Assembly: GCA_035513175.1 (NCBI GenBank)
Contig: DATKCN010000250.1
Coordinates: 2,468-66,467 of the forward strand
Source of the DNA: Thermomicrobiales bacterium
GTDB lineage: Bacteria > Chloroflexota > Chloroflexia > Thermomicrobiales > CFX8
Length of the DNA stretch: 64,000 nt
Direction of reading: 5' to 3'
A program made the translations under genes and the position numbers. Within the stretch, counting starts at the first letter, position 1, and each line of letters starts with the position of its first letter. This document shows positions 1 to 64,000 of this stretch, piece by piece. The notes beneath the pieces are model-generated. The model worked only from the letters and a program-made list of their open reading frames with translations. It made no database searches and was not told the origin of the DNA.

Positions 1-1735
1 CCTGCCCGGCGCGCTCGCCGTCCGTGTCGATGTCGATCGTGCCGTCAGCGATCAGGTCGTCCAGCCGTTCGGCAACCAGGTTCGAGCGGTATTCCTTCAT
101 GTCAATGGCCTGCTCGATGTCGGAGGCCTCGATGAGGTCGTGACCGGCGCGGACAGCCCAGTGGTTCGCCTCGGTGAGCAGATCGGAGATGGCGCGCATG
201 CGTGTCGACAGGCGCTGCTGATGCTCTCGCAGCCGAGCGCCGTGCTCGATGACTTTCGCGATGGCGGCGCGCGTGAGGTGCTTCAGATCGTTGTCGCGCA
301 CCCAGCGGCTGATGAAGGCGACGTACTGGTCGACGTGCTCAGCGGTCCAGAGCATGTCGGGGGCGAACTCCGCCTTGACCTTGAACAGCTCCTCGAAGTC
401 CTCATCGGCGGCGAAGAGCAGCCGGTAATCGAGCGCGGAGCCGAGCAGGATAACCTTGATATCGAGGGGGATAGGCTCCGGACGCAGGGAGGCGGCCGGC
501 AACGGGCTCTGCTGCGCGGCCAGAGTCTCGACGCGGATGTCCTGACACAGGAGCGCCCGCTTCAGCGCCTCCCAGGCGAAGGGTTGACGCAGGACATCCC
601 CGACATGCAGAACGAGGAATCCGCCGTTCGCCAGGTGCAACGCGCCCGGCTTGATCTGGCGGAAGTCGGTCATCATGGCGCCAGGGACGGCGCGATAGTC
701 CATGCGTCCAATCAGGTTGTAGTAGGTCGGGTTGCGCTCGATGATGACCGGGGCGCCGCTGGTCGCGCCATTGTCGACCAGGACGTTGACATCGTAACGG
801 GTCAGGTACTCCGCCTGCGGCGACTGCGCCCACGGCAGGGCCGGCGCGCCCGCTTCTGCCTGACCGACCCCGGGACGGACCCGCAGCTCCTGATAGTGGG
901 CGATGAAATCCTGCTGGAGATTGTCGATGTGCGCGAGCACGTCCGGGAACGCCGCGTATCGCTCACGAACGTGATCGAGCAGCGGCTGGACAACGAACAG
1001 GGTCACCTCGCGATCGAGAGCGAGCACGCGGTCGGCCGCTTCACGGTCGAGCGCGTGAACCTGGATCATCGTGCTCGCCAACTGCTCCTGCACCTCGCGA
1101 GCGCGGCGGTCGATGTCAGCGCGCTGCTCCTCGGGAAGCGCGGCAAACTCAGCTGGGGCGAGGGGCCGGTTCTCGATGAGCGGCACGTTGGTGATCCCGG
1201 CCGGGGTGATGTCGAGCGCGAATTGCTGGGTCAGCGCGAAGGCGGAAAGCCTGGCGAACAACTCGTTACGGCGGGCTCCGATGCCGTTCAAGACCTCGCG
1301 GCGCCGCCGGTCGTACTCCTCGCTCTCGAACGCGCGCGCGACCTCGTCCCTGACCATGACGACGAGCTCCTGCATGGCGACGGCGAACAGCGCGCCCTGA
1401 CCGGCTGGAAGCTGGATGGCGTTCGGGTGATCGGCGTCGGTGAAGTTGTAGACGTAGACCCAGTCGGAGGGAGTCGGACGCTGTCCGGCCACGCCGCGCA
1501 GGTATTCGACGACGATCGTCTCGCGGCCTGAGCCGGGGGCGCCCGCGACGAACAGATTGAACCCGACACTCTGTATGGCGAGGGCGAACTCGATGGCGCT
1601 GATGGCGCGAGGCTGGCCGATCGTCTCGGTCAGGGGCGGAGTCTCAGTGGTCGTCGAGTAGGGCAGCGTGGCTGGGTCGAGGCGGCGCCGGAGCTGTTCC
1701 GGGTCCAGCGCGGCGGGCGCGGCTCTCGTCTCCAT
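1..1735 (-). CDS. Lon-like ATP-dependent protease family protein (LonB/YcbZ type), N-terminal ~578 codons; 3' end lies beyond the left window edge
   Basis: Absent from the ORF track because no stop codon is in-window. The minus-strand reading from ATG 1735..1733 stays open to base 2: METRAAPAALDPEQLRRRL...TIGQPRAISAIEFALAIQSVGFNLFVAGAPGSGRET (Walker A)...IKPGALHLANGGFLVLHV...PIPLDIKVILLGS. This is collinear with my memory of YcbZ/LonB-type Lon-like proteases. GGGGAGGG lies upstream of the ATG. The plus-strand ORF 140..1531 is its antisense shadow. Confidence 0.8.
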   Translation of the reverse strand, partial: METRAAPAALDPEQLRRRLDPATLPYSTTTETPPLTETIGQPRAISAIEFALAIQSVGFNLFVAGAPGSGRETIVVEYLRGVAGQRPTPSDWVYVYNFTDADHPNAIQLPAGQGALFAVAMQELVVMVRDEVARAFESEEYDRRRREVLNGIGARRNELFARLSAFALTQQFALDITPAGITNVPLIENRPLAPAEFAALPEEQRADIDRRAREVQEQLASTMIQVHALDREAADRVLALDREVTLFVVQPLLDHVRERYAAFPDVLAHIDNLQQDFIAHYQELRVRPGVGQAEAGAPALPWAQSPQAEYLTRYDVNVLVDNGATSGAPVIIERNPTYYNLIGRMDYRAVPGAMMTDFRQIKPGALHLANGGFLVLHVGDVLRQPFAWEALKRALLCQDIRVETLAAQQSPLPAASLRPEPIPLDIKVILLGSALDYRLLFAADEDFEELFKVKAEFAPDMLWTAEHVDQYVAFISRWVRDNDLKHLTRAAIAKVIEHGARLREHQQRLSTRMRAISDLLTEANHWAVRAGHDLIEASDIEQAIDMKEYRSNLVAERLDDLIADGTIDIDTDGERAGQ

Positions 1736-1927
1736 GCGCGGACCTGCCCTCCCCTCGTGTCCGGCGGGCGCGCGCCAGCCGGAGATGAGACAAGTCTACC
1801 CGGAGCGACGAAACGGGGTATGAGTGGGCGGGCGTTGCTGGCCGAATATGCTTGACGGTGGGCGGACGCGCCGCGTGAGTGGCGAGCGCCGCGGGTGACG
1901 GACCGCAGGGCGGCATGCCGTAACACG

Positions 1928-3124
1928 TTACGACCCATCGGACTCCGGGAGCCAGCCCCAGGGGTGCGGGCCCCAGTCCGGGACGATGAGCTCTCCGGCG
2001 CGGACGGTGAGGACGGGGACGAGTGCGGTATCGCCCGGCAGGGTGGCGTCGTTCAGGTCGCGAAAGATCCACGAGCCGTGCTCTTCCCGCAGCAGCGTGA
2101 CATCGGCCTCGCGGCCGGGCGCCAGCGCGCCGATGCTGTCGCCGAGCCCGAGCACGTTGGCGGGCGCAACCGTCGTCATGCGAATCACGTCGGTCAGGCT
2201 GAATCCGAGGGCCATGAAGCGCGACATAACCTCTGGAAGGCTGTAAACGAGCCAGCCCCGCCCCGGCGTGGTGATGTCGGTGGCGATGACGTCCGGCAGC
2301 AGTCCGAGGTCGAGTAGTTGGCGGGCGGCGGCGAACGAGAAGTTGCCGCGCCCGGGCGAGGATTCCATGACGACGCCCCGGTCGCGGGCTTCCAGCACCT
2401 CGGGGAGGATTCGGCCTCGTTCGTCGAGCAGGCTGCCGTGGCGGTCGGTGAAGATGTGGGACAGGACATCGCCAGCGTCGAGGCGGGTGACGACCTCGCG
2501 GGTGATGGCAGGGTCGCCCGGCCCAGCGTCGAAGTCGCCGATGTGGATCATCTGCCTGCCGCCGGATTCGCGCGCGGCCTGGCGGGTCAGATCGACCATG
2601 CTGCCGCCCATGGTGGCTACGGCGGGGCCGACGGCTCGCAGCTTGATGCCGAGGATGACGCCGGGGTGGTCTCGGGCGGTCTGAATCGTGGCAGCCAGAT
2701 CGATGTCTTCGGCGCTGCGAATCTCCGGAATGGACGACTGGCCGGTGCGGCCGATGTGCAGGAAGGCGAGGGTCCTGGTCTGCGCGGTGGCGATGACGTT
2801 GTGCATGAAGGGACCCCAGGTGTACGGTCCGGCCGTCCCAGCGTCGACGATCGTGGTTACGCCGGAGCGCACGCCCGCGAGGTCCGGATCGATGCTCACG
2901 CCCATGTGGGTGTAGACGTGCGCGTGCATGTCGATCAGGCCTGGCACGACCAGCAGGCCGCGCGCGTCGATCGTACGGCCTGCGTCAGGAACAGCGAGAT
3001 TGGCGCCGACCTGAATGATCCTGCCCTCGGAGACTGCGACATCCGCGACCCCGTCGAAGCCTGACGCGGGGTCGATGACCCGTCCACCGGAGATGACAAG
3101 GTCGGCGGTTGCGGGTTGGCTCAT
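1928..3124 (-). CDS. Amidohydrolase-superfamily metallohydrolase (dihydroorotase/deacetylase-like)
   Basis: ORF 1928..3418 trimmed to ATG 3124 (MSQPATADLVISGGRVIDPASG...), which is preceded by GGGAGA. It has the metal-binding HxH context GLIDMHAHV and the C-terminal GREADVTLL typical of the fold. The 98 upstream codons are Arg/Pro-rich and overlap the MFS gene end. Confidence 0.8.
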   Translation of the reverse strand: MSQPATADLVISGGRVIDPASGFDGVADVAVSEGRIIQVGANLAVPDAGRTIDARGLLVVPGLIDMHAHVYTHMGVSIDPDLAGVRSGVTTIVDAGTAGPYTWGPFMHNVIATAQTRTLAFLHIGRTGQSSIPEIRSAEDIDLAATIQTARDHPGVILGIKLRAVGPAVATMGGSMVDLTRQAARESGGRQMIHIGDFDAGPGDPAITREVVTRLDAGDVLSHIFTDRHGSLLDERGRILPEVLEARDRGVVMESSPGRGNFSFAAARQLLDLGLLPDVIATDITTPGRGWLVYSLPEVMSRFMALGFSLTDVIRMTTVAPANVLGLGDSIGALAPGREADVTLLREEHGSWIFRDLNDATLPGDTALVPVLTVRAGELIVPDWGPHPWGWLPESDGS

Positions 3125-3198
3125 ATGCGCGTCTCCCTGTGCTTCGTCCTGGGGCCGGTTTCGGCAGTATCGCACGGTCATCGCTGGCCGGGGATGCC

Positions 3199-4467
3199 TC
3201 AGGCAGGCTGCTCGACCCGTTCGGCGCGGTTGACGAGCATGAGGGCCAGCGCGACGAACATCAGCCCGATCATGAAGAACAGGGCCGGGGTGTAGTCGTC
3301 GGATTGCGAGCGGATGAAAGCCATGATGACCGGGCCAAGCGCCGAGCCGACGATGGAGATCATCATGGCGGAGCCCTGCACGCGGCCCAGGCCGTGGCGG
3401 CCGTAGTAGTGGGCCCACGTGACGCGGCTGACCATCATCGACATGCCGCTGCCGGCGCCGATGATTGTGCCGTAGACGAAGGCCATTGGCGTCGTGTTGA
3501 TGAACTGGAGCATGACCGGTGGGACTAGCAGGATGAGGAGGGCAACGATGTAGAGTGGACGCGGCCCGAAGCGGTCGATAAGGAAGCCCGCCGCGAAGCC
3601 GAAACTGGCGGAGGCTAACGCCATCGGCGTGAACGCCGCGGCGGCGATGGTCGCGTTGATGCCCCGCTCAGCGAAGATCGATGTCTGGTGGAAGATCAGC
3701 GCGGTGTCGACCAGTCCCGGCATCGACATGGGGATTGCCAGCATCCAGAACATGCGGGAAGTCAGCACCTTGCGGCGGTCAGGCTCGCCAGCGGGCCGGA
3801 CCCGCTCACCGACCGGGGGCTCGTCCGAGCCGTCGGGATGCAGGCCGACATCCTCCGGGCGGTTGCGGACGAGGAAGATCGCGACCGGCACGATGACGAG
3901 CCAGATCACGAGTCCGAAGATGAGGTAGGACTCGCGCCAGCCGAGGTTCTCGATCAGCAGGCGTCCGACGGGCGGGAGGGTGGCAGTGGAGAGCGCGCCA
4001 GCCAGCCCGGCGACGGCCATGGCCCGGCCGCGACGCCGGACGAACCACTGGGCGATCAGCAGGGTGCCGTTGATCGGCAGGGCGCCCTGGCCGAGGCCAC
4101 GCAGCGAGGCTAGAGCCAGCGAGAACAGCAGCCAACCACCGGCGAAGGCCATGCCGAAGCAGGCGAAACCGAAACCAATGCCGATGATGGTGAGGGTGAA
4201 GCGCGGCCCGCGCCGGTCGGCCAGACGGCTGATGAAGAAGACCATGCCGGCGCTGACGAATGTGCCGGCGGCGTAGAGAGACGAGATGCCGGTGCGGGAC
4301 AAGCCGGTGTCGGCCATGATGGGGTCGATGAAAACGGAGAACATGTAGGACTGGCCGGGACCGGACATGTACTGGGTCATCATCGCGATCGCGACGATCA
4401 CCCAGCCGTAGAAGTAGCCGCGCGAGTGCAGCAACGCGGGCAGCCCGCGACCGTGGTCCCCCGTCAC
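3199..4467 (-). CDS. MFS transporter
   Basis: 422 aa with about 12 hydrophobic segments and an MFS loop motif (RLADRRGPR). GTG start with GGGAAGG 7 nt upstream. Likely co-transcribed with the downstream amidohydrolase. Confidence 0.85.
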   Translation of the reverse strand: MTGDHGRGLPALLHSRGYFYGWVIVAIAMMTQYMSGPGQSYMFSVFIDPIMADTGLSRTGISSLYAAGTFVSAGMVFFISRLADRRGPRFTLTIIGIGFGFACFGMAFAGGWLLFSLALASLRGLGQGALPINGTLLIAQWFVRRRGRAMAVAGLAGALSTATLPPVGRLLIENLGWRESYLIFGLVIWLVIVPVAIFLVRNRPEDVGLHPDGSDEPPVGERVRPAGEPDRRKVLTSRMFWMLAIPMSMPGLVDTALIFHQTSIFAERGINATIAAAAFTPMALASASFGFAAGFLIDRFGPRPLYIVALLILLVPPVMLQFINTTPMAFVYGTIIGAGSGMSMMVSRVTWAHYYGRHGLGRVQGSAMMISIVGSALGPVIMAFIRSQSDDYTPALFFMIGLMFVALALMLVNRAERVEQPA

Positions 4468-4667
4468 TCGAACGCCTTCCCGGCCTCAGTCTCGTCTCAG
4501 TTTGGGCGAGGCCAGTGTACCACGGAGAACGGACCCCTCCCCCACGGGGAGAGGGGGCTTTCGGTTGTCGATCGCACGGCGCTTCACTTCGCGCAGTTGG
4601 GGTTACTTTTTTGTCACCATCTCCTGACACGTTCCTGCGACGTCCGGCGCGGGGATCGCAACGTGCG

Positions 4668-4787
4668 CGGGCGCATTGCCATTCGCCCCGATGGCGGGCA
4701 CGCTGATGGATCGACAACAGAGGATCTGGCCTGGTGTCAGGATGCCAGGGTGGCGCCTATCCAGCCGGGCGCATTGCCATGCGCCCC
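4668..4787. repeat. Two copies of a 22-nt REP-like palindromic motif CGGGCGCATTGCCAT(T/G)CGCCCC (4668..4689 and 4766..4787)
   Basis: Direct repeat about 98 bp apart in the 417-bp gap upstream of the MFS gene. The second copy is a perfect 8-bp dyad, GGGCGCAT-tgcc-ATGCGCCC. On the minus strand it reads GTAGGGGCGCATGGCAATGCGCCC, the same GTAGGGGC-hairpin style seen at 31329, 31561 and 31647. Confidence 0.6.
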
Positions 4788-4884
4788 TACCCATCTTCAA
4801 CACCGTGCCACCAGCCAGTTGACCCCGTATTGGTCCGCCGATTGGCGGTCTAATGCCTGTAACCCAACGGCGGCGGTCAGGCAC

Positions 4885-5853
4885 TCAGACCGCCACCCGC
4901 ATCACCTTCTCGAACACGAGCGTGCTCTGGATGGGGTGCATCCCAGCGTTCATGTACAGGCGGTCGGCGCCGGTGAGGCTGGTGGAGTCGACGCTCAGGC
5001 TGACCCGGGACTTGCCGCGACGGTAGAACTCGCCGAAGGTGTGGCACAGGAGGGCGCGGGCGATGCCACGGCGGCGCCAGGGGCGACGGACGGCGACGTA
5101 GCGGACGTGGCCCACCCGCGGTTCGCCAGGGCGCTCCCAGCGGCAGATAATGTAGCCGATGATCCGGCCGGTCGCGTCATCAATCGCAAGGAACCAGAGG
5201 GTGCTGTCGAAGTTGGCCTCGCGTTCGACGAAGTAGTAGCGGAATTCCTCGTCGGTGAGGCTGGAGTGGCCCCACTCGTCGCTCTGGGCGTCTTCCCAGG
5301 CTTCGTGAACGGCGTCCACCTCGGCGGGGTCGAACGTGCGGACGCTTACGCCCTCAGGCCAGACCGGGGCGGGGGGAGGCTCGTGCATGTCGATCTGCAT
5401 GCGATGCCAGACGCGGCTGCGGCTGAAACCGGCCTGGAGTATGCGCTGTTGAAGGGGCAGGTTGGTGGCCCAGGCGCGCGCTTCGAGCGTGACTCGCTCG
5501 CCAGAGGGCGCCCGCGGAAGCGTGAGGGCCGCCCGTTGCTCAGCCCAGTTCAGCAGAAACTCCTCGATGCCACGATTGTCGAAGCCGGGCAGGACGCCGA
5601 ACTCACACTCGCTGACGGTGAAGGGCTCGTACTCGGTGAGGTCGGCGTAGGCGACGATCTGGCCGTCGGGATCGAGCACGACGACGTTGTTGGTTTCGAG
5701 GTTGCTGTCCGCGCCCTCCCAGAACATGCTCAGTCGCTCGACGGTGGTGTCGCCCGTGCCGATGTCGTGCATCGAGCGTGCGTTTTCGACGATGACGACG
5801 GCCTCGACATCTTCCATCGTTGGAGCGCGAGACACGAAACCGGCTGGAAGCAT
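4885..5853 (-). CDS. Tandem-GNAT N-acetyltransferase (two acetyltransferase domains, MshD-like architecture)
   Basis: ORF 4885..5865 started at ATG 5853 (MLPAGFVSRAPTMEDVEAVV), with GGAGGA 4-5 nt upstream. The C-terminal domain has the acetyl-CoA motif VRRPWRRRGIARALL. The N-terminal half is a second, more divergent GNAT fold (VLPGFDNRGIEEFLL). Confidence 0.8.
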   Translation of the reverse strand: MLPAGFVSRAPTMEDVEAVVIVENARSMHDIGTGDTTVERLSMFWEGADSNLETNNVVVLDPDGQIVAYADLTEYEPFTVSECEFGVLPGFDNRGIEEFLLNWAEQRAALTLPRAPSGERVTLEARAWATNLPLQQRILQAGFSRSRVWHRMQIDMHEPPPAPVWPEGVSVRTFDPAEVDAVHEAWEDAQSDEWGHSSLTDEEFRYYFVEREANFDSTLWFLAIDDATGRIIGYIICRWERPGEPRVGHVRYVAVRRPWRRRGIARALLCHTFGEFYRRGKSRVSLSVDSTSLTGADRLYMNAGMHPIQSTLVFEKVMRVAV

Positions 5854-5887
5854 TCGTTCCTCCACTCAGCACGGCGCGGCGCCGGAC

Positions 5888-6148
5888 GCGCCACTCTTTG
5901 GCAGCCGGGAGGCGCTGCGCGCCATCGTGCGCGAAGAAATCGGTACGACCTTTTACCCGTCGTCCACCTGCCGCATGGGACCGGCCAGCGATCCGTGCGC
6001 GATGGTCGACGCTCACTGCCGCGTGCATGGCGCCGGGAGCCTGCGGGTCGTCGACGCATCGATCTTCCCGCATGGTCCCCGCTGCAACCTGCACTGGCCG
6101 ATAATCGCCGTCGCCGAACGGGCCGCCGCGCTGGTGCGAGCTGGCTGA
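5888..6148 (+). pseudogene. GMC-family (choline dehydrogenase-like) oxidoreductase, C-terminal ~85-codon remnant
   Basis: The tail of ORF 5687..6148 reads ...REALRAIVREEIGTTFYPSSTCRMGPASDPCAMVDAHCRVHGAGSLRVVDASIFPHGPRCNLHWPIIAVAERAAALV. This matches the extreme C-terminus of GMC oxidoreductases (..H-P-x-G-T-C-x-M-G...VVD..L.V.G...LRV.DAS..P......N......AE..A). The ~450 N-terminal residues, including the FAD-binding domain, are missing, and the active-site His is replaced (FYPSS). Confidence 0.65.
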
Positions 6149-6240
6149 CATGGCGAGCTACACGGCGCATCGCGACATGCGTGGCCCGGCCGGCGGAACC
6201 CGTGGCGAGAGGCGCCGTTCTCCGCGGCACGCGTTGCACG

Positions 6241-8427
6241 TTACGAAATGACAGCCGTTGCCGCCTCCAGCGCCCACTCCGGCTCGCGGCCGGGCAGCGA
6301 CACGACGTAGGCGGTGACGACATCGTCCAGAGCCAGGATCTCCATCATTGCCTCGGATGAGATGGCGTCGTCGACGTTGAGCACCATGATGGCGTCCCCG
6401 CCGGGGTGGTGGCGGCCCACCTGCATGCCCGCGATGTTGACCTCGTGGCTGCCCAGGATCATCCCGATGCGGCCGACCATGCCCGGCTTGTCGCGGTGGT
6501 GCGTGATGAGCACGTCGCCGCTCAGCGGGCGGTCCAGAGAGAAGCGGTCGACCTCGATGATGTCGGCCTGCCCGTCCGACCAGCGCACGGTGACGTGATG
6601 CTCGTCGTCCGCTCGCGTCTCAAACGAAAATTCGACCGCGGCCCGTCCGCCGCGCGCGTCGTGCACGACGCGGGGCTCGATGTGATGCTCGCTGGCGACA
6701 ATGCGGGCATTCACCGGCGTTACGCGGGCCGTCGTCCAGTGATGCAGCCCCTCTGCCAGCGCGGCGATGAAGACGCGTTCGACGACCTCCGCGGGCGCGT
6801 TGCCGCGCACCGTCATCTGCACCACGATCGGAATGCTGGATCCCAGCACGCCGAGCAGGCGCCCGGCCGCTCCGGCGACGCGCGTCAGCCGCTCCAGCTC
6901 GAGCGCGTCCAGCGCCGCGGCGGGCAGGTTGACGGCGTTCGGGACAGATTCGCCTCGCAACGCGGCCAGCGTCGTTTCGGAGATGATGTCGCCGACCGCC
7001 TGTAGCGCTTCGGCGCTGCTACCGCCGATGTGCGGCGTCAGCACGACGTTCGGCCGACCCCACAGCGGCGAGCTCGTCACCGGCTCGCGCGGGAACACGT
7101 CGATTCCCGCGGCGGCAACGATGCCCGCGTCCAACGCCTCGGCCAGCGCATGCTCTTCGACCACGTCGCCGCGCGCGCAATTGATGACGATCACTCCCCG
7201 CTTCAGCAGCGGCAGCGTCTCGCGTGCGAGCATTCCCCGCGTCTCGCTGGTCGATGGGACGTGGTAGGTGACGATGTCGCTGCGTTGCAGCAGCTCGGCG
7301 TAGGAAACGGACTCGGCTCCGAGTGCGGCGAAGCGTTCGGCAGGCACGTAGGGATCGTGGGCGAGCAGGCGCATCTCGAAGGCGGCCAGGCGCTGGGCGA
7401 CGACGCCGCCGACGCGGCCCAGCCCGACGATGCCCACCGTCCGGCCGCGAAGGTCGAAGGGCCGGTAGCGGGCGCGTTCCCAGCGGCCCGCGTGCAGTGT
7501 CGCGTTCGCGTCCGGCAGCTGCCGGGAGATGGCAAGCAGCAGCGCGATCGTGTGCTCCCCGGCGGAGACCGCGTTCGCGCCGGGCGCGTTCAGCACCAGC
7601 ACGCCGGCCCGCGTGGCCGCCTCGACATCGATGTTGTCGACGCCGACGCCCGCGCGCGCCACGACCCGCAGCCGTGGCGCTGCTCGCAGCGTGGCCTCGT
7701 CGACGATCGTCTCGGAGCGCACGACCAGCGCGTCGGCGTCCGCCAGCGCGGCGCGCAGCGCGGGCACGTCCAGCCCTGGCACGTCGATCACGCGCGCGCC
7801 GGCCGCCAGCCGCTCGCGGGCGGAGTCGGCGATGCGGTCGCTGACGACGATCGTGGGCCGCTCGTCCGGGACGAGCACGCGCGCCTCGTCGAACAGGCGG
7901 GCGGCGGCCTCAGCCAGGTCGGAGACGATGTGCGTGATGCCGCTCGGGCGCACGGTCAGCCCGATGGGCAGGAAGTAGCAGGTGATCCCCGCCGCGAGGT
8001 ACGAGCGGGTGTGCCGGATGCTGTCCTCGATGGCGTGCGTGATGCCCACCTCGCGGGCGACGCTGACCTTGTCGTCGGCGAAGATTACCTCGCACACGTC
8101 GAGGCCGTGCTTCGCCAGCCAGGCGTGCGTCATCTCGCGCGACGAGGTCGGGCGGGCGGTAACCACCCTCATGTTCTCGGCGCCGATGCGGGACGCGACG
8201 CGGCGCAGGAACTCGCGGGCCAGCGGGTTGGGCGCGAGGGTCGTGGCCGGGCCGTCCGGGCCGTAGACCCAGTCGCGCACTGCCATGGTGACGGCGTGCC
8301 CGGTGGAGTCAACGAACGAGGAGTCCGGGAGCACCAGGTTGAAGTGCTCGTTGGCGGCGCGAGCCAGCAGTGACGGGTGCTCGGTCAGCACGCCGTCGAG
8401 GTCGATCGCAAGCCGTATCCGCGTCAT
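6241..8427 (-). CDS. serA: Fusion protein: N-terminal HAD-superfamily (NT5C-like) phosphatase domain + type-I D-3-phosphoglycerate dehydrogenase (catalytic, ASB and ACT domains)
   Basis: ORF 6241..8526 started at ATG 8427 (MTRIRLAIDLDGVLTEH). Residues ~1-200 carry HAD motifs: DLDGV (DxD), VVTARP (motif II), DDK...AIEDS. Residues ~215-729 carry GVGVDNID, GIVGLGRVGG (NAD fold), NCARG, TPHIGGSS, then an ASB region and the ACT domain (VLITHHRDKPGMVGRIGMILG). Confidence 0.85.
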   Translation of the reverse strand: MTRIRLAIDLDGVLTEHPSLLARAANEHFNLVLPDSSFVDSTGHAVTMAVRDWVYGPDGPATTLAPNPLAREFLRRVASRIGAENMRVVTARPTSSREMTHAWLAKHGLDVCEVIFADDKVSVAREVGITHAIEDSIRHTRSYLAAGITCYFLPIGLTVRPSGITHIVSDLAEAAARLFDEARVLVPDERPTIVVSDRIADSARERLAAGARVIDVPGLDVPALRAALADADALVVRSETIVDEATLRAAPRLRVVARAGVGVDNIDVEAATRAGVLVLNAPGANAVSAGEHTIALLLAISRQLPDANATLHAGRWERARYRPFDLRGRTVGIVGLGRVGGVVAQRLAAFEMRLLAHDPYVPAERFAALGAESVSYAELLQRSDIVTYHVPSTSETRGMLARETLPLLKRGVIVINCARGDVVEEHALAEALDAGIVAAAGIDVFPREPVTSSPLWGRPNVVLTPHIGGSSAEALQAVGDIISETTLAALRGESVPNAVNLPAAALDALELERLTRVAGAAGRLLGVLGSSIPIVVQMTVRGNAPAEVVERVFIAALAEGLHHWTTARVTPVNARIVASEHHIEPRVVHDARGGRAAVEFSFETRADDEHHVTVRWSDGQADIIEVDRFSLDRPLSGDVLITHHRDKPGMVGRIGMILGSHEVNIAGMQVGRHHPGGDAIMVLNVDDAISSEAMMEILALDDVVTAYVVSLPGREPEWALEAATAVIS

Positions 8428-8576
8428 GTGGGTCGCAGTCCTGACGTTAGCCGGAGGTGGCTGCCCGAGCGTGTAAAATCGGAGCGTGCCACACCGCGGC
8501 GGCCGGATGCAATCGTCTGCCGGCACGGATTACAGCGCCGTGAGCCCACTCGTCATTCCCTGTCGCCAGCCGTCGA

Positions 8577-11327
8577 TCACAGGCCCGGCTCCATGCCGTA
8601 GCGCCAGATGAAGTAGTGCCGGCCGACGTTGCCGGCCTCGACCCGCCAGCCCTCCGGGTTGTCTGGCGTGTAGGTCAGGCAGCGGCGCTCGAAGCACTGG
8701 ACCAGCACGTCACGAGGCGCGCCGCCGACCTCCACCGTCGTCCAGTAGGCCTCGGCGAGTGGGTAGCCGGTGGCGTAGAACGGATTGAGGAACAGCGGGG
8801 CGGTCACGTATTCGCCATCTTCATAGACCAGCCCGCTGGAGTTCATGAACTCCCAGAACGTCGACGCGACCTGATGGTCGATGCCGTACACCGTCACGCG
8901 GTGGACCGCCGTGACGCCGTAGGACGCGAAGACCGGATCGTCCGTCACCGTGCCGTCACGCGCAACACGCTGCGTCAGGAGCGCGCCATCGTCGGCGGCC
9001 GGAGCGGACCGCAGCGGGCCGAAGGTCGCGTAAGTTGGCCCCTGCTGATCGCCGGGGTCGCCCGCGACGTTGACCTCGGCGGGAGAGCGCTGCTCGAAGT
9101 CGTCATCGCCGACCTGCATCAGTCCCGAGATCAGCTCGACGACCAGCAGCCCGTTCGTCACGTACCAGTCGGCGGTTGGATCACCGTCCGGAAAGCGGAC
9201 CTCCATGCGGCTCTTGTCCGCATATTTCACCGCGCGCTGCTGGCCGGGCGACTCGCTGTACGCCTCGAAGAACGGGCCGGCGATCGGCTTGTCTCCCCAG
9301 ATCCAGGTGCGGCCAACTAGTAGCAGCATCACTGGCAGATCGGTGCGGTTCCAGACATCCTGGAACGCGGGGTAGTCCGGCGCGGGCTGGAACGAAACGC
9401 CGACCGTGAAGGTCACCGCATTCGAGATCCCGCCGCCGGGTTCGGGGCTGAACACCGTGACGACCGCCGAGCCGCCGACGGCCACGTCCGCGGCGCTCAG
9501 CTCGGCGCGCAGCTCCGTCGCGCTGATGAACGCTGTCGGTCGATCGCTGTCGTTCCAGCGCACGATCGACCCCGGCACGAAGCCAGCGCCGAGCACCGTG
9601 ACGACGATCGCCCCGACGCCGGGCGCGGCGGACGAAGGCGTGACGCCGCCGACCGACGGCAGCGGGTTGCCGGCCCCGTCAATAGCTGGTAGCTGCGCCA
9701 GCCCATAGCCCCAGACGTTGTTCGGGTTGGCCGCGCCGTTCGCGTTCAGCTTGAGGTAGTTCGCGATCTCGGTCGGGCCGAAGGCGGGGTAGCGCTGCCT
9801 GACCAGCGCCGCCAGGCCCGCGACGTGCGGCGACGCCTGACTGGTGCCGTGAAAGCCCGAGGGGCCATACGAGGCCGTGTCCGCCGAATCGATGCCCACC
9901 ACGTCCGGCTTAATGCGCCCGTCGCGGGTCGGTCCCTGGCTACTGTAAGGCGCGATGACGTGCGGCGTCGTCCACGGCGTGGCGCCGACTGCCAGCAGGC
10001 CGGGATTGCCGCTTTCGGCCGGATTGGTGATGCTGTTACTGGGCGACCCATACTGGAGCGGCTCGCCGGTGAACGCCTGCAGCTGAATCCAGGCTGGCGC
10101 GGCGCCGCTGTAATGCACGATTGTCGCGTAAACCACGCCCGACGATGTGGGCACGTACCGGATGCGTTCGTAGGGCTCGTGACCCGCCGCGCCCGACTGC
10201 TCCATCTGGCTGTTGCGCAACACGTCCCCGTTGCCGTTCACGAGAAACAGGTCGAGGTCGATTCCCGCGTTCGTCCAGCTGTCGTCCCAGCGCAGGTACA
10301 GGATAAGCTCGCGGCCGGCATGGACCGAAACGCCGTTGGCCTCGATGGCTGGCGCGAATTCGAGTGTCTTGTCGCCGTCAACGTCCGAGTAGGCGCCACT
10401 CCAACTGCTCAGGGCTTCGTTGCCAGCCGCGTTGACCCATGTCATGCCCGCTGCCACCGCGCTGTTGACCGCCGCGAGCGTGCCGTCAGTGCGGGGGGAC
10501 GTGCCGTCCCCCGGCCCCTCGTAGCCCCAGCCGACCGAGTGATTGATGATCGTCACCCCCTGCGACGCCATCCAGGCAACTGTGGTGTGCAGGTCGACGC
10601 GTGTAAGCGGATTGGAAATATAGATCGCCGCGTCCGGCGCGACGTCGACCACCGTCTCGGTCACCGCCGTCCCGTGGACGCCGTAGCGCTCGCAGTCGGA
10701 CACGTTGGCCGTGGCCGTGCCAACCACCTGGTAGCAATGCGCGACCGGAACCGGCAGTTCAGAGCCGATCAACGCGCTGAAACCCTCAAACCCGATGTCG
10801 ATGACGCCAACCTTGACGCCCGCTCCGGTGAAGCCGCTGGCGGTCCAATCCGGGACGCCGTGGATGGCCACCCCCTGACTCGTTTTCGCCAGCGGGATCG
10901 GCGGCTCCAGCTCGCGCACCGTGAGCACGCCCGGCAGGTCCGCGATGCCGATCAGCTCGCCGGCAGGCGCGTAGGCCTCCACGGTCTGTTCGCCGGTGTT
11001 TGCGATCAGCGCGCCGCGCGCCGCCATCGCGTCCGCGACCAGTGTGGGGTCGCCGCCTACTCGCACGGTCACAGCCACGAGCGACGCGCTGTTTTCGCTG
11101 TTTTCATCGAGGGCGTTGGCCGAGAGCGTGTCCGCCTGCTCGATCAGTTCCATCAATTGTGAATCGAGCTTCGGGTGCTTGAAACGCTCCGCGTAGCCCT
11201 CGATGCGCAGCGACCGAGGCGGGCGGCCGTGATCGTCCGCCCCGGCCCCGGACGGGGGCAGGGCGGACAGTATGAACAGCAGCATGACGGCGACGAGAGA
11301 CAGCGAGCGACGAGCGCCGGTCTGCAC
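8577..11327 (-). CDS. Secreted subtilisin-like serine protease (S8) with IPT/TIG-like domain and unassigned C-terminal module
   Basis: GTG start 11327 with GGAAGGA upstream. Signal peptide MQTGARRSLSLVAVMLLFILSALPPSGAGA. Triad contexts VGVIDIG (Asp), HGTAV (His), GTSQASPHVAG (Ser). Ig-like VTPSSAAPGVGAIVVTVLGAGF... The last ~244 aa (nt 8580..9311) are shared with the next gene. Confidence 0.85.
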   Translation of the reverse strand: MQTGARRSLSLVAVMLLFILSALPPSGAGADDHGRPPRSLRIEGYAERFKHPKLDSQLMELIEQADTLSANALDENSENSASLVAVTVRVGGDPTLVADAMAARGALIANTGEQTVEAYAPAGELIGIADLPGVLTVRELEPPIPLAKTSQGVAIHGVPDWTASGFTGAGVKVGVIDIGFEGFSALIGSELPVPVAHCYQVVGTATANVSDCERYGVHGTAVTETVVDVAPDAAIYISNPLTRVDLHTTVAWMASQGVTIINHSVGWGYEGPGDGTSPRTDGTLAAVNSAVAAGMTWVNAAGNEALSSWSGAYSDVDGDKTLEFAPAIEANGVSVHAGRELILYLRWDDSWTNAGIDLDLFLVNGNGDVLRNSQMEQSGAAGHEPYERIRYVPTSSGVVYATIVHYSGAAPAWIQLQAFTGEPLQYGSPSNSITNPAESGNPGLLAVGATPWTTPHVIAPYSSQGPTRDGRIKPDVVGIDSADTASYGPSGFHGTSQASPHVAGLAALVRQRYPAFGPTEIANYLKLNANGAANPNNVWGYGLAQLPAIDGAGNPLPSVGGVTPSSAAPGVGAIVVTVLGAGFVPGSIVRWNDSDRPTAFISATELRAELSAADVAVGGSAVVTVFSPEPGGGISNAVTFTVGVSFQPAPDYPAFQDVWNRTDLPVMLLLVGRTWIWGDKPIAGPFFEAYSESPGQQRAVKYADKSRMEVRFPDGDPTADWYVTNGLLVVELISGLMQVGDDDFEQRSPAEVNVAGDPGDQQGPTYATFGPLRSAPAADDGALLTQRVARDGTVTDDPVFASYGVTAVHRVTVYGIDHQVASTFWEFMNSSGLVYEDGEYVTAPLFLNPFYATGYPLAEAYWTTVEVGGAPRDVLVQCFERRCLTYTPDNPEGWRVEAGNVGRHYFIWRYGMEPGL

Positions 11328-11488
11328 GATGATGGTCCTTCCGAGGGCGCTCGCTTATGCCGGTTGCGCCGGAAAACACTAAGCGTAACCCGTCACGTGT
11401 CTCCGAGACAATAGGACGTTGGGGATGATTTTTCAGTTGACAGGCTGACGGGGTCACTGCCGCCAGGCCGGGGGCAGCTATCACTCGC

Positions 11489-13531
11489 CTAGTATTCGGT
11501 CAGGCGCGGCGGGAGCCTTCTGGGGATCAGTGGCGATGCGGGAAACGAGGACAGCGTTGGGTTCGGGGCTGACTGCGCCGTCTGGTAGCGCCAGGCGTAG
11601 TAATGCTGGCCGACGTTGCCCATCTCGACGTGCCAGCCGGGGCTGTTGGCTGGCGTGTAGGTCATGCAGCGGCGCTCGAAGCACTGGATCAGCACGTCGC
11701 GATAGACGTTGGCGACCTTCACCCGTGCCCAGAACCCCTCGGTGACTGGCAGGCCGGTGGCGTAGAACCACGGCTCAAACAACGGTCCCTCGATCAACGC
11801 GCCGTCGACGTCGACCAATCCGTGGCTGTTCAGGTATTCCCAGAAGACGCTCGCGACGCGATGACCCGTCTCCGGCACGAAGTAGACGGCCGTGACGCCG
11901 TAGCCCGCGAAGCGCGAGTCGGCGCCGACGCGTCCGGCGCGGTCGATGGTGAGCACGATGGCGTTGTCCTGCTCTATCGCCGGCATGTTCAGCAGGCCGC
12001 TGAATGACGCATAGGTAGGCCCTGCCGCGTCGTCCGGATCTCCCGCAACGTTGACGACCGCGGGCGAGCGGGGTTCGAACAGCGCGTCCCCAAGCTGGAG
12101 CTGCCCGGAGATCAGCTCGCTGACCAGCAGGCCGTTCGTCACGTACCAGCGGTCAGAGCGGTCGTGGAGCGGGTCGGTGACCTCCATGCGGCTCTTGTCG
12201 AAGTAATAGATGAGGCGTGTGCCGTGTTGCGCCTCCGCATACGGCTCGTAGGCGTGGGTATTGGGGCCAACACCCCACAGCCATGTGCGGCTGGCGGCGC
12301 CGCTCGCGACCGGATTGTCCGTGACGCGCCAGGTGGCGTGCATCGGGCCGTAGACCGCGCCGCGGACGGCGGCCTCGACGTTGACCTGCCCCGCGCCCGT
12401 GCCGGCCACCGGGCCGCTGGGGGACACCGGCATGGCGGTCGTCGTCAACGCGCTGCGCACCTCGTCCGCGCCATACTCAGGCGCGACCGACTTCAGCAGC
12501 GCCGCCGCGCCGGAGATCATCGCGGCCGAGAATGAGGTGCCGGTCACCGGCCGAGAATCGGAATAGAACACATCCGACCAGTAGTCCCCGAAGAACTCGT
12601 CCCAGCCGGGCGAGAAGATCGACTCGCCGGGGGCCGCGATGTCGACGCGGGTGACTCGCGAGGTGAACGCTGTCGGCTGGCCGGTCGCCGTCAGTGCGCC
12701 GACGGAGATCGTTTCCGCGTAGTGGGCCGGGTAGCTGATGCCGCTGACCTGGTTGCCGGCCGCCGCGACGACGATGACGCCCTGCGACGTTGCGTACTGG
12801 ATTGCTTCGCGCTCGAGCTGGATGTACTCGTCGGAGCCGAGACTCAGGTTGATAACGTCCGCGCCGTTGTCGACCGCCCAGTAGATGGCCGCGATTTCGT
12901 CGGCGACGCTGATCTCGCCCTGCTCGCTGACGACCCGGATCGGCATGACACGCACGTCCATCGCGACGCCGGCGGTGCCGACATCGTTCGCGCCCTGGGC
13001 GGCTATGATGCCGGCCACGTGCGTGCCGTGCCCACTGATGTCGGCGGTGTTCGCGCTGCCGTCGATGACGTTGAAGCCGGCGACCATGCGGCCCGCGAGG
13101 TCCGGATGTGTCGGGCTGACCCCGCTGTCGATCACGGCGACGATAACCGTGTCACGTCCGGTGGTGATGTCCCACGCCCCTGGGGCGTGGATGCTGTTCA
13201 GCCACCAGGACTGGTTGTCGTACGCCTCGTCGGTTGGTTCCCAGGCGAGGTAGCGGCGGACGTTCGGTTCGACGATATCGACGCCGGGATCGGCGATCAG
13301 CATGCGATAGGCCCGCTCGGCGGCCCGAGCGTCATCGTAGGTCAGCACGACGATCGACGAGGGAGTGTCGCTGAAGCGCACGAGCAGTTCGCTGGCAGGG
13401 AAGGTAGATGCGGAAGCGGCCGCCTGCCGGGGGCTGACGGCGCCGAAGCCGAGCACGCAGCCGATCAGCAGTAGCGCGATGATCGCGACATGCGTCCGCC
13501 GGGTCGTGTCCGGCACTCGTCGTCTCGCCAT
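11489..13531 (-). CDS. Secreted subtilisin-like serine protease (S8), paralog, with the same unassigned C-terminal module
   Basis: ORF 11489..13588 trimmed to ATG 13531, with GGGAGGG 4 nt upstream. MARRRVPDTTRRTHVAIIALLLIGCVLGF is a signal/anchor. Triad contexts VAVIDSGV, HGTHVAG, GTSFSAAMISG. The C-terminal ~266 aa (nt 11492..12289) are homologous to 8580..9311. Confidence 0.85.
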   Translation of the reverse strand: MARRRVPDTTRRTHVAIIALLLIGCVLGFGAVSPRQAAASASTFPASELLVRFSDTPSSIVVLTYDDARAAERAYRMLIADPGVDIVEPNVRRYLAWEPTDEAYDNQSWWLNSIHAPGAWDITTGRDTVIVAVIDSGVSPTHPDLAGRMVAGFNVIDGSANTADISGHGTHVAGIIAAQGANDVGTAGVAMDVRVMPIRVVSEQGEISVADEIAAIYWAVDNGADVINLSLGSDEYIQLEREAIQYATSQGVIVVAAAGNQVSGISYPAHYAETISVGALTATGQPTAFTSRVTRVDIAAPGESIFSPGWDEFFGDYWSDVFYSDSRPVTGTSFSAAMISGAAALLKSVAPEYGADEVRSALTTTAMPVSPSGPVAGTGAGQVNVEAAVRGAVYGPMHATWRVTDNPVASGAASRTWLWGVGPNTHAYEPYAEAQHGTRLIYYFDKSRMEVTDPLHDRSDRWYVTNGLLVSELISGQLQLGDALFEPRSPAVVNVAGDPDDAAGPTYASFSGLLNMPAIEQDNAIVLTIDRAGRVGADSRFAGYGVTAVYFVPETGHRVASVFWEYLNSHGLVDVDGALIEGPLFEPWFYATGLPVTEGFWARVKVANVYRDVLIQCFERRCMTYTPANSPGWHVEMGNVGQHYYAWRYQTAQSAPNPTLSSFPASPLIPRRLPPRLTEY

Positions 13532-13615
13532 GTCCCTCCCTGATCCGCCCACCCGGACCAGCCACGATTTTCTCACACGGCGGCGCAATGGTCTAGCGGA
13601 AGCTCTGCGACATGG

Positions 13616-14530
13616 CTAGGCATCCTGCTCGTCGGACCGAGGGTCGAGCAGCCCGAGTCTGGCCGCGGCGGACGCGTCGGTGGCGGACCAGCAGCGATCT
13701 TCGTAGCAGGTTCGGATCACCGAGACGGCGGCCTCGATCGAATCGGTCACGATCAGGCGGGTGAGGTCCTCCGGCGAGATTTTGCCTTCCGCCAGCATCG
13801 TGTCACGAATCCAGCCGACTAACCCGTTCCAATACCGAGAGCCGAACAGGATGATAGGAAAGTTGTGGATCTTACCGGTCTGCACGAGGGTGAGCGATTC
13901 GAACAGCTCGTCGAGCGTGCCGAATCCGCCGGGAGAGATGACGAACGCCTCCGCGTATTTGACGAACATCGTCTTTCGGACGAAGAAGTAGCGGAAGTCG
14001 ACCGCGATCTCGACGTAGGGATTCATCCCCTGCTCGAACGGCAGCTCGATGTTGCAGCCGATTGACTGTCCCGCGGCGTCAACCGCGCCGCGATTCCCGG
14101 CCTCCATGATGCCCGGCCCGCCGCCGGTGATTATGGCGAATCCCTCGCGGGATAGCGTGGCGGCCAGTTCGCGGGCGGCCAGATACATCGGATCGTCCTC
14201 GGTGACGCGCGCGGAGCCGAAGATCGTCACCGCCTTGCCTATCTCCGCGAGCGCGTCGAAGCCGGCGACGAATTCGCCCATGATGCGCAGCACCCGCCAC
14301 GGGTCGGAACTGACGAACGCGCTGTCGGGGCGTTGCTCGCCGGGGCTTTCCAGCAGCCGCTCGTCCTCGGTCGGCTTGCCCGCGCGCGTCGCGCTGTTCA
14401 GGTTCGGATTGTCGATCTGTGCCGGACGGTCCGCCCAGCTCGGCGGCACGCGGCGGCCCCGCGCGCGGCTGTTTGTCCCGGCCCGCGCGTCGCGCTGTGC
14501 CCCTTGGTCCGTCTCGTCGCTCGCCGCCAT
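13616..14530 (-). CDS. LOG family protein (cytokinin riboside 5'-monophosphate phosphoribohydrolase-like / TIGR00730-type)
   Basis: Motifs GGGPGIMEA and PGGFGTLDELFE. There is a ~90-aa low-complexity N-terminal extension. The start is uncertain: ATG 14530 is chosen, and the ORF-track TTG at 14578 is the alternative. Confidence 0.8.
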   Translation of the reverse strand: MAASDETDQGAQRDARAGTNSRARGRRVPPSWADRPAQIDNPNLNSATRAGKPTEDERLLESPGEQRPDSAFVSSDPWRVLRIMGEFVAGFDALAEIGKAVTIFGSARVTEDDPMYLAARELAATLSREGFAIITGGGPGIMEAGNRGAVDAAGQSIGCNIELPFEQGMNPYVEIAVDFRYFFVRKTMFVKYAEAFVISPGGFGTLDELFESLTLVQTGKIHNFPIILFGSRYWNGLVGWIRDTMLAEGKISPEDLTRLIVTDSIEAAVSVIRTCYEDRCWSATDASAAARLGLLDPRSDEQDA

Positions 14531-14816
14531 TGCGTTGTCCAGTCCTGATCGACCGTGCTCCGCGCCTGTCGCGGTCAATTGTACGTTCTGCGTCCCTGGC
14601 GATTAGCACATTCGAGACCGCCGCGGGCGCGACTCGCTTCCGGCCTGACAGCCAACGCCGACGCGTGGGATACTTCGCCGCCTGGATCGCGCCCCGGCCG
14701 TGGTGGGGAATAGTGGCGCTGGCGCGCGCGTTCGACCAGGACAGCCAGGCATAGTTGTGCAAGCGACACGCGCATTGCGCCGTCGTGCCGGTATGCATGT
14801 GAGGATGGGGAGCCGC

Positions 14817-16016
14817 GTGAAGCTGTACGACACGATGTCCGGCAGGAAGCTGGATTTTACACCGCTCGACGGACACACCGTCCGCATGTACGTCTGCGGC
14901 GTCACTCCCTACGACACGACCCACGTCGGGCACGCGATGACCTATCTGACGTTCGACGTGCTCAATCGCTACTGCCAGCACATCGGCTGGCGAGTGAAGT
15001 ACGTCCAGAACGTGACCGACATCGACGACGACATACTCAAGCGGGCGAAGCGGGACGACGACCAGTGGGATCTGCTTGGCGACCGGCACACGCGGCGTCT
15101 CGTCGAGGATCTCTCGGCGCTGAACGTGCTCTGGCCGCAGGTGTTCCCGCGCGCCAGCGAGGAGGTCGAACAGATTGTCGAGCTGACCTCGGCGCTGGTG
15201 GCCGGCGGCTACGCCTACGAATGCGGTGGGAACGTCTACTTCCGTGTCGCGGCGGACGAGGATTATGGCGCGCTCTCCGGGCACAGCTCCGAGGAAATGC
15301 TCGCGCTGTCGCGAGAGCGGGGCGCCGACCCCGACGACCCCCGCAAGGAAGGCCCGCTCGATTTCATCCTCTGGCAGGGGCAGCAACCCGGCGAGCCTGC
15401 CTGGGACAGCCCCTGGGGACCGGGTCGTCCCGGCTGGCACATTGAGTGCTCCGCGATGGCGATGCGCTACCTGGGACCGCGGATCGACGTGCACGGCGGG
15501 GGCAGCGACCTGATCTACCCGCATCATGAAAGCGAGATCGCGCAATCACAGCACGCCTCCGGCGAGGCGCCGTTCTGTCAGGTCTGGATGCATGTCGGCA
15601 TGGTGTGCTACCAGGGCGAGAAGATGAGCAAGTCTCTGGGCAACCTGGTGCTGGCCCGCAACGTGATGCGCGTGCATTCGCCGGACGCGTTGCGCCTCTA
15701 CCTGCACTCCAACCACTACCGGGAGTCCTGGAACTACCGCGACACGGGCCCGGCCGAGTTCGAAGGGCTGGCGAGCCTTATGAAGGAGGCGGCGCATCTC
15801 GATTCGCGCCACGGCGACGATTTCGACGGCGCTGGCTTCGAGCGACGCTTCTTCGCCGCGATCGAGGACGATCTGAACACGCCGGCGGCGCTCGACATCC
15901 TGCGCGACATGGCGACCGACATCATCGTCAGCGCCGCCGAGGGCCGCAACGTGCGCGCGGCCCAGGCGCGGCTGCGCACGACGGCCGGCATCCTCGGAGT
16001 CCAGAGCGTGCGGTAG
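14817..16016 (+). CDS. Cysteinyl-tRNA synthetase family protein, short form lacking the C-terminal anticodon-binding domain (CysS/MshC-like)
   Basis: ORF 14700..16016. I prefer GTG 14817 (MKLYDTMSGRKLDF...) with GGGGAG 4 nt upstream. Class-I signatures HVGH and KMSKS. Zn/Cys-site contexts YVCGVTPYD, GWHIECSAM, YPHHESEIAQS. It ends ~30 aa after the DDLNTPAAL helix (about 399 aa, versus ~460 aa for canonical CysS as I recall). Confidence 0.8.
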   Translation: MKLYDTMSGRKLDFTPLDGHTVRMYVCGVTPYDTTHVGHAMTYLTFDVLNRYCQHIGWRVKYVQNVTDIDDDILKRAKRDDDQWDLLGDRHTRRLVEDLSALNVLWPQVFPRASEEVEQIVELTSALVAGGYAYECGGNVYFRVAADEDYGALSGHSSEEMLALSRERGADPDDPRKEGPLDFILWQGQQPGEPAWDSPWGPGRPGWHIECSAMAMRYLGPRIDVHGGGSDLIYPHHESEIAQSQHASGEAPFCQVWMHVGMVCYQGEKMSKSLGNLVLARNVMRVHSPDALRLYLHSNHYRESWNYRDTGPAEFEGLASLMKEAAHLDSRHGDDFDGAGFERRFFAAIEDDLNTPAALDILRDMATDIIVSAAEGRNVRAAQARLRTTAGILGVQSVR

Positions 16017-16079
16017 ACGAACCCCGCAGAATGCTTCGCGTGTTTGCGATCTCGTTCATTGAGTGGCTTGAGTGCGACG

Positions 16080-16385
16080 ATGGCAGCGCAGTGGTTTCGG
16101 TCACAGTGGGGCGCCGCCCTGCTGGTCGTGGTGGCCGGGTCTGTCTTCTATTTGAGCTGGCTCTCGACCGAGCGCGGTCTGCTCGGGCTATTCGTACTGG
16201 CTGCCTTTTCTGGAGTCGCCGGTGACCTCGTCTTTCGCTCGCGGGGCGTGACGCCGTTCCTCGTTATCCTCGCCCTGGGATGGCCTGCCGTGGGTTTCCT
16301 GGCAGTGGCCCCCGTGTTCCTGGTAGTCGAGCTAGGCGCGCGTCGGTTGTGGCCTGGCCGAATGGGCGGATACTGGCGCCTGTGA
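16080..16385 (+). CDS. Small hypothetical membrane protein (3 predicted TM helices)
   Basis: ORF 16044..16385, with ATG 16080 chosen (MAAQWFRSQWGAALLVVVAGSVFYLSW...). Three hydrophobic stretches and GC-rich third positions. No clear SD and no recognisable family. Confidence 0.4.
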   Translation: MAAQWFRSQWGAALLVVVAGSVFYLSWLSTERGLLGLFVLAAFSGVAGDLVFRSRGVTPFLVILALGWPAVGFLAVAPVFLVVELGARRLWPGRMGGYWRL

Positions 16386-16404
16386 TGGAACCACGTCGGG
16401 GGCG

Positions 16405-17826
16405 ATGATGGATTTGCCGGTCCTGCTCGAGCGTTCGTCGACTCAGCCGCTCCAAAGCCAGCTCACGGAACAGATGCGGCGCGCGATTCTCGACGGTCGG
16501 CTGGCGGCCGGCACGCGGCTGCCATCGACGCGGGTGCTGTCAAAGGAGATCGGCGTCTCGCGCAACGTGGCGCTGGCCGCCTACGATGAGCTGTTCGCCG
16601 ATGCCTATGTCGAGGGGCGGCACGGCTCCGGCACGCTCGTCTCCGGGGATCTGCCGCCCCTGCCCAGGCCGTCGCTGCCCGTGCCGCTCGGCTCGCCGCG
16701 CTGGCTGCGCCCGATCACGCCGTTGCCGGACCTGGAGGTAGACGTTCCGGGCGCCATCGAGTTCCGGCTCGGCAAGCCGTAACCGACGGATTTGCCGCGC
16801 GATGTCTGGCGGCGAGTCTGGAACGATGTTGCGGGCCAGTTGCCCCCCTCCGACTACGGCGCCCCGGCCGGCGACCCTGAGCTGCGCGAGGCGATCGCGG
16901 GCTACCTGCGTCGCTGGCGGGGCGTGGCCTGCGGCGCGGGGGACGTGGTCGTGACGGCGGGCGCGATTCAGGCCGTCGACCTGATCGCGCGGGCTATTAT
17001 CGAGCCGGGGGACACGGTCGGTTTCGAGGAGCCGGGCTATCCATTGGCGCGCCAGGCGCTCCAGGCGCGCGGGGCGAAACTGTTGCCGGTCCAGGTCAAT
17101 CACGACGGGATGCAGGTGGATCTCATTCCGAGCGGTCCGGGCGCGCCGATCTTCGTCTACGTCACCCCGTCGCACCAGTACCCGCTGGGGGCGCGCATGC
17201 CGGTTGGCCGTCGGATGGCGCTGTTGGAATGGGCGCGCGCCAATGACGCGCTGGTCGTCGAAGACGACTACGACAGCGTATTCCGCTTCGACGCGCCGCC
17301 GTTGCAGGCGCTGGCTGGGCTGGACGACGGCGGTCGGGTCGCGTACATCGGGACGTTCTCGAAGGTGCTGTCACCGGCGTTGCGGGTCGGCTACCTGGTC
17401 GTGCCGCCCCCACTGCGGGAACGCGTGGAGCACTTCAAGCGCATCAGCGACTTTCACGCGTCGTGGCCGCTGCAGCGGGCGCTGCCGGCGTTCGTTCGGG
17501 AAGGCCACCTGGAGCGCCACATCCGCCGCATGCGCCGCCACTGCGGGGACAAGCGCCAGGCGCTGAGCGCGACGCTCGCGCCGGTGTCCGATGTCGCGCG
17601 GCCACGGGGACTGGAGGCGGGCCTGCACGAGTTCCTCGAACTTGACGCGACGGTCGATCCCGTCCCGTTGTCGCGAGCAGGGCGTGATCGTCAGCACCGT
17701 CCACCCGTATTGCATGCCCGGCAACGTCCCGGCCTGTTGCTGGGCTACGGTGGGCTGACCATCGACGAGATCAACGCGGGAGGGCGCGTCCTGGCGGCGA
17801 CGATCCGTGCCGCCGCGGCGGGATGA
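16405..17826 (+). pseudogene. MocR/PdxR-type regulator (GntR wHTH + class-I aminotransferase-like domain), disrupted
   Basis: ORFs 16405..16782 and 16792..17826 are in the same frame, separated by TAA 16780..16782 (...FRLGKP*PTDLPRDVWRRVW). The N-terminus has a GntR HTH (LPSTRVLSKEIGVSRNVALAAYDEL). The C-terminal domain has YVTPSHQYPLG and GTFSKVLSPALRVGY (PLP Lys). Around 17672..17731 the family-like sequence REQGVIVSTVHPYCMPGNVP is read in a different frame from the ORF, implying two compensating indels. Confidence 0.7.
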
Positions 17827-17831
17827 GGAAT

Positions 17832-17861
17832 AGCCGGTCCGCCATGCAAGGCGGACCGGCT
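17832..17861. terminator. Bidirectional hairpin between convergent genes (12-bp perfect stem)
   Basis: AGCCGGTCCGCC-atgcaa-GGCGGACCGGCT, starting 6 nt after the MocR-like stop and 27 nt from the csp stop. No strong U-tract, which is common in GC-rich genomes. Confidence 0.55.
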
Positions 17862-17887
17862 GATCCTGACGGGCGTGCGCTACGTGC

Positions 17888-18112
17888 TTACTCGTCGAGG
17901 ATGGAGACGTTTACCGCGCGGCGCCGGCTGGCGTCACGGGGATCTGGCTCCTCGTCGAAGCTGACTCGCTGCCCCTCGCGGAGGCTGTCGAAGCCCATGC
18001 CGTCGACGGCGGAGCTGTGGAAAAACACGTCGTTGCGGCCTGCCGTGCCATCAGGCGTGATGAACCCGAATCCCTTGTCATCACGGATGGTCTTGATCGT
18101 TCCCGTTGCCAT
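17888..18112 (-). CDS. cspA: Cold-shock protein (CspA family, CSD) with short acidic/basic C-terminal tail
   Basis: ORF trimmed to ATG 18112 ([22 protein letters not shown]...VFFHSSAV), with AAGGGA upstream. RNP1-like KGFGFI and RNP2-like VFFH motifs. Confidence 0.9.
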
Positions 18113-18447
18113 GATCGTTTCCCTTCTGCGCGTCAAGCGCCGATTGCGCCTGTGTTACCAGAACGCGCACGCTGCTTGCCACGAACGACAAGCGACGTAG
18201 CATCAGCGTATCACCCCTGGCAAGCGCGCCCACGGAGCGGAATGGTACACTGACGTCCAAGAGGCGGGGCTGCCTTCCGCGCTCAATCCCTCATCGCACT
18301 GTCTGTCGCGCCCAGTCACGTTAGGAACGACGACCCGTAGGGCAGTATTGACGGAACCGCATGCCTCCCACGGCCCGTCACGATTTCTTCATCGACGTGC
18401 TCGATGGCGTCTCAAGGGACAGCAATTGAAACTGGGGAGGCTGATCC

Positions 18448-18466
18448 GCGACGAATGCTTCGTCGC
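18448..18466. promoter_or_regulatory. Perfect 8-bp-arm palindrome GCGACGAA-tgc-TTCGTCGC about 48 nt upstream of the desaturase ATG
   Basis: Read directly. It lies in the 401-bp divergent csp/desaturase control region. It could be an operator or a 5'-UTR hairpin. Confidence 0.3.
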
Positions 18467-18513
18467 GTCAAACCGGCCGTTGTGGCGCATCGGGCGCCGA
18501 ACGTGAGCGCACC

Positions 18514-19395
18514 ATGACAGGATTGCCCGTGAAACCAAGCAAGCTACGGCAGAGCGTGCTGCTCTTTTTCGTCGTCGGCCCCCTCATTGCGACTGCCTAC
18601 GCCATGTACACGCTCTGGCATCAGTGGATCGGGTGGTCTGAGCTGACGCTGTTCTTCGTCCTGTACATGGCGACGGGACTCGGCGTGACGGTCGGCCTGC
18701 ACCGGCTGCTGACCCACCGCAGCTTCGAGGTCAGCACGCCACTCAAGGCGCTGTTCCTCATTCTGGGATCGATGGCCGTGCAGGGACGCGTGATCGACTG
18801 GGCCGCCAATCACCTGAAGCATCATGCCTTCTCGGATCAGGAAGGCGATCCCCATTCCCCGCTGGAGGGCTTCATCCACGCGCATGTTGGCTGGATCTTC
18901 TCCGCGCCGCCGCCGGACAAAGAGCGCTACGCCAAGCGGCTGATGGCAGACCCGGTCATTACCTTCATCGACCGCACCTTTCTGGTGTGGGTCGGGCTGG
19001 GGCTGCTCATCCCGTACCTGCTCGCCGGCTGGCAGGGCCTGCTCTGGGGCGGCTTTGTGCGCATCGCGGTCGTGAATCACGTCACCTGGGCGGTTAACTC
19101 CGTCTGCCACACCTTCGGCGACCGGCCATTCGACATCAAGGACATGAGCCGCAACAACTGGATCGTCGGCCTGCTGGCCTTCGGCGAAGGCTGGCACCAT
19201 AACCACCATGCCTTCCCGGCAATGGCCTACCACGGCATGTCCTGGAAGCAGTTCGATCTCTCCGCCCTGGTCATCCGGCTGCTGGCAACGCTGCGGCTGG
19301 CTCGCAACATCAAGCTGCCGTCCCCAGAGCTGATCGAGCGTCGCCGCCTGCGCGCCTCGAAGCGCGTCGTTACGCAACCGGTCGCCGGCGACTAG
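18514..19395 (+). CDS. Membrane acyl-CoA/acyl-lipid delta-9-type fatty acid desaturase
   Basis: 293 aa with N-terminal TM helices and three His boxes: HRLLTHRS, HLKHHAFSD, HNHHAF. Confidence 0.9.
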   Translation: MTGLPVKPSKLRQSVLLFFVVGPLIATAYAMYTLWHQWIGWSELTLFFVLYMATGLGVTVGLHRLLTHRSFEVSTPLKALFLILGSMAVQGRVIDWAANHLKHHAFSDQEGDPHSPLEGFIHAHVGWIFSAPPPDKERYAKRLMADPVITFIDRTFLVWVGLGLLIPYLLAGWQGLLWGGFVRIAVVNHVTWAVNSVCHTFGDRPFDIKDMSRNNWIVGLLAFGEGWHHNHHAFPAMAYHGMSWKQFDLSALVIRLLATLRLARNIKLPSPELIERRRLRASKRVVTQPVAGD

Positions 19396-19560
19396 TGAGC
19401 GGGTAGCGGTGAGCGGTGAGCGGAGAGGGGTTCGCGCAGGCGGCCTCGCGCCCTCGCTCGCGGCTCAAGCAAAGTGAGACGTGACACGCAACCGACGCCG
19501 TGGTCCCACTTAACCGCTCACCGCTCACCGCTCACCGCTCACCGCTCACCGCTCACCGCG
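19395..19560. repeat. Inverted pair of heptanucleotide tandem arrays: (GTGAGCG-type)x5 at 19395..19429 and (CCGCTCA)x6+CCGCG at 19514..19560
   Basis: Left: GTGAGCG GGTAGCG GTGAGCG GTGAGCG GAGAGGG, starting on the last base of the desaturase TAG. Right: six perfect CCGCTCA units, the reverse complement of the left unit. ~84-nt spacer. The stop codon of the minus-strand AhpD-like gene (19548..19546) lies inside the right array. Confidence 0.85.
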
Positions 19561-20172
19561 GAACGTCCCGTGAAACGCGCGGTCCGGGATGAAGCCGCAC
19601 GCGTTGGCGACGCGGTTGTTGAAGTTGTAGATCGCGGCGGTCTGGATGACGTCGTAGACGTCCTCGTCGGACAGGCCGTGCGCCTTCAGCGCCTCGATGT
19701 CCGCCTCCCTGCAATCGACCGACGAGCGCGTAATCTTGATCGCGTAGTCGAGGATGGCCCGCATGCGCGCGTCCAGTCCAGCCCGCCGGTAATCCTGCAC
19801 GATGCGCTCCGAGAGGACTGGGTCACCCGTCAGGCGCCGCAACTCGGCGCCGTGATTGGTGAGTCAGAGCATGCAACGGTTCTCTGACGAGACGACCACC
19901 CCGATCATCTCGCGCTCGACGCGCGTCAGCCCCGATGGCGCCTTGCTGATGAACTCGTACAGCTCCAGCCAGCGCATCATCAGGTCGGGTCGCCAGGAGT
20001 GGACGCGCACGACGTTGTTGGGCGCCCCGAGCTTCTCTCGCTGCAGCGCGACCAGCTCGGCCACGCGCGGATCGAGGTCCTCTTCCTTCGGGATTGGGAA
20101 CCAGCTTATGCGCTCGGTTGGGGTCCAGTCGGACGTCGTGTCCGCCTGCTCCGCGTGCGGCGTGTCAGACAT
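19546..20172 (-). CDS. AhpD/carboxymuconolactone-decarboxylase-family 'peroxidase-related' protein with in-frame TGA (19866..19864) at the CxxC position; candidate selenoprotein (or a very recent pseudogene)
   Basis: ORFs 19864..20244 and 19546..19842 share one frame and are separated only by TGA. The joined protein is MSDTPHAEQ...ISWFPIPKEEDLDPRVAELV...LTRVEREMIGVVVSSENRCML[TGA]LTNHGAELRRLTGDPVLSERIV...IYNFNNRVANACGF... Start ATG 20172 has AGGAG 6 nt upstream and overlaps the stop of the upstream gene (ATGTCTGA). Confidence 0.7.
19823..19862 (-). other. SECIS-like stem-loop immediately 3' of the in-frame UGA
   Basis: mRNA: UGA CUCACC AAUCAC GGCGCCG AGUUG CGGCGCC UGACG GGUGA. Outer helix UCACC/GGUGA, inner 7-bp helix GGCGCCG/CGGCGCC, apical loop AGUUG about 20 nt after the UGA. 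Folded by eye only. Confidence 0.4.
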
Positions 20173-23100
20173 CGAGTGCTCCTGCCTCATCCTCGCCAGA
20201 CCATTCCGGCGAATCGTGACTCCAGACTGCTTCAAGCGTGTCACGAATGAACTCTACGGTCACGCGTCCATCGTGGAGATCGCTGGAAGCCGCCGCGACA
20301 ACCCGCGTTCGGGCCTCGTCGATCGTTAGCGGCCGGTCGCTGGCAAGGTAGCCGCCTTCTTCGAGGAAGCGCTGGAGGTCGTTGCGCATCGCGCCGCGGA
20401 AATGCGAAATCTCGCCACGGTCCAGCGCCGCGATCAAGCTCTGGGCGTTACCGTCGACACGCCGCGCGAGCGCCGCGACACGGTCGATGAACACCGGCGT
20501 GATGACGCCGCACTCGATTATCACGGCGCGGTCGACGGGGCGTCCCCTCCCTGCGCGGAAGCAGGCGCAGGCTTCTTTGATGACATCCGCGCGCGCGTGG
20601 CAGCGTCGAACGATCTGCTCCTGACCGTCGAGCAGGTCCGCGCCGCCCAGATCGGCCATGGCGCGTAGTTGTCCCCACGTTTCGATGTGCAGCGAAAGCA
20701 GGCGGTGCAGCGCGTGAGTGTCGTCGATCAGGTGCCAGAGGTGTAGCCCGCCATCGCTCTCCGCGCGCGGGTCAATGCCGGGAACGCGCAGTAGCTCGCG
20801 ATAGTCGTCATGGCTCAAGCCGTCCGGCTCGGGGATCGTGATCACGGGCCACTCCACGTGCGCGACCGGCGGCAGACGCTCCCAGTCAGCGAGATCGCGA
20901 ATCTCGGCCAGATCCAGCAAGCGGAACGGAACCTCGGGATGCTGGGACATCACCGCTTGCCATTTGCGCACCTCGTCGTGTTGCGCGGTCAGGTACAGCA
21001 CCTGACGTCCGGAGCCAGCGATCTCTATGGTGGCGTCAATGATGGCGCGCGCCCGCTGCTCGTCGCTGTTGCCAAGCGTCTCGTCGAAGATGAGTGGCAG
21101 CATTACGCCCTGCTCCTGATGTTCGACGAACGCCACCCGCACCGCCAGCAGAAGCTGGAGACGGGTCCCGCTCGACAGCTCGTGCAGCGCGTGTCCGGCG
21201 CCGGTGACGTTGTCGATGGCCCGGAAGGCGGGCGGCTCGGTGTCGCTCAGTTCCAGCCGGTAGCGCCCGTGGGTGATCTTGACGAACAGCTCACGCGCCC
21301 GGTGGAAGACGAGCGGGCGGTCGTTGTCCCGCGTCTCCTCTCGGACGAAGTCGGCGATGCTCCAGCCCGCGACCTGCGCGTAGGCCTGCTCGCGGGCCTC
21401 GGCCAACTGCTCGCCATGCATCTGCTCAGCGGCCAGTGCCCGTTCAAGATCGTGCTTCGTTTTGGCCTCCGCGACCCGCGCCGTTACCGCCGCGATCTCG
21501 TCGCGAATCTCGTCCTGCTCCGCGCTGTGCTCGCGAGCGTCCTCCAGCCGCCGTTCAATCTCCGTAGCGGCTTCATCGGCCAGATGGCCGTCGTCGCCGA
21601 GCGCCTGTTCCGCGCGCTCGCACTCCAGCCTGGCACGCTGGGACGCTTCCCGCGCCAGCCGGTAGGCCTCCAGCTGGTCCAGCAGACCGGTGAGCTGATG
21701 CTCGTCCTCCTCGTTCATGTCGAGACGCTCGAAGAACGCGTGAATATCCGCTTCCCGGCGCTCTAGCTGCGGTCTGAGCTGCTCGCGCAGCAGCCGGGTG
21801 CTGCGCTCGTGGCTCGCCTGAGCCTCGTTCCAATCTCGTTCCCGCTGTGTCAGGTCCTCGATGCAACCGAGCGCTTCCGCCTGTTTCGCGACGGTCGCGT
21901 AGTCATATGAGGCCAGCGTCGCGTTGAGCTCGTCGAACGTGGCCGCGAGGCGGGTCCTGAGCGCGGCGATCTCCGCCGCCGTTCCATTCAAGCGGTCGCG
22001 CGCGTGCTGCCATTGCACGAGATTGCTGGCCAGCACGTACAGGCTCGCTGGGTCGCGTCCGGGCGCCGCGCCAAACCGCGTGGCTGCCGCGTCGATTTCT
22101 GCCTGTGCTTCGGCGCTGCGAGCCTGCAGCGCGACGCGCTCGTCAGCAACGTAATCCCAGCGTTGCCGCTTCTCCTCATCGAGGGCGCGTGACCGTTGCT
22201 GTTGCGCCAGGGTCTCGATCAGCAGTTCCACCTCCGCTGAGTGCCACGTTGAGGGCGCGTCGAGCTGCAAGCGCTCGTATTCAGCGCGCACCAGCTCCGT
22301 CGCGGAAGTCGCCTCGGAAGCGCTCCGAGAGCGGCCCTGTTTGAGAGCCACGTACACCAGCCACGCCCCGGTCACCACAAGGATGAGCGCGGCCGGATGG
22401 GCGACGATCCCCAGCACGATGCTCTGCACGATCACTGCGATGCCGGCGATCAACAGCAATGTGCGCCGCTGATTCGCCTTGCCAGCCGGCGCCTCGGCGC
22501 GCTCGTGCCGCAGCCACTGGTCGAGCGCGTGGATGCCCGCATCCAGTCGTCGTCGCTCTTCGGGATCCAGCGGCTGGCTCGACGCGATCGGCCCGAGCCA
22601 CGTGTGCAATGCCTCCAGTGCCGCGAGCTGCGCACGGACCGTCGCGTGTCGCTGTGCCAGCTCCGCGAGCTGATCGAATTCCACGACACCCAGTCCGGCC
22701 AGACGTGAGTCGTCCGCCAGCGCCCCGAGCGAACGCCGGGCCGTCTCAAGCTGAACTGACGCGTCATCACGCCGGGTTTCCGCCGCCCGTGTGGCGGATG
22801 TGATGTCCTGCAGCTCCGAGCAACGCTCCCGTAGTGCCGCAACGAGTCCGCCGGGTACGCGCTCATCCAGACGGGCGCGCCGCTGCCGGTCCACCGCGTC
22901 GGACATCTGCTGGGACTCGGCGGCAATCGCGGCGCGCGCCTCCTCCTGGCGCAGCCGCAGGTCCCGAAGTGTCTCTCGCTCGTCGCCTGAAAGTCGTTCC
23001 ATCACGTCGGGAAACGTCGTGAGCTGTGCGAGCGTGTCATCCCGCGCGCTGCGCGCGAGGCGGCAATCAAGCGCCTTCTGCAGCGTCGCAACTTTCCTGT

Positions 23101-23692
23101 CAGCCTCTCGCGCCTCGTCGAGCTCGCGGTTCAGGCCTTCCAGCGTGCGCTCTTCGTCCAGCAATCGCTGCTGAGCCGCGAGGGCGGCCTGCCGGTCCTG
23201 CGTCGCCTGATCGCGCAGTCCCTTCAGTCGCTGCGGCGCGCTCGGACGTTGGGTGAGCTTCAACGCCTGTATCGCCGCGCCCACATCGTAGCCACCGGCT
23301 GACTCACGCAGGATCGCTTCGGCGAACGAGCGATTGTCGGCCGCCAGCAGGACGTGTAGCGCCAGTAGATACCGCTCGCTGTCTGCCGCGACAATCGGGT
23401 GGTCCGCGTCGACGCCGTCTCGCTGGCAGCGTTTGCCTCCGTTGTCGTACTCGACCAGCCAGCGCGCGCCGTCGAACTCAAACGCCCCGGCCACCACCGC
23501 CTGCGGGGACATCGGGGACGAAGGCCACAGCAGGGTCAGCAGGGCGTGCGTGAGGGTCGTCTTGCCGGATGCGTTCGGACCGTGAATGACGTTGACGCCC
23601 GAGCACAGCCCGTCGACGACGAAAGATGCGTCGATGCCGTACATACGGCGCACGTCGAGCCGGTCGAACCTGACGCTGAGCCTCGCACTCAC
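20165..23692 (-). CDS. SbcC/Rad50-like (YhaN-type) AAA ATPase with coiled coil, internal TM hairpin and ~270-aa C-terminal extension
   Basis: 1175 aa. Walker A GPNASGKTT at the N-terminus, a long Ala/Glu/Arg/Leu-rich coiled-coil region, two hydrophobic helices RRTLLLIAGIAVIVQSIVLGIVAHPAALILVVTGAWLVYVAL (~aa 404-446), ABC signature-like LSSGTRLQL, Walker B MLPLIFDE, and LTAQHDE. GTG start overlaps the upstream stop (GTGA). Confidence 0.8.
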   Translation of the reverse strand: MSARLSVRFDRLDVRRMYGIDASFVVDGLCSGVNVIHGPNASGKTTLTHALLTLLWPSSPMSPQAVVAGAFEFDGARWLVEYDNGGKRCQRDGVDADHPIVAADSERYLLALHVLLAADNRSFAEAILRESAGGYDVGAAIQALKLTQRPSAPQRLKGLRDQATQDRQAALAAQQRLLDEERTLEGLNRELDEAREADRKVATLQKALDCRLARSARDDTLAQLTTFPDVMERLSGDERETLRDLRLRQEEARAAIAAESQQMSDAVDRQRRARLDERVPGGLVAALRERCSELQDITSATRAAETRRDDASVQLETARRSLGALADDSRLAGLGVVEFDQLAELAQRHATVRAQLAALEALHTWLGPIASSQPLDPEERRRLDAGIHALDQWLRHERAEAPAGKANQRRTLLLIAGIAVIVQSIVLGIVAHPAALILVVTGAWLVYVALKQGRSRSASEATSATELVRAEYERLQLDAPSTWHSAEVELLIETLAQQQRSRALDEEKRQRWDYVADERVALQARSAEAQAEIDAAATRFGAAPGRDPASLYVLASNLVQWQHARDRLNGTAAEIAALRTRLAATFDELNATLASYDYATVAKQAEALGCIEDLTQRERDWNEAQASHERSTRLLREQLRPQLERREADIHAFFERLDMNEEDEHQLTGLLDQLEAYRLAREASQRARLECERAEQALGDDGHLADEAATEIERRLEDAREHSAEQDEIRDEIAAVTARVAEAKTKHDLERALAAEQMHGEQLAEAREQAYAQVAGWSIADFVREETRDNDRPLVFHRARELFVKITHGRYRLELSDTEPPAFRAIDNVTGAGHALHELSSGTRLQLLLAVRVAFVEHQEQGVMLPLIFDETLGNSDEQRARAIIDATIEIAGSGRQVLYLTAQHDEVRKWQAVMSQHPEVPFRLLDLAEIRDLADWERLPPVAHVEWPVITIPEPDGLSHDDYRELLRVPGIDPRAESDGGLHLWHLIDDTHALHRLLSLHIETWGQLRAMADLGGADLLDGQEQIVRRCHARADVIKEACACFRAGRGRPVDRAVIIECGVITPVFIDRVAALARRVDGNAQSLIAALDRGEISHFRGAMRNDLQRFLEEGGYLASDRPLTIDEARTRVVAAASSDLHDGRVTVEFIRDTLEAVWSHDSPEWSGEDEAGALDV

Positions 23693-24972
23693 GACGCCCG
23701 CTCCCTCTGCGCCACGAGCGTGTCCAGCAGCTGGTATCCCTCACGCAGCAGGTGCTCCCGCGCGACGGCGCGGTCGAGCGTCCCGACGTCCGCGATCCCC
23801 GCGTACACCGCGTGCCGCTCCACCGTTCGCAACCTCGCCAGCGTGTCGTCGATCAGCCGCCGGCAGGCCTCCGCGTCATCATTCGCTTCGAGCGCGCTCA
23901 GCGTGCGGGCCAGCGCCCCGGGCGGATCGTTGCGCCGCGACAGTTCATCGAGCGAGAGCGCAGGGCGCGTGTCGAGCGACAGTTTCTCGACGAATCCCTG
24001 GACGTGTCCCGCGTGCAGGCTTAAGTCGCCCGGAAGGTGCTTCAGATGTTCCGCCACGTCGCGGTGAATCGGCGTGCGTCCCGTCACCGTCACCCGAAAC
24101 GCCACGCATTCGAGGTCACCACCAGCCGCCGCAACTTCCGTGAGATGGATCTGCGCCGCGCTGGTCACAGTGTTGAGCAGTGCGTCCTGATCCTCAACGT
24201 CACTGACATCGATCGCCAGCGGCTCGTAGCGCACGCGCGCCGTCGGGAACTGCCGCGCCTCGGGAGCGCGTCCCGGAAGCAGCTCGACGAGCCAGGGACC
24301 GTGCGGACCTGTCTCACCGGGGTCCATTCCCTGCGGTGAGCCCGGATACATGAGCGTCACCCCGCTGATATGCCTGATTGATGGGTGGTGAATGTGTCCC
24401 AGCAGCCAGAGCGCCACCCGCTGGCGGCCCAGGTCCGCCAGTGTCACCGGCGCATAGACGCTGCCCGGCTGGTCGAGGTCGGCGTGCAGCAGGCCCAGCA
24501 CCGGCAGCCCGTCGTCGGGGCCGATCGGATACGACGCGAGCGGGTTGAAGCGCACCTGTTGGCTGGGGAACGACCAGCCGTCGACGTGCAACACGGCGTC
24601 CCCACCGCTGAGAATCGTCCGGCGCTCCCACTGCCCGCCCTGGCCCAGCAGATGCAGCCGCTCACCCGCCGCGCCGCGCTTCAACAGCGGTAGGACATCG
24701 AAGTCGTGGTTACCCGCCACCGCGATCGTGTCGATGCCCGCTTCCGCGAGACGGCGCAGCCCACGCTCCAGCGGCCCGAACGCTTCGAAGTAGCGGTTCG
24801 CCCGGTCGACCACGTCGCCGCTGAGCGCCAGCAGATCAACCCGTTCCCGCAGCGCGACATCTACGATCGAATCCCACGCAGCGGCCGTGGAGAACCGGGC
24901 GCTATCGAGGCCTTCCGGCACGCGGCTGGACCGGCGTCCGATGTGGATGTCACCAGAGCAGAGAATTTTCAA
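23689..24972 (-). CDS. SbcD/Mre11-like (YhaO-type) calcineurin-fold metallophosphoesterase / DNA repair exonuclease
   Basis: Motifs LCSGDIHIG, LSGDVVD, VAGNHD, LLHADL, LLGHIH. I start it at TTG 24972 (GAAGGA 6 nt upstream), which overlaps the upstream stop as TTGA. The ORF-track start 25074 would add 34 Pro/Arg-rich codons overlapping the upstream gene. Confidence 0.8.
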   Translation of the reverse strand: MKILCSGDIHIGRRSSRVPEGLDSARFSTAAAWDSIVDVALRERVDLLALSGDVVDRANRYFEAFGPLERGLRRLAEAGIDTIAVAGNHDFDVLPLLKRGAAGERLHLLGQGGQWERRTILSGGDAVLHVDGWSFPSQQVRFNPLASYPIGPDDGLPVLGLLHADLDQPGSVYAPVTLADLGRQRVALWLLGHIHHPSIRHISGVTLMYPGSPQGMDPGETGPHGPWLVELLPGRAPEARQFPTARVRYEPLAIDVSDVEDQDALLNTVTSAAQIHLTEVAAAGGDLECVAFRVTVTGRTPIHRDVAEHLKHLPGDLSLHAGHVQGFVEKLSLDTRPALSLDELSRRNDPPGALARTLSALEANDDAEACRRLIDDTLARLRTVERHAVYAGIADVGTLDRAVAREHLLREGYQLLDTLVAQRERAS

Positions 24973-25763
24973 GGGTCGTCCTTCATCGGGTCCGCTCCGC
25001 TCCGGGCGAACAGGATGCAACCGTGCTGGTAATACTGGCAGCGCTCGCACTGGCGGGACTGGATCGGCGCCCACTCCCCGCTGACGTGATTCTCGTCGAT
25101 CTCGCGGGCAATGCTCCGGATGCGACCGACGATTGGGCGCGCCTCATCCCTGGTGAGGTAGCGACTATCCGACTCTCGAGAGCTGAGATAGGTCGTTGTC
25201 GAGCGCACACGTGCCTCGTCGAGCGCGCTGCCGACGGCGATGCGCGCAACGACGGCTTGAAGCTCGTCGGCCGGGTGGCGTCTGCCGGTCTTCCAGTCGA
25301 TGTGCTCGATCTCGACGGCGTCCACGCGCACGAGCAGGTCGACCTTGGCCTTCACGATGAACGGAAGCTCAGCTCCCTTGCCACGAAAGCTGAAGCCGTA
25401 GCTGCGCTCAACCACATGGACCGACTTGCGCGGGTCGAACGATTCGACCGCGGCGTCGACCCAATCGTGAATCATGTCGATTTCACGGACCCTGTCGACG
25501 CGCGCCAGCTCTGATTCAGGCGTTACCCGCGCTTCGATCTCGCCGCGCAGGTCGGCAGGGAACGACCGGCGCCCCGCGAACACCTTGAATGCCTGAGCCA
25601 GCACCTCATGCGTGATTCTCCCGCGCGTCATTTCTGCCGCGGCGACGATGCGGCCCTTGCGCTTGCGGACATGCTTGAGAAAGTACTTCTGCGGGCAGGC
25701 TTCGAACGTCGTCAGATGATTGACCCAGTAGGTGGGCGTGAAGCGGCGCGACGGTTGAGCCAT
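24969..25763 (-). CDS. PD-(D/E)XK nuclease, Cas4/AddB-like with four-Cys (Fe-S cluster type) arrangement
   Basis: 264 aa. N-terminal LTTFEACPQKYFL (first Cys), GRITHEVL, KVDLLVRVD...EIEHIDWKTG (D...ExK core), C-terminal CERCQYYQHGC (CxxCx6C). GGAGGAGG 8 nt upstream of ATG 25763. Confidence 0.75.
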   Translation of the reverse strand: MAQPSRRFTPTYWVNHLTTFEACPQKYFLKHVRKRKGRIVAAAEMTRGRITHEVLAQAFKVFAGRRSFPADLRGEIEARVTPESELARVDRVREIDMIHDWVDAAVESFDPRKSVHVVERSYGFSFRGKGAELPFIVKAKVDLLVRVDAVEIEHIDWKTGRRHPADELQAVVARIAVGSALDEARVRSTTTYLSSRESDSRYLTRDEARPIVGRIRSIAREIDENHVSGEWAPIQSRQCERCQYYQHGCILFARSGADPMKDDP

Positions 25764-25827
25764 GCTCCGGCGCCTCCTCCACGATCGAACGCACGATGTG
25801 CGTGTAGCAACGTCGGTATTTCACGCC

Positions 25828-25857
25828 AGCATACGACCATGTCACCTCTCCCGTCAA
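25828..25857 (-). promoter_or_regulatory. Candidate sigma70-type promoter for the nuclease/SbcD/SbcC/AhpD-like operon (TTGACG-N18-TATGCT)
   Basis: Minus strand reads TTGACGggagaggtgacatggtcgTATGCT. It would give a ~58-nt 5' UTR. Motif match by eye only. Confidence 0.3.
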
Positions 25858-25870
25858 CAGTTGCTGGTGA

Positions 25871-26337
25871 TCAGGAGCCACCTCGCATGAAAATCTCATA
25901 GACGCGCGTCAAATCAGGGTACTCTGTGACACGCGCCGCGATTCGCAGCAGTGGCAGGTACTGCGAGCGCGAGTTGCCATGGTTGGGGAAGTGCCAGACG
26001 CGCCTCGTCGTGTTCGCCACCTGCTTGCTTCAGCCTGGCTCCAGACCTCGTCGAGATCCAGCAAGAAGCAGATGTCGATGTCCTCCGGAATGAGATCGAG
26101 CGCGTTGCGGGCCGAGTCGAAGCGTCACGGCGTCACCGTGACCTCGTGCACGATGGCGCGCGTCGCCCGCAGCCGCTCGACCGTGTCGTCGGTGCTGCCG
26201 GTGTCGGCGACGATGAAGAGATCGGCGTCCGCGACGTCCATCATGAAGCGTTCGACGTGCGCCGCTACGTTCCTCGAGATCGCATACGCGGCGATCTTCA
26301 CCTGTCGTTCCTCAGGCTCAATACATCGTCGCGGCAC
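25871..26337 (-). pseudogene. Family-2 glycosyltransferase, degraded (nonsense codons, frameshift, internal deletion)
   Basis: GTG 26337: MPRRCIEPEERQVKIAAYAISRNVAAHVERFMMDVADADLFIVADTGSTDDTVERLRATRAIVHEVTVTP[TGA 26127..26125]RFDSARNALDLIPEDIDICFLLDLDEV. After a -1 slip it reads LEPG[TGA 26032..26030]SKQVANTTRRVWHFPNHGNSRSQYLPLLRIAARVTEYPDL... Only ~150 codons remain, versus >=250 expected for this subfamily. Confidence 0.6.
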
Positions 26338-26372
26338 GACGCGCCAGCGAAACGAACCCCCGCATCACGCCG

Positions 26373-27746
26373 TCAATAGACCTCGAGATAGCGCTCGCGC
26401 TCCCAGCTGGTGACGTAGCCGCAGAAGGCGCTCCACTCGCGGCGCTGGCCCTCGGTCAGGCGCTCGTAGACGTGGTCGCCGAGCGCGTCCTTGATGACTT
26501 CGTCCTCGGCCAGCTCGCCAATCGCCTCGCCGAGCGTGGTCGGCAGCGTGCCGACGTTGCGCCGGGCCAGGTCTTCCTCGGTGAACAGGTACAGGTTTTC
26601 CTCGACCGGCTCCGGCAATGGCAGCTCGCGCTCGATGCCGTCCAGCCCGGCCGCCAGCATGACAGCGTAGGCCAGGTACGGGTTGCAGGAGGGGTCCGGG
26701 CAGCGCAGCTCGATGCGGGTGGCCGCCGGCCGGCCGGACCGAATCATCGGCACGCGGATCAGCGCCGAGCGGTTCTGGCGCGCCCACGAGATGTAGACCG
26801 GCGCCTCATAGCCCGGCACCAGGCGGCGGTAGGAGTTGATCAGCGGGTTCAGCACGGCAGTCATGCCGCGCGCGTGGGCCAGCTGCCCGGCGATAAAGTG
26901 CTTGGCGATGCGCGACAGTCCGTAGGAGTCGTCGCTGTCGATGAAGGCGTTCTCGCCGCTGTCCAGCAGGCCGAACGACTGATGCGTGTGCATGCCGGAG
27001 CCCGCGATGCCCTCAACCGGCTTGGGCATGAACGTCGCGTGCAGCCCGTGTTGCTGGGCGATCGCCTTCAGGGTGAACTTGAAGGTCGTGGCGTTGTCCG
27101 CGGTCGTCAGCGCGTCGGCGTACTCGAAGTCGATCTCGTGCTGGCCGACGGCCACCTCGTGGTGCCCGGCCTCGACGGTGATGCCCATCTGCTGTAGCGC
27201 GCGGATCATGTCCTTCCGCACGTCGGCCGCCAGGTCGGTTGAGAGATCGAAGTATCCGGCGCGGTCGTGGGGCAGGACGGAAATGTCGTTGCCCTCCTTG
27301 CGGAACAGGAAGAACTCCAGCTCCGGGCCGGTGTTGTAGGCGTAGCCCAGCTCGGCCAGCCGCTCCAGCTGGCGCAGCAGCACCGCGCGCGGGTCGCCCA
27401 TGAACAGCTCGCCGTTCGGCTTGTGCACCCAGCAAATGACCCGCGCGGTCGTGTTGCGGCCCCGGTCCCAAGGGATGACATTGAACGTCGCCAGGTCGGG
27501 CATCAGGAACATGTCGCTCTCGGCGATGCGGGCGAAGCCGGCAATCGCCGAGCCGTCGAACCACTGGCCGTGCGCGATAACGTTCGGGAACACGTCGATT
27601 GGGATCGTCACCATCTTGACGATGCCCATCACGTCCGTGAACTGCAGGTTCACGAACTGGACATCGTCGTCTCGGCACTGTTGGAGCACCTCATCAGCGC
27701 TGCGCGCCGGCGTCCTGTGACCGGTGGGGGCGATGTCGAGTGCCAC
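26373..27746 (-). CDS. glnA: Glutamine synthetase, type I
   Basis: 457 aa. FVNLQFTDVMG (beta-grasp), GPELEFFLF, HHEVAVGQHEIDF, GSGMHTHQS, NSYRRLVPGYEAP, and IRVP...TRIELRCPD are all GS-I signatures. GTG start with GAGGAGG 8 nt upstream. Confidence 0.92.
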   Translation of the reverse strand: MALDIAPTGHRTPARSADEVLQQCRDDDVQFVNLQFTDVMGIVKMVTIPIDVFPNVIAHGQWFDGSAIAGFARIAESDMFLMPDLATFNVIPWDRGRNTTARVICWVHKPNGELFMGDPRAVLLRQLERLAELGYAYNTGPELEFFLFRKEGNDISVLPHDRAGYFDLSTDLAADVRKDMIRALQQMGITVEAGHHEVAVGQHEIDFEYADALTTADNATTFKFTLKAIAQQHGLHATFMPKPVEGIAGSGMHTHQSFGLLDSGENAFIDSDDSYGLSRIAKHFIAGQLAHARGMTAVLNPLINSYRRLVPGYEAPVYISWARQNRSALIRVPMIRSGRPAATRIELRCPDPSCNPYLAYAVMLAAGLDGIERELPLPEPVEENLYLFTEEDLARRNVGTLPTTLGEAIGELAEDEVIKDALGDHVYERLTEGQRREWSAFCGYVTSWERERYLEVY

Positions 27747-27892
27747 GCGCCAGACCTCCTCGTGTGTCAGCGTCGTGCGGCGCGGTCATCCCACGCGTGC
27801 GGCGCCCGCCAGGCAAGGGTACGCATATCGGGCGGCGCGCGCCACGGGTGAGCCGACGAACGCACACTGGCGGTCTTGTGCCGCGCGCACAA

Positions 27893-28504
27893 TTACGGGG
27901 CACGCGGCCCGACGCCGATCGCGCACGTCTCGTCAACGTCCGGCGCCCGCTCGCTGTTCTGGTAGACGTGGATGAAGAAAGGAAGGCGCGGATCGTCCGC
28001 GCGGTCGAGCCGCAGTTGCCGCTCCCACGCGGTGAGCACCACGGCCGTGTCCAGTCCGGGATACGGAGCCAGGATCACGTCGAGCTGGCCGGTGGCTTCG
28101 TCACGCAGCAGCGCGACGTCGTTGTCCGGCAGGTCGGGGTCATAGGCCACCCACACGGCTCCGGTGGCCAGCGACTTCACCGCGTGCTCGTCGATCAGCG
28201 GCGTCCGGTACAGCCCGCACAGGTGGGCCAGTTCGGCGTGCGGTCCACCGGCCGGAGGGATCACGTCGTAGGCGAACGGGCCGTTTGCCTCCCCCCCGGT
28301 CAGCGTCTCGAAGATCGTCACCCCGTCGACCTCGTCCGGCAACCGCTCCTGGTTGAGATTCATGTAAACGTTGAGCAGGGCGAATAGCAGCAATGTCCCG
28401 GCGAAGATCGGGACCCAAACCCTGCTCCGGCGAGCCGCCTTCGGGTCGGCGTGCCCGCGCCACCTGCCGCCGGACATTTGCGTGCGTGAACTGTTGCTCG
28501 TCAT
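27893..28504 (-). CDS. Membrane-anchored DUF3105-like protein
   Basis: ORF 27893..28696 trimmed to ATG 28504 (start uncertain). One TM segment (VWVPIFAGTLLLFALLNVYM), then YDVIPPAGGPHAELAHLCGLYRTPLIDEHAVKSLATGAVWVAYDP, which resembles the DUF3105 core as I recall it. Confidence 0.6.
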   Translation of the reverse strand: MTSNSSRTQMSGGRWRGHADPKAARRSRVWVPIFAGTLLLFALLNVYMNLNQERLPDEVDGVTIFETLTGGEANGPFAYDVIPPAGGPHAELAHLCGLYRTPLIDEHAVKSLATGAVWVAYDPDLPDNDVALLRDEATGQLDVILAPYPGLDTAVVLTAWERQLRLDRADDPRLPFFIHVYQNSERAPDVDETCAIGVGPRAP

Positions 28505-28657
28505 TAGCCGTGCGTTGCCGTTACGCGCGATCCCGCCGCTCGTCGCGGCCGGGGAGAAGCCTACCACCGTGGCCGATCTCAACCGGGCTCGACGGCGTTC
28601 GTCCGCGCGTACACTACTCGTCAGCAGCCAGGGACGGGCAACCAGGGGAGTGGCGCA

Positions 28658-29659
28658 ATGACTAAGCGGAGGACCTGCACGACGATCGACGCGCATGCTG
28701 GGGGGGAGCCGCTACGGATCGTTACTTCCGGTCTGCCGCCGCTCAAGGGCGCGACGATCCTCGAACGGCGTCGGGAGATGCTGGACCGGCACGACCACGT
28801 TCGCCGGGCGCTGATGTGGGAGCCGCGCGGCCACGCCGACATGTACGGCGCGATTCTCACACCGCCGGTGACGCCAGACGCGGACTACGGCGTGCTGTTC
28901 ATGCACAACGAGGGGTACTCCACGATGTGCGGGCACGGCATCATCGCCCTCACCACCGCGCTGATCGAAACGGGCTCGTTCCCCTGTGAGGGAGATTCGG
29001 CGACTATCGGCTACGACACTCCCGCCGGATTCGTGCGCGCCACGGCGCGGGTTGTCGACGGCCGCGCGAGGCAGGTCGCCTTCGAGAACGTGGCCTCGTT
29101 CGTGTTCGCCGACCTCGTCGAGATCGACATCGCGCACGGCCGCCTGCGCGTGCCGGTCGTGTTCGGCGGCGCGTTCTACGCGCTTGCCGACGCGAGCGCC
29201 GCGGGTTTGACGATCGAATCGGGCCGTGTGCGCGACCTGATCGACTTCGGCATGGCCGTCAAGCAGGCGGTCGAGGCGGCGCTGGACGTCGTCCACCCGA
29301 CCGAGCCGGAGCTGCGCGGCATTTACGGCACGATCGTCACCGGTCCCCCGACAGCCGGCGCCGATGGCCGCAACGTCACCATCTTCGCTGACGGCGAGGT
29401 CGATCGCTCCCCCTGCGGCACCGGCACGGCGGGGCGCGTTGCCTGGCTGCACGCCACCGGCGCGCTGGAGACCGGGCAGCTCTACACGCACGAGAGCATC
29501 ACCGGAGCCCGCTTCACCGGCCGCGTCTTGCGCGAAACGAGCGTCGGAGGCGTCGCCGCCGTCGTCCCCGAGATCGCCGGACGCGGTTACCTCACCGGCT
29601 TTCACACCTTCGTGATCGAGCCTGACGACCCGCTTAGCGGCGGCTTCCTCGTGCGGTGA
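28658..29659 (+). CDS. Proline racemase family protein (Cys/Cys type: proline racemase or 4-hydroxyproline 2-epimerase)
   Basis: 333 aa. IDAHAGGEPLRIV, first catalytic Cys in STMCGHG, second in DRSPCGTGT. GGGGAG 7 nt upstream. Confidence 0.85.
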   Translation: MTKRRTCTTIDAHAGGEPLRIVTSGLPPLKGATILERRREMLDRHDHVRRALMWEPRGHADMYGAILTPPVTPDADYGVLFMHNEGYSTMCGHGIIALTTALIETGSFPCEGDSATIGYDTPAGFVRATARVVDGRARQVAFENVASFVFADLVEIDIAHGRLRVPVVFGGAFYALADASAAGLTIESGRVRDLIDFGMAVKQAVEAALDVVHPTEPELRGIYGTIVTGPPTAGADGRNVTIFADGEVDRSPCGTGTAGRVAWLHATGALETGQLYTHESITGARFTGRVLRETSVGGVAAVVPEIAGRGYLTGFHTFVIEPDDPLSGGFLVR

Positions 29660-29670
29660 CGCTCCCCAAA

Positions 29671-30783
29671 CTACGCGTCACGCGTTGCGAACAGCAGGCA
29701 CACCGGCGACGGCGCCATCGTGACGTTGCCCGTCTCTTCCAGACGCCCCGACTCCCCGTCGACGCGGAACGTGACGATCGTGTCGCTGTTCTGGTTGGCG
29801 GCCAGCAGATAGCGTCCCGTTGGGTCGATTCCGAAGTTGCGCGGCTCCTCGCCCAGCGTTGACTGGTGTCCTGCCGGCGCAAGCGTGCCGTCGAGCGGGT
29901 CGATGGCGAAGATGGCAATGCTGTCGTGTCCCCGGTTCGAGCCGTAGAGAAACCTGCCGTCCGGCCTGACGTGGACATCCGCGCAGGAGTTCCTGCCGTC
30001 GAATCCCTCCGGCAGCGTCGAGATGGTCTGCCGTGGCTCCAGCACGCCGCCGACAAGGTCCCAGCGGCACGCTGTTATGGTCGAGTCCAGCTCGTTGATG
30101 ACGTAGACGAACGACGCTCCGGGATGGAACGCAAGGTGGCGCGGCCCCGCGCCCGGATGCAGGCTGGCGAACGGCGGGTCGTGCGGCGCGAGCCTCCCGA
30201 GCTCCAGATCGATGCGGTAGATGAGCACCTGATCGAGTCCGAGGTCGGCGACCAGCGCGACGGTGTTGGTCGGATCCGGTGTGATCGAGTGCGCGTGGGG
30301 TCCCTGCTGCCGCACTGGATGCACGCTGGAGCCGCTGTGCTGGTGGATGTCGCTGGCCTGCTTGAGCGAGCCGTCGCTCTCGACCGGCAACATGGCCACG
30401 CTGCCGGTCGCGTAATTCGCGACGAGGACGTACTGCCCGGTGGCGTCGACCATGAGGTGGCACGGATCGCCGCCGTGTGACGCCTCGCGGTTGAGAAAGC
30501 TGAGCCGCCCAGTCCCCGGATCGCGGGCGAAGGCGCTCACCGCGCCGCCATCGTGCCCGTCGATGCTGGGAACCTCGTTGACGGCGTACAGCGTCCTGCC
30601 ATCGGGCGCCAGCGCAAGGAAGGCGGGACTGGGAACGTCAGGGATCTCCTGCGCCAGCCGCAGCGCGCCGCTGTCGCTGTCGAACGAGTAGCAATAGAAG
30701 CCGTCGGCCCGGCCTCGCTCGCCGGGGCCGTGATGGGTGAACGTTCCAACGTAGACCCACGTCGCCGGGGCGTTGCCGCTCAT
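29671..30783 (-). CDS. Lactonase, 7-bladed beta-propeller family (6-phosphogluconolactonase-like)
   Basis: ORF trimmed to ATG 30783 (MSGNAPATWVYVGTF...), with GGAG 6 nt upstream. Repeated propeller blades with GxxPRH/F motifs (GAGPRHLAFHP, GEEPRNFGIDP). Confidence 0.8.
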   Translation of the reverse strand: MSGNAPATWVYVGTFTHHGPGERGRADGFYCYSFDSDSGALRLAQEIPDVPSPAFLALAPDGRTLYAVNEVPSIDGHDGGAVSAFARDPGTGRLSFLNREASHGGDPCHLMVDATGQYVLVANYATGSVAMLPVESDGSLKQASDIHQHSGSSVHPVRQQGPHAHSITPDPTNTVALVADLGLDQVLIYRIDLELGRLAPHDPPFASLHPGAGPRHLAFHPGASFVYVINELDSTITACRWDLVGGVLEPRQTISTLPEGFDGRNSCADVHVRPDGRFLYGSNRGHDSIAIFAIDPLDGTLAPAGHQSTLGEEPRNFGIDPTGRYLLAANQNSDTIVTFRVDGESGRLEETGNVTMAPSPVCLLFATRDA

Positions 30784-30811
30784 CGTTGACTCCGTTCTGC
30801 GTACTCCCGCG

Positions 30812-31177
30812 TCACGCCAGCGCGATGCAGGCGAAGCCGCACTTGGCCTGGGTTGGGACCCCGAAGCGCGCCGTGTGGCGGGCCGGGAGCCCATGCGGAA
30901 AGTGCTTCACGTATTCGGCGTTGATCTCCTGGTAGTCGGCTGAGTTGGTAATCAACAGCGTCACCTGGATCACCTTTTCCAGCGACGACCCGGCCTCCTC
31001 CAGCACCGCCTTCATGTTGTTGACGGCCGCGCGGGCTTCCTCGGTGGCCGTGCCGTGCACGCCGCCCGAGATGCCGGACACGAACACCAATCCCGCCGCC
31101 TTCGTCGCCCGCGAGAACGGCCGCGCCTCGCCCTCCGGTTGGCTGATGTACTCGATCCCGCGCTCCTGCTCCTGCAT
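30812..31177 (-). CDS. ridA: RidA/YjgF/L-PSP family reactive-intermediate deaminase
   Basis: ORF trimmed to ATG 31177 (MQEQERGIEYISQPEG...), with GGGGGAGG upstream. ~121 aa with the typical AGLVFVSG...KVIQVTLLITN...ARHTARFGVP pattern. Confidence 0.85.
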   Translation of the reverse strand: MQEQERGIEYISQPEGEARPFSRATKAAGLVFVSGISGGVHGTATEEARAAVNNMKAVLEEAGSSLEKVIQVTLLITNSADYQEINAEYVKHFPHGLPARHTARFGVPTQAKCGFACIALA

Positions 31178-31217
31178 ATCGCCTCCCCCTCTCCCACTTT
31201 CGCACGCGCCAGACCGC

Positions 31218-31255
31218 CGCATCATGCCAGCACGTCCGCATCATGCCAGCACGTC
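31218..31255. repeat. Perfect 19-nt tandem duplication CGCATCATGCCAGCACGTC x2 (+CGCA)
   Basis: Read directly. It lies ~40 nt upstream of the ridA start on the minus strand. Confidence 0.85.
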
Positions 31256-31274
31256 CGCAGCGGGGCAACACACG

Positions 31275-31769
31275 GAGTCGGGATGCGGGACGTGGCGGGG
31301 ATGGCGCGGGTAGCGCGCGCCGACCTCTGTAGGGGCCGGTCTTGCGCCGACCCACGGCCCGCTGGCCGTCCGGCAGGACCGGGCACGACGCAGGCACATG
31401 TGCGGTGAGCGCAACTAGTGCATGAGGAGTTCAAGGACGCCAAACCCATACACGTCCGGTTGTCGTCCTTGACCATGACGTAAACCGTCAGAGGCATCCG
31501 AGGCCGTTACGACACCGCCGGATCGGTCGGGCATCGCGGCGCGCGGCCAGCGGGCCGCCGGGCCCGGCAAGCCGCGGCCCCTACGGGGGTTGACAATGCG
31601 CCGCCGTTCGAAATCGGTCCGGCATCGACGCGGCGGCCTCACGGCCGAGGCCGGCACAAGACCGGCCCTAACCAGGATCGGCGCGCGGCATCCGAGCCCG
31701 TCGCCGCCGCGTCCCGCGTCCCGGCCAGCGCGTCCCGCTTCCCGACCAACGCGTTCCGCATCCCGACTC
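31275..31769. repeat. ~495-bp non-coding element bounded by 20-nt imperfect inverted repeats (18/20)
   Basis: Left arm GAGTCGGGATGCGGGACGTG (31275..31294). Right arm CGCGTTCCGCATCCCGACTC (31750..31769), whose reverse complement is GAGTCGGGATGCGGAACGCG. The interior has no coding-like ORF and is packed with REP-like hairpins and 7-nt-periodic repeats. No obvious target-site duplication. Confidence 0.55.
31329..31673. repeat. Three REP-like GTAGGGGCC-type hairpin elements (31329..31353 plus strand; 31561..31584 and 31647..31673 minus strand)
   Basis: GTAGGGGCCGGTCTTGCGCCGACCC. Reverse complement of 31561..31584 is GTAGGGGCCGCGGCTTGCCGGGCC. Reverse complement of 31647..31673 contains TTAGGGCCGGTCTTGTGCCGGCC (perfect GGCCGG/CCGGCC stem). 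Mutually similar, and similar to the motif at 4766. Confidence 0.55.
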
Positions 31770-31771
31770 AC
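31709..31771. repeat. 3 x 21-nt imperfect tandem repeat built from heptamers (GCGTCCC GCGTCCC GGCCAGC / GCGTCCC GCTTCCC GACCAAC / GCGTTCC GCATCCC GACTCAC)
   Basis: Read directly. The TGA stop of the M14-like gene (31770..31768) lies in the last heptamer. Confidence 0.8.
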
Positions 31772-34700
31772 CCTAGCCGCAACGGCCGCGCCCGCCCGAC
31801 GCGAAGGGTCACCGTCCCGTCCCCGTGCTCCGTCCGCCACCGGCTGATCGGCGGCGCGGCGGCCAGCAGCAGGTCGAGCGTCGCCCTGTTCGCCAGCAGG
31901 TGAGCCCGCGCCACCCGCTCAAGGTGCTCGCCTTCGGCCGTCTCGTCGTTTACCTCCGTCACCCACGAGAGCACCGTCGTCTTCGGGAAGCGGGTCGCGA
32001 AGCCCCTTCCCTGCGGATCGGGCGGCGCGGAGTCGATGTGCCACAGCATGTCGTCGTGAAACTCGCCCGGAAAGCGGTCGGGCAGGCGCGACTGACCCCA
32101 CTGGCGATAGCTCGCGCCGTAGACGCGGTTCCAATCGCCGATGTCGGTGTCGCGCACGATGGCCGACACCGCGTCGCGCAACGCCAGCGCCGCCGCCCGA
32201 TGCTCGGGATACTCCGGCGCGTCGACCCAGCGGGCGATGCCGTACAGCAGCGCCTGCGGAATCCAGTACGACACGCCGAATCGCGGCGGGGAGCCGAACC
32301 CGGCGAACGGCTGCACCCATTCGTGCGACGGCACCCCGTGGTTGTCGACGATCGCGTCGGCGGGCCAGCGCTCCCATACCGCGCGTCGCACGCGGGCCTC
32401 GCCGAAACGGGTGTCGGGATCGAACGTCCCCTCGCCGAACTCATAACCCAGCGCGTTGTAGCGCGCCGGGTGGTGCTTCCATGTGGTCGCGCCTGGCTCG
32501 GCCGCCAGCCGCGCGTGCAGCGCCGCGCCGTCCGGATTCTCATACGGCAGGATCAGCACGTTCACCGCGTCGAGGTAGCGCCGCCACTCGGGATCGGTCG
32601 CGCACAGCCAGGCCAGCCGGAACGCGGCGTTCGTGCTGGAGATTTCATTTGCGTGATGCCGCGCGACAACCAGATAGGTCGGTTTGAAGATGGCAGCCTT
32701 CATTGGAGAATGCAGCCTTCCCGGCGTCGGCGCCGCCAGCGACAGCGCGACCAGCGGCCGCCCCTGATACGAGTGGTCTTCCACCCAGGACGTGACCTCG
32801 GGGAAGGTGGCGAGCCCGGTCGCCCACGACATAACATCGTCACCGTGGATGTTGGTGTCCATTGGAGGGCCGGGGGATGAGGGCCGGGGGCCGCGAGGGG
32901 CGAGAAGCGAGGGGAGCGGCAGGCGGAGTTCAACGGATTCGGCTCCGAGGGAGATGATGGTAGATATTGAAGCGCCATCGGGCGTCGGCATCGCTGCCAG
33001 TTCGCGCAGGCGGGCGAGGGTTGGCCCGCTGTCGCCATCGACCTCTACAGCCACGTCGACGGCCAGTTCATCGCCGTGTCGGCGGATGCCGTCGACCCAG
33101 ACAGCGGGTAGCGGCAGGGCAGGCCGCTCCGGCGCGGCGCGTAGCGTGACGCGGGCGCGCGGCGCCTGCCCGGGCGTGACGCGCACCAGCGGGATGACCG
33201 CCCCTGGGGCGTTGCAGCGCTCGCCGGTCTGCGCGCGCCCGTACATCTCGATCGCGTCGAGCGTTGTGAAGTAGATGTCCTCGGCCAACGCCTCCGCCGC
33301 CGAATCGTTCTCCTCGCGCACGCCGACCGGCTCGTTCGGCTCGCTGATCCATACCTCGGCCAGCAGCTCGCCGAAGAACGGCTGGGCAGCGGAGTGCGCC
33401 CCGCCGCGCGCCTCGATCAGCCGCAGCAGCTCCGGAATGACCTCCTGCTGCCAGAAATCCCAGAAGGTTTCGAGGTCGGTCTGGAGTGGGAAGCTCCCTC
33501 GGCCCGTCGCACCGACGCCGTATACGCCGCCAGTTGTTACCTCGACCGTGCCGCTGTCGGGGATGGCCGCCACGAAGGGCCGGTAACGCGAGAGCCAGCC
33601 CAGTTCGTCGAGATACACGCTGCCGCCATGCTCATCGAAGGCCTCGACGGTGAAGATTCTCCGATCCTGCCGCCGTTTCACCATCTCGACCGCCTCAAGC
33701 GGGATGCGAAGCGCTTCCGCCAGCAGTTCGTTGCCCGGAAACAGCTCCTGCAGCCAGCGGATGGGCATGTCCAGCAAGCCCTCCGGGCGCAGAGGACCGT
33801 CTGTTCGCAGTGGGGGATAGCTGATCCGCACACGCGAGACCGGGAGACCTGCAAGGGCAGGAATGACAACCTCGCGCAGCCAACAGAGCCCGAACTTGAA
33901 CGAGCACAGCACGGTGACACGGGCGTTCGGGCAGCCGTATTCGGCGAGCAGCGTCTTCACCCGCTGGGCCAGCGCCTCGCGTTGAGCCAGAGGTTCGCTG
34001 ACGAACACCGTCAGGTGTTCAGTGCCCTCCAGCCAACCCCCTGCCAGCATCTCGATCAAACGGTCGACCTCCCACGCCGCTTCCCAGTCGCGCTGCCAGA
34101 TGATCTCGCCCGGCTCGTTCGGCTCCGGCCCGTCCCCCGCCAACCAGCGCCGCAGCGTGGCGACCGCCGAGGCCACGCCCCCGGTTTCGGGCGCGGTTAC
34201 ATGGGGCCATGTTGCGGCCACCTGCTCGATAAGCGCGGCCAGCGCCTCAGGCTCGCCCCCGGCCAGCCAACCGTTCGGCACGCGCCGGAGCGAGGCAGCC
34301 CCGTCGCCGGGCCGCACGTCGAAGACGGCGCCGCTGACGGCCTCGCGCACGAGCGGAAACGTCAGCCCTCCGCTTTCGACGCCCAGTCGCGCCGCCAGGT
34401 TCGCCAGCGCGACGCCCAGCGGCGTCGGAAGCTCGTCAGGGAGGGCGAGGGCGATCCGCGACGCGTCCGGCAGCCGGTCTCCGTCGCGGTCCAGCAAGGC
34501 GCCATCGATAGTGCACAGGCGCGTCAGGCAGCGGGCCGGCTCGACGCCATCCGGCAGTGACGACGCGCGGGTTTCTTCAAAGGCGCTCGCCGTGGGCAGA
34601 TCAGCGATCTCCGTGACGGTGACATGCTCCGCGCCATCCGGCAACACGGACGCTTCCGCGACAACCAGCGGCATCGGCAGCGCGTGCGTCTCCAGCCCTA

Positions 34701-34842
34701 TGCGCGCGGCGGCGTCGATCAGCGCGGCCCAGAAGGCGCGCTCCCCGCTCCGTTCAGGCAGGTCAACGACCAGCCTGGCCGTCGCGTCATCCGGGTAGCC
34801 GTCGCCGTTCCGATCGACGGCCCAATCGCTGCTCACCTGCAT
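31768..34842 (-). CDS. Large (1024-aa) protein with C-terminal M14 (carboxypeptidase A-like) metallopeptidase domain and ~650-aa unassigned N-terminal region
   Basis: ATG 34842 with GGGAGGGGG upstream. C-terminal third: VVARHHANEISSTNA (HxxE zinc motif), ILPYENPDGAALH, IVDNHGVPSHEW (third zinc His). No signal peptide seen. The N-terminal two thirds have no motif I recognise. Confidence 0.7.
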   Translation of the reverse strand: MQVSSDWAVDRNGDGYPDDATARLVVDLPERSGERAFWAALIDAAARIGLETHALPMPLVVAEASVLPDGAEHVTVTEIADLPTASAFEETRASSLPDGVEPARCLTRLCTIDGALLDRDGDRLPDASRIALALPDELPTPLGVALANLAARLGVESGGLTFPLVREAVSGAVFDVRPGDGAASLRRVPNGWLAGGEPEALAALIEQVAATWPHVTAPETGGVASAVATLRRWLAGDGPEPNEPGEIIWQRDWEAAWEVDRLIEMLAGGWLEGTEHLTVFVSEPLAQREALAQRVKTLLAEYGCPNARVTVLCSFKFGLCWLREVVIPALAGLPVSRVRISYPPLRTDGPLRPEGLLDMPIRWLQELFPGNELLAEALRIPLEAVEMVKRRQDRRIFTVEAFDEHGGSVYLDELGWLSRYRPFVAAIPDSGTVEVTTGGVYGVGATGRGSFPLQTDLETFWDFWQQEVIPELLRLIEARGGAHSAAQPFFGELLAEVWISEPNEPVGVREENDSAAEALAEDIYFTTLDAIEMYGRAQTGERCNAPGAVIPLVRVTPGQAPRARVTLRAAPERPALPLPAVWVDGIRRHGDELAVDVAVEVDGDSGPTLARLRELAAMPTPDGASISTIISLGAESVELRLPLPSLLAPRGPRPSSPGPPMDTNIHGDDVMSWATGLATFPEVTSWVEDHSYQGRPLVALSLAAPTPGRLHSPMKAAIFKPTYLVVARHHANEISSTNAAFRLAWLCATDPEWRRYLDAVNVLILPYENPDGAALHARLAAEPGATTWKHHPARYNALGYEFGEGTFDPDTRFGEARVRRAVWERWPADAIVDNHGVPSHEWVQPFAGFGSPPRFGVSYWIPQALLYGIARWVDAPEYPEHRAAALALRDAVSAIVRDTDIGDWNRVYGASYRQWGQSRLPDRFPGEFHDDMLWHIDSAPPDPQGRGFATRFPKTTVLSWVTEVNDETAEGEHLERVARAHLLANRATLDLLLAAAPPISRWRTEHGDGTVTLRVGRARPLRLG

Positions 34843-34953
34843 GGCGCCCCCTCCCGTGCCTGCAGGGCGATTGTACCGGTGTCGGTCTCGCTATAATGCG
34901 GGCACGAACGACGCGCGCCGCCGTCGTCACGTGGACGGAGCATAAGAAGCCCC

Positions 34954-35745
34954 ATGAGCACCCGATTCGACCCTCGCCCACACCTTCGGCAGCTCGAAAA
35001 CGGCTCGCTGTACCTGGACATCAAGTGGCGCCTGCACTGGCTGCGGTCCGAGCATCCGGATGCTCGCATCGAGACGGAGCTGGTATCCCTGGAAGGGGAT
35101 TCCGCCGTCTGCAAGGCCGTCATTCACGTTCCGGATGGCGGCTCGGCAACCGCCCATGGCAGCGCGTCCGGCGGCTCGCCCGTCGAGCAGGCCGAGTCCC
35201 GCGCCATTGGACGAGCGCTGGTCGCGCTCGGCTACGGCGCCGAGTTTGCCGACGAGGACCCGATTCAGGCGCGCGGCGCCGAGCGGCCCGTCTCGCTCGT
35301 GCGCCAGCCCGCGCCTATCCCGGAGCATCACGAGCGGCAGGAGCGGGGTGAGACGTCCGCCCCGCCGGTGCAGCTGCAGCAGCCGGAGCGCCCGCCACGT
35401 CCCGTGCGGCGCGACGATGACGCCGCAGAGCCACCCCCATTGCAACGCCAGCCCCGGGAAATCCACGAGGCCCCTCCCGCGCCGCAGGCCGCGCCCGCGA
35501 CCATGTCGCGCGGCTCGGATCTGCGCGAGCAGGTCAGCCAGGAGCCGACCGCCGAAACGTCCCGCGAAGACGTGTCGTGGACGCGCTTCTGGGAATGGGC
35601 GCGCCGCAGTGGCTATCGCGACGCGAGCCACCTGAAAGAACTGCTGGGCGTCGAGGTTTCCGGGCTGACGCCGCGCGAGGTGCGGGCCCACATCAAGCGG
35701 TACGAAATGGACCACCCGTCGCCGAGCGCGAGCGAGGAAGAGTGA
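34954..35745 (+). CDS. Hypothetical protein: possible Rad52/Sak-like N-terminal fold, Pro/Glu/Arg-rich linker, small helical C-terminal domain
   Basis: 263 aa with strong GC3 bias. N-terminus: YLDIKWRLHWLRSEHPDARIETELVSLEGDSAVCKAVIHVPDGGSATAHGSAS...EQAESRAIGRALVALGYG. The SD is weak or distant. The family call is tentative. Confidence 0.55.
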   Translation: MSTRFDPRPHLRQLENGSLYLDIKWRLHWLRSEHPDARIETELVSLEGDSAVCKAVIHVPDGGSATAHGSASGGSPVEQAESRAIGRALVALGYGAEFADEDPIQARGAERPVSLVRQPAPIPEHHERQERGETSAPPVQLQQPERPPRPVRRDDDAAEPPPLQRQPREIHEAPPAPQAAPATMSRGSDLREQVSQEPTAETSREDVSWTRFWEWARRSGYRDASHLKELLGVEVSGLTPREVRAHIKRYEMDHPSPSASEEE

Positions 35746-35770
35746 CCGCCTCCGCCGGGGCGCTCGACGG

Positions 35771-36952
35771 GTGACGGCAGCCGCACCCCCGCCGCGATCG
35801 GCCGCGCTCGACGAGCCCGCGACGCTGTTCACCGCCCCATTTCTCCTCACCTGCGCGACCGGCTTCGCGCTCTTCACCTCGTTCATGCTGATGCTTGCCA
35901 TTCTGCCCCTGCATTTGAAGGAGGAGCTGGGCGGGACTGACGCCGCGGTCGGGCTGATCATCGGCGTGTTCGCTTTCGCGGCGCTGTTCCCCCGTCCGTT
36001 CATCGGGCGCGAGATCGACCGCAGCGGCAGCAAGCGCTTCCTGATGGCAGGCGCGGTCATCTTCGTCTTTGCCTCGCTGCTGTACCTCGTCGCTGGCAAC
36101 ATCCCGCTGCTGATGGGTGTCCGGGTGCTGCACGGCGTCGGAATGGCCTGCTTTCACACCGCCGCGTTCTCCTTCGTCGCCGAACTGGCGCCCGCTCGCA
36201 GGCGCGGTGAGGCGATGGGCATCTGGGGCCTGATGTCGACCTTCGCCACCGCCATCGGCCCCTTCGTCGGGCTGATCATCCGCGACAGCGCCGGGACCGG
36301 CGCCGTCTTTCTGGTCTCCGCAGCCTGCGCCGCAACTGGCATGTTTCTCATAGCGTTCGTGCGCGAGCCGCCCCGCGCGGTCTACGACACGCCGCGCGAC
36401 GGTGGCCTGTTCGAGCCCGCCGTGCTCACCCCGGCCATCATGGTCGTCCTGCTGACGCTCGTCTACGGCGCCGTGTCGTCGTTCGTCCTGCTATATGCCG
36501 ATGAACGGGACATCGCGCGCAAGGGCTTGTACTTCACGGCCTTCGCGGCGGCGGTGCTGGCCTCGCGCGTCTTCGGCGGACGGCTTGCTGACCGTTATGG
36601 CCGCTGGGCAGTGATCCTGCCGGCCATGACCGTCACCGCCTGTGCGATGCTGACGTTGGCGATCACGTCCAGCCTGCCGCTCCTGCTGCTGGCGGGCATG
36701 CTGTTCGGCCTGGGCTTCGGGGCGGGACACCCCGCCATGACCGCGCTGGCAGTCGATCTCGTGCGGCCCGAGCGGCGTGGCGCCGGGATGGCGACCTTTA
36801 CGTCCGCTTTCGAGCTTGGCATCGGCAGCGGCTCGATCGTGATGGGGCTGGTCGCGGCCTCGACCGGATACGCGGCCATGTTCGCCATCTGCGCCGTCTT
36901 TCCGGCCATTGCCGTAGCCTATGGCGTAACTCGCCTGCGAGCGGCAGGCTGA
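35771..36952 (+). CDS. MFS transporter
   Basis: 393 aa with about 12 hydrophobic segments and an MFS loop motif (GREIDRSGSKR). GTG start. Confidence 0.85.
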   Translation: MTAAAPPPRSAALDEPATLFTAPFLLTCATGFALFTSFMLMLAILPLHLKEELGGTDAAVGLIIGVFAFAALFPRPFIGREIDRSGSKRFLMAGAVIFVFASLLYLVAGNIPLLMGVRVLHGVGMACFHTAAFSFVAELAPARRRGEAMGIWGLMSTFATAIGPFVGLIIRDSAGTGAVFLVSAACAATGMFLIAFVREPPRAVYDTPRDGGLFEPAVLTPAIMVVLLTLVYGAVSSFVLLYADERDIARKGLYFTAFAAAVLASRVFGGRLADRYGRWAVILPAMTVTACAMLTLAITSSLPLLLLAGMLFGLGFGAGHPAMTALAVDLVRPERRGAGMATFTSAFELGIGSGSIVMGLVAASTGYAAMFAICAVFPAIAVAYGVTRLRAAG

Positions 36953-36972
36953 CAAGCGGGCAGGGGAGAACC

Positions 36973-37776
36973 ATGGCGAATCAGCGGTCAAGGGGACGAC
37001 AGCGGGGCCGGCGTCGCTGGAGCGAGGAACAGCTTCATCACGGGCTGGACCTTGCCGACTACCTCGACGAGATGGTCGAGGTGCGCGCCGAGGCCGAGTC
37101 GAATCTGGCGCTCGCCGGAGAGCGCGCCCTCAAGGTGCTGGACCGCTTTCTCGCGAATCTGGCCGGCGCCATCGGCCTGTCGAACGAGCGGCCCGGCATG
37201 GGCGACTCGATCCGCTATCTGGAGCATCTTTCCGGCACGCCCCGCCAGATCGCCACGCAGGCCGACCGCTTCCGCGACACCCGCAACGCGCTGGCGCACA
37301 ATCCCGACATCACCCTGCGCCCCGAAGCGGCCGCCCGCATCATCGACGGCGTCGAGACGATCGTGCGCATGGCCGCCGAGCGCGTGCGCGATCTGGCGCA
37401 CGGGCACATCGTCACAGCGCTGGAGAACGAGCCGCTCGCAGACGCCCGCGACCGCCTGCTCGAACACCACTACGACCAGCTCGTCGTCGTCGACGCGGAC
37501 GGCGGCGTCGTCGACCTGCTCACTGACCGTGACATCGTGCTCGCCGAGGCCAACGAGGATGTCAACGGCTCCAACGACGTGTTCACCGTCGCAGACGCAA
37601 TCGCGCCGCGCGGACATCCGGCAATCGCGCTGCTTCCGGTGGGAGCCAGCGCCGCCGAGGCGGTGGGCGCGCTGCAGAACGAGCGCACCGGCGCCGTCGT
37701 GCTTACCCAGCACGGGCGAACCGGCGAGCCGCCGCTGGGCATCATTACGCGTAAGGACCTGTTGAAGACAATGTAG
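36973..37776 (+). CDS. HEPN-like helical domain fused to a CBS-domain pair
   Basis: 267 aa. GGGGAGAA before ATG 36973. The N-terminal ~135 aa is helical, with RFRDTRNALAHNPD (R-N-x3-H, fits the Rx4-6H HEPN motif). The C-terminus has two CBS repeats (HIVTALENEPLADARDRLLEHHYDQLVVVDADGGVVDLLTDRDIV; ...AVVLTQHGRTGEPPLGIITRKDLLK). Confidence 0.65.
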   Translation: MANQRSRGRQRGRRRWSEEQLHHGLDLADYLDEMVEVRAEAESNLALAGERALKVLDRFLANLAGAIGLSNERPGMGDSIRYLEHLSGTPRQIATQADRFRDTRNALAHNPDITLRPEAAARIIDGVETIVRMAAERVRDLAHGHIVTALENEPLADARDRLLEHHYDQLVVVDADGGVVDLLTDRDIVLAEANEDVNGSNDVFTVADAIAPRGHPAIALLPVGASAAEAVGALQNERTGAVVLTQHGRTGEPPLGIITRKDLLKTM

Positions 37777-38019
37777 GTGGGACGAAGCGTGTAACGCGGT
37801 GGGTCGGGACGCGGGGTGGCTTGCGACGAATCGAGGCCGTCGTCCGCACTGGCTCGTGAGGGGGTTCGATCTGTCCTCAACGCCGCGAGCAATTCGCGGC
37901 TCGCGAATTTGCGCACTCTGACGACGATTCTCGTCGCCACTTCCCCTCCCGTCGACGTAATGCGTCGCGCGCGTCGCGTGGGCGTCACGAAACCGCCGAT
38001 CCTTGCCTCGCCCACTGAA

Positions 38020-38047
38020 TTGACAACACTTCGGGAGCGCCTATACT
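38020..38047 (+). promoter_or_regulatory. Strong sigma70-type promoter candidate TTGACA-N16-TATACT upstream of the ABC transporter operon
   Basis: TTGACA 38020..38025 and TATACT 38042..38047. Predicted ~127-nt leader containing the perfect hairpin GTCGCG-tgct-CGCGAC (~38079..38094). It lies in a locally AT-richer segment. Confidence 0.5.
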
Positions 38048-38180
38048 ACCGCTAGCGCAATTCAACACACCGAAATAGTCGCGTGCTCGCGACCCCCCGA
38101 AACCGAGATTGCAACGACAGGGAGGTAACAACCGCCGTTTTCGTCGATTAATTGAAGTAAACGCGTGAAGGAGAAGCCAC

Positions 38181-39983
38181 ATGGAGCGGGACACGCTCGA
38201 ACGAACCGCGGCTCGTCTGACGACCGCCCGGCTCAACCGCCGCCGGCTGCTGATGATGGGCATTACCGGGTTGAGCATCGCAGCCACGCCACTTCTCAGC
38301 GCCTGTGGGGGAGACGACGATCCAACGGCAACCACCGCCGCGGCCCCGACCGCAACCACGCAAGCTCCCTTGGGAGACGCCACCAGCACGACCGGAACCG
38401 ACGCCAGCACTCCCACGACCGAAACCGCCGCCGCGTCGCCGACGACAGGCGCGCCAGCCCCCTCCGGTGGCCAGGTCAGCGTGCTGTGGCGCACGCCGAA
38501 CACCCTCAACCCGCTGTTCTCGACGGCAGGAAGCGAGCAGCAGATCGAGCGCCTGATCTTCGGAGCGCTGGTCAAGATGAACGACGTGCTCGAGCCCATC
38601 CCGGACATGGCGTCGTCCATCGAAATCTCCGACGACGCCAGCGTGTACACGTTCGTCATCCACGACAACGTCGTGTTCTCCGACGGTGTGCCACTGACCG
38701 CGGCCGACGCAATCTTCACGTTCGAGCGGGCGATCGACCAGCGCACCGGCAGCTACTGGCGCGGCCGCCTGAGCGGCATTGCCGGAGCGGTCGAGTACAG
38801 TGATCAGTCGGCCGACACGGTGACGGGGCTTAATGCGCCGGATGACCACACGGTCGAGATCACGCTGGCAACCCCGAACGCGGCGTTCCTCGTGAACTTC
38901 TGCAACTTCTCCGGCTTCGGCATCCTGCCTATGCACATACTGGGAGACGTTGCCCCCGAGCAGTTGCAGGAGCACCCATTCTCGCTGGCCCCGACGGTGT
39001 CGGCAGGTCCGTTCAAGTTCGTGACCTACGAGACCGACCAGTATATGGAGGTCGAGCGCCACGACGGCTACTGGGGCGATCCGCCGCCGCTGGACCGCAT
39101 CTTCCTGCGCATCCTCACCTCGGACGTCGGGCTGGCGCAGCTCGAAACTGGCGAGATCGACGTCATGACTCTGCCGATCAACGAGATCGCGCGCACCGAG
39201 GGTCTCGCCAACGCCCACGTCGAGAGCGTTCCAAGCCCCAGCATGTCCTTCCTCGCGCCAAACGTCGAGCGTGAGTTCTTCCAGGACAAGCGCGTGCGCC
39301 AGGCGATGATGTACGCCATCGACCGCGAGGGCATCCTGAACGCGGTCTTCGAGGGTCAGGGGCATCTCACGAACTCCCCGATCTTCGGCCCGGACTGGAT
39401 GGACGTGCCGGAAGGGCTCAACGAGTACGAGTACAACCCGGAGCGTGCCCGCGAGCTGCTGGAGGAGGCGGGCTGGGACTTCGACCGCACCGTCGAGCTG
39501 CTCATCACGCCCGGCAACCGCGAGGCCGACACGGCTATCGTCATCATCCAGGAGCAGTTCCGCGAGGTCGGCTTCCAGATGGATATTCTCCAGGTCGATG
39601 TCGCCGAGAACCAGCGGCGTTCGATCCAGTCCACCGACTTTGACATCCGCAACGTCGGCGGTGGCGTCTTCCGCGCGGACCCAAGCGTGTCGGGCACCTA
39701 CATGACGACCTCGACGTTCACTCCGGCCGGCGGCAACTACGGGCACTACTCGAATCCCGAGATCGACCGGCTGTATCCCGAAGCTCAAGCCGTGGGAGAC
39801 ACCGCCGAGCGCAAGCGCCTGTACACCGAGATCGCTCTGATCCTGAACGACGAGTGCCCGTGGATCTGGCTGTACTCGCCGAACTCGATCTACGGCGTAA
39901 GCAACCGCATCCAGGGCTTCCTGCCGCCGAGCTACATCGACAACAAGTTCTGGAACGCGGAAGAGTGGTCGGTCAGCGAGTAG
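38181..39983 (+). CDS. ABC transporter substrate-binding lipoprotein, family 5 (peptide/nickel/oligosaccharide, DppA/OppA-like)
   Basis: 600 aa. AAGGAGAAG SD. Tat-like signal plus lipobox (NRRRLLMMGITGLSIAATPLLSAC). Thr/Ala/Pro-rich linker, then a typical SBP_bac_5 body. Confidence 0.9.
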   Translation: MERDTLERTAARLTTARLNRRRLLMMGITGLSIAATPLLSACGGDDDPTATTAAAPTATTQAPLGDATSTTGTDASTPTTETAAASPTTGAPAPSGGQVSVLWRTPNTLNPLFSTAGSEQQIERLIFGALVKMNDVLEPIPDMASSIEISDDASVYTFVIHDNVVFSDGVPLTAADAIFTFERAIDQRTGSYWRGRLSGIAGAVEYSDQSADTVTGLNAPDDHTVEITLATPNAAFLVNFCNFSGFGILPMHILGDVAPEQLQEHPFSLAPTVSAGPFKFVTYETDQYMEVERHDGYWGDPPPLDRIFLRILTSDVGLAQLETGEIDVMTLPINEIARTEGLANAHVESVPSPSMSFLAPNVEREFFQDKRVRQAMMYAIDREGILNAVFEGQGHLTNSPIFGPDWMDVPEGLNEYEYNPERARELLEEAGWDFDRTVELLITPGNREADTAIVIIQEQFREVGFQMDILQVDVAENQRRSIQSTDFDIRNVGGGVFRADPSVSGTYMTTSTFTPAGGNYGHYSNPEIDRLYPEAQAVGDTAERKRLYTEIALILNDECPWIWLYSPNSIYGVSNRIQGFLPPSYIDNKFWNAEEWSVSE

Positions 39984-40076
39984 CAGCGCTCGCCGAGCGT
40001 GCCGGACGTGTGTGTCGTGGCGCCCGCGATCGCTAACGCGGGCGCCAACCTCCATGGATGGCGGTAAGCGGTAAGT

Positions 40077-41039
40077 ATGGGTCAATACATCCTTCGACGG
40101 CTGGTGATTAGTGTCCCGGTTCTGATCGGCATCACCATGGCCGTCTACATCATCGTCAATCTCGCGCCGGGCGATCCGGTCACGGCCATGATCGATCCCG
40201 AGGCGGTCATCAACCTCGGGCCGGAGTGGGTAGAAGACCAGAAGCGCAAGCTCGGACTGGATCGGCCGCTGCCGGTCCGTTACGGCCTCTGGCTCAGCGA
40301 AGTCGCCCAGGGCAATCTCGGCTTCTCCTTTAATGACCGGCGCTCGGTCTCCGGGAAAATCGGCGAGCGCATCTGGCCGACGCTCAAGCTGATGATCGCC
40401 GCCGAGGGCATTGCGCTGGTCATCGGCCTGCCAATCGGCATCATGTCCGCGCTCCGCCAGTATTCGAAGGGCGACTACATCGCCACCATCTTCGGGTTCA
40501 CTGCCATCTCGATTCCGTCCTTCTTCCTGGCATTGGGCTCGATTTACGTGTTCGCCGTGGTGCTGGGCTGGCTGCCAACGGCCGGCATGCGCACGCTGGG
40601 GACCGATCCGTCATTCATCGACTCGTTCAAGCATCTGATCCTGCCCGCGTCCGTGCTCGGGCTGGCCCAGGCCGCCCCGCTCATCCGCTACAGCCGCTCA
40701 AGCATGCTGGAGGTCCTGCGGCAGGACTACGTGCACGTCGCCCGGGCCAAGGGGCTGCGCGAGACCACGATCATCTCCCGGCACGCGCTGCGCAACGCCC
40801 TGATCCCGCTGGTGACGATCATCGCGCTGGACCTGCCCCGGCTGTTCGGCGGCACGATCATCGTCGAGCAGGTCTTCGCCTGGCCGGGCATGGGCACGCT
40901 CGCCATCGCGGCCGTGCGTGGCTACGACTACCCGGTCATCATGGCCATCAACCTGATCGGCGCCATCATGATTCTCTGCAGCAACCTGATGGCCGACGTG
41001 CTGTACGCGATCATCGATCCACGCATCAAGTACACGTAG
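40077..41039 (+). CDS. ABC transporter permease (DppB/OppB-like)
   Basis: 320 aa. MGQYILRRLVISVPVLIGITMAVYIIVNLAPGDP N-terminus and the EAA-loop region RAKGLRETTIISRHALRNALIP. Confidence 0.9.
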   Translation: MGQYILRRLVISVPVLIGITMAVYIIVNLAPGDPVTAMIDPEAVINLGPEWVEDQKRKLGLDRPLPVRYGLWLSEVAQGNLGFSFNDRRSVSGKIGERIWPTLKLMIAAEGIALVIGLPIGIMSALRQYSKGDYIATIFGFTAISIPSFFLALGSIYVFAVVLGWLPTAGMRTLGTDPSFIDSFKHLILPASVLGLAQAAPLIRYSRSSMLEVLRQDYVHVARAKGLRETTIISRHALRNALIPLVTIIALDLPRLFGGTIIVEQVFAWPGMGTLAIAAVRGYDYPVIMAINLIGAIMILCSNLMADVLYAIIDPRIKYT

Positions 41040-41057
41040 GGCCTGGAGGAGCGACGG

Positions 41058-42005
41058 GTGGTTCAAGACGGATCGAAGGTCGGGACTGGACCGTTGGCGA
41101 CGCCTGCGGCTGGGCCGCAAGCCAGTGAGTCACTGACGACCCTCGGCTCCGCCGCTCCGCAACGGCGCCGCACCAGCGTCTGGCAGCGCTTCCGCCGCCA
41201 CCGGCTGGCGCTGATCGGGCTGACCATCCTCGTGCTTTTGGCAATCGTCTCGATCGGGGCGCCGCTCTTCACCCAACATGGTCCGTACAGCGTTGATCTG
41301 CGTTCGGCCCGCATGGGGCCGACCTCCAGCCACATTCTGGGGTCTGACCCCGCCGGGCGCGATGTCTTCAGCCGGCTGTTGTACGCCGGGCGGGTGTCGC
41401 TTTCAGTTGGCATTGTTGCCGTCGCGATCTACACCGTCATCGGGGTTGTCCTGGGCGCGGTCGCGGGCTTCTACGGCGGGTGGGTCGACTCCACGATCAT
41501 GCGGCTGGCCGACATCGTGCTGGCGTTTCCATCGCTGCTGATCATCATCACCGTCGTGTCGGTGCTAGGCCCCAGCCTGTTCAACATCATGCTCGTCATC
41601 GGCCTGCTCGGCTGGCCGCCGATCACGCGCCTGCTGCGTGGCGAGTTCCTGTCGCTGCGCGAGCGCGAGTTCATCGTCGCCGCGCGCGCCACCGGGGCGA
41701 GGAACAACCGGCTGATGTTCCGGCACCTGCTGCCGAACGCCATCGCGCCGATCATCGTTGCCGCCACCTTCGGCGTGGCGAACGCCATCCTGCTGGAGGC
41801 CGGGCTGAGCTTTCTCGGTCTGGGCGTGCAGCCGCCGACGCCGAGTTGGGGTAGCATGCTGACGGGCGCGCAGTCGCTGACCGTGCTGGAGTCGATGCCG
41901 TGGCTGTGGGTTCCGCCGGGCGTCATGATCGCCGTGGCGGTGCTCTCGATCAACTTCATCGGCGATGGCCTGCGGGACGCCCTCGACCCGTATCTGTCCC
42001 GCTGA
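41058..42005 (+). CDS. ABC transporter permease (DppC/OppC-like)
   Basis: 315 aa. GTG start with GGAGGAG 6 nt upstream. REFIVAARATGARNNRLMFRHLLPNAIAP EAA loop. No ATPase gene follows. Confidence 0.9.
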   Translation: MVQDGSKVGTGPLATPAAGPQASESLTTLGSAAPQRRRTSVWQRFRRHRLALIGLTILVLLAIVSIGAPLFTQHGPYSVDLRSARMGPTSSHILGSDPAGRDVFSRLLYAGRVSLSVGIVAVAIYTVIGVVLGAVAGFYGGWVDSTIMRLADIVLAFPSLLIIITVVSVLGPSLFNIMLVIGLLGWPPITRLLRGEFLSLREREFIVAARATGARNNRLMFRHLLPNAIAPIIVAATFGVANAILLEAGLSFLGLGVQPPTPSWGSMLTGAQSLTVLESMPWLWVPPGVMIAVAVLSINFIGDGLRDALDPYLSR

Positions 42006-42106
42006 TCCGCTGCCCACGCGTCTATTGCGTATATGAGGAGGGCCGCCCTGTAGAGACCGCGCCAGGCGCCTCGACGATCTGTTTTCAACCGGGGAGGGAA
42101 CGCAAC

Positions 42107-43282
42107 GTGTCAGACATATACGGCAGGCTCGGCCTGCGTCCGCTCATCAACGCGCGCGGATCGCACACGCGGCTCGGCGGCTCGATCATGCCCGCCGAGG
42201 TGCTCGACGCCATGCGCGAGGCTGCTCAAACGTACATCGTGCTGGAGGAGCTGCAGGAGAAGGCCAGTGAGGTCATCGCCCGCGCTACCGGCGCCGAGGC
42301 CGGGATGGTCACCGGAGGGGCCGCGGCAGGACTGATACTCGGGACCGCCGCCTGCATCGCCGGGAGCGATCCGGCCAGCATCGAGCGCCTTCCGGACACG
42401 TCCGGCATGAAGGGCGACGTGGTGATGCATCGCGCGCACCGCAACGGCTACGACCACAGTGTCCGCGCCGCCGGGGCGCGCATCGTCGAAGCAGGCTACG
42501 GGCACGGCACGATTCCCTACCAGCTCGAAGCGGCTATCGGCGAGCAGACGGCGCTCGTCTTCTACGTGATGGCTCCCTGGGCCAGCAAGGGCGCGCTCTC
42601 GCTGCGGAAAACCTGCGAAATCGCCCACCGCAAGGGCGTGCCGGTCATGGTCGACGCCGCCGCGATGCTGCCGCCCGCCGAAAACCTCACGCGCATCATC
42701 GCCGACGGCGCCGATCTGGTGGTCTACAGCGGCGGCAAGGGCATCCGTGGCCCGCAGTCGTCCGGCATTCTGGCGGGCCGCGCCGATCTCGTCCGTGCTG
42801 CGGCCATGAACGGCAGCCCGAATCACAGCATTGGGCGCCCTGCCAAGGCCGCGCGTGAGGACATCGTCGGGCTCATCGTCGCGCTGGAACGCTTCATGGC
42901 GCTCGATCACGACGCGGAGCTGGCGCGCTGCCGCGCGCAGGCCGAGTTCATGCTCGGCAAGCTGGGAGACTTTCCGGGCGTTGAGGCGCACTACCGGCAC
43001 GACGGCTACGAGCACCCGATGCCGCGCGTCGAGCTGGTCATCGACCGTGCCGAGACCGGCATCGAAGCCGGAGAGCTGATAGGCGCGCTGGAACAGGGCG
43101 ATCCGCGCGTGTTCGTCATCGCCTGGAACGGCCCGACGGCCAGCCCGAACAACATCACGATAAATACCCACACGATGCTGCCCGGAGAGGAGGACGCCGT
43201 CGCCGAGGTCATCGGTCACGCGCTCCGGCAGCGATTGAATGCAAACGCGCCCGCGCTGGCGGGCAGTGTCGCGAGCTTATAG
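42107..43282 (+). CDS. SelA-like / DgaE-like PLP-dependent enzyme (fold-type I; lacks the SelA N-terminal domain)
   Basis: ORF 41900..43282 trimmed to GTG 42107 (GGGAGGGA upstream). YSGGKGIRGPQSSGILAG carries the PLP-Lys context shared with SelA (SGDKLLGGPQ). ~391 aa. Confidence 0.7.
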   Translation: MSDIYGRLGLRPLINARGSHTRLGGSIMPAEVLDAMREAAQTYIVLEELQEKASEVIARATGAEAGMVTGGAAAGLILGTAACIAGSDPASIERLPDTSGMKGDVVMHRAHRNGYDHSVRAAGARIVEAGYGHGTIPYQLEAAIGEQTALVFYVMAPWASKGALSLRKTCEIAHRKGVPVMVDAAAMLPPAENLTRIIADGADLVVYSGGKGIRGPQSSGILAGRADLVRAAAMNGSPNHSIGRPAKAAREDIVGLIVALERFMALDHDAELARCRAQAEFMLGKLGDFPGVEAHYRHDGYEHPMPRVELVIDRAETGIEAGELIGALEQGDPRVFVIAWNGPTASPNNITINTHTMLPGEEDAVAEVIGHALRQRLNANAPALAGSVASL

Positions 43283-43318
43283 GACCACATACGGAGCCAC
43301 AGGGGCGGAAGGGGAACC

Positions 43319-44293
43319 ATGACGGCCACTCGCCAACCACCGGAACAACATCAGACGAGCGTGACGATGCCGCCTGACTTCGACGAGTTCTGGTCGCAGA
43401 TCATGAGCGAGGTCGCCGAGATCCCGCTGAACGCGAGCATGACGCACGCGCCGATGCGCTCCACTGACGAGGTGGACGTCTACGAGGTCCACTATGACAG
43501 TCTCGACAGCGTCCGGATCGCGGGCTGGTACTGCCGCCCGAAGGAGAGCTACCTCGCGCCGCCGTATCCGGCGCTGCTGATCGTGCCGGGCTATGTGTCC
43601 GAGCCGTCGCTGCCGAAGTCGTGGTCCAAAATGGGGTACGCGGCGGTGGGCGTCGCCCCGCGCGGCAAGCTGCGCTCGAACCGGCAGTTCAACCCCGGCT
43701 ACCCGAACCTGCTGACGCACAACATCATCGACCGCAACACCTACTCCTACCGCGGCTTCTACGTCGACGCCGCTCGCGCCGTCGATTTCGTGCTGTCCCG
43801 CCCGGAGGTCGACCCCTCACGCGTCGGCGTGCACGGCAGCTCGCAGGGCGGGGCGCTTACGATCACGACCGCCGCGCTGCGCAACGACGTCATCACCTGC
43901 GGCGCTGCCGGGGCCCCGTACCTGTGCGGGTTCATGGACGCCGCGTCGCTGACGCACTCGTATCCCTACGAGGAGATCAACGACTACCTGCGGCTGCACC
44001 CCGAGCACGAGGTGGCCGCGCGGGAAACGCTCAACTACTTCGACGGCATAAACTTCGCGCCGCGCATCAAAGCGGACATGCTGGTCTACATCGGGCTTGA
44101 GGACGATGTCTGCCCGCCGGAGACCGGCTACGACCTGGTGCGGGCCATGACGTGTCCGGTCGAGTTGATCGCGACCCCCAACTGCGCGCACGACGCCGGG
44201 CGCAAATGGGTCACACCGAAGGTTGAGGCGTTCCTGAACGAGCGCCTGCTGCCGGCCGCCTCCCAGTTGCACGCCGAGCCGACGGTCGGATAG
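43319..44293 (+). CDS. Acetylxylan esterase / cephalosporin-C deacetylase family (CE7, AXE1)
   Basis: 324 aa. N-terminal DFDEFW motif, nucleophile elbow GVHGSSQGG, DDVCPP (Asp), CAHD (His). Confidence 0.85.
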   Translation: MTATRQPPEQHQTSVTMPPDFDEFWSQIMSEVAEIPLNASMTHAPMRSTDEVDVYEVHYDSLDSVRIAGWYCRPKESYLAPPYPALLIVPGYVSEPSLPKSWSKMGYAAVGVAPRGKLRSNRQFNPGYPNLLTHNIIDRNTYSYRGFYVDAARAVDFVLSRPEVDPSRVGVHGSSQGGALTITTAALRNDVITCGAAGAPYLCGFMDAASLTHSYPYEEINDYLRLHPEHEVAARETLNYFDGINFAPRIKADMLVYIGLEDDVCPPETGYDLVRAMTCPVELIATPNCAHDAGRKWVTPKVEAFLNERLLPAASQLHAEPTVG

Positions 44294-44303
44294 GGGGACT
44301 CTC

Positions 44304-45206
44304 ATGCCCGTATCGAACAGCAAGCCTGCCGATTTTGACCGCTACTGGGACGAGAACGACCAGCGATTGGCGGCGATGCCACCCGCGCCGCAGCTGGAAC
44401 CGCTCCCAATCCGCTCGAACGAGCACAGCGACGTGTACACGCTCAGAATCACGAGCTTCGGGCCGTATCGCGTCTTCGGCTACTACAGCGTGCCCAAGGG
44501 CGCTGGGCCGCATCCGGGCCTGCTCCTGACGCCCGGCTACGGCAGCGTCAAGGCGGTGCCCGACTACAACGACCGCAAGCGCTACGTCACGCTGCAGATC
44601 ATGCACCGGGGACAGCGGCTGGCCGATCAGCCCTACGCGGCGACCTACCCCGGCCTGCTGACCGACCGCATCGACGACCCGGAACGCTACATCTTCCGCG
44701 ACATCGTCGCCGACTGCCTGCGCGGCGCCGAGTTCCTGCTCGCGCGTCCCGAGGTCGACGCGAGCCGCGTGGCGGTCTCGGGCAACGATCTGGCGCTGAT
44801 CGTCGCCGCACGGCGGTCCGGCTTCGCAGTCGCGCAGGCGGCCGATCTCATGTTCTGCCGGGCGATGGAGGCGCGTCTGCGCACGGAAGCGTATCCACTG
44901 GAAGAGATCAACGATTACCTCCGCGCCCATCCGGAGCGCGAAGCCGCCGTGGCGCGCACGCTTGCCTATCTGGACCCGACGCACCACGTGGAGCGCGTCA
45001 AGGTCACGACTCAGCTCAGTGCCGGCGATCAGGGCTCGATGGCAGGCGCCGGGTGGATGGCGCAGATGATCGGGCAGTTCGGAGGGCCGCTGGAGCAGTA
45101 CCAGCTCACGCACGAGGGCGGCACGGACCACGACGCGGTCGACGCCTGGCTGGCGCAGAAGCTCGGCGCGCAACCGATGTCGAGGTTCATCACGGCGTTC
45201 GACTGA
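44304..45206 (+). CDS. CE7/AXE1-like paralog lacking the canonical Ser nucleophile
   Basis: 300 aa. DFDRYW N-terminus and overall collinearity with the upstream gene, but the GxSxG position reads AVSGNDLAL (Ser to Asp). Confidence 0.75.
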   Translation: MPVSNSKPADFDRYWDENDQRLAAMPPAPQLEPLPIRSNEHSDVYTLRITSFGPYRVFGYYSVPKGAGPHPGLLLTPGYGSVKAVPDYNDRKRYVTLQIMHRGQRLADQPYAATYPGLLTDRIDDPERYIFRDIVADCLRGAEFLLARPEVDASRVAVSGNDLALIVAARRSGFAVAQAADLMFCRAMEARLRTEAYPLEEINDYLRAHPEREAAVARTLAYLDPTHHVERVKVTTQLSAGDQGSMAGAGWMAQMIGQFGGPLEQYQLTHEGGTDHDAVDAWLAQKLGAQPMSRFITAFD

Positions 45207-45263
45207 GCCAAGCGACGCGCCGCCTCGCGTGAGACGGCCGTTCGGACAATACTGACTCGCGAT

Positions 45264-45311
45264 TCAAAGGCTGCCACTTCTATACCCTGCCACGTGGCAG
45301 CCTTTGATTTT
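45264..45311 (+). terminator. Rho-independent terminator candidate after the CE7 paralog (14-bp perfect stem + TTTT)
   Basis: TCAAAGGCTGCCAC (45264..45277) and GTGGCAGCCTTTGA (45294..45307), followed by TTTT. The right arm and loop overlap the 3' end and stop (45280) of the convergent EamA gene. Confidence 0.55.
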
Positions 45312-46233
45312 CCCCGTCAAGCGGTTCAGCCGGCGGGCGGCGACCGGAGTTCGTCACGATCACGCCGGTGAGGATTGTCGCGCCGCCCAGCAGCAGATAG
45401 CGCGTGATCGTCTCCCCCAGCAGCAGCCAGGCGAACAGCACCCCGAAGAAGGGCACGAGGTAGACGTAGACCGCGACTTGCGTCGGCTCCAGACCCCGCA
45501 GCCCCCGATACCACAGGATGTAGGCCACGAACACGGCCAGCACGCTCATCGTGATCGCCGCCAGCCAGCTCTTCCAGGAAAACGCTGCCGCCTGCGCGAC
45601 GATGTCCGCGTTGAAGACCAGCAGCGGCGACAGCATCACCGCGCCCAGGATCGTCGTCAGACCTGCCACCACATGCGGTTCGTATTCCTGCAGCAACGGC
45701 TTGGACAGCACAGTGTAGGTGGCCCACCCCAGCGGCGCGCAGATCAGGATCAGGATGCCGACAGCGTTGTCGATGCTGAAGCGCGCCTCGCTGCCGCCGT
45801 AGAGCAGGACGATCATGAACCCGCTGAACGCGACGGCGATGCCGCTCAGCTTGCGTCGCGTCAGCGGCTCGCCCAGCAGCAGGCGGCTGATGATGGTCGT
45901 GAAGATTGGATTGCTGGTGACGATCAGGCTCGCCAGCGCCGCCGCCAGGTACGACTGCCCCCAGGCAATCGCCAGGTTGTTCACCACGCTGCCGCAAACG
46001 GCGATCAGCGCCAGTTGTCGCCAGACGGCGGCTGGCATGCGGGGGATCGTACGCCAGGTGAAGCCGAGCAGCGCGACGAAGCAGGCGGACGACAGCCCCA
46101 CTCGCAGCAACACGACCCCCGCCGGGCCGACCTGTTCGACCACGTACTTCACGGCCACGAAGGTCGCGCCCCAGATCACCGCTGTCAGCAGCAGCGACAG
46201 GTGTATGAGAATCGGATAGCGCTGGAAGATCAC
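45280..46233 (-). CDS. EamA/DMT-family transporter
   Basis: 317 aa with 10 hydrophobic segments in two EamA-like halves (LLTAVIWGATFVAVKY...). GTG start. Confidence 0.85.
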   Translation of the reverse strand: MIFQRYPILIHLSLLLTAVIWGATFVAVKYVVEQVGPAGVVLLRVGLSSACFVALLGFTWRTIPRMPAAVWRQLALIAVCGSVVNNLAIAWGQSYLAAALASLIVTSNPIFTTIISRLLLGEPLTRRKLSGIAVAFSGFMIVLLYGGSEARFSIDNAVGILILICAPLGWATYTVLSKPLLQEYEPHVVAGLTTILGAVMLSPLLVFNADIVAQAAAFSWKSWLAAITMSVLAVFVAYILWYRGLRGLEPTQVAVYVYLVPFFGVLFAWLLLGETITRYLLLGGATILTGVIVTNSGRRPPAEPLDGENQRLPRGRV

Positions 46234-46462
46234 GTAACAGATGCGGTCGTGTGACCTGTCAGCCTCGTTCGGTGCACGTGCCGCGCGCCTCCGCTGACCC
46301 AGAGCCTCGGTCTCTCATCCGCTCTGGGCAATCGGCAGTCCGTCCCGAAGTGTAACCGCCTCACCGTGACCGCATCTCGCGGCCCCAGTTTTCGCCCTCG
46401 CAACATCGTTGGACGCGGCTCTGGCTGGATCGGCGCGCCGTGTCGCCATCATGTCACGCTCC

Positions 46463-46492
46463 TGTAACGGGCGAGCCAGCGTTTGTAACGGG
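46463..46492. promoter_or_regulatory. Direct repeat TGTAACGGG-N12-TGTAACGGG (21-bp phasing) ~95 nt upstream of the multicopper oxidase ATG
   Basis: Read directly: 46463..46471 and 46484..46492. The two-helical-turn spacing suggests a response-regulator-type tandem site. Speculative. Confidence 0.3.
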
Positions 46493-46586
46493 ACTGCATC
46501 GAGCGCTTCCTATGCTTGAGTCAGACGGCAATCTGGAAAAGATGCGGGGCCGTCACGATCGGGTGGCGCATGGAAGGTGTCTCCAA

Positions 46587-47663
46587 ATGAATGCGAAGCA
46601 GATGACTCGACGGAGCTTTGTCGGCCTGCTCGGCGCGCTGGGCATCGGAGCGGGTGTCTCGGCGTGCGGCGGCTCGGTGCGTCGTGATACCGAGCGCAAC
46701 GTGTATTCCTCGCTCCCGGCCGCCTCGGTTGACGCGACGCCCGGCATGGATTCGCACAACACCTCGCACACTCCGACGACCGGCGGTTCCGCCGAGAATT
46801 CCTGGGAGGAGATGGATCGCCTGCATGAGGAGGGTGTGAAAGCGTTTCCGGCGGCGACGGAAGGGCTCGGTGGCCAGCCGCTCGAGCACACGCTGGACGG
46901 CAACGTCAAGGTCTTTAACCTGACCTGCGATGTCGTGCAGTGGGAGGTCGACCCCGGCAGAGTCGTCGAAGCCTGGGCCTATAACGGTGTCGTTCCGGGA
47001 CCGGAGATCCGCGTCACCGAGGGCGACGCAGTCCGCATCAAGGTCACGAACAACCTCGCCGAGAGCACCTCGGTGCACTGGCACGGGCTCATCCTGCCGA
47101 ACGCCATGGATGGCGTGCCGTTCATCACCCAGCCGCCGATCACGCCAGGCTCCACATTCACGTATGAGTTCGTCGCCAAGCCGAGTGGCTCGCACATGTA
47201 CCACTCGCACCACAATGCCGCCCAGCAGGTAACCATGGGTCTGCTCGGGGCCTTCATTGTCGAGCCAACTGATCCGCTCAAGTACGGCTCGTTCGACAAG
47301 GAGTACACCCTCATTCTCAACGACGGCCCGCTGGGCTTTACACTGAATGGCAAGGGTTTCCCTGCCACGCAGCCGCTGACCGCCCTTCTCGGCGAAAAGA
47401 TCCTCGTGCGCTACATGAACGAGGGGTTAATGATCCACCCGATGCATCTGCACGGGATGCCGCAGCTCGTCATCGCCAAGGACGGTTGGCCGCAGCCGCA
47501 GCCGTGGATGTGCGACACCCTCAACATCGCGCCCGGCGAGCGGTGGGACGTGATCATCGAGGCCACCGAGCCAGGCGTCTGGGCCTTCCACTGCCACATT
47601 CTGACCCACGCCGAGTCGGCCCACGGCATGTTCGGCATGGTGACCGCGCTGATCGTCGAGTAG
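46587..47663 (+). CDS. Two-domain-size multicopper oxidase, Tat-exported lipoprotein
   Basis: ORF trimmed to ATG 46587 (GGAAGG 9 nt upstream). MNAKQMTRRSFVGLLGALGIGAGVSAC is a twin-Arg signal plus lipobox. Copper motifs HWHG, HSHH, HPMHLHG, HCHILTHAESAHGM. Confidence 0.85.
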   Translation: MNAKQMTRRSFVGLLGALGIGAGVSACGGSVRRDTERNVYSSLPAASVDATPGMDSHNTSHTPTTGGSAENSWEEMDRLHEEGVKAFPAATEGLGGQPLEHTLDGNVKVFNLTCDVVQWEVDPGRVVEAWAYNGVVPGPEIRVTEGDAVRIKVTNNLAESTSVHWHGLILPNAMDGVPFITQPPITPGSTFTYEFVAKPSGSHMYHSHHNAAQQVTMGLLGAFIVEPTDPLKYGSFDKEYTLILNDGPLGFTLNGKGFPATQPLTALLGEKILVRYMNEGLMIHPMHLHGMPQLVIAKDGWPQPQPWMCDTLNIAPGERWDVIIEATEPGVWAFHCHILTHAESAHGMFGMVTALIVE

Positions 47664-47672
47664 CAGGTAGCA

Positions 47673-47725
47673 GATCATGGGCATTGGACAGCGGCGCCGA
47701 CGGCCCAACCCCGCTGCCCATGATC
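47673..47725. promoter_or_regulatory. 11-bp inverted repeat GATCATGGGCA-N31-TGCCCATGATC between the oxidase stop and usp SD
   Basis: Read directly. It ends 7 nt before the GGAGGAGG SD of the usp gene. It could be a terminator or an operator. Confidence 0.3.
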
Positions 47726-47744
47726 CACTCACGGAGGAGGACAG

Positions 47745-48224
47745 ATGTATGTGCGCATCGTTGTTCCGTTAGACGGGTCGCTGGTGGCGGAAGAGGCGTT
47801 GCCGCACGCCGAGGAGCTTGCGCGGGCTCTTGGCGTGCCAATCGTTCTGCTGCGAGTCATCGACAATACGCCGGTTGGGTTGTGCGACAACTACGGAGTG
47901 GCCGTGAGCTACGTGCCCGGGACCGAGCTGGCGGATCGAGAAGAAGCAAGTGCCCGCGAGTATTTGACCGCCAGGCAAGAGCAGATCGTGGCGCGCGGCG
48001 TCGAGACTACGACAACGCTACGCCGGGGCCCCGTCGTCCGTGAGCTGCTCGGCGCCGCCCGCAACGGCGACCTGTACGTGATGGCATCCCATGGCCGGAC
48101 GGGCATGCCGCGCTGGTTCCTGGGCAGCGTCGCTGAAGAAATGACCCGCGTGTCGAGCGTGCCCGTCATGCTCGTGCGGAGCAGGCAGGAACCGGCGGGT
48201 TCGGACCGGGAAGGCGCGCTGTGA
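47745..48224 (+). CDS. Universal stress protein (UspA family)
   Basis: 159 aa. IVVPLDGS...LYVMASHGRTGMPRWFLGSVAEEMTRVSSVPVMLV (ATP-binding G-x2-G-x9-GS motif). Confidence 0.85.
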   Translation: MYVRIVVPLDGSLVAEEALPHAEELARALGVPIVLLRVIDNTPVGLCDNYGVAVSYVPGTELADREEASAREYLTARQEQIVARGVETTTTLRRGPVVRELLGAARNGDLYVMASHGRTGMPRWFLGSVAEEMTRVSSVPVMLVRSRQEPAGSDREGAL

Positions 48225-48417
48225 GCACATTGCTCCCGCCCCCGGACCGTCATTCCCATGCCCTTTATCCCCGCTTCTCGTTCCTCTTCCCGCCGCTTGC
48301 TCGCCTCTTTTGCTCACTGAATCCGTACGTCTCTGACGATACTGAGACCTATGTACCCCTCCGGCATGTCATTGTGGCAACTACAATTGAACGTGACCCG
48401 CGCGGCAGTCGTGCGCG

Positions 48418-51400
48418 TTGAATACGCTCCCGCGAAGTCACGGAAACAGCGCGTTGCGCGGCGTCGCGGTCGCCACGCGCCAGGAGGCTCTGTTGCTCCA
48501 TAAGCCACTCCTCGCGCCTCTGAGCAGAGACATCGAACCCGATGATTCCCTCGCTTCGGGACTCCCCGATCGCAGCGATCGCGGCGCTTCGGACTCAACC
48601 AGGAATCGATACCGCGCGCTGGTGCGTCATGGCGTCGAGGGCGTCAGCGTCCTGCGTGCGGATGGCACGGCCCTCTATCAGAGCGCGTCCATTGCCCGGC
48701 ATCTCGGCGTCGATGTCGACCTGGGCCCTGATGGAAACCTGCTGAACCTCGTCCACCCGGACGACATCGTCGCAGTCAGAGCGTCTCTGCAGCGTGTCAT
48801 CGATCGCCCACGCGCGCGCGAGACGGTGGAATACCGCTTCCTGCTGCCGGATGGGTCCTGCCGCTGGATAGAATCGACTATGTCGAACCTGCTGCGCGAC
48901 CCTGAGGTTGGTGGCATTGTCGTCACCTCGCGCGACATGACCGATCTCAAGCGCCGCGAGCGGGACTCCCGCCTGCTCAGCGAGGCGAGCGCCACGCTCG
49001 GGTCGTCGCTCGATTACGTCGAAACACTCGAACGTGTCGCGCGCATGTCGCTGCCGGATTTCGCGGACTGGTGCTCCGTGACGCTGCTCGACGAGGATGG
49101 CACTCCCGTGCGCGTCACCGTCGCTCACCGCGACATGTCGAAACAGCCGATCGCGGAAGAGCTCATGCGCGCTCCGTCCGACTCGGGCGTCCCGCTCGGC
49201 ATTGCGCGCGTGCTGAGCACCGGCAGGACCGACTTCTGCCCGGCAGTGCTCCAGACGGAGTGGCGCGCGACGCTCGACGACGAGCTGGGCCCGATCCTCG
49301 AGGCGCTTGGCGTCGTGTCGTGGGTGACCTCCCCGCTGACATTGCGGGGCGAAACGATCGGAGCGCTCGCCTATGTGTACGGCGACTCGGGCAGGCGATA
49401 CACCGCTGAAGACGTGCAGGTCGCCGAGGAAATCGCCCGTCGTGCGGCGGTTGCGATCGATAACGCGCGGTTGCACGAGCAGGCGCATATAGCCGAGCAG
49501 AAATATCGCTCGGTCGTCGAGCAGGTTCCAGCGGCCATGTTCATCGAACAGGTCGGGCACGGACTGGTCTACATCAGCCCGCAGGCCGAGGAGATCTTCG
49601 GCTACACGGCCCAGGAGTTGCTTTCTGAGCCTGACCGCTGGTTGTCGATGGTCCACCCTGACGATGTCGACGCCGTCCGCGACAAGCTGCGGCGCGCCGA
49701 CGAGACCGGCGACCAGTACGACATGGAGAGCCGCTACATCACGCGTGACGGACGCACCGTCTGGCTCCGTACTGACGCGTTGCTGCGGCACGACGAGGGG
49801 GGCGCGCCGTCGCAGTGGCAAGGGTTCATCACCGATGTCACCGCGCACAAAGCAGCGCTGGCCGACATCACGCAGCTGGCATCGATCGTCTCCTCAATGA
49901 CGGATGCCGTCACCGGCGCTGACCTCGACGGACGCATCAATTCATGGAACCTCGGCGCCGAGCGGCTGTACGGTTTCAGCGCAGCCGAGGCGATGGGCGT
50001 GCTGTTGAGTGAGTTCGTGCCCGTGGACCGCGTCCAGGAGCTGGAGAACGTGCGCGCCCGCGTGTTCGCGGGCGAGCCGTCAGTGCACGCGGAAACGGTG
50101 CGCCGGCGCAAGGATGGCTCACTGGTCGATGTCGCGATGACGATATCGCTCATTCGCGACGCGGCTGGCGAGATCGTCGGCACCTCGGCGATCAGTCACG
50201 ACATCAGCGCTCGCAAGCTGGCCGAAGCGGAGCGCGGTGAGAGCGAGCGGCGCCTGAGGGCTGTCGTCGATTACTCGCCGATTGGGATCGTCACGCTCGA
50301 CCGGGCTGGCGTCATTCTGACCGCCAACCACGCCTTCCAACGCATGCTGGGGTATACGGAGGACGAGTTGCGTGGGAACACGCCCGCGCACCTTTTCGCC
50401 TGGACGAACGGCTTGCAGAATCCCGCCGAATTCGAGGAGCTCGTCACCGGCAAGATCGACCAGTATGCGGTAGAGCGACTGTACGCGCGCAAAGATGGCG
50501 GCCGCGTCTGGGGGCGCATTTCGATCAGCGCCGTGCGTGACGACGATGGCAGCTTCGTACAATCCGTCTCGATGGTCGAGGACATCACCGAGCAGAGGCG
50601 GGCCGAGGACGCCCTGCGTGACAGCGAGGCCCGCTTTCGCAGCGCCTTCGATGACGCCGCCGTCGGCATGGCTCTGTTTGGAATCGACGGGCGCTTCATG
50701 AGCGCGAACCCGGCGCTGTGTGAGATGCTGGGGCACGCCAGCGATGAGCTGATAGGCCAGCCGGGCTTGCGGTTCAGCCATCCCGACGACACCGAGGCCA
50801 TTTCAGATCTGCGCGACCGTGTGTTGCGCGGCGAGACAGACTCGTATCAGATCGAGACGCGCTACCTGCATCGCAGCGGCGCGACGGTCTGGTGCGCCGT
50901 CAGCGCTGCCGTGGTGCGGGACGAGAGCGGCGAACCTCTGTACATGGTGACCCAGTTCCAGGACGTTACCGAGCGCAAGCTGGCAGGGGAGGAGCTCCGC
51001 CGCAGCGAGGAGCGCTTCCGGGCTGTGTACGAGAACGCGCCCATCGGGATCGTTATCCTCAACCCGCATGGCGACGTTGTGTCCGCCAACGCGGCGTTCG
51101 AGCGCATGACTGGCTACACCGAAGCTGAAATGCGGGCCATGCCATTCGATGACTTCATCCCCCAGGAGGAACGCGCGGCGTCTGACCGGCGCTTCGGGGA
51201 CCTGGTGACCGGTCAGATCGATCGCTACACCACTGAGCGCCGGTACGTCCGCAAGGATGGCCAGATCCTGTGGGCCAGCCTGGCGATCAGCGCCATGCGA
51301 GACGAGGATGGCCGGTTCCTGCATACGGTGTCGATGATCGAAGACGTCACCGAAGCGCGCGACGCCGAGGAAGCTCTGCGCCGGAGCGAGCACCGTTACC

Positions 51401-54333
51401 GCTCGCTGGTGCAGAACGCGACCGACGTCACCACGATCATCGACGAAGACGGCATCATCCTGTACGAGAGCCCGTCGGTTGAGGGCATCCTCGGGCACAT
51501 CGCTGACGCTCTGGTAGGCACGAACAGCTTCAGTCACATCCACCCGGACGACACCTACGTGGTGCGTGAGACGATGCGGCACGCGGTTGCGGACCCGGCG
51601 TCTCAGGCGCTCGTGTCGTACCGTTTCCGCCACGCCGATGGCAGCTGGCGCTGGCTGGAGGCATCGGCCCGCAGCCTCGTCGACGATCCGGCCATCGACG
51701 GCATTGTCATCAACGCCCGCGATATCACTGACCGCAGACGGTATGAGTCGTCGCAGCAGATTCTGGCCGACACCAGCGCCGCGATGTCGGAGTCGCTCGA
51801 CTTCGAGGTCACGCTCGAGCGCATTGCCCGGCTGTCCGTGCCCGCGTTTGCCGATTGGTGCGTGGTCAGCATGCTGGATGGCGATGGCGCGTTGCGGCGA
51901 GTCGCGGTCGTGCATCATGATCCCGCCAAGCAGCCACTGGCGGACGCGCTGCTGCATCGCCCTCCATCTGACCAGGACACGTCGAACGGCATTCCGCACG
52001 TCGTTAAAACCGGCCAGACCATCCTGCATCGCCAATTCGCTCCGGACCATCTGGACAGGGATGATCCAGGTGGACAATATCCGATTCTGAAGCAGCTCGG
52101 GCTCGAGTCGTCGCTGGTCGTGCCGCTGGTCGTGCGGGGCGAAACCACCGGCGCGATCGCCTTCATGTACGGCGACTCAGGCCGGCGCTACGACGAGCAG
52201 GATATCGGGCTTGCCGAAGAGCTGGCGCGGCGCGCGGCGACCGCCATCGAAAACGCGCGCCTCCACGGCGAGGTGTCTGACGCCGAGTCGCGCTTCCGCT
52301 CCTTGATCCAGCACGCGACGGATATGATCAGCATCCTCGACGCCGGCGGCATCATCCGCTACAACAGCCCGGCGACTGAGAGACTACTGGGATACCGCCC
52401 CGACGAGCTGATCGGCGCCCATTGCAGCATGCTCCTGCACGCCGACGAACTGCAGACGATATTGAACTTCCTCGAAGACGTCGTGGCGCGGCCGCATGAG
52501 ACCCTTCCAATTACCTATCGCTCCCGGCGGAAGGACGGCACGTGGCGCTGGATTGAGGCGACCGTCACGAACCTGCTCGACGAGCCGGGCATTCAGGGCA
52601 TCGTAATTAACGGCCGCGACGTGACAGAGCGCCGCGCGTCGGAAGAAGTGATCCGAGACAGCGAGGAACGCTTCCGCCGGGCTTTCGACGACGCGTCGGT
52701 CGGCATGGCCGTCGTCAGTCTCGACCGGCTCCTGACGCGCGTCAATCCTGCCTTGTGCCGCATGCTCGGCTATGAAGCGTCTGAGCTGGTCGGCCGGCGA
52801 GGCGGGGACATCAGCCATCCGGACGACGCCCACCTCATCCCACAGCACGTGGAGCGCGTGTTGGAGGGCCGCCAGCAGACCGTGACCATCGAGAAACGCT
52901 ATCTGCACAAGAGTGGAGCGACGATCTGGTGCGTGCTGAGCTCGTCCGCCGTGCGCGACCAGAACGGCAGCGTGCTGTACTTCCTCTCTCAGTTCCAGGA
53001 CATCACCGAGCGCAAGGAGCTGGAGCTGCAGCTCAGTCACCTGGCGCTACACGACAGTCTCACCGGGCTGCCAAACCGCACGTTGCTCATGGACCGGCTC
53101 GACCGCGCGACCTCGACTGCTCGGCGGCATGGAGGAATCGTCGCGGTGCTCTTTGTTGACATGGACAATTTCAAGTTGATCAACGACAGCCTCGGCCACG
53201 CCGTCGGCGACGAGGCGCTCGTCGGCATCGCGCGGCGACTGCAGAGTTGCGTGCGAGACGAGGATACGATCGCCCGGTTCGGCGGCGACGAGTTCATCAT
53301 CATGTTGGGCAGGATCGGTCACGCGGCGAGGGCGATCGAGGTGGCTGACCGCGTCCTGGAAGCCTTCAGACAGCCGCTCAGAATACACGACCGTGACATG
53401 ATCATGAGCCCGTCGATTGGCATCGCGCTCAGCGAGGGCGGCCTACATGACCGCGACGAGCTGCTGCGACACGCGGACATCGCGATGTACCGCGCCAAAT
53501 CCGGCGGCAAGTCCAGCTACAACCTGTTCGGCACGGCGATGCACGACGAGGCGCTGCAGCGGCTTGAGCTGGAGCACGACCTGCGGCGGGCGCTGGACCG
53601 TGACGAGTTCCGGCTCGACTTCCAGCCAGTCATCTCGATACCGACCGGAGAGGTCATCGGATTGGAAGCCCTCGTGCGTTGGGCGCATCCCGAGCGGGGC
53701 ATCGTTGAGCCGGATGATTTTATCCCCGTCGCCGAGGAGACCGGGCTGATCGTGCCGATCGGCGAATGGGTGCTGGGCGAGGCGTGCCGCCAGGCAGCGG
53801 GCTGGCAGGCGACTGGCGGCAACAGCAGCGGGCTGCGAGTCGGCGTCAATCTGTCCGCGCGCCAGTTCCGGCAGCCTGCGCTCGTCCAGCAGGTCGAAGC
53901 GGCCTTGAAGGGTTCGAACCTGGCGCCGGAGCTGCTCGTGCTGGAGCTGACCGAGAGCATCCTGATGGAGCATGCCGGTGAAGCGGTCGACCGCCTGCGG
54001 GAACTCACGGCGCTGGGAGTGCGGATCGCGATTGACGACTTCGGGACGGGCTACTCGTCGCTGGCCTATCTCAGGCGCTTTCCGGTCGGGATACTGAAAA
54101 TTGACCGCTCGTTCGTCAGCGGCATCGGACAGGATACGGAGAGCGCCGCGATCGTGTCGGCGACAGTGGGTCTGGCGCACACGCTCGGCATGTCCGTCGT
54201 GGCCGAAGGGATCGAGACGATCGAGCAGCTGACGGTGCTGCGCAACCTCGGCTGCGACAGCGGGCAGGGCTACTTTTTCTCGCGCCCCATCCCGGCGTCC
54301 GAGATCGCCGCCTACCTGCGCGTCGCCGGTTGA
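48418..54333 (+). CDS. Multi-PAS/GAF sensory diguanylate cyclase/phosphodiesterase (GGDEF + EAL)
   Basis: 1971-aa ORF with about 10 PAS/PAC repeats and two GAF domains. GGDEF domain with intact RFGGDEF. EAL domain with ELTES, DDFGTGYSS, KIDRSF. The start is uncertain: the TTG at 48418 lacks an SD, while the in-frame TTG at 48493 has GGAGG 5 nt upstream. Confidence 0.9.
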   Translation: MNTLPRSHGNSALRGVAVATRQEALLLHKPLLAPLSRDIEPDDSLASGLPDRSDRGASDSTRNRYRALVRHGVEGVSVLRADGTALYQSASIARHLGVDVDLGPDGNLLNLVHPDDIVAVRASLQRVIDRPRARETVEYRFLLPDGSCRWIESTMSNLLRDPEVGGIVVTSRDMTDLKRRERDSRLLSEASATLGSSLDYVETLERVARMSLPDFADWCSVTLLDEDGTPVRVTVAHRDMSKQPIAEELMRAPSDSGVPLGIARVLSTGRTDFCPAVLQTEWRATLDDELGPILEALGVVSWVTSPLTLRGETIGALAYVYGDSGRRYTAEDVQVAEEIARRAAVAIDNARLHEQAHIAEQKYRSVVEQVPAAMFIEQVGHGLVYISPQAEEIFGYTAQELLSEPDRWLSMVHPDDVDAVRDKLRRADETGDQYDMESRYITRDGRTVWLRTDALLRHDEGGAPSQWQGFITDVTAHKAALADITQLASIVSSMTDAVTGADLDGRINSWNLGAERLYGFSAAEAMGVLLSEFVPVDRVQELENVRARVFAGEPSVHAETVRRRKDGSLVDVAMTISLIRDAAGEIVGTSAISHDISARKLAEAERGESERRLRAVVDYSPIGIVTLDRAGVILTANHAFQRMLGYTEDELRGNTPAHLFAWTNGLQNPAEFEELVTGKIDQYAVERLYARKDGGRVWGRISISAVRDDDGSFVQSVSMVEDITEQRRAEDALRDSEARFRSAFDDAAVGMALFGIDGRFMSANPALCEMLGHASDELIGQPGLRFSHPDDTEAISDLRDRVLRGETDSYQIETRYLHRSGATVWCAVSAAVVRDESGEPLYMVTQFQDVTERKLAGEELRRSEERFRAVYENAPIGIVILNPHGDVVSANAAFERMTGYTEAEMRAMPFDDFIPQEERAASDRRFGDLVTGQIDRYTTERRYVRKDGQILWASLAISAMRDEDGRFLHTVSMIEDVTEARDAEEALRRSEHRYRSLVQNATDVTTIIDEDGIILYESPSVEGILGHIADALVGTNSFSHIHPDDTYVVRETMRHAVADPASQALVSYRFRHADGSWRWLEASARSLVDDPAIDGIVINARDITDRRRYESSQQILADTSAAMSESLDFEVTLERIARLSVPAFADWCVVSMLDGDGALRRVAVVHHDPAKQPLADALLHRPPSDQDTSNGIPHVVKTGQTILHRQFAPDHLDRDDPGGQYPILKQLGLESSLVVPLVVRGETTGAIAFMYGDSGRRYDEQDIGLAEELARRAATAIENARLHGEVSDAESRFRSLIQHATDMISILDAGGIIRYNSPATERLLGYRPDELIGAHCSMLLHADELQTILNFLEDVVARPHETLPITYRSRRKDGTWRWIEATVTNLLDEPGIQGIVINGRDVTERRASEEVIRDSEERFRRAFDDASVGMAVVSLDRLLTRVNPALCRMLGYEASELVGRRGGDISHPDDAHLIPQHVERVLEGRQQTVTIEKRYLHKSGATIWCVLSSSAVRDQNGSVLYFLSQFQDITERKELELQLSHLALHDSLTGLPNRTLLMDRLDRATSTARRHGGIVAVLFVDMDNFKLINDSLGHAVGDEALVGIARRLQSCVRDEDTIARFGGDEFIIMLGRIGHAARAIEVADRVLEAFRQPLRIHDRDMIMSPSIGIALSEGGLHDRDELLRHADIAMYRAKSGGKSSYNLFGTAMHDEALQRLELEHDLRRALDRDEFRLDFQPVISIPTGEVIGLEALVRWAHPERGIVEPDDFIPVAEETGLIVPIGEWVLGEACRQAAGWQATGGNSSGLRVGVNLSARQFRQPALVQQVEAALKGSNLAPELLVLELTESILMEHAGEAVDRLRELTALGVRIAIDDFGTGYSSLAYLRRFPVGILKIDRSFVSGIGQDTESAAIVSATVGLAHTLGMSVVAEGIETIEQLTVLRNLGCDSGQGYFFSRPIPASEIAAYLRVAG

Positions 54334-55748
54334 GACGCCACTGATACAGCGGCGCCGCACTCGGCTACGCGCATCGCCAGTTGCGGGGCGAGCCAGTACG
54401 GCGGCAGGTAGGCAGGGATGTTCGAAAGTGGCAGCACCTCCGGCTTCAGCTGGATGCCCAGCGCGTCTCGCATGAACGCGCGGCGGGCCTGGATGCGGGA
54501 CCACGCTTCCGGGTAGCGAGCCTCCATCTCCGCCCGCATCGCGTCGTCTGCCAGCGCGATGCCGTCCTCGATGTTGGACATGTGGTACGCGGAGTGTGTG
54601 AGCGGGATGACATCGACCTGGATCATCATGCCGGAACGCAGCTGGTCGGCAGATCCCTCGTACATCGGCGACGAGACCCACTCGTCGAGGTGCAGCAAAT
54701 GGCCGGGGTTGAGCCCGACACCGAAGAACGCATCTCCCAGGCGCCGGTTGACGATCGACCACAGCTCTCCGCCCGTCACGCCGATGCCGATCGTCTCGTA
54801 CCACTCGACGATCGCGGCGAAATAGGGAGTGACGAGGCGCTCGACGTAGTCCGGCGCCTCCGGCGGCAGACCCGCGGCGGCCGCGACCAGAAATCCGGCT
54901 CGCGCCGTGTTCCCGCCCCACACGCCGATGGCTGCGAAGATAGGATCCCCCACGCGCAACGTGTAGGACGACGGGCTGGGTATGAACATGGCGGTGCGCG
55001 GACCGGCGACGAGAATCGGGTGATCCGAGAGGGGGATGCCGTTCAGCCCAGCCAGCGGCATCGCCTCCAGCTCGCTCATGCCGGGGCGCGCGCCGAATAT
55101 CAGGTTGCGGACGAACTGTGAGGAATAGGTCGTCGCGAACTCGAAACGTGCCAGTTGTTCGACCTCGTTGATCGCCCGCATCCCATCGACGGGGCTCATG
55201 AACAGCCGGTTGGCGTTGCGGACCTCGCGGACGATCGCGCGGATGGTGTCGGTGATGAAGGATGGCGCGTCGATCCACAGGTCCGGCTCCGGCGCTTCGA
55301 CTGGCTCAAAGTACTTCCAGCCCGCGACGCCGACCGTTTGTCCCGCGCCGAGTCCGGCGTCGCCGAGGAGGTCGCGCAGCGGCTTGCTGGTAGAGCGGGG
55401 CTGTCCCGGCAGGGAGAACGTCTGACATAGCACGCGGTCCAGATCGACCGGCGAAACTGCCGAATACGCCATCCCCTCGTTGCCGACGAGCAGCGTTGGC
55501 CTGCGTTCCGGCACAAGCACGAGCAGCGCCTCCTCGAAGCGGGGGTCGTAGCCTGTCAGGTATGTCATGTTCGCGAAGTGCTCGCGGTCCGCGTACACCA
55601 CCAGCGCGTCGAGCGTGGCGGCGGCAGCCCGCTCCCGCGCACGACGGATGCGCTGCTCGTACAGCGCCGCCGAAATCTCCGGCTCGCTCCCCGGTAGCCC
55701 GAAATCCGGCAGCTCGATCCTGGCCAGCTCAATGCTTCTGGTAGACAT
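54312..55748 (-). CDS. M24-family (creatinase/Xaa-Pro peptidase fold) metallopeptidase-like protein
   Basis: 478 aa. N-terminal creatinase/prolidase-like domain (LDALVVYADREHFANMTYLTGYDPRFEEA) and a C-terminal pita-bread-like region (GVGLNPGHLLH...MMIQVDVIP...IEDGIAL). The 3' end overlaps the convergent sensor gene by 22 nt. Confidence 0.6.
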   Translation of the reverse strand: MSTRSIELARIELPDFGLPGSEPEISAALYEQRIRRARERAAAATLDALVVYADREHFANMTYLTGYDPRFEEALLVLVPERRPTLLVGNEGMAYSAVSPVDLDRVLCQTFSLPGQPRSTSKPLRDLLGDAGLGAGQTVGVAGWKYFEPVEAPEPDLWIDAPSFITDTIRAIVREVRNANRLFMSPVDGMRAINEVEQLARFEFATTYSSQFVRNLIFGARPGMSELEAMPLAGLNGIPLSDHPILVAGPRTAMFIPSPSSYTLRVGDPIFAAIGVWGGNTARAGFLVAAAAGLPPEAPDYVERLVTPYFAAIVEWYETIGIGVTGGELWSIVNRRLGDAFFGVGLNPGHLLHLDEWVSSPMYEGSADQLRSGMMIQVDVIPLTHSAYHMSNIEDGIALADDAMRAEMEARYPEAWSRIQARRAFMRDALGIQLKPEVLPLSNIPAYLPPYWLAPQLAMRVAECGAAVSVASQPATRR

Positions 55749-55860
55749 GACGACGCTCCCCGCCTGCTCAGTGCCACACTTGGCCCAGCCGCGTCTGCGT
55801 CCTCATTATCCCAGCATATCCGCGCTATGCTTAGTGTCGATAGCATGAAGGGAGCGCCCC

Positions 55861-56367
55861 ATGGACGCCTATCTGGCGATCATCTCAAAGCGCGAAGTCC
55901 GCAGCTACAGTGACACGCCGCTGGCGGATGACGCGTTGACCCGCATCCTGCAGGCCGGCCGAGCGACCGGCAGCAGCCGAAACCGTCAGGAGTGGGAATT
56001 CATCATCGTGCGGGGACAGGACGCGCTGACCCGCCTGGCGGAGACCGTCTCCGCGCCGGATAACGTCCGGGGCTGTCAGGTGGCCGTCGCGGTCGTCCTC
56101 ACCGGTCAGCCGGACTGGGATGGCGGGCGCGTCGCGCAGAACATGATGCTGGCCGCCTGGGCCGACGGCATCGGCTCCTGCCCGAACACGCCGCGTGACC
56201 GCGACGCGTGCTACCGGATACTTGGCGTGGCGGAGGACGCGCAGATCGCAACGCTCATCTCACTCGGCTACCCTCAGCGGCCCATCCGCGTCGACTCCGA
56301 TCCGGACGCAATCCTGCGCCGTATCAACCGCAAGCCCCTGGCGGAGCTGGTTCGGTATGTTGAGTGA
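55861..56367 (+). CDS. Nitroreductase-family flavoprotein
   Basis: 168 aa. ISKREVRSYSDTPL...ILQAGRATGSSRNRQEWEFIIV is a typical FMN nitroreductase N-terminus. GAAGGGAG SD. Confidence 0.85.
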   Translation: MDAYLAIISKREVRSYSDTPLADDALTRILQAGRATGSSRNRQEWEFIIVRGQDALTRLAETVSAPDNVRGCQVAVAVVLTGQPDWDGGRVAQNMMLAAWADGIGSCPNTPRDRDACYRILGVAEDAQIATLISLGYPQRPIRVDSDPDAILRRINRKPLAELVRYVE

Positions 56368-56487
56368 GTCGAGACGGGTGATGCGGGACGCGGGACGCGA
56401 TCCTGCAGGATTGTTGATCCCCAGGATGCCGAGGATGTTCACCTGCCCCAATCCATTACTCCCTGTTCCCTGTTCCCTGTTCCCTGA
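56362..56487. repeat. Heptamer-array locus: GAGTC-GAGACGGG..GATGCGGGAC GCGGGAC GCG (56362..56399) and (CCCTGTT)x3+CCCTGAA (56461..56487)
   Basis: The left part overlaps the nitroreductase TGA (56365..56367). It shares GATGCGGGACG with 31282..31292, and CGGGACGCGGGACGCG (56384..56399) is the reverse complement of 31708..31723. The right array ends at the purD upstream region. Confidence 0.7.
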
Positions 56488-56514
56488 ATGCTCCTCACCG
56501 CTCCGGAGACAGAC

Positions 56515-57789
56515 ATGAACGTGCTGGTCGTCGGCGGCGGCGCGCGGGAGCACGCGCTGCTGTGGAAGCTGGCGGCCAGCAGCCGCGTGGGGCGGCTGTG
56601 CTGCGCGCCGGGCAACGCCGGGACAGAGCTGCTGGGCGAGAACCTGAGCATCGCCGTGAACGACTTCGACGGGCTGGCGCGCGCGGTGGAAGCGCGGGGC
56701 ATCGATCTGGTCGTCGTCGGTCCGGAAGACCCGTTGTCGCGAGGACTGGCGGACTTCCTGCAGCAGCGCGGTCATCTCGTGTTCGGGCCCACCGCAGCGG
56801 CGGCGCAGATCGAGAGCAGCAAGGCGTGGGCGAAGGAGATCATGACTGAGACGGGCGTTCCGACGGCGCGCGCGGTCGTCTGCCACTCTGCCGCTGAGGC
56901 GCTGGACGCCGTCTACGACGCCCCGCTGCCGCTTGTCATAAAAGCAGATGGGCTGGCGGCGGGCAAGGGTGTTGTCGTCTGCCAGACCCGCGACGAGGCA
57001 GATACCGCCGTGCGCTGGATGATGGAAGATGGCGCGCTGGGCGGCGCTGCCCGGACGCTGCTCGTCGAGGAATGTCTGAACGGCGTCGAAGTCTCTTGCC
57101 TGGCCGTAACCGACGGCGAGACGGTCCTGCCGTTGCTGCCCGCCTGCGATTACAAGCGCATCCACGACGGCGACCTCGGACCGAACACCGGCGGCATGGG
57201 GGCCTACTCGCCGCCGGGGTTTCTCGACGACAGCACGATCCGGGCGGTTCTCGACGACGTGATCGCGCCGGTAATCCAGGGCATGGCCCGGCGGGAGATC
57301 GTGTACCGCGGCGTGCTGTACGCCGGTCTGATGATGACGCGCACCGGACCGAAGGTGATCGAGTTCAACTGCCGCTTAGGCGATCCGGAAACCCAGGTGA
57401 TTCTGCCGCTGCTCGACTCCGACCTGCTGACGCTGTGCGAGGCGACCGCCCGAGGAGAGCTGGCGAGCCATCCGGGTCTCGCATGGTTCCCCGGCGCTTG
57501 TGTCGGGGTCGTGCTGGCGTCGGGCGGTTATCCTGGCCCACACACCACCGGACACGTGATTCACGGGCTCGACGCTGTCCCGGGCGACGCCGTCGTCTTC
57601 CATGCCGGAACGACGCGCCGCGGCCACGACATCGTCACAGCAGGAGGCCGCGTGCTGACAGCGGTGGGGCACGGGGCCGACATGACCTCCGCCCGAGAGG
57701 CAGCCTATGACACCGCCCGGGAAATCTCGTTTGCCGACATGCACTACCGCTCCGACATCGCTTTGCGCGAGCTGGAGCCCGCGCCCTGA
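56515..57789 (+). CDS. purD: Phosphoribosylamine--glycine ligase
   Basis: ORF trimmed to ATG 56515 (MNVLVVGGGAREHALLWKLAAS...), with GGAGAC 5 nt upstream. CAPGNAGT, ATP-grasp core, and the C-terminal GGRVL..V motif. Confidence 0.92.
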   Translation: MNVLVVGGGAREHALLWKLAASSRVGRLCCAPGNAGTELLGENLSIAVNDFDGLARAVEARGIDLVVVGPEDPLSRGLADFLQQRGHLVFGPTAAAAQIESSKAWAKEIMTETGVPTARAVVCHSAAEALDAVYDAPLPLVIKADGLAAGKGVVVCQTRDEADTAVRWMMEDGALGGAARTLLVEECLNGVEVSCLAVTDGETVLPLLPACDYKRIHDGDLGPNTGGMGAYSPPGFLDDSTIRAVLDDVIAPVIQGMARREIVYRGVLYAGLMMTRTGPKVIEFNCRLGDPETQVILPLLDSDLLTLCEATARGELASHPGLAWFPGACVGVVLASGGYPGPHTTGHVIHGLDAVPGDAVVFHAGTTRRGHDIVTAGGRVLTAVGHGADMTSAREAAYDTAREISFADMHYRSDIALRELEPAP

Positions 57790-57794
57790 CATCA

Positions 57795-57828
57795 CAACAC
57801 CGGCTGGACAATGTCCAAGCCGGTGTTG
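57795..57828. terminator. Hairpin after purD (11-bp outer + 4-bp inner stem) between convergent genes
   Basis: CAACACCGGCT-ggacaatgtcca-AGCCGGTGTTG, starting 6 nt after the purD TGA. No U-tract. Confidence 0.55.
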
Positions 57829-57881
57829 CGGGGGAGGGGATTGGGAGGAATGTCAGGTCAGGTCGCGCGCATCAACGCTGG

Positions 57882-58601
57882 TCAGGCGGCGAACACGCGG
57901 TTGTCGGTGCCGATCTCGACCCAGCCGTGCTTGACGGCGTAGAGCACCGCCTGCACCCGGTCGTGCACGCCGAGCTTGCGCAGCACGCTCGTCATGTGAT
58001 TCTTGACCGTCTGCTCGGTAATGAACAGCGCGTCGGCGATCTCCTTGTTTGAGAGCCCCTGCGACACGCAATCCAGCACCTCGACCTCGCGGGTCGACAA
58101 GTTGATCGATGTCGTTGGCGCAGGCGTGGTGACCTGCTCACCGGCGCCCGCCAGGTTGCGGAACTCACTGAAGACCTTCCAGGCAAGCTGTGGTCGTGAT
58201 AGCAAGGTTGCGTTGATCGGCTGCTCGCCGGCCGCGACGGCGGCGATCGTGGCCACCAGGTCCTGGGCCTCGATCTCCTTGGTGACGAAGGCGGACGCTC
58301 CAATGCGCACGGCCTCCATCAATCGCTCGTCATCCATGTGCATCGAGCACATGATGATCTTGGCCTGCGGGTGCTGTTTCTTGAGAATGCGGGCGATTTT
58401 GAGGCCGGTGACTCCCGGCAGCTGGATGTCGGACAGGATGATGTGTGGCTGATGGATGCTGGCCACCTGGATGGCCTCGTAGCCGGATTCGGCTTCCGCG
58501 ACGACCTTGAAGCGCCCGCCTTCCTCGATGATGCGGCGCAGGCCGTGACGGAACAACGGATGGTCATCGACGATCATCACTGTATTGCGTACGATAGCCA
58601 T
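57882..58601 (-). CDS. NarL/FixJ(LuxR)-family response regulator
   Basis: ORF trimmed to ATG 58601 (AAGGAG 6 nt upstream). Receiver domain (VMIVDDHPLF...ILSDIQLPG...K) plus C-terminal LuxR HTH (LSTREVEVLDCVSQGLSNKEIADALFITEQTVKNHMTSVLRKLGV). Confidence 0.9.
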   Translation of the reverse strand: MAIVRNTVMIVDDHPLFRHGLRRIIEEGGRFKVVAEAESGYEAIQVASIHQPHIILSDIQLPGVTGLKIARILKKQHPQAKIIMCSMHMDDERLMEAVRIGASAFVTKEIEAQDLVATIAAVAAGEQPINATLLSRPQLAWKVFSEFRNLAGAGEQVTTPAPTTSINLSTREVEVLDCVSQGLSNKEIADALFITEQTVKNHMTSVLRKLGVHDRVQAVLYAVKHGWVEIGTDNRVFAA

Positions 58602-58888
58602 GTCGGGCTCCTTTTCGTCACCATCGCGAATCATTGAGAGAGCAGTGCTGTATCTGTATTGAGCGTAGCGCTGGGCTATCAATTGCGTAATGGCGCAAAG
58701 TGGTGAACCATTAGGACCAATGCTCCTACATGACCTCGGTACCCAGGTCCTACCGGCTTTCGTGACCTCAGCACTTTGGGGGATGTGGGACGCGCCCGAT
58801 GTCCGAACGTGCGGTCGATGCAGAGGCGCGCGCGTCGATGCGCAACGCTCCGGCGGCAGGATCGTTTGGATGTCCAGGGGAAGCTGCG

Positions 58889-59413
58889 TCAGCCGGAGTC
58901 GCGCAGGTGGGCGAGGATGGCAGTGATCGTCTTTGCGTCGGCGATCTCGCGGGCGGCGATCAGGGCGGGCGCCGCGTCAGGGGAGATGGGGACGATGCTC
59001 AGGTTCTCGTCCTGCTCCGGCCGCGCGCCGATGTCCCGCAGACCCGTGGCCCGATACACGATCAACTCCTCGTTGCACCAGCCGGGACTGATGAAGTAGC
59101 GCAGCAGCAGCTCGACGCTGTCGGCGGCGTAACCGACTTCCTCGTGCAGCTCGCGAATCGCCGTCTGGAGATGCGCCTCTTTCGGTTCGCGCGTCCCTGC
59201 CGGAACCTCCAGCAGCTCGCGGCCGACGGCGTAGCGGAACTGGCGCACCAGCACGATGCGCCCGTCATCGTGCACCGGCAGGATTGCGACCGCGCCCGGA
59301 TGCTCGACCACCTCCCGCGTCGCCAATCGCCCGGATGGAGTGCGTACCTGATCGACGCGCACCCGCACCAGCTTGCCGTCGAACGCCACTTCAGACGAGA
59401 ACCGCTCTTCCAC
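58889..59413 (-). CDS. NUDIX hydrolase (ADP-ribose pyrophosphatase-like)
   Basis: 174 aa. Nudix box GTREPKEAHLQTAIRELHEEVGY. GTG start. Confidence 0.85.
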   Translation of the reverse strand: MEERFSSEVAFDGKLVRVRVDQVRTPSGRLATREVVEHPGAVAILPVHDDGRIVLVRQFRYAVGRELLEVPAGTREPKEAHLQTAIRELHEEVGYAADSVELLLRYFISPGWCNEELIVYRATGLRDIGARPEQDENLSIVPISPDAAPALIAAREIADAKTITAILAHLRDSG

Positions 59414-59426
59414 GCCATGACACCCT

Positions 59427-60890
59427 TCAGCCAGTCCGCGCCATCATGCCGGTCCAGGATAGCCGCCGCAACACCGACTGCGCCGCGAAGTGCCCGCACA
59501 GCCCATGCACGCCCCCGCCCGGGGGAGTCGACGACGAGCAGAGATAGAGGCGGCGGTTCGGGGTCGAGTACGGATCGAATCGTGGGGCAGGGCGGGTGAA
59601 GACCTGGCGAAGGTCCTGCAGGCCGCCGTTGATGTCACCGCCGATGTAGTTGGCATTGTAGCGCTCCATCTCGACGGCATTCATCGCCGCGCGCGCCAGG
59701 ATGAGGTCTCGGAAGCCGGGCGCGAAGCGTTCGATCTGAGCCTCGATGCGCTCGGTCATGTCGACTGTCGAGCCGGACGGGACGTGGCAGTAGCCCCACA
59801 ACGTGTGCTGCCCGTCGGGCGCGCGCGACGGGTCGGCGACGCATGGTTGCGACAGCAGCACGAACGGCCGCTCAGGATGCTCGCCACGGGCGACGGCGGC
59901 CTCCGCGGCGGAGATCTCTGCCAGCGTCCCACCAGCATGAACGGTCCCGGCGCGCGCGCACTCCGTGGCCGTCCACGGCACGGCGCCGGACAGTGCCCAG
60001 TCGACCTTGAACGATCCGGGGCCGTAGCGAAAGCGCCTCAGCTGCGCTCGATACCAGCCGGGCAGCTCGTCCCCGGCCATCTCGACAAGCTGACGCGGGC
60101 CCGTGTCGAACAGCACCGCGCGCGAGGTCGGCAGCTCGGCCAGGCTCGTTACCCGCCGGTTGGTTTCAATCTCTCCGCCCAGCTCCAGCAGGTACGCTGC
60201 CAGCGCGTTTGCGATCGACTGACTGCCGCCGCGAGCCACCGGCCAGCCTGCCACGTGCGCGGAAATGCCCAGGATGAGCGCGACCGCGGCGGTCCCAGGT
60301 CGTTCCAGCGGCAACATCGAGTGGCCGGCGATTCCCGCGACGAGCGCGCGTGCCTGCTCCGTCCGGAAGCGGCTCCGTGCCAATCCCGACGCGGATCGCA
60401 ACGCGCTCATTCCGAAGCGGGATAGCGCCAGCGGGTGACGGGGAATGCGAAAGGGCCCCAGGACGCTCTCGACCAGTCGCTCGACGTCGTCTGCCAGCGG
60501 CTGCATCAGTGAACGATATGCTTCCCCGTCAGGCCCGAGCCATTCGACCGTGGTTTCCAGCGAGCGTTCCAGCACGGCCGCGATCCCGCCATCGAGGGGA
60601 TGCGCCAGCGGCGTCGGCGGATGCGCCCACTCCAGCCCGTGCCGCTGCAAGGGCATGTTTCGAAATGCCGGGGAGAGAACGGCCAGTGGATGTACGGCCG
60701 AACAGATGTCGTGTGTGAAGCCGGGCAGCGTCAGCGCGGCCGATCGCGTTCCGCCTCCGACCGTAGAGGCGGCCTCCAGCGCCAGCACCGACCAACCCGT
60801 CTGGGCCAGCGTGACCGCCGCGGCCAGGCCGTTCGGCCCCGTCCCCACGACGACGGCGTCATAGGCGATCCCAGAATCGCGACGACCCAC
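59427..60890 (-). CDS. Phytoene-desaturase-family (CrtI-like) FAD/NAD(P)-dependent oxidoreductase
   Basis: ORF 59427..61205. I prefer GTG 60890 (GGAGAGAGG 8 nt upstream): VGRRDSGIAYDAVVVGTGPNGLAAAVTLAQTGWSVLALEAASTVGGG (dinucleotide fold). ATG 61004 is an alternative start. Confidence 0.75.
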   Translation of the reverse strand: MGRRDSGIAYDAVVVGTGPNGLAAAVTLAQTGWSVLALEAASTVGGGTRSAALTLPGFTHDICSAVHPLAVLSPAFRNMPLQRHGLEWAHPPTPLAHPLDGGIAAVLERSLETTVEWLGPDGEAYRSLMQPLADDVERLVESVLGPFRIPRHPLALSRFGMSALRSASGLARSRFRTEQARALVAGIAGHSMLPLERPGTAAVALILGISAHVAGWPVARGGSQSIANALAAYLLELGGEIETNRRVTSLAELPTSRAVLFDTGPRQLVEMAGDELPGWYRAQLRRFRYGPGSFKVDWALSGAVPWTATECARAGTVHAGGTLAEISAAEAAVARGEHPERPFVLLSQPCVADPSRAPDGQHTLWGYCHVPSGSTVDMTERIEAQIERFAPGFRDLILARAAMNAVEMERYNANYIGGDINGGLQDLRQVFTRPAPRFDPYSTPNRRLYLCSSSTPPGGGVHGLCGHFAAQSVLRRLSWTGMMARTG

Positions 60891-61065
60891 GCGCTCTGCC
60901 TCTCTCCGCTTTGACGGCCTACGTGGTTCTTCGAATGCTCCGGCCGGGCCCGGCGCGGACGAATGCGAGGTTTGCTCGATGCGCCTGCCGCGCGCAGGCC
61001 TCATGATAGAGGCAGACAGCGACCGGGCAAGGCGCCACGGTCCGAGAATTGACAGGAGCAACCTG

Positions 61066-61173
61066 ATGGATGCCGTATACATCATCAAGCGGATGGCCGA
61101 GATACACGTGTCTACCCTCCGCGCGCAGCGCTGCCCATCGTGCAGCTTCTTTGAGCGCGTCAAGCGATTGTAG
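61066..61173 (+). CDS. Candidate small protein (35 aa) with CPSC motif
   Basis: MDAVYIIKRMAEIHVSTLRAQRCPSCSFFERVKRL. AGGAG 7 nt upstream of ATG 61066. About 80% G/C at third positions. It ends 22 nt before the next gene. No family recognised. Confidence 0.35.
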   Translation: MDAVYIIKRMAEIHVSTLRAQRCPSCSFFERVKRL

Positions 61174-61195
61174 GCCCTGGACGCGTGGGAGGAAC

Positions 61196-61579
61196 ATGCC
61201 GACACTATCCGAACGAGCGAGCAGCGCGCGCGTCTGCTACCTGGCCACGACTGGCCGGGTGACCGGGAGGCCGCACGAGATCGAAATCTGGTTCGCGACC
61301 GAACCGGACACGGTGAGCACCATCTACCTGCTGTCGGGTGGGCGGCATCGGGCGGATTGGGTGCGGAACATTCGCCACGATCCGGCCGTGTTCGTTCGCG
61401 CCGGCGATGGGCGTTACCGGGGAACTGCCCGCATCCTCACGCCCGACGACGCCGCCGACCGCCGGGCGCGGGAGATCGTCGCGGCCAACTACCAGGGCTG
61501 GCAGCCGGGCCAGCCATTCAGCCAGTGGGCGCGTGATTCGCTGGCCATCGCGATCGAGCTGGAAGGACCACTGAAGTGA
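61196..61579 (+). CDS. Deazaflavin(F420)-dependent nitroreductase-like split-barrel protein (DUF385/PPOX-like)
   Basis: ORF trimmed to ATG 61196 (GGGAGGA upstream). YLATTGRVTGRPHEIEIWF...LLSGGRHRADWVRNIRHDPAV resembles the family core as I recall it. Confidence 0.65.
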   Translation: MPTLSERASSARVCYLATTGRVTGRPHEIEIWFATEPDTVSTIYLLSGGRHRADWVRNIRHDPAVFVRAGDGRYRGTARILTPDDAADRRAREIVAANYQGWQPGQPFSQWARDSLAIAIELEGPLK

Positions 61580-62061
61580 TCTCCGCGCCATTCGGGCTTG
61601 GGCCCGGCACGATCTTCGAGACCCACGTGCATGTCACCAACCTCGCCCGGGCCATCAGCTTCTACGGTGACCGGCTTGGCCTGAGGCTCGCCTATCATCT
61701 TCAAGAGCGCAACGTCGCGTTCTTCTGGATTGGTGGCGCCGGCGACGCGATGCTCGGTGTCTGGGAGATTCCCGAGCGCGACTGGCGCGCGTCCCACTTC
61801 GCCTTTGCCATCACGCCGGACGAGATCGGCGGGGCGTTCGACCGCCTGCGCGCCGCGGGCATCGACGCGCTCGATTTCTGGGGCAACCCGACGACCGACC
61901 CGACCGTTCATGCATGGATGCCCGCCTGCGGCATCTTCTTTCGCGATCCCGACGGCAACAGCCTTGAGCTGCTGGCGATGCTGCCGGGCGCAGGCCGTCC
62001 CGAGCTGGGAGTCGTGCCATTAAGCGTCTGGAACAAGCGCGCGGCGGCCGCCGTTCGTTGA
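61576..62061 (+). CDS. VOC-family (glyoxalase/bleomycin resistance/dioxygenase) protein
   Basis: 161 aa. GTG start overlaps the previous stop (GTGA). THVHVTNLARAISFYGDRLGL...FRDPDGNSLELL. Confidence 0.8.
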   Translation: MISAPFGLGPGTIFETHVHVTNLARAISFYGDRLGLRLAYHLQERNVAFFWIGGAGDAMLGVWEIPERDWRASHFAFAITPDEIGGAFDRLRAAGIDALDFWGNPTTDPTVHAWMPACGIFFRDPDGNSLELLAMLPGAGRPELGVVPLSVWNKRAAAAVR

Positions 62062-62139
62062 GTGACCCGCAACGCGATACGATGCGCTCCACGGACATCC
62101 GGGTCCGGCGGCGCCATCACGCGCTCAGGGAGGAAACGC

Positions 62140-62958
62140 ATGAGCATGTGGATCGATCGCTATCTCGTCCCGCCTGACAGGCGCGTCGCGCTGGACGAGA
62201 TCGATCCAGACGACGCCAAGTCGCTGTCAAAGAAGCAGCGCACCACAATCGAGACGGACATGCAGGATGACCTTGCCGAACTTCGCGCGTTGCAGGAACG
62301 GCTGTTCGCCGAAAAAACGCGGGCGTTGCTTATCGTCCTGCTGGCCATCGACTGCGGCGGCAAGGACTCCACCGTCGACCGCATCTTCAGCGGCATCAAT
62401 CCCCAATCCTGCGTCGTCACCGGTTTTGGCGTGCCCAGCGACGAGGAGCGCGCCCATGACTTCCTCTGGCGCATCCATCACCGCGTGCCGCGCGCTGGCA
62501 TGATCGGCATCTTCAACCGCTCGCACTACGAGGATGTGACCGTCACGAGGGTGAACGGCTCGATCGACCGTGACACCGGGCTCGACCGGTGTCGCCACAT
62601 CCGGGCCTTCGAGCGCCTACTGCACGATCGCGGGACGCACGTGCTGAAGTTCCACCTTCGAATCTCCAGGAAAGAGCAGGCCGACAGGCTGCGCGACCGG
62701 CTAGAGGATCCAACCAAGCACTGGAAGTTCAACCCGAGCGATCTGCAGGGGCGGGAGCGCTGGGATGAGCATCAGGCCGCGTTCGAGGATGCCGTGAACG
62801 CGACATCGACGGACGACGCGCCCTGGCACATCGTTCCGGCTAACAGCAAGTGGTATCGGGACGCCATCGTGACGCGCGCCATCGTCGAGCGGCTGCGGGC
62901 GATGGATCCGCGCTACCCACCGCCGGTTGAGGGCCTCGAGCGCTACCGTGTCGAATAG
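62140..62958 (+). CDS. ppk2: Polyphosphate kinase 2 family (polyphosphate:nucleotide phosphotransferase)
   Basis: ORF trimmed to ATG 62140 (AGGGAGGA upstream). LLIVLLAIDCGGKDST (P-loop-like), FLWRIHHRVPRAGMIGIFNRSHYEDV, HWKFNPSDL, and PWHIVPANSKWYRD are PPK2 hallmarks. Confidence 0.85.
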   Translation: MSMWIDRYLVPPDRRVALDEIDPDDAKSLSKKQRTTIETDMQDDLAELRALQERLFAEKTRALLIVLLAIDCGGKDSTVDRIFSGINPQSCVVTGFGVPSDEERAHDFLWRIHHRVPRAGMIGIFNRSHYEDVTVTRVNGSIDRDTGLDRCRHIRAFERLLHDRGTHVLKFHLRISRKEQADRLRDRLEDPTKHWKFNPSDLQGRERWDEHQAAFEDAVNATSTDDAPWHIVPANSKWYRDAIVTRAIVERLRAMDPRYPPPVEGLERYRVE

Positions 62959-63250
62959 TACTCCGGTCGGCGATGATGAACGAGACAACAGGCCGTTTGC
63001 GTCGATCGTTCATCAACCAGACGGGCCGTAACAGCGACCGCAAGGGGGGCGCAGTGTCGCCCGGGCATGCGGATAGTTCGCCGCGTCTGTGGTTGAATTA
63101 TGTGAGCCGTCGGACGATCATCGAAGGCGTCACGACAGGCGGCTGGGCACGCTCGAATCGGACCACGACACGTTTCTGGCGCGCGCCGCGCGGATCGGCG
63201 TGCTCCGGGATCAGTGTTGAAGCGCCTGCCGAACGGAACGCGCTCTAGCG

Positions 63251-64000
63251 AATGCCGGACATATCATTGAGTATTGTGACGAATCAGCGCCGCCCGAACG
63301 CACCATGGCGCATATCGCTGCCCCGCCTGACCGACCAGGCGAATCGAGACGCGGGTCAGGTTCGAGCCGAGCAGCGGCTGGCGGTTGCGCTCGCCCTGGT
63401 CGCGATTCCGGCCTTCCTGCTGCTACTGAGCGGCCTGCTTGCCGGCCGTCCCTCCGCCGAGGGCCGCATCGAGCAGGGCGTCAGTGTCGGCGGCTACCCG
63501 GTCGATGGTGAGAATTGGGACCGCGCGGCGGCGGACCTCGTCGCGCGATTTTCGACGTATATGAACGATCCGATCCTGTTCGAGGTCGATGGACGGCCGG
63601 TCGCGGTCTCGGCGACCGAACTGGGGCTCGCGTTCGACGTTGCCGCGACGTACGAGCGCGCGCTCGGCGTCGGGCGTGGACCGATGCTCACTGCCGGAGC
63701 GGAGCGGCTGCGCGCTCACACGCGTGGTGTGAACGTCGAACCCGTGGTGACGTTCGACCCGGCGAAATTCACCGCGACGCTGGAGGCCATCGGTGGCGAT
63801 GCGATCCACCCGCCGGTCGACGCGACATTCTACTGGACCGGCACGAGCCTGCTGATCGCTCCCGCCTCGGACGGCATGGCGATTGACGCCGACGCCGCGG
63901 CGCGCGCGCTCAAGCAGGCCGTACAACAGCTAAGCCACGGCCCTATCGTCGTGCCGTACGTGACCGTGAAACCCGCAGTCTCGACCGCGCATCTTGAAGC
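63251..64000 (+). CDS. VanW/YoaR-like protein, N-terminal 250 codons; 3' end beyond the right window edge
   Basis: Absent from the ORF track (no stop in-window). ATG 63251 directly follows an in-frame TAG, and the frame is open to 64000. TM segment LAVALALVAIPAFLLLLSGLL, then GVSVGGYPVDGENWDRAAADLVARF...ELGLAFDVAATYERALGVGRG, resembling the N-terminal region of VanW-family proteins. Confidence 0.6.

Follow-up and report, generated by a model that had tools for sequence, protein, structure and literature searches.

Gene Structure at the Locus

The window, that is, the whole 64-kb stretch of DNA that was analyzed, carries on its minus strand an AhpD-like coding sequence of 208 codons followed by a TGA stop (positions 19546..20172). 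The frame is interrupted at codon 103 by an in-frame UGA (19864..19866, minus strand), the proposed selenocysteine (Sec) codon, which occupies the second redox position of the motif C-M-L-U. The initial annotation had assigned two minus-strand open reading frames (ORFs), 19864..20244 and 19546..19842, to a single frame in which the TGA at 19866..19864 is the sole separator, and this is what is seen in the sequence: the minus strand reads GAG AAC CGT TGC ATG CTC TGA CTC ACC AAT CAC GGC GCC GAG TTG CGG CGC CTG, which translates as ENRCML[TGA]LTNHGAELRRL around the stop. The likely start is the ATG at 20172 (MSDTP...), with which the N-termini of the orthologues agree. As had also been described, this ATG shares bases with the TGA that terminates the upstream gene, which encodes an SMC-like ATPase of 1175 residues; the overlap ATGTCTGA lies at 20165..20172 on the minus strand. 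The number of codons past the TGA had been given as 98, which is wrong, with 105 sense codons preceding the real stop. The 98-aa downstream 'ORF' is an artefact of a start placed at a TTG codon within the loop of the putative Sec insertion sequence (SECIS) described below.

The genes on either side are unrelated to redox function. Upstream are found the SMC-like ATPase and SbcD-like and Cas4-like nucleases, and downstream a desaturase, a cold-shock protein and a MocR-like regulator. No gene for an AhpC or lipoamide-system partner adjoins the AhpD-like gene, and the neighboring genes vary among loci, except in the closest relatives.

TGA is the commonest ordinary stop codon in the window, where it ends 8 of the 14 confident ORFs, and a genome-wide reassignment of this codon is therefore ruled out; both the terminator of the AhpD-like gene itself and the stop of the upstream ATPase gene are TGA codons. 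In a GC3-based scan of the six frames, no coding pair of the 64-kb window other than the AhpD-like gene was convincingly split by a TGA.

Protein Family and Catalytic Motif

With U read as C, the joined protein matches the 'peroxidase-related' family TIGR01926 from end to end, as had been proposed from its sequence (160.4 bits, with 81.8 as the cutoff; profile positions 1-176 out of 178). It is also recognized by the Pfam model CMD (PF02627; 55.6 bits, gathering score 23), an assignment at the superfamily level that is silent on decarboxylase activity, and by the model of the AhpD core domain TIGR00778 (ahpD_dom; 36.2 vs. 27.8). It falls below the cutoffs of the models for canonical AhpD (TIGR00777; 21.6 bits, cutoff 191.95) and for NF041238 AhpD_rel_CFYUT (38.2 bits, cutoff 175). 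The NF041238 (seleno)protein and the 'distant AhpD homolog' (COG0599, CxxU) likewise belong to the CMD superfamily and have Sec in place of a CxxC cysteine, but they are different families from that of the present gene, which reaches 38 bits where NF041238 demands 175. As judged from its sequence, the gene is an AhpD-like 'peroxidase-related enzyme' (TIGR01926/COG2128/Pfam CMD) and a single intact gene.

Several homologues of known structure, 2PFX, 3C1L (Mlr4105), 2OYO, 2PRR, and the AhpD 6K40, are single-domain proteins of 191-197 aa that align without a break over residues 26-205 (E = 1e-33 to 1e-43), and their CxxC falls on C-M-L-[TGA]. Since these alignments run continuously across the TGA, the two 'ORFs' are halves of one domain. 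All of the solved homologues are Cys forms, with CFYC or CYYC where the gene here has CMLU, and the entries for 2PFX, 2OYO, and 2PRR are named uncharacterized. Mechanical ORF calling splits the gene at the TGA, and public gene calls do likewise, as would be expected if there were two functional genes, one for an N-terminal protein of 102 aa that ends at the TGA and the other for a C-terminal protein that starts from TTG 19842. Such an arrangement is highly improbable. The catalytic motif C-x-x-[U]-x3-H spans the TGA, its His being encoded downstream, and the seven codons that separate the TGA from the TTG are conserved in frame. In addition, the TTG corresponds to the loop of the SECIS candidate, not to a start with a ribosome-binding site, the solved homologues form a single domain over both halves, and every Cys form is a single ORF.

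The role of the residue at the TGA column may be approached through AhpD of M. tuberculosis (PDB 1GU9/1KNC), whose catalytic relay consists of Glu118, Cys130, Cys133, and His137, in the arrangement Glu-x11-Cys-x-x-Cys-x3-His (PMC3141380). Cys133 is the exposed residue, and it forms the mixed disulfide with AhpC (PMC6626918). The gene of the window has the same signature in the form E-x11-C-x-x-U-x3-H, with the TGA on the second Cys of E-x11-C-x-x-C-x3-H, that is, at the position of Cys133. The assignment of the TGA to the second CxxC cysteine, initially based on the family signature, is borne out by the database homologues, as all 120 of the 120 full-length ones have Cys at this column. The other residues of the motif, E, C, and H, are strictly conserved, and Glu, Cys, Sec, and His are correctly spaced. 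The relay His/Tyr position of AhpD, which is the proton-relay His132 in the M. tuberculosis protein, is Leu here and Phe or Met in the relatives, and the homology between the two proteins is distant, given a TIGR00777 score of 21.6 bits vs. 192.

Conservation of the UGA and Translation Past It

A scan of species-representative genomes yielded 17 loci of 67-80% identity, all of them in MAGs of Thermomicrobiales/Chloroflexia. The related Thermomicrobiales MAGs are from soil, desert, and Antarctic sources, according to the titles of their records. One of the loci is truncated; among the 16 that are informative at the Sec column, 14 have TGA and two (L014 and L015) have TGT, within the motif CLLCQANHS. 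A scan of metagenomes made with an alignment of the orthologues yielded 80 loci. There, TGA is found in 12 of the 13 relatives of at least 73% identity, the remaining one having TGT, and the 67 more distant loci all have TGC or TGT, for a total of 68 Cys-form metagenome loci. The UGA is thus conserved, and Cys and Sec codons pair at this one column. In the initial annotation, orthologues had been expected to have either a Cys codon or a conserved TGA with its hairpin at this position, and 26 further carriers of the TGA have now been found.

The window comes from a MAG, and consensus errors exist in MAGs; the TAA that disrupts a MocR-like gene in the same window might be one of them. That the TGA is a sequencing or assembly error for a true TGC or TGT is nevertheless extremely improbable. 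The initial annotation had called for support of the TGA by reads, and an independent Logan assembly of SRR8556377 contains an identical fragment that ends at the same TGA. A further 26 assemblies, which stem from many projects, share this TGA. Because the TGA is shared by the relatives and by the Logan assembly, a private mutation is ruled out along with an assembly error.

The region 3' of the TGA is translated and under purifying selection, as had been predicted. Among the 15 genome-derived Sec forms, the median dN/dS amounts to 0.107 upstream of the TGA (88 codons) and to 0.159 downstream of it (102 codons), with dS values of ~0.8-0.9 in this comparison, and the downstream half is devoid of stops and frameshifts in all 15. 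The scenario that had been put forward as a refutation, a TGA confined to one strain with relaxed constraint downstream, is contradicted by the 26 carriers and the dN/dS of 0.16.

The same conservation data effectively refute the view that an ordinary nonsense mutation has turned the AhpD-like gene into a pseudogene, to which a very slight chance may be granted. It is true that the N-terminal part has a GenBank entry of its own, HUG15800.1 ('hypothetical protein VMM78_12390 [Thermomicrobiales bacterium]'), from a MAG contig of 70.6 kb, and that similar fragments of 100-115 aa are labeled 'alkylhydroperoxidase family enzyme' by JGI. The window also holds a real nonsense-disrupted gene, about which the initial annotation had rightly cautioned, namely a MocR/PdxR-like gene ~3 kb away with a TAA at 16780..16782. 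By contrast with the TGA, which recurs in 26 other sequences of different species and studies and is followed by 105 codons without further stops or frameshifts, evolving at a dN/dS of 0.16, this TAA is missing from the orthologue at locus L001 (CAVXOL01).

A Conserved Hairpin Downstream of the UGA

The core of the bacterial SECIS candidate extends over 19833..19851 (minus strand). A 7-bp stem, formed by the arms GGCGCCG (19851..19845) and CGGCGCC (19839..19833), closes a 5-nt apical loop, AGUUG (19844..19840). In the minimum free energy (MFE) structure of this genome, the stem is extended to 19823..19862 (minus strand) by a middle helix UCA/UGA and an outer helix UCACC/GGUGA, the arms of which are at 19862..19858 and 19827..19823. 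Of the hairpin as first described, with its inner and outer helices, both parts are present in the sequence, but the orthologues do not share the outer helix as a conserved feature. Its pairs survive in part among the first 15 sequences and are absent from most metagenome forms. Being specific to a few genomes, it was not counted toward the conserved element, which consists of the 7-bp stem and the AGUUG loop only.

The hairpin is under selection. The 61-nt fold starting from the UGA has a free energy of -29.4 kcal/mol (z = -4.0), and none of 200 shuffled sequences was equally stable. For the UGA with the following 45 nt, the value is -26.0 kcal/mol, and when this segment was recoded synonymously, with the same peptide and with codons drawn from the codon usage of the genome, 0/5000 versions reached the native value (mean -13.2 ± 2.45 kcal/mol, z = -5.2). 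More distant Cys homologues that encode HGAELRRL fold at about -20 kcal/mol, via different and weaker hairpins; the GC-rich peptide therefore supplies part of the folding propensity. Silent variation in the first 13 codons past the TGA is the lowest of any 13-codon segment of the gene (0.21, vs. a mean of 0.37), and codons +6 to +9 (GCC GAG TTG CGG) show zero synonymous variation in 15 sequences. The Leu codon of the loop, TTG, is fixed in 27/27 sequences; TTG represents 7% of the Leu codons in the genome.

Across the 27 sequences, 98.8% of the stem cells are paired. Five one-sided changes keep a G·U wobble, and two pairs are compensatory, although both of these come from a single sequence, L030, and 8 of 500 shuffles did as well. 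In L030, two outer G-C pairs are replaced by A-U pairs: the 5' arm has changed from GGC to AAC (Gly to Asn) and the 3' arm shows the matching synonymous changes CGC to CGT and CTG to TTG. Among the first 15 sequences, in which the stem is too conserved, no covariation was found; it emerged with the addition of the metagenome sequences. Two of the Sec forms, L010 and L013, have one A·C mismatch each in the stem, and the Cys forms that branch within the clade (L014, L015, and L032) no longer have an intact stem.

Published constraints on bacterial SECIS elements comprise a loop of 3-9 nt with a G in its first two positions, a stem of 4-16 bp, a spacing of 16-37 nt and an MFE no higher than -7.5 kcal/mol (PMC13188914). 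The hairpin found here falls within all of them, with its 5-nt loop, in which the G at position 2 is followed by U, its 7-bp stem, a loop that starts 19 nt past the UGA, and a free energy of -15.3 kcal/mol for the core alone. Like the SECIS of the E. coli fdhF type, it is a hairpin within the coding sequence directly 3' of the UGA, with a GU-containing apical loop and a spacing of 16-37 nt (PMC13188914). It differs from that element in having no primary-sequence similarity to it, and the binding of SelB is putative here. Rfam searches gave no match to a SECIS model or to any other relevant family, be it over the whole window at gathering thresholds or over 19700..19950 at permissive ones.

Selenocysteine Machinery and Alternative Decoding

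Neither the 64-kb window nor ~650 kb of sequence flanking 100 related loci contained a selA, selB, selD, or tRNA-Sec gene. ARAGORN detected no tRNA-Sec in the window or in any of the loci; a 'tRNA-???' of 93 nt that it reported at L082, a locus with a Cys form, is without Rfam support and probably a false positive. The window and all loci were also searched by tblastn with E. coli SelA, SelB, and SelD queries, of which that for SelD is 99.7% identical to the real SelD. Two matches resulted. The ORF at 41900..43282, a weak SelA-like match, was discarded as a DgaE-family PLP lyase, and the second match corresponds to a GTPase domain, beside a Cys form. When SelD was compared with the PLSDB plasmids, no Thermomicrobium megaplasmid was among the matches listed. 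As the regions searched represent a small fraction of each genome, the absence of the Sec machinery from them says little. Literature searches on Sec use in Thermomicrobia/Thermomicrobiales, Sphaerobacter, and Chloroflexi returned examples from Dehalococcoidia only and none for Thermomicrobiales.

UGA followed by C is a weak termination context in E. coli, and the base 3' of the UGA is C in 27/27 sequences. This invariant C is among the arguments for a read-through of the UGA that would involve no Sec, in which Cys would be inserted by means of a SelB-like factor and a tRNA-Sec-like tRNA-Cys, or else a near-cognate tRNA would decode the codon, with the hairpin acting as a stimulator. The Sec machinery that was not found in the window or the related flanks, and the literature searches, which gave no report of Sec use in Thermomicrobiales, point in the same direction, the former with little weight in view of the small genome fraction covered. 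Read-through of this kind is unlikely, however: the hairpin fits the Sec-specific bacterial SECIS model in every respect, and the site is that of the attacking redox Cys in a family already known to have Sec there. Moreover, insertion of Trp or Arg would kill a catalytic motif whose E, C, and H are strictly conserved.

Little credence, taking the two together, is also due to a pair of more far-reaching proposals. In one of them, the UGA and its hairpin would be decoded without selenium throughout an aerobic soil and desert clade of Thermomicrobiales, by SECIS-dependent insertion of Cys with a tRNA-Sec-like tRNA, in genomes devoid of selA and selD; if true, this would amount to a lineage-wide non-Sec recoding of UGA at a catalytic site. 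In the milder version, the gene would be the first marker of an undocumented Sec trait of the Thermomicrobiales, Sec being ancestral and the Cys clade with the motif CQANHS a secondary reversion.

Proposed Decoding and Redox Mechanism

The preferred reading, with a probability of roughly 0.88, is that the split gene encodes Sec at its UGA and thus represents an AhpD-like CxxU selenoprotein equipped with its own hairpin signal. If it follows the established bacterial pathway of Sec insertion, SelB carrying Sec-tRNA(Sec) would bind the mRNA hairpin 19 nt downstream of the UGA, so that Sec would be delivered to this codon instead of release factor 2, after which the ribosome would continue through the remaining 105 codons. 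In the resulting protein, the exposed attacking cysteine of E-x11-C-x-x-C-x3-H would be replaced by the UGA-encoded selenocysteine. By analogy with M. tuberculosis AhpD, the C-M-L-U center might then alternate between selenol/thiol and selenenylsulfide states, and in doing so reduce an oxidized partner of the peroxiredoxin type or a peroxide. The identity of the inserted residue as Sec, the reading of the hairpin by SelB, and the redox chemistry are what we infer from the conserved features of the gene.

Relation to Known Selenoproteins

That AhpD-like selenoproteins have been reported in bacterial surveys, as stated in the initial annotation, is documented in several publications (PMC1088965; PMC2398784; PMC13188914). 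The 'AhpD-like protein' (COG2128, CxxU) was described in 2005 as a new selenoprotein family, on the basis of 27 sequences from the Sargasso Sea (PMC1088965). It ranked fourth in abundance among the selenoprotein families of the GOS survey, where 299 Sec forms were counted alongside 902 Cys forms (PMC2398784), and Alkaliphilus is among the organisms known to have it (PMC1794560). In reviews, the family is entered as 'AhpD-like protein, TIGR01926/COG2128, CxxU' (PMC13188914; PMC9312934), and it is not among the experimentally verified selenoproteins that they report (PMC9312934).

By every membership criterion that can be computed, the gene of the window belongs to this family (TIGR01926/COG2128, CxxU). 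It shares with the catalogued selenoproteins (COG2128/YciW, TIGR01926; 'AhpD-like 1' of GOS; representative MCB9421940.1) the protein family, the CxxU motif with Sec on the second Cys, and the Cys/Sec interchange with abundant Cys homologues. The differences concern the hosts, which are marine plankton, Clostridia, and Deltaproteobacteria for the known members and here soil, desert, and Antarctic Thermomicrobiales MAGs, as well as the middle residues of the motif, usually x-Y in the known members and M-L, V-F, or L-L in the present clade. Unlike the catalogued members, the gene has no selenoprotein annotation in public records. It is therefore not a new kind of system, as its family, motif, and mechanism have all been on record since 2005; it is an unannotated member of that selenoprotein family, and what is gained is a corrected annotation.

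Evolution and Significance

In a neighbor-joining tree without support values, the CQANHS Cys clade branches from within the Sec forms, making these paraphyletic. This nesting suggests, tentatively, that Sec may have been ancestral to the Thermomicrobiales clade and that a later reversion from Sec to Cys was accompanied by decay of the SECIS. The exchange between Cys and Sec has been described as dynamic in bacteria, with which such a reversion would fit (PMC1794560).

General knowledge of selenoproteins is left unchanged by the AhpD-like gene. Its correct reading yields a complete redox enzyme for no fewer than 27 sequences of Thermomicrobiales/Chloroflexia, in place of the split gene of the public records. 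It also implies that Sec is decoded in largely aerobic Chloroflexota of soil, desert, and Antarctic environments; we found no report of this for the order Thermomicrobiales, while Sec use is known elsewhere in the phylum (PMC1794560, among others). The gene offers, in addition, an example of the constraint that a SECIS may exert within a coding region, where the element keeps silent sites from varying, holds a rare codon in place, and molds the peptide LTNHGAELRRL, and then decays once Sec has reverted to Cys.

Comparison with an Apparently Disrupted Gene and Machinery Look-Alikes

The MocR/PdxR-like gene on the forward strand (about 16400..17826) carries an in-frame TAA at 16780..16782, which falls between the GntR-type helix-turn-helix and aminotransferase domains (...FRLGKP*PTDLPRDVW...). 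In the orthologue at L001, one of the homologous loci retrieved, a Phe occupies this position and the frame is open (...FRLGRPFTTQLPADVW...). As judged from these sequences, the TAA is a non-conserved, genuine nonsense disruption, or else a consensus error of the metagenome-assembled genome. It is the contrast case to the conserved TGA of the probable AhpD-like selenoprotein gene.

A quick search might mistake for SelA the 460-residue, SelA-related PLP enzyme encoded at 41900..43282 (+), next to oligopeptide ABC permease genes. This candidate was rejected, as its score is 220 bits with TIGR01437 versus only 50 bits with selA, which places it in the DgaE/D-glucosaminate-6-phosphate ammonia-lyase family. 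At L082, adjoining a Cys-form AhpD-like gene, ARAGORN reported a "tRNA-???" of 93 nt whose anticodon has 2 nt (L082:8757-8849, minus strand). This call is probably a false positive, because Rfam finds neither a tRNA nor a tRNA-Sec in that interval.

Hairpins in Cys-Form Homologues

Two Cys-form homologues share the HGAELRRL peptide (L019:1705-1752 and L020:1777-1824) and encode it through other codons, the loop Leu codon being CTG or CTT. Their predicted folds, at about -20 kcal/mol, correspond to different and weaker hairpins, and are nevertheless more stable than the mean of -13.2 kcal/mol obtained for synonymous recodings of the window sequence (UGA plus 45 nt). This modeled folding could be a vestige of a SECIS, or could reflect a predisposition to form one.

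Genomic Surroundings of the Probable Selenoprotein Gene

Directly upstream of the selenoprotein gene, whose start codon overlaps the stop codon of the adjoining ATPase gene, three genes follow one another (20165..25763, minus strand). They code for a Cas4-like PD-(D/E)XK nuclease of 264 residues, an SbcD/Mre11-like nuclease of 461 residues and an SMC-like ATPase of 1175 residues. The matches are weak for all three, and the run may represent a DNA-repair or defence module. Among the loci compared, only L002 also has an SMC-like ATPase upstream of the selenoprotein gene.

At the 3' end, a perfect heptamer array (GGTGAGC, 6.7 copies; 19513..19559, minus strand) overlaps the final four codons and the TGA stop, and the protein ends in ...FRGER* where its nearest relatives end in ...FR*. 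An imperfect inverted array (GTGAGCG, 5.3 copies; 19395..19431) adjoins the stop codon of the desaturase gene that converges on the selenoprotein gene. Within the window the heptamer pattern is confined to these two arrays (6 hits versus 0.07 expected), which jointly are predicted to fold over 171 nt into an extended hairpin (-99.4 kcal/mol, z = -4.7) that could serve as a bidirectional terminator or constitute a small repeat element. Other short tandem repeats, perfect or near-perfect, occur elsewhere in the window at 31217..31259 (a 19-mer, 2.3 copies), 31708..31767 (a 21-mer, 2.9 copies) and 56460..56486 (the heptamer TCCCTGT, 3.9 copies).

The Residue Preceding the Second Cys or Sec

In the CxxU motif (19864..19875, minus strand), the residue that precedes the second Cys or Sec is Leu, Phe or Met across the Thermomicrobiales clade (L001-L033), with the variants CMLU, CVFU, CMMU and CLLC, a rule that covers both the Sec forms and the Cys forms nested among them. 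In contrast, the rest of TIGR01926 has at this position the Tyr of C-x-Y-C, and AhpD of M. tuberculosis has a His. The proposed proton-relay residue is therefore absent from the Thermomicrobiales clade.

Follow-up and report, generated by a model that had tools for sequence, protein, structure and literature searches.

What is the 590-bp spacer that separates an M14-family metallopeptidase gene from ridA in the genome of an uncultured Thermomicrobiales bacterium, a mobile element or a structure that grew in place? [quoted passage not shown] The first-pass annotation had read most of the spacer as a MITE-like element, or a nest of such elements, with inverted termini and a preference for gene 3' ends. 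We lean, with some reservation, towards the view that two known kinds of bacterial intergenic repeat evolved here into a composite, that this composite is no discrete transposon, and that it probably forms a structure at an RNA 3' end; its mobility is unproven.

The anatomy of the spacer and its statistics can be observed directly, and the features listed by the first-pass annotation were all recovered exactly or within 1-2 nt of the coordinates it gave. The 20-nt termini, 31275-31294 and 31750-31769, match each other in inverted orientation at 18 of 20 positions (two matches against 0.03 expected, a number reached by none of 100 shuffles), and the right terminus runs into the M14 stop codon, which the first-pass annotation had also noticed. 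The best inverted alignment extends to arms of about 105 nt (31279-31381 against 31614-31723; score 71 versus 23 +/- 4 for shuffles), and there the left arm aligns best with the innermost, not the outermost, of three 21-nt units in the right array; two more such units run on beyond the arm to the stop codon. Since the terminus originally chosen is the outermost of these three units, the right boundary is not unique and has three equivalent registers. The presumed termini are the units at the outer ends of two 7-nt/21-nt arrays that run in opposite directions.

The right array (31703..31770, minus strand) is G-rich on the sense strand, overlaps the M14 stop and consists of three 21-nt units of three heptamers each (TGAGTCG, GGATGCG, GAACGCG; TTGGTCG, GGAAGCG, GGACGCG; CTGGCCG, GGACGCG, GGACGCG); the triple repeat noted by the first-pass annotation is thus real, and TRF describes it as 2.9 copies of period 21 (31708-31767, 87%) or 5.4 copies of period 7. 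Its inverted partner, the left array (31275..31316, plus strand), has its G-rich strand antisense to ridA, with the units GAGTCGG, GATGCGG, GACGTGG, CGGGGAT, GGCGCGG and GTAGCGC, and reads as a canonical four-tract G-quadruplex motif at 31280-31310 (+) with loops of 4, 7 and 7 nt. The G-tracts of the right array are separated by loops of 11-18 nt, outside the motif of four G3 tracts with loops of up to 7 nt. The outermost 14 nt, GAGTCGGGATGCGG, are identical in the two arrays.

Periodicity of 7 nt is a trait of this genome. Six segments were found at lag 7, against 0, 1, 1 and 0 at lags 5, 8, 10 and 13, in a comparison restricted to lags not divisible by 3, and TRF reports period-7 arrays at 19395, 19513, 31707, 56383 and 56460 of the window as well as in the related loci L009, L010 and L003. 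The strings said to be shared between heptamer loci are indeed shared, and two of them occur once more than had been noticed: GCGGGTAGCG at 31306, 19399 and also 33104, and GATGCGGGACG at 31282, 56380 and also 8185; furthermore, 31708-31723 and 56384-56399 are perfectly reverse complementary. The proposal that the spacer is built from 7-nt-periodic units with a GCGG/CCGC core therefore holds in part, such units recurring at the gene ends 19395/19513 and 56380/56460, and palindromic modules form the other part of the spacer.

The arrays follow a placement rule, observed across 13 arrays from the window and the loci L005, L009, L010 and L019: in 11-12 of the 13, the G-rich strand is the sense strand where the array lies just past a stop codon and the antisense strand where it lies ahead of the following gene. 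The tally comprises 19395+/19513-, 31770-/31275+ and 56380+/56460 in the window and, among the relatives, the arrays at L009 7011 and 14840, at L010 5251 (overlapping the M14 stop), the hairpin after the M14 stop in L005 and the tuf-rpmG spacer of L019; a CCACTTT array at L009 13092 breaks the proximity part of the rule. Convergent inverted pairs are formed by 31275/31770, by 19395/19513 (47-nt arms, 83% complementary), and in L019 and L005. A second G-quadruplex motif is present at 56460-56486 on the antisense strand; the arrays of the 19395/19513 pair carry GG tracts, too short for a G3-tract motif. The preference for gene 3' ends noted by the first-pass annotation thus stands as far as the position of the arrays is concerned, and belongs to a known property of heptamer arrays (PMC4692102), not to transposon targeting. 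In all of five M14 orthologues a heptamer array or a hairpin comes right after the stop, but the unit is never the same twice; this hints either that a 3'-end RNA structure constrains the position or that the place is a hotspot of mutation. Truncation of the M14 gene by its array was considered and rejected, the C-terminus being within the normal variation of the family.

One observation is not obviously predicted by independent slippage: the leader GAGTCGGGATGCGG also stands at the head of arrays in two unrelated contigs from metagenomes, L011 and L019, and the sequence at window position 56366 is similar to it. It could be accounted for if the arrays were not products of passive slippage at all but the ends of an undescribed Thermomicrobiales composite palindromic element, consisting of the leader GAGTCGG-GATGCGG-GACGCGG, GTAG palindromes, a core and the inverse of these parts, which would either insert at stop codons or create them and would grow at its ends by the addition of heptamers. 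The recurrence of the leader at 56366, L011 and L019 would then reflect a common mobilising or array-generating enzyme. We regard this reading as improbable. A universal GAGTC leader was rejected, since it is missing from the 19395 and L005 arrays.

Between the arrays, the interior of the spacer holds three significantly related modules of 60-100 nt, each combining a GTAG or TTAG head with GC palindromes. All three REP-like hairpins of the first-pass annotation are present, with the amendment that two of them start with GTAGGGGCC, at 31329 (+) and 31584 (-), and the third, at 31671 (-), with TTAGGGCC. Module A (31303..31400, plus strand; GTAG head at 31329) is oriented opposite to the other two and provides the left inverted-repeat arm, with the hairpins GGGCCGG-TCTTGCG-CCGACCC and ACGGCC-CGCT-GGCCGT. 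Module B' (31500..31597, minus strand; GTAG head at 31584) contains the palindromes CCGGGCC-CGGC-GGCCCG and GCGGCC-CGCT-GGCCGC and repeats in tandem, at a distance of about 91 nt, module C' (31600..31700, minus strand; TTAG head at 31671). The latter is recognised by the three-way alignment and by nhmmer (E = 1.8e-19); after its TTAG it has the hairpin GGCCGG-TCTTGTG-CCGGCC and then CGGCC-GTGA-GGCCG, and it makes up, with the innermost heptamers, the other 105-nt arm, on the right. Local alignment scores are 45 for A-B, 46 for A-C and 34 for B-C, versus 18-20 +/- 3 for shuffles, and none of 500 shuffles reaches the A-B score of 45. Behind each head comes a short hairpin, its stem about 6 bp and its loop 7 nt long, so that the tag and stem-loop of a REP are both present, and the modules stand head to head (A versus B'/C') at distances of 255-340 nt. 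Because they were seen nowhere else, the label REP is given to them on form. Other GTAG hairpins, at window position 4790 and at L004 9111/9265, have stems that differ from those of the spacer modules; in L004 a GTAG hairpin pair lies 3' of the orthologous M14 stop. The modules surround a central core (31420..31480, minus strand) of lower GC content (56%), with a hairpin on a 13-bp stem (31431-31443 / 31460-31472; -22.1 kcal/mol, z = -1.9), for which neither a known family (Rfam) nor relatives were found.

Could the interior, or the whole of 31275-31769, have moved into the locus? It could be a non-autonomous mobile element, either a MITE of about 495 bp or a REPIN-like GTAG pair (roughly 31300-31700), which would depend on a RAYT or IS transposase encoded elsewhere and would have inserted in or beside a heptamer array that was already there at the M14 stop. 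The 18/20 inverted ends with arms of about 105 nt, the non-coding nature and the MITE-like size agree with this, and A and C' form a facing pair whose GTAG/TTAG heads point outward, the commonest form of GTAG REP pairs (PMC3733652), although their spacing of 255-340 nt is well over the 20-100 bp usual in such pairs. No target-site duplication accompanies either candidate boundary in any register (sense-strand flanks GGGT/GAGTCGG... and ...CCGACTC/CGTG), the right end has the three equivalent registers described above, and neither a transposase nor a RAYT (Y1, PF01797) is encoded among the 40 proteins of the window scanned against Pfam.

Copies of the element were also sought. The element, its termini with their flanks and its modules were detected nowhere else in 405 kb, which comprised the 64-kb window of the same genome and roughly 340 kb from 16 Thermomicrobiales/Chloroflexia loci, 18 metagenome contigs and one other source, and a profile of the three modules (nhmmer) recovered from the same 405 kb those three copies alone, not the dispersed high copy number of REPs. 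A blastn comparison of the spacer with the window, the relatives and the metagenome matches returned heptamer strings of 13-24 nt. The 20-nt terminus GAGTCGGGATGCGGRACGYG, scanned against JGI metagenome contigs, led to 18 contigs with matches of 20-24 nt and none longer, mostly inside coding DNA of unrelated organisms; L011 and L019 are other heptamer arrays. PLSDB plasmids, including the Thermomicrobium roseum megaplasmid, searched in distant mode, yielded a single 36-nt Burkholderia match, and the first 50 kb of that megaplasmid are without comparable arrays or GTAG blocks. A 141-aa frame of the element, one of six translations, had no match in a collection of 5.8 billion proteins and three weak matches, none credible, in a representative set of 1.84 billion; the best of them, the one that was inspected, arose from the 7-residue repeat GEDAGRI. 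Low local copy number is not decisive, because the REPs of T. roseum, which insert into small GC palindromes, cluster at few loci. Even so, the repeated registers at one end, the lack of a target-site duplication and the lack of a second copy in the 405 kb argue against a discrete MITE, and we consider mobility of either kind rather unlikely.

A further argument for insertion comes from the one syntenic relative. L009 has the same flanking genes with a spacer of 115 bp instead of 590 bp, that is, about 475 bp less, and this short spacer retains the ridA-proximal array and the promoter-like site described below, without the interior. Its CCACTTT array and the left array of the window occupy the same position, with the end CGACTC just before the promoter-like site. 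An insertion, too, would explain the 475-bp difference. L009 may be read as an empty site in that it is without those 475 bp; however, its M14 protein is just 70% identical, nothing closer being present in the collections searched, and for this reason loss in L009 is as likely as gain here.

On the ridA side, a promoter-like site is proposed at 31240..31268 (minus strand), with a -35 box TTGCCC (31268-31263), a 17-nt spacer and TGG followed by the -10 box CATGAT (31245-31240). The counterpart in L009 reads TTGCCC-17-CATCAT, and TGTGTTGCCC-N14-TGGCAT[C/G]ATGCG is kept between the two loci, whose M14 proteins differ as stated. The match scores under the threshold of the consensus scan, which reported no promoter and no terminator in 30700-32200, and a canonical intrinsic terminator (stem and U-tract) is absent from the same region. 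The site is outside the array and palindrome structure. The perfect tandem duplication of 19 nt that had been noted is also present here, at 31217..31259 (CCGCATCATGCCAGCACGT, 2.3 copies, 100%); through it the -10-like box proposed for ridA is present in duplicate. The repeat is not part of the palindromic element, and L009 has one copy at the corresponding place. A sigma-54 promoter in this repeat was rejected on account of the wrong GG/GC spacing in the sequence.

The folding check suggested by the first-pass annotation gave a long hairpin. The RNA of the whole spacer is predicted to fold at -357.7 kcal/mol (z = -4.75); its sub-hairpins taken singly are as stable as shuffles of the same GC content (z about 0), and the stability beyond that of shuffles is due to long-range pairing. 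This strong overall fold, the distinct lower-GC centre with its clean hairpin and the position immediately upstream of ridA could point to a structured non-coding RNA, to a cis-regulatory leader or attenuator of ridA, or to an antisense RNA. No Rfam match was credible at the gathering threshold or at E <= 10, no tRNA or tmRNA was found in the 64-kb window, and the consensus scan gave no promoter-like site inside the spacer. Because the conserved promoter-like site lies downstream of the structure, the structure would lie outside the ridA leader. Moreover, the interior is missing in L009, whose ridA retains the promoter-like site, and three ridA homologues of 89-91% identity are found in other gene contexts, following unrelated upstream sequence. 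Such an RNA or leader therefore appears to us a poor candidate.

A further question is whether the spacer was once a gene. Gene order 3' of M14 varies among the relatives, ridA being there only in the window and in L009, and the central core differs in composition, as might be expected of a decayed former gene or of a scar of M14-ridA rearrangement that was later overprinted by repeats. However, the bias in third-position GC (GC3) that marks the genes of this genome is present in no ORF of the spacer, in agreement with the earlier statement that the gap contains no coding ORF; by the same measure the 31275-31769 element of about 495 bp has no coding capacity. The 141-aa frame is without homologue in the two protein collections, and blastn against the relatives and against PLSDB, the T. 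roseum megaplasmid included, found nothing beyond the short matches given above. We hold a gene remnant or scar to be very improbable.

How, then, could the composite have arisen in place? We infer an origin by slippage and local duplication, as well as transcription of the spacer and a role as terminator or stabiliser. Two G-rich heptamer arrays would have grown by slippage into 21-nt higher-order units at the usual sites of this lineage, one with the sense strand G-rich and abutting the M14 stop, the other with the antisense strand G-rich just upstream of the ridA promoter. Because the unit family is common to both and the arrays face each other, they mimic terminal inverted repeats. The GTAG palindromic modules may have multiplied in place, as one inverted pair and one tandem extra, around the lower-GC core. 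The M14 transcript would enter the spacer, where the arms of about 105 nt would pair imperfectly to give a long hairpin with nested stem-loops, G-quadruplexes being a possible alternative fold at the arrays. The folded spacer could then serve as the 3'-end structure of M14 (terminator, RNA stabiliser or insulator), separating M14 from ridA, which would start at its own conserved promoter-like site at 31240-31268.

Two documented, functionally unexplained classes of repeat are thereby extended to an uncultured Thermomicrobiales lineage. They are G-rich heptamer arrays, with their strict placement by stop codon and strand, and GTAG-headed palindromes, and here they are nested in one spacer. The locus also carries a warning for annotation, in that facing heptamer arrays imitate the terminal inverted repeats of transposons.

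How does the spacer compare with described systems? With bacterial MITEs (Correia/NEMIS, ERIC, Nezha) it shares a length of a few hundred bp, the non-coding nature, inverted ends, a long hairpin and the position at a gene 3' end. Unlike them, it has no target-site duplication, no second copy and no related IS were found, and its ends are tandem units with an ambiguous boundary. The cyanobacterial STRR, the TAACTGA repeats of Beggiatoaceae (PMC4679880) and the heptamer satellites (GATAGRA)n reported in Chloroflexus (PMC6749651) are likewise intergenic heptamers by gene starts or ends, and for all of them, as for the spacer arrays, a function at the RNA level is suspected. Their units are different and none is reported to enclose GTAG palindromes; the TAACTGA repeats are nearly all direct, with one indirect among 169 sets, whereas the spacer arrays form a facing pair.

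GTAG-tagged REPs are documented in T. roseum, and GTAG-23 in T. roseum and Roseiflexus (Di Nocera et al. 2013, PMC3733652), so that the modules have parallels in the same bacterial order. As in these and in REPINs (Bertels and Rainey 2011, PMC3116915), a GTAG head stands beside a short GC-rich stem-loop, and inverted units in the head-head arrangement, the commonest in GTAG REP pairs, can form a larger hairpin. Like GTAG REPs, the modules lie downstream of a gene between co-directional ORFs, are reiterated along with flanking DNA as in GTAG REP clusters, and are associated with small GC palindromes of the kind CCGSSCC(n3-4)GGSSCGG. On the other hand, all three copies are in one spacer and none is dispersed in the 405 kb, TTAG takes the place of GTAG in one head, the stems measure only about 6 bp and carry loops of 7 nt, and the units are 255-340 nt apart instead of the 20-100 nt of REP pairs and REPINs; the window has no RAYT and the T. 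roseum megaplasmid no blastn similarity.

A close likeness exists between the arrays and the G-rich GGGNATC-type heptamer repeats of Xanthomonas and Nostoc (Rehm et al. 2015, PMC4692102), which follow the same rule of strand and position, inverted pairs included. Differences can be observed in the units (GGGAYGC, GGGACGC, GTGAGCG and ACAGGGA instead of GGGAATC, several types coexisting), in the host (Thermomicrobiales, Chloroflexota), in the 21-nt higher-order period of the right array, in the distance of about 390 nt between the spacer arrays, which enclose other repeats, and in the 19395 and right arrays, which fall outside the canonical loop limits of G-quadruplexes. Nevertheless, the defining features of the class are present: tandem 7-nt units with a G-tract in each, located in non-coding DNA between co-directional or convergent genes, with the G-rich strand coding within 0-50 bp of a stop, often overlapping it, or else non-coding upstream of an ORF. 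Facing arrays with stem-loop capacity are frequent in both, Xanthomonas having 70-75 convergent inverted heptamer pairs per genome; position is kept between relatives while length and sequence turn over; and four-tract G-quadruplex motifs are found, here at 31280-31310 and 56460-56486.

The 590-bp gap (31178-31771) is bounded by ridA (30812-31177) and, upstream in the direction of transcription, by the gene of an M14-family metallopeptidase (31768-34842), both on the minus strand. No frame in the gap carries the strong third-position GC bias of this genome, the values being 0.57-0.78 for the long ORFs of the gap versus 0.84-0.91 for the neighbouring genes. One frame of 141 aa spans two thirds of the element under study (31275-31769); a search of 5.8 billion proteins gave no relative for it, and against 1.84 billion representatives it gives three weak matches, the best of which (the one inspected) is low-complexity. 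Considering these data, a decayed gene remnant is a highly improbable explanation of the spacer. Folded as RNA, the whole spacer reaches -357.7 kcal/mol (z = -4.75 versus shuffles) with long-range pairing of both ends, as could be expected of a structured RNA linked to ridA; an Rfam scan of the gap gave no match, a tRNA scan found none, and the most similar ridA genes lie in other gene contexts. Such an RNA is considered improbable.

The flanking genes differ in their relatives. A protein of a Thermomicrobiales MAG matches M14 at 100% identity, and the next best matches reach 69-70%. RidA is 89-91% identical to homologues (P0086-P0092; L032-L035) in quite different neighbourhoods (HTH_17, cytochrome c), in contrast to the adjacent M14, for which no other relative exceeds 70%. 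This would mean either that conservation is far stronger in ridA or that the gene has changed its context.

The first-pass annotation described a MITE-like element of about 495 bp, and the repeats on which that description was built are present. The 20-nt ends match in 18/20 positions when inverted (2 matches versus 0.03 expected from shuffling), and the right one extends into the TGA of M14. The 21-nt unit occurs in 2.9 copies (31708-31767), the 19-nt tandem duplication is free of mismatches (31217-31259), the REP-like hairpins are found as GTAGGGGCC at 31329 (+) and 31584 (-) and as the variant TTAGGGCC at 31671 (-), and the strings said to be shared with other heptamer loci are exactly identical with 19399 and 56380-56399. 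On the one hand, the inverted ends and the non-coding sequence agree with a mobile element. On the other hand, there is no target-site duplication at the element ends and no further copy in the window or the other loci compared. When metagenomes were scanned with the 20-nt terminus in degenerate form, 18 contigs came up; no match runs past 24 nt, and most matches lie in unrelated coding DNA. Judged on the window and these other sequences, a REPIN- or MITE-like insertion is regarded as unlikely.

The true inverted repeat is about 105 nt long, 31279-31381 aligning to the reverse complement of 31614-31723 with a score of 71 (shuffles 23 +/- 4), and each arm consists of three heptamers, a GC-rich stretch and a palindromic module. 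Because two further 21-nt units extend the right array outward of the inverted repeat as far as the stop codon, the 18/20 terminus is just one of three equivalent registers. Modules A (31303-31400, +), B' (31597-31500, -) and C' (31700-31600, -) are three copies of 60-100 nt that are significantly alike (pairwise local alignment scores 45, 46 and 34 versus about 19 +/- 3, reached by 0, 0 and 2 of 500 shuffles). In each, a GTAG or TTAG head is joined by a stem of about 6 bp that closes a 7-nt loop, and there is another small GC palindrome. Along transcription, the G-rich array is followed by C', B' and a lower-GC core with a hairpin (31431-31472), and then by the inverted module A, the C-rich array, the ridA promoter-like site, the 19-nt duplication and the ridA start. 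We consider it somewhat probable that the spacer is a locally evolved composite, in which facing G-rich heptamer arrays of a known class enclose a locally triplicated GTAG-type palindromic module. This composite probably acts at the RNA level, where it would serve as a long, imperfect hairpin at the 3' end of M14, ahead of the putative promoter that belongs to ridA itself.

Among the relatives, the gene order Slr1353_N / M14 - RidA - lactonase is kept only in locus L009, whose M14 is 70% identical; the others have different genes after M14. The L009 M14-ridA spacer of 115 bp consists of the array CCACTTT CCACTTT TGACTTT CCAATTT CGACTC (13092-13128, after the M14 stop) and then TGTGTTGCCC-N14-TGGCATCATGCG. 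The promoter-like block is common to both loci: in the window a -35 element TTGCCC (31268-31263) is followed after 17 nt by TGG-CATGAT, and the block is preceded by a C-rich array likewise ending in CGACTC. Since both are shared with L009, the ridA-proximal array and the promoter-like site look ancestral on sequence comparison. The approximately 475 extra bases of the window (G-rich partner array, modules and core) were either gained there or lost in L009, two events that a comparison this distant does not distinguish. Through the 19-nt duplication, the -10-like box TGGCATGAT of the conserved site is doubled in the window and single in L009, which could alter the start or strength of ridA transcription.

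Repeat structure directly after the stop is also seen in four other M14 orthologues (L010, L005, L004 and L009), the unit differing from one orthologue to the next. L010, among the closest relatives, has (CGTGATG)4 overlapping the M14 stop (5251-5278), the contig ending inside the array, and L005 has a heptamer hairpin GAGGGAT/ATCCCTC (9078-9135); L004 carries an GCATCACGCAT remnant with a GTAG hairpin pair (9100-9270). In L009, also among the closest relatives, arrays adjoin three gene boundaries. In locus L003 a perfect (CGCGTCC)x4.3 array (4845-4874) lies inside the M14 ORF, in an inter-domain linker; it is 30 nt long and therefore keeps the reading frame. Its heptamer is found again at window 31708-31723 and, as the reverse complement, at 56384-56399.

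Period-7 arrays dominate those short tandem repeats of the window that are not a multiple of 3 nt (lag counts, TRF), with six segments at lag 7 versus 0, 1, 1 and 0 at lags 5, 8, 10 and 13. (GTGAGCG)n at 19395-19431 and its inverse (ACCGCTC)6.7 at 19513-19559 lie across the stop codons of a convergent gene pair, forming 47-nt arms that are 83% complementary (fold z = -3.1). A GCGGGAC array (56380-56399) follows a stop codon, and (TCCCTGT)4 (56460-56486) stops 1 nt short of the purD start. A metagenome contig of unknown taxon, L019, has a G-rich-then-C-rich heptamer hairpin between tuf and rpmG (3625-3705, -). In 11-12 of 13 arrays the G-rich strand is sense directly after a stop, or antisense upstream of the next ORF. 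Heptamer arrays thus placed characterise the lineage, and facing arrays from one unit family will always look like inverted termini. GGGNATC-type heptamer repeats of Xanthomonas and Nostoc have the identical strand and stop-codon distribution, their unit number turning over between species while positions are conserved, and Xanthomonas has 70-75 "convergent" inverted pairs per genome (PMC4692102); heptamer-derived satellites are on record in Chloroflexus (PMC6749651).

Further observations concern individual arrays and one gene. The heptamers GTGAGCG (window 19393-19431) and CGTGATG (L010 5251-5278) contain TGA, so that, with at least three units, every reading frame meets a stop where the gene ends. 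A leader, GAGTCGGGATGCGGGACGCG, heads the arrays of L019 (3625-3705, -) and of L011 (1-25), a contig of unknown taxon that begins at its array; the similar GAGTCGAGACGGGTGATGCGGGACGCG lies at window 56366, immediately 3' of a stop codon. The CMD/AhpD-like gene at 19546-20253 (-), with PF02627 matches on both halves, has an in-frame TGA (19861-19863) and reads C-M-L-TGA-L-T-N-H, that is, CxxU at the CxxC of the family, with a hairpin GGCGCC-GAGTTGC-GGCGCC about 18 nt downstream. The TGA is probably a selenocysteine codon and the hairpin a SECIS element; Pfam gives a weak SelA-like match at 41900-43282.

GTAG-headed palindromes have been described in Chloroflexi by Di Nocera et al. (PMC3733652). 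In 405 kb of sequence, a profile built from the three modules has no match beyond these three, the window has no RAYT gene, and the T. roseum megaplasmid has no similarity to the spacer. A related GTAG hairpin, GTAGGGGCGCATGGCAATGCGCCC, occurs at window 4790, and a GTAG hairpin pair also lies 3' of the orthologous M14 stop in L004. Two hairpins GGGCGCATTGCCAT[T/G]CGCCC (4669-4694 and 4765-4792, 98 nt apart, one GTAG-headed) sit in a 418-bp spacer from an MFS gene to a GNAT gene and share their stem family with L004 9111/9265, the M14 of this relative being 59% identical. GTAG REPs are mostly found downstream of genes, often as inverted pairs, and their clusters are reiterated along with flanking DNA; those of T. 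roseum are associated with CCGSSCC(n3-4)GGSSCGG palindromes (PMC3733652). The form and placement of the spacer modules fit this description, and they resemble GTAG-tagged REPs, a likeness that does not establish membership in the REP class. The observation itself stands, as a case of known kinds of repeats in a new lineage.

Follow-up and report, generated by a model that had tools for sequence, protein, structure and literature searches.

A protein of the Thermomicrobiales with a predicted HEPN fold joined to a CBS pair, a candidate ligand-gated endoribonuclease

A 267-residue protein of a Thermomicrobiales bacterium joins an N-terminal domain predicted to have the HEPN fold, with an invariant R-x4-H motif, to a C-terminal pair of CBS repeats, and it is likely to act as a single-chain, ligand-gated HEPN endoribonuclease. 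The concept of a HEPN domain combined with CBS repeats is not new, as it was described in 2013 (PMC3710099) and validated in the anti-phage protein DS-11 (PMC13092281). What is apparently new here is a HEPN-CBS family in which the two parts stand in the reverse order of DS-11 and which is restricted to Chloroflexota and kept in conserved gene order; no paper describing such a reverse-order Chloroflexota family was found in the literature. In what follows, the window is the whole stretch of DNA that was analysed, 64,000 nucleotides long, and residue numbers are those of the HEPN-CBS protein unless DS-11 is named.

The gene and its parts

A preliminary description of this DNA had reported an open reading frame encoding a HEPN-like domain followed by a CBS pair, and it was found at exactly the coordinates given there, 36973..37776 of the forward strand, closed by a TGA-type stop at 37774-37776. 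The annotated start at 36973 is supported by a Shine-Dalgarno-like GGGGAG. An opposite-strand open reading frame (36988..37713, 241 aa) was rejected as an artefact of high GC content, given that the conserved domains lie in the forward frame, for which 86 homologues were found, nearly all with the same two-part layout. The gene has a GC content of 68.9% and the window one of 67.0%, an unremarkable difference. The features of the gene are as follows.

36963..36968, forward strand: Shine-Dalgarno-like GGGGAG, 4 nt 5' of the ATG, read from the sequence
36973..37776, forward strand: HEPN-CBS gene, 267 aa, ATG start, stop codon included, from the list of open reading frames and the translation
36973..37035, forward strand: Arg-rich disordered N-terminal tail, residues 1-21, MANQRSRGRQRGRRRWSEEQL, pLDDT <50
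37036..37377, forward strand: predicted HEPN-fold domain, residues 22-135, from AF2, Foldseek and sub-threshold Pfam matches
37120..37134, forward strand: E50-R-A-L-K54, the Ex3[KR] motif in helix 2, from conservation and the motif definition of PMC3710099
37267..37308, forward strand: conserved block R99-D112, RFRDTRNALAHNPD, residues 99-112, which contains RNALAH
37282..37299, forward strand: R104-N-A-L-A-H109 (RNALAH), predicted catalytic Rx4H at the end of helix 3, from conservation and fold position
37384..37566, forward strand: CBS repeat 1, residues 138-198, with Y167, Q169 and T184-D-R-D187, from Pfam CBS and AF2
37579..37773, forward strand: CBS repeat 2, residues 203-267, with T259-R-K-D262, the second Pfam CBS stretch

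In 59 of 82 homologues there is an N-terminal tail of at least 10 residues, R and K making up 26% of it on average, and this tail may help in RNA binding. An identical sequence, from a Thermomicrobiales MAG, carries the public name "CBS domain-containing protein [Thermomicrobiales bacterium]". Since the public labels of the homologues stop at the CBS part ("CBS domain-containing protein") or speak of a "predicted transcriptional regulator" in a few records, a probable nuclease has gone unannotated.

Fold of the N-terminal domain

HEPN domains are defined by an Rx4-6H motif that ends helix 3 and leads into the loop before helix 4, with a polar residue (N, D or H) after the R, and by an acidic residue in helix 2, typically within Ex3[KR], which is frequent and not obligatory (PMC3710099). 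In the AF2 model (full length: mean pLDDT 88, pTM 0.72; N-domain alone: pLDDT 91.7, pTM 0.85), the N-domain is a four-helix up-down bundle of this kind, with helices at residues 27-41, 45-67, 89-109 and 117-133. Residues 68-88, which are inserted between the second and the third helix and include a short helix at 76-84, also fit the definition, and the pLDDT of all these helices is 90-97. The motif R104-N105-A-L-A-H109 closes helix 89-109 and is followed by NPD in the loop, while E50-RAL-K54 lies within helix 45-67, both as the definition describes.

When the N-domain alone was compared with the PDB by Foldseek, HEPN proteins made up 11 of the 13 best matches. Among these fold matches are HepT (6m6w, 7bxo and 5yep, and 8xdj lower in the list), Csm6 (6tug and 5yjc), the prophage HepS 9oij and the HEPN protein TT1696 (1ufb). 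The best match is 2hsb, the AF_0298 HEPN protein (TM 0.69, prob 1.00), from a HEPN subgroup that does not have the canonical H (PMC3710099). The E-values of these matches, 0.1-1.2, are usual for small helical bundles, and the fold evidence rests on the consistent enrichment of HEPN proteins and not on one score. With this enrichment and the confidence of the model, structure prediction settles the fold of the N-domain as HEPN. The HEPN-like domain of the preliminary description thus stands, and the outcome that was named there as speaking against it, a four-helix bundle of a non-HEPN kind, is not what the fold matches, mainly HEPN proteins, point to.

The profile searches proposed there came out less clearly, as HEPN-clan matches recur (Swt1, HepT-like and DUF4145) but all lie below threshold. 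In hmmscan against Pfam, the HEPN-CBS protein has no significant match to any HEPN family. The best family for the N-domain is HEPN_Swt1 (PF18731), with 13.8 bits and an E-value of 0.073, short of the cut-off of 27.5; the match runs from residues 95-132 to profile positions 77-112 of 115, which is the motif-bearing end. When the 82 family members were scanned singly, weak matches to HEPN_Swt1 were obtained for 29, to HepT-like for 12 and to DUF4145 for one; all of the recurring weak matches belong to the HEPN clan, the best being one to HEPN_Swt1 at E 0.0071. A calibration helps in reading these scores: DS-11, a validated protein, gives no HEPN match with the same hmmscan, so that a sub-threshold score is normal for such domains. 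The HEPN domain of DS-11 was assigned to HEPN_Swt1 by its authors with an HHpred probability of 0.98 (PMC13092281). By profile comparison, the N-domain described here is closest to HEPN_Swt1, but it is not filed as a member of PF18731.

Two other relationships were considered and set aside. Fold matches to MgtE in the full-length search reflect the CBS half only (TM about 0.4), the cytosolic-domain matches having an rmsd of 13.6-15.1 Å (9.8 Å for 2yvy), and they do not speak for a relationship to the MgtE N-domain. A match to the proteasome subunit RPN7, obtained with the N-domain profile against PDB sequences (E about 0.05), covers a helical stretch in which the R and H lie off any active site, and was judged to be due to chance.

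The R-x4-H motif and its conservation

The preliminary description had read an R-N-x3-H form of the Rx4-6H motif in the N-domain, and this reading is borne out by the block RFRDTRNALAHNPD at residues 99-112, in which the motif takes residues 104-109. The bare pattern Rx4-6H says little in so Arg-rich a protein, which has six copies of it against about three expected by chance, while RNx3H is expected by chance only 0.04 times. The motif is meaningful because this copy alone is invariant in the homologues and stands in the right place in the fold.

In the 82-sequence alignment of close homologues (A2), R101, R104, N105, H109 and P111 are invariant, and E50 and K54 are kept in 76 and 79 sequences, respectively. 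A search with the N-domain profile against 1.84 billion representative proteins gave 19 matches at E <= 0.001, about a dozen of which are relatives of 22-29% identity, and a broadened search added two further proteins and no new architectures. In an alignment that includes these distant relatives (A4), the R and the H are present in all 13 sequences and the N in 12, whereas the E50/K54 position is variable in the distant relatives (D4 E2 and others). The loss of the R/H pair among homologues, which had been named as evidence against the proposal, is therefore not seen at either range, the pair being present in 82/82 close and 13/13 sequences including distant ones. Most other positions vary across the range in which R104 and H109 stay invariant, and a pattern of this kind marks an active site, as far as sequence comparison can tell. 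The layout of a HEPN domain followed by a CBS pair is kept in nine of the 11 distant relatives aligned, the exceptions, P0092 and P0097, being short or degenerate. One distant relative, P0091, has an extra N-terminal Roadblock/LC7 domain.

The CBS pair

The C-terminal half consists of two CBS repeats, as had been described: Pfam CBS (PF00571) matches in two stretches with E = 3.7e-15 and 56.4 bits, the cut-off being 24. All sequence matches of the protein to solved structures are CBS proteins, the AF2 secondary structure shows the beta-alpha-beta-beta-alpha order of the CBS fold, and solved Bateman modules in the PDB are matched in fold with TM scores of 0.65-0.82 (normalised to the target) and an rmsd of 2.2-3.5 Å.

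Single positions of both repeats are conserved as well. In the 82 homologues, repeat 1 keeps Y or F at 167 (76/82), Q169 (82/82), T or S at 184 (82/82) and D187 (80/82), and repeat 2 keeps T259 (82/82), R260 (82/82) and D262 (80/82). Both repeats thus have a [T/S]-x-x-D element, T184-D-R-D187 and T259-R-K-D262, conserved at 97-100%. Where CBS proteins have been solved with adenosine-type ligands, it is this element that contacts the ribose. Moreover, Y157 of DS-11 aligns with Y167 in the first repeat (BLASTP). Since the T-x-x-D elements and this Y157-equivalent aromatic residue are conserved, it is plausible that the CBS pair would bind an adenine-containing ligand.

Comparison with DS-11

DS-11 (WP_000257686.1, 365 aa), from the DefensePredictor work (bioRxiv 2025, Science 2026), is a validated single-protein anti-phage system in which a CBS pair is followed by a Swt1-like HEPN domain, and the substitutions Y157A in the CBS part and R330A and H335A in the HEPN part each abolish protection (PMC13092281). 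The two proteins are alike in combining a CBS pair and a HEPN domain in one polypeptide with no partner gene, and in the R-N-x3-H spacing of the motif, RNDVMH in DS-11 and RNALAH here. They differ in the order of their parts. DS-11 has an N-terminal region of about 120 aa, the CBS pair at about 125-245 and the HEPN domain with R330 and H335 at 252-359, whereas the HEPN-CBS protein begins with HEPN (22-135), continues with CBS (138-267), does not have the N-terminal region of about 120 aa and is about 100 aa shorter.

Membership of the DS-11 family is not supported by any of the comparisons made. The NCBIfam model for DS-11, NF053863 ("CBS domain-containing anti-phage protein"), gives the HEPN-CBS protein 12.7 bits, far below its cut-off of 260, and aligns only with CBS repeat 1 (residues 133-194 to profile positions 70-133 of 305), and BLASTP against DS-11 likewise aligns only the CBS part, with 23% identity and E 0.04. 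With hhalign, the N-domain profile has no match to the single DS-11 sequence. Against a profile of 117 DS-11 HEPN sequences, it aligns with E 0.011 and a probability of 3.9%, with the catalytic motifs in register (RNaLAH on RNDVMH and GDSIRYLE on GEYIRLLE); these scores are too weak for a specific HEPN homology to DS-11 to be claimed. On the low score with the NCBIfam model, the reversed order, the CBS-only BLASTP alignment and the weak HEPN profile match, the protein is not a DS-11 member, and by sequence its HEPN domain would be at best remotely related to that of DS-11. The distributions also differ, as the relatives of DS-11 number at least 3,643 and are mostly proteobacterial, while the HEPN-CBS family is tiny, found in Chloroflexota and syntenic. 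DS-11 and the HEPN-CBS family are thus probably independent fusions of the same types of domains.

Other related systems

Fusions of this kind were listed earlier by Anantharaman et al., who in 2013 recorded a Swt1-like HEPN fused to "CBS and HD (alr3009), active" and put forward the hypothesis that the CBS part senses nucleotides to regulate RNA stability (PMC3710099). The HEPN-CBS(-HD) fusions of that survey (alr3009; Pelobacter propionicus gi 118580987) show the same domain pairing in a comparison made by description only; they often carry an HD phosphohydrolase domain, and the protein described here has no HD domain in Pfam.

Csm6/Csx1 and RNase L/Ire1 also have a nucleotide sensor fused to a HEPN RNase that is activated by ligand-induced HEPN dimerisation, but there the sensor is a CARF, ankyrin or kinase domain, while here it is a Bateman module. 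No CARF domain was matched in the HEPN-CBS protein with Pfam, so that it is not a CARF-HEPN nuclease; the likeness to Csm6 and RNase L is one of mechanism and not of family membership, and neither a CRISPR system nor a cyclase is part of the setting. The HepT-MntA system also contains a small HEPN protein with Rx4H, and the four HepT structures among the fold matches (6m6w, 7bxo, 5yep and 8xdj) have TM scores of 0.50-0.54. On the other hand, the HepT motif is Rx4HxY, a form that the RNALAHNP of the HEPN-CBS protein does not have, and HepT-MntA has an MNT neighbour, whereas the HEPN-CBS loci have no MNT gene and the protein carries a CBS fusion.

Genomic setting and distribution

The genes near the HEPN-CBS gene have transport or metabolic functions. 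The 5' neighbour encodes an MFS transporter (35771-36952) and the 3' neighbour a family-5 ABC solute-binding protein (SBP_bac_5, 38181-39983), followed by permeases; the statement of the preliminary description that no MNT-type gene is adjacent therefore agrees with what is found. Among the ten genes scanned on each side (28658-44293), there are no CRISPR or defence genes. PADLOC gave no match for the HEPN-CBS protein and no defence signal for its neighbours, the sole match there being a weak, generic one to an SspA-like PLP-fold. No relatives were found by tblastn in 50,697 phage and 72,556 plasmid records, the protein has no match in PHROGs or in the BFVD viral structure library, and Rfam had no match in the whole window, which leaves no sign of a riboswitch or an RNA partner.

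The family is rare and confined to one Chloroflexota lineage, as close relatives occur in 12 of 185,579 species (one genome each), all of them uncultured Thermomicrobiales/Chloroflexia MAGs. Two clades can be distinguished. In clade A, whose members are 54-75% identical to the query, the gene order is M14 peptidase, 263-aa protein, MFS, (281-aa protein, MR_MLE enzyme) and HEPN-CBS, the window locus having neither the 281-aa protein nor the MR_MLE gene. The sister clade B, whose members share about 47-51% identity with the query, has glycosyltransferase, (response regulator), HEPN-CBS and LOG-family protein in this order, and the LOG gene is always directly 3' of the HEPN-CBS gene. The neighbours in related loci (MR_MLE, LOG, response regulator and glycosyltransferase) include no MNT gene. 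No partner gene is common to clades A and B, which indicates that the HEPN-CBS gene acts alone. A functional coupling to the MFS gene, suggested by the gap of 20 nt in the window, was discarded, since two other genes intervene in loci L005 and L013.

The same two loci show how fast the gene evolves. Compared with the query locus, their HEPN-CBS proteins are 56-60% identical, the MFS proteins 60-64% and the M14 peptidases 51-54%, so that the HEPN-CBS gene diverges about as fast as the genes beside it, unlike a fast-evolving conflict gene. With this neighbour-paced divergence, the synteny and the lack of matches to mobile or defence elements in the collections searched, the genomic setting is unlike that of a toxin or defence gene.

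Proposed mechanism

HEPN RNases use the H as a general base together with the R and the next polar residue, work without metal and are active as dimers (PMC3710099; for DS-11, PMC13092281). By analogy, the N-terminal domain would cut RNA in a metal-free reaction with H109 as general base, assisted by R104, N105 and probably E50/K54, and pairing of two HEPN domains would be required for the active site to form. As a rule, CBS pairs form dimers, which shift when a ligand binds. The Bateman module would bind a ligand of the adenine-nucleotide type, and the ligand occupancy of the CBS dimer would set whether the two R104/H109 motifs are juxtaposed, switching cleavage on or off. In the AF2 model, there is hardly any gap between HEPN helix 4 and CBS repeat 1, and this near continuity would give a rigid coupling of the two parts. 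The CBS sensor, acting in cis, would thereby replace the separate antitoxin of other HEPN toxins, and the protein could respond to the nucleotide or energy status of the cell by turning over RNA or arresting growth. Given the vertical inheritance, the synteny and the absence of defence or mobile genes nearby, such a physiological role is more likely than dedicated phage defence.

Alternative explanations

A more specific version of the physiological reading, which is unlikely as a whole, would make the protein a housekeeping HEPN RNase gated by its Bateman module, arisen by a fusion independent of DS-11, which would monitor the adenine nucleotides or the energy state of the cell and bring about RNA degradation or dormancy; in clade B, the LOG-type nucleotide hydrolase could clear the ligand and serve as an off-switch like ring nucleases. 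If true, it would be a non-defence counterpart of the Csm6/RNase L logic in a Thermomicrobiales lineage. It would be somewhat less of a surprise, though still rather doubtful, if the protein worked by abortive infection as DS-11 does, that is, as a CBS-gated HEPN RNase triggered by an infection-borne nucleotide signal against phages. The domain types, the R-x4-H spacing and the Swt1-like HEPN are shared with a protein that is protective by experiment, and HEPN domains are predominantly components of conflict systems (PMC3710099). DS-11 was likewise found outside defence islands, and since validated genes of its type came to light because they lie outside such islands, a setting away from defence genes says little against a defence role. 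Nevertheless, the reversed order, the missing N-terminal region of about 120 aa, the 12.7 bits where the family asks for 260 and the weak alignment of the HEPN profiles all separate the two proteins, and the conserved synteny, the neighbour-like divergence and the confinement to one lineage contrast with the spread of DS-11 through the Proteobacteria. PADLOC, PHROGs and the phage and plasmid collections gave no matches either.

The remaining explanations concern the nature of the HEPN domain itself. The protein could be a non-catalytic, CBS-controlled regulator whose HEPN-like bundle binds RNA, a protein or a ligand, as proposed for inactive HEPN domains of the MtlR/Swt1 type; some homologues are annotated as "predicted transcriptional regulator" in JGI records, inactive HEPN domains do exist, and the chromosomal, syntenic setting would suit such a function. 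This is quite improbable, because the inactive domains of the survey are those that lack Rx4-6H (PMC3710099), because R, N and H are here the sole polar residues conserved throughout the family, which is the mark of an active site, and because no DNA-binding domain was detected with Pfam. Finally, the protein might be a toxin with an antitoxin partner, an MNT protein or some other, that is encoded at a distance, or close by as a short ORF or RNA missing from the annotation. Toxins of the HepT type account for many of the HEPN proteins that stand alone, HepT is among the fold matches and weak HepT-like matches recur in the 12 members noted above, but no MNT gene or small conserved partner occurs in the window or in at least 20 related loci, the flanking genes differ between the clades, Rfam is empty in the window and the fused CBS pair offers control in cis instead, so that we regard a toxin-antitoxin pair as very improbable. 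A ligand-gated HEPN endoribonuclease on a single chain remains the reading that we favour.

Significance

HEPN RNases endanger their host, and their control normally falls to a separate antitoxin, a second messenger made by a CRISPR system or a sensor of the kinase type. For a built-in CBS switch, an idea that goes back to 2013, DS-11 is the one validated case. The architecture will not surprise a specialist; its value lies in the second fusion and in the hint of a role outside defence. A second, apparently independent fusion in the opposite order makes a stronger case for the coupling of CBS to HEPN as a recurrent design, and a compact protein of 267 aa suits work on finding the ligand and on the geometry of switching. 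Additionally, the stable chromosomal setting of the family in the Thermomicrobiales suggests that such switches may serve ordinary physiology beyond phage defence.

Domain architecture of the HEPN-CBS homologues

The protein encoded by the HEPN-CBS gene begins with a disordered, Arg-rich N-terminal tail (window 36973-37035, + strand), which in the window protein holds 7 R/K in 20 residues. Such a tail is found in 59 of the 82 homologues, where its composition recurs but its sequence does not, and about a quarter of the homologues have no tail and start with the HEPN domain itself. A larger N-terminal addition is seen in the distant relative P0091 (392 aa), which carries a Roadblock/LC7 domain before the HEPN-CBS core; it is a three-domain variant in which Roadblock/LC7 would act as a second sensor or regulator module. 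Its gene (L023 2783-3961; L024 2380-3558) adjoins genes for the carbamoyl-phosphate synthase small chain and for acetyltransferases. The homologues P0083, P0084 and P0085 retain the HEPN domain, with the CBS half garbled or absent and frameshift-like sequence past the ARDRML region (alignment A1). These sequences could stem from pseudogenes or from assembly errors, or they could be naturally HEPN-only proteins.

Genomic neighborhood

Features of the window around the HEPN-CBS gene:
34954-35745 (+), 263-aa ORF
38020-38047 (+), sigma-70-like promoter-like site, TTGACA and TATACT separated by 16 nt, near-consensus (11/12 matches)
41900-43282 (+), PLP-dependent enzyme, SelA / aminotransferase class V-like

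The order M14 peptidase, 263-aa ORF and MFS gene is kept in the clade-A loci L005 and L013, with 45-48% identity for the 263-aa ORF; the window ORF has no Pfam match, and PF27148 (Slr1353_N) is present in its L005 orthologue. Only 20 nt (36953-36972) separate the MFS and HEPN-CBS genes in the window, whereas two additional genes, one for a 281-aa protein whose function is unknown and one for an enzyme of the MR_MLE family, lie between them in the related genomes L005 (3951-5975) and L013 (3936-5915), indicating a two-gene deletion in the window, or else an insertion in the others.

The 400-nt intergenic gap 3' of the HEPN-CBS gene (37777-38180) showed no terminator-like site and no Rfam match, and the promoter-like site within it lies upstream of the ABC solute-binding protein gene. 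Further downstream, the PLP-dependent enzyme matches SspA weakly in PADLOC (E 1.7e-5, 22 bits), most likely through generic PLP-fold similarity and not as a defence gene.

Every clade-B locus that extends downstream of HEPN-CBS has, directly after that gene and on the same strand, a gene of the LOG family (PF03641 Lysine_decarbox / PF18306 LDcluster4).

LOG-family genes:
L002 6812-7597, same strand as HEPN-CBS
L004 6810-7613, same strand
L007 6884-7702, same strand
L015-L021, ~35-70 bp downstream of HEPN-CBS, same strand
Window 13700-14461 (-), orthologue, 65% identity to the clade-B gene

The window orthologue lies 23 kb from the HEPN-CBS gene, on the opposite strand. The clade-B adjacency could be plain synteny, or LOG could be a nucleotide-processing partner of HEPN-CBS in that clade.
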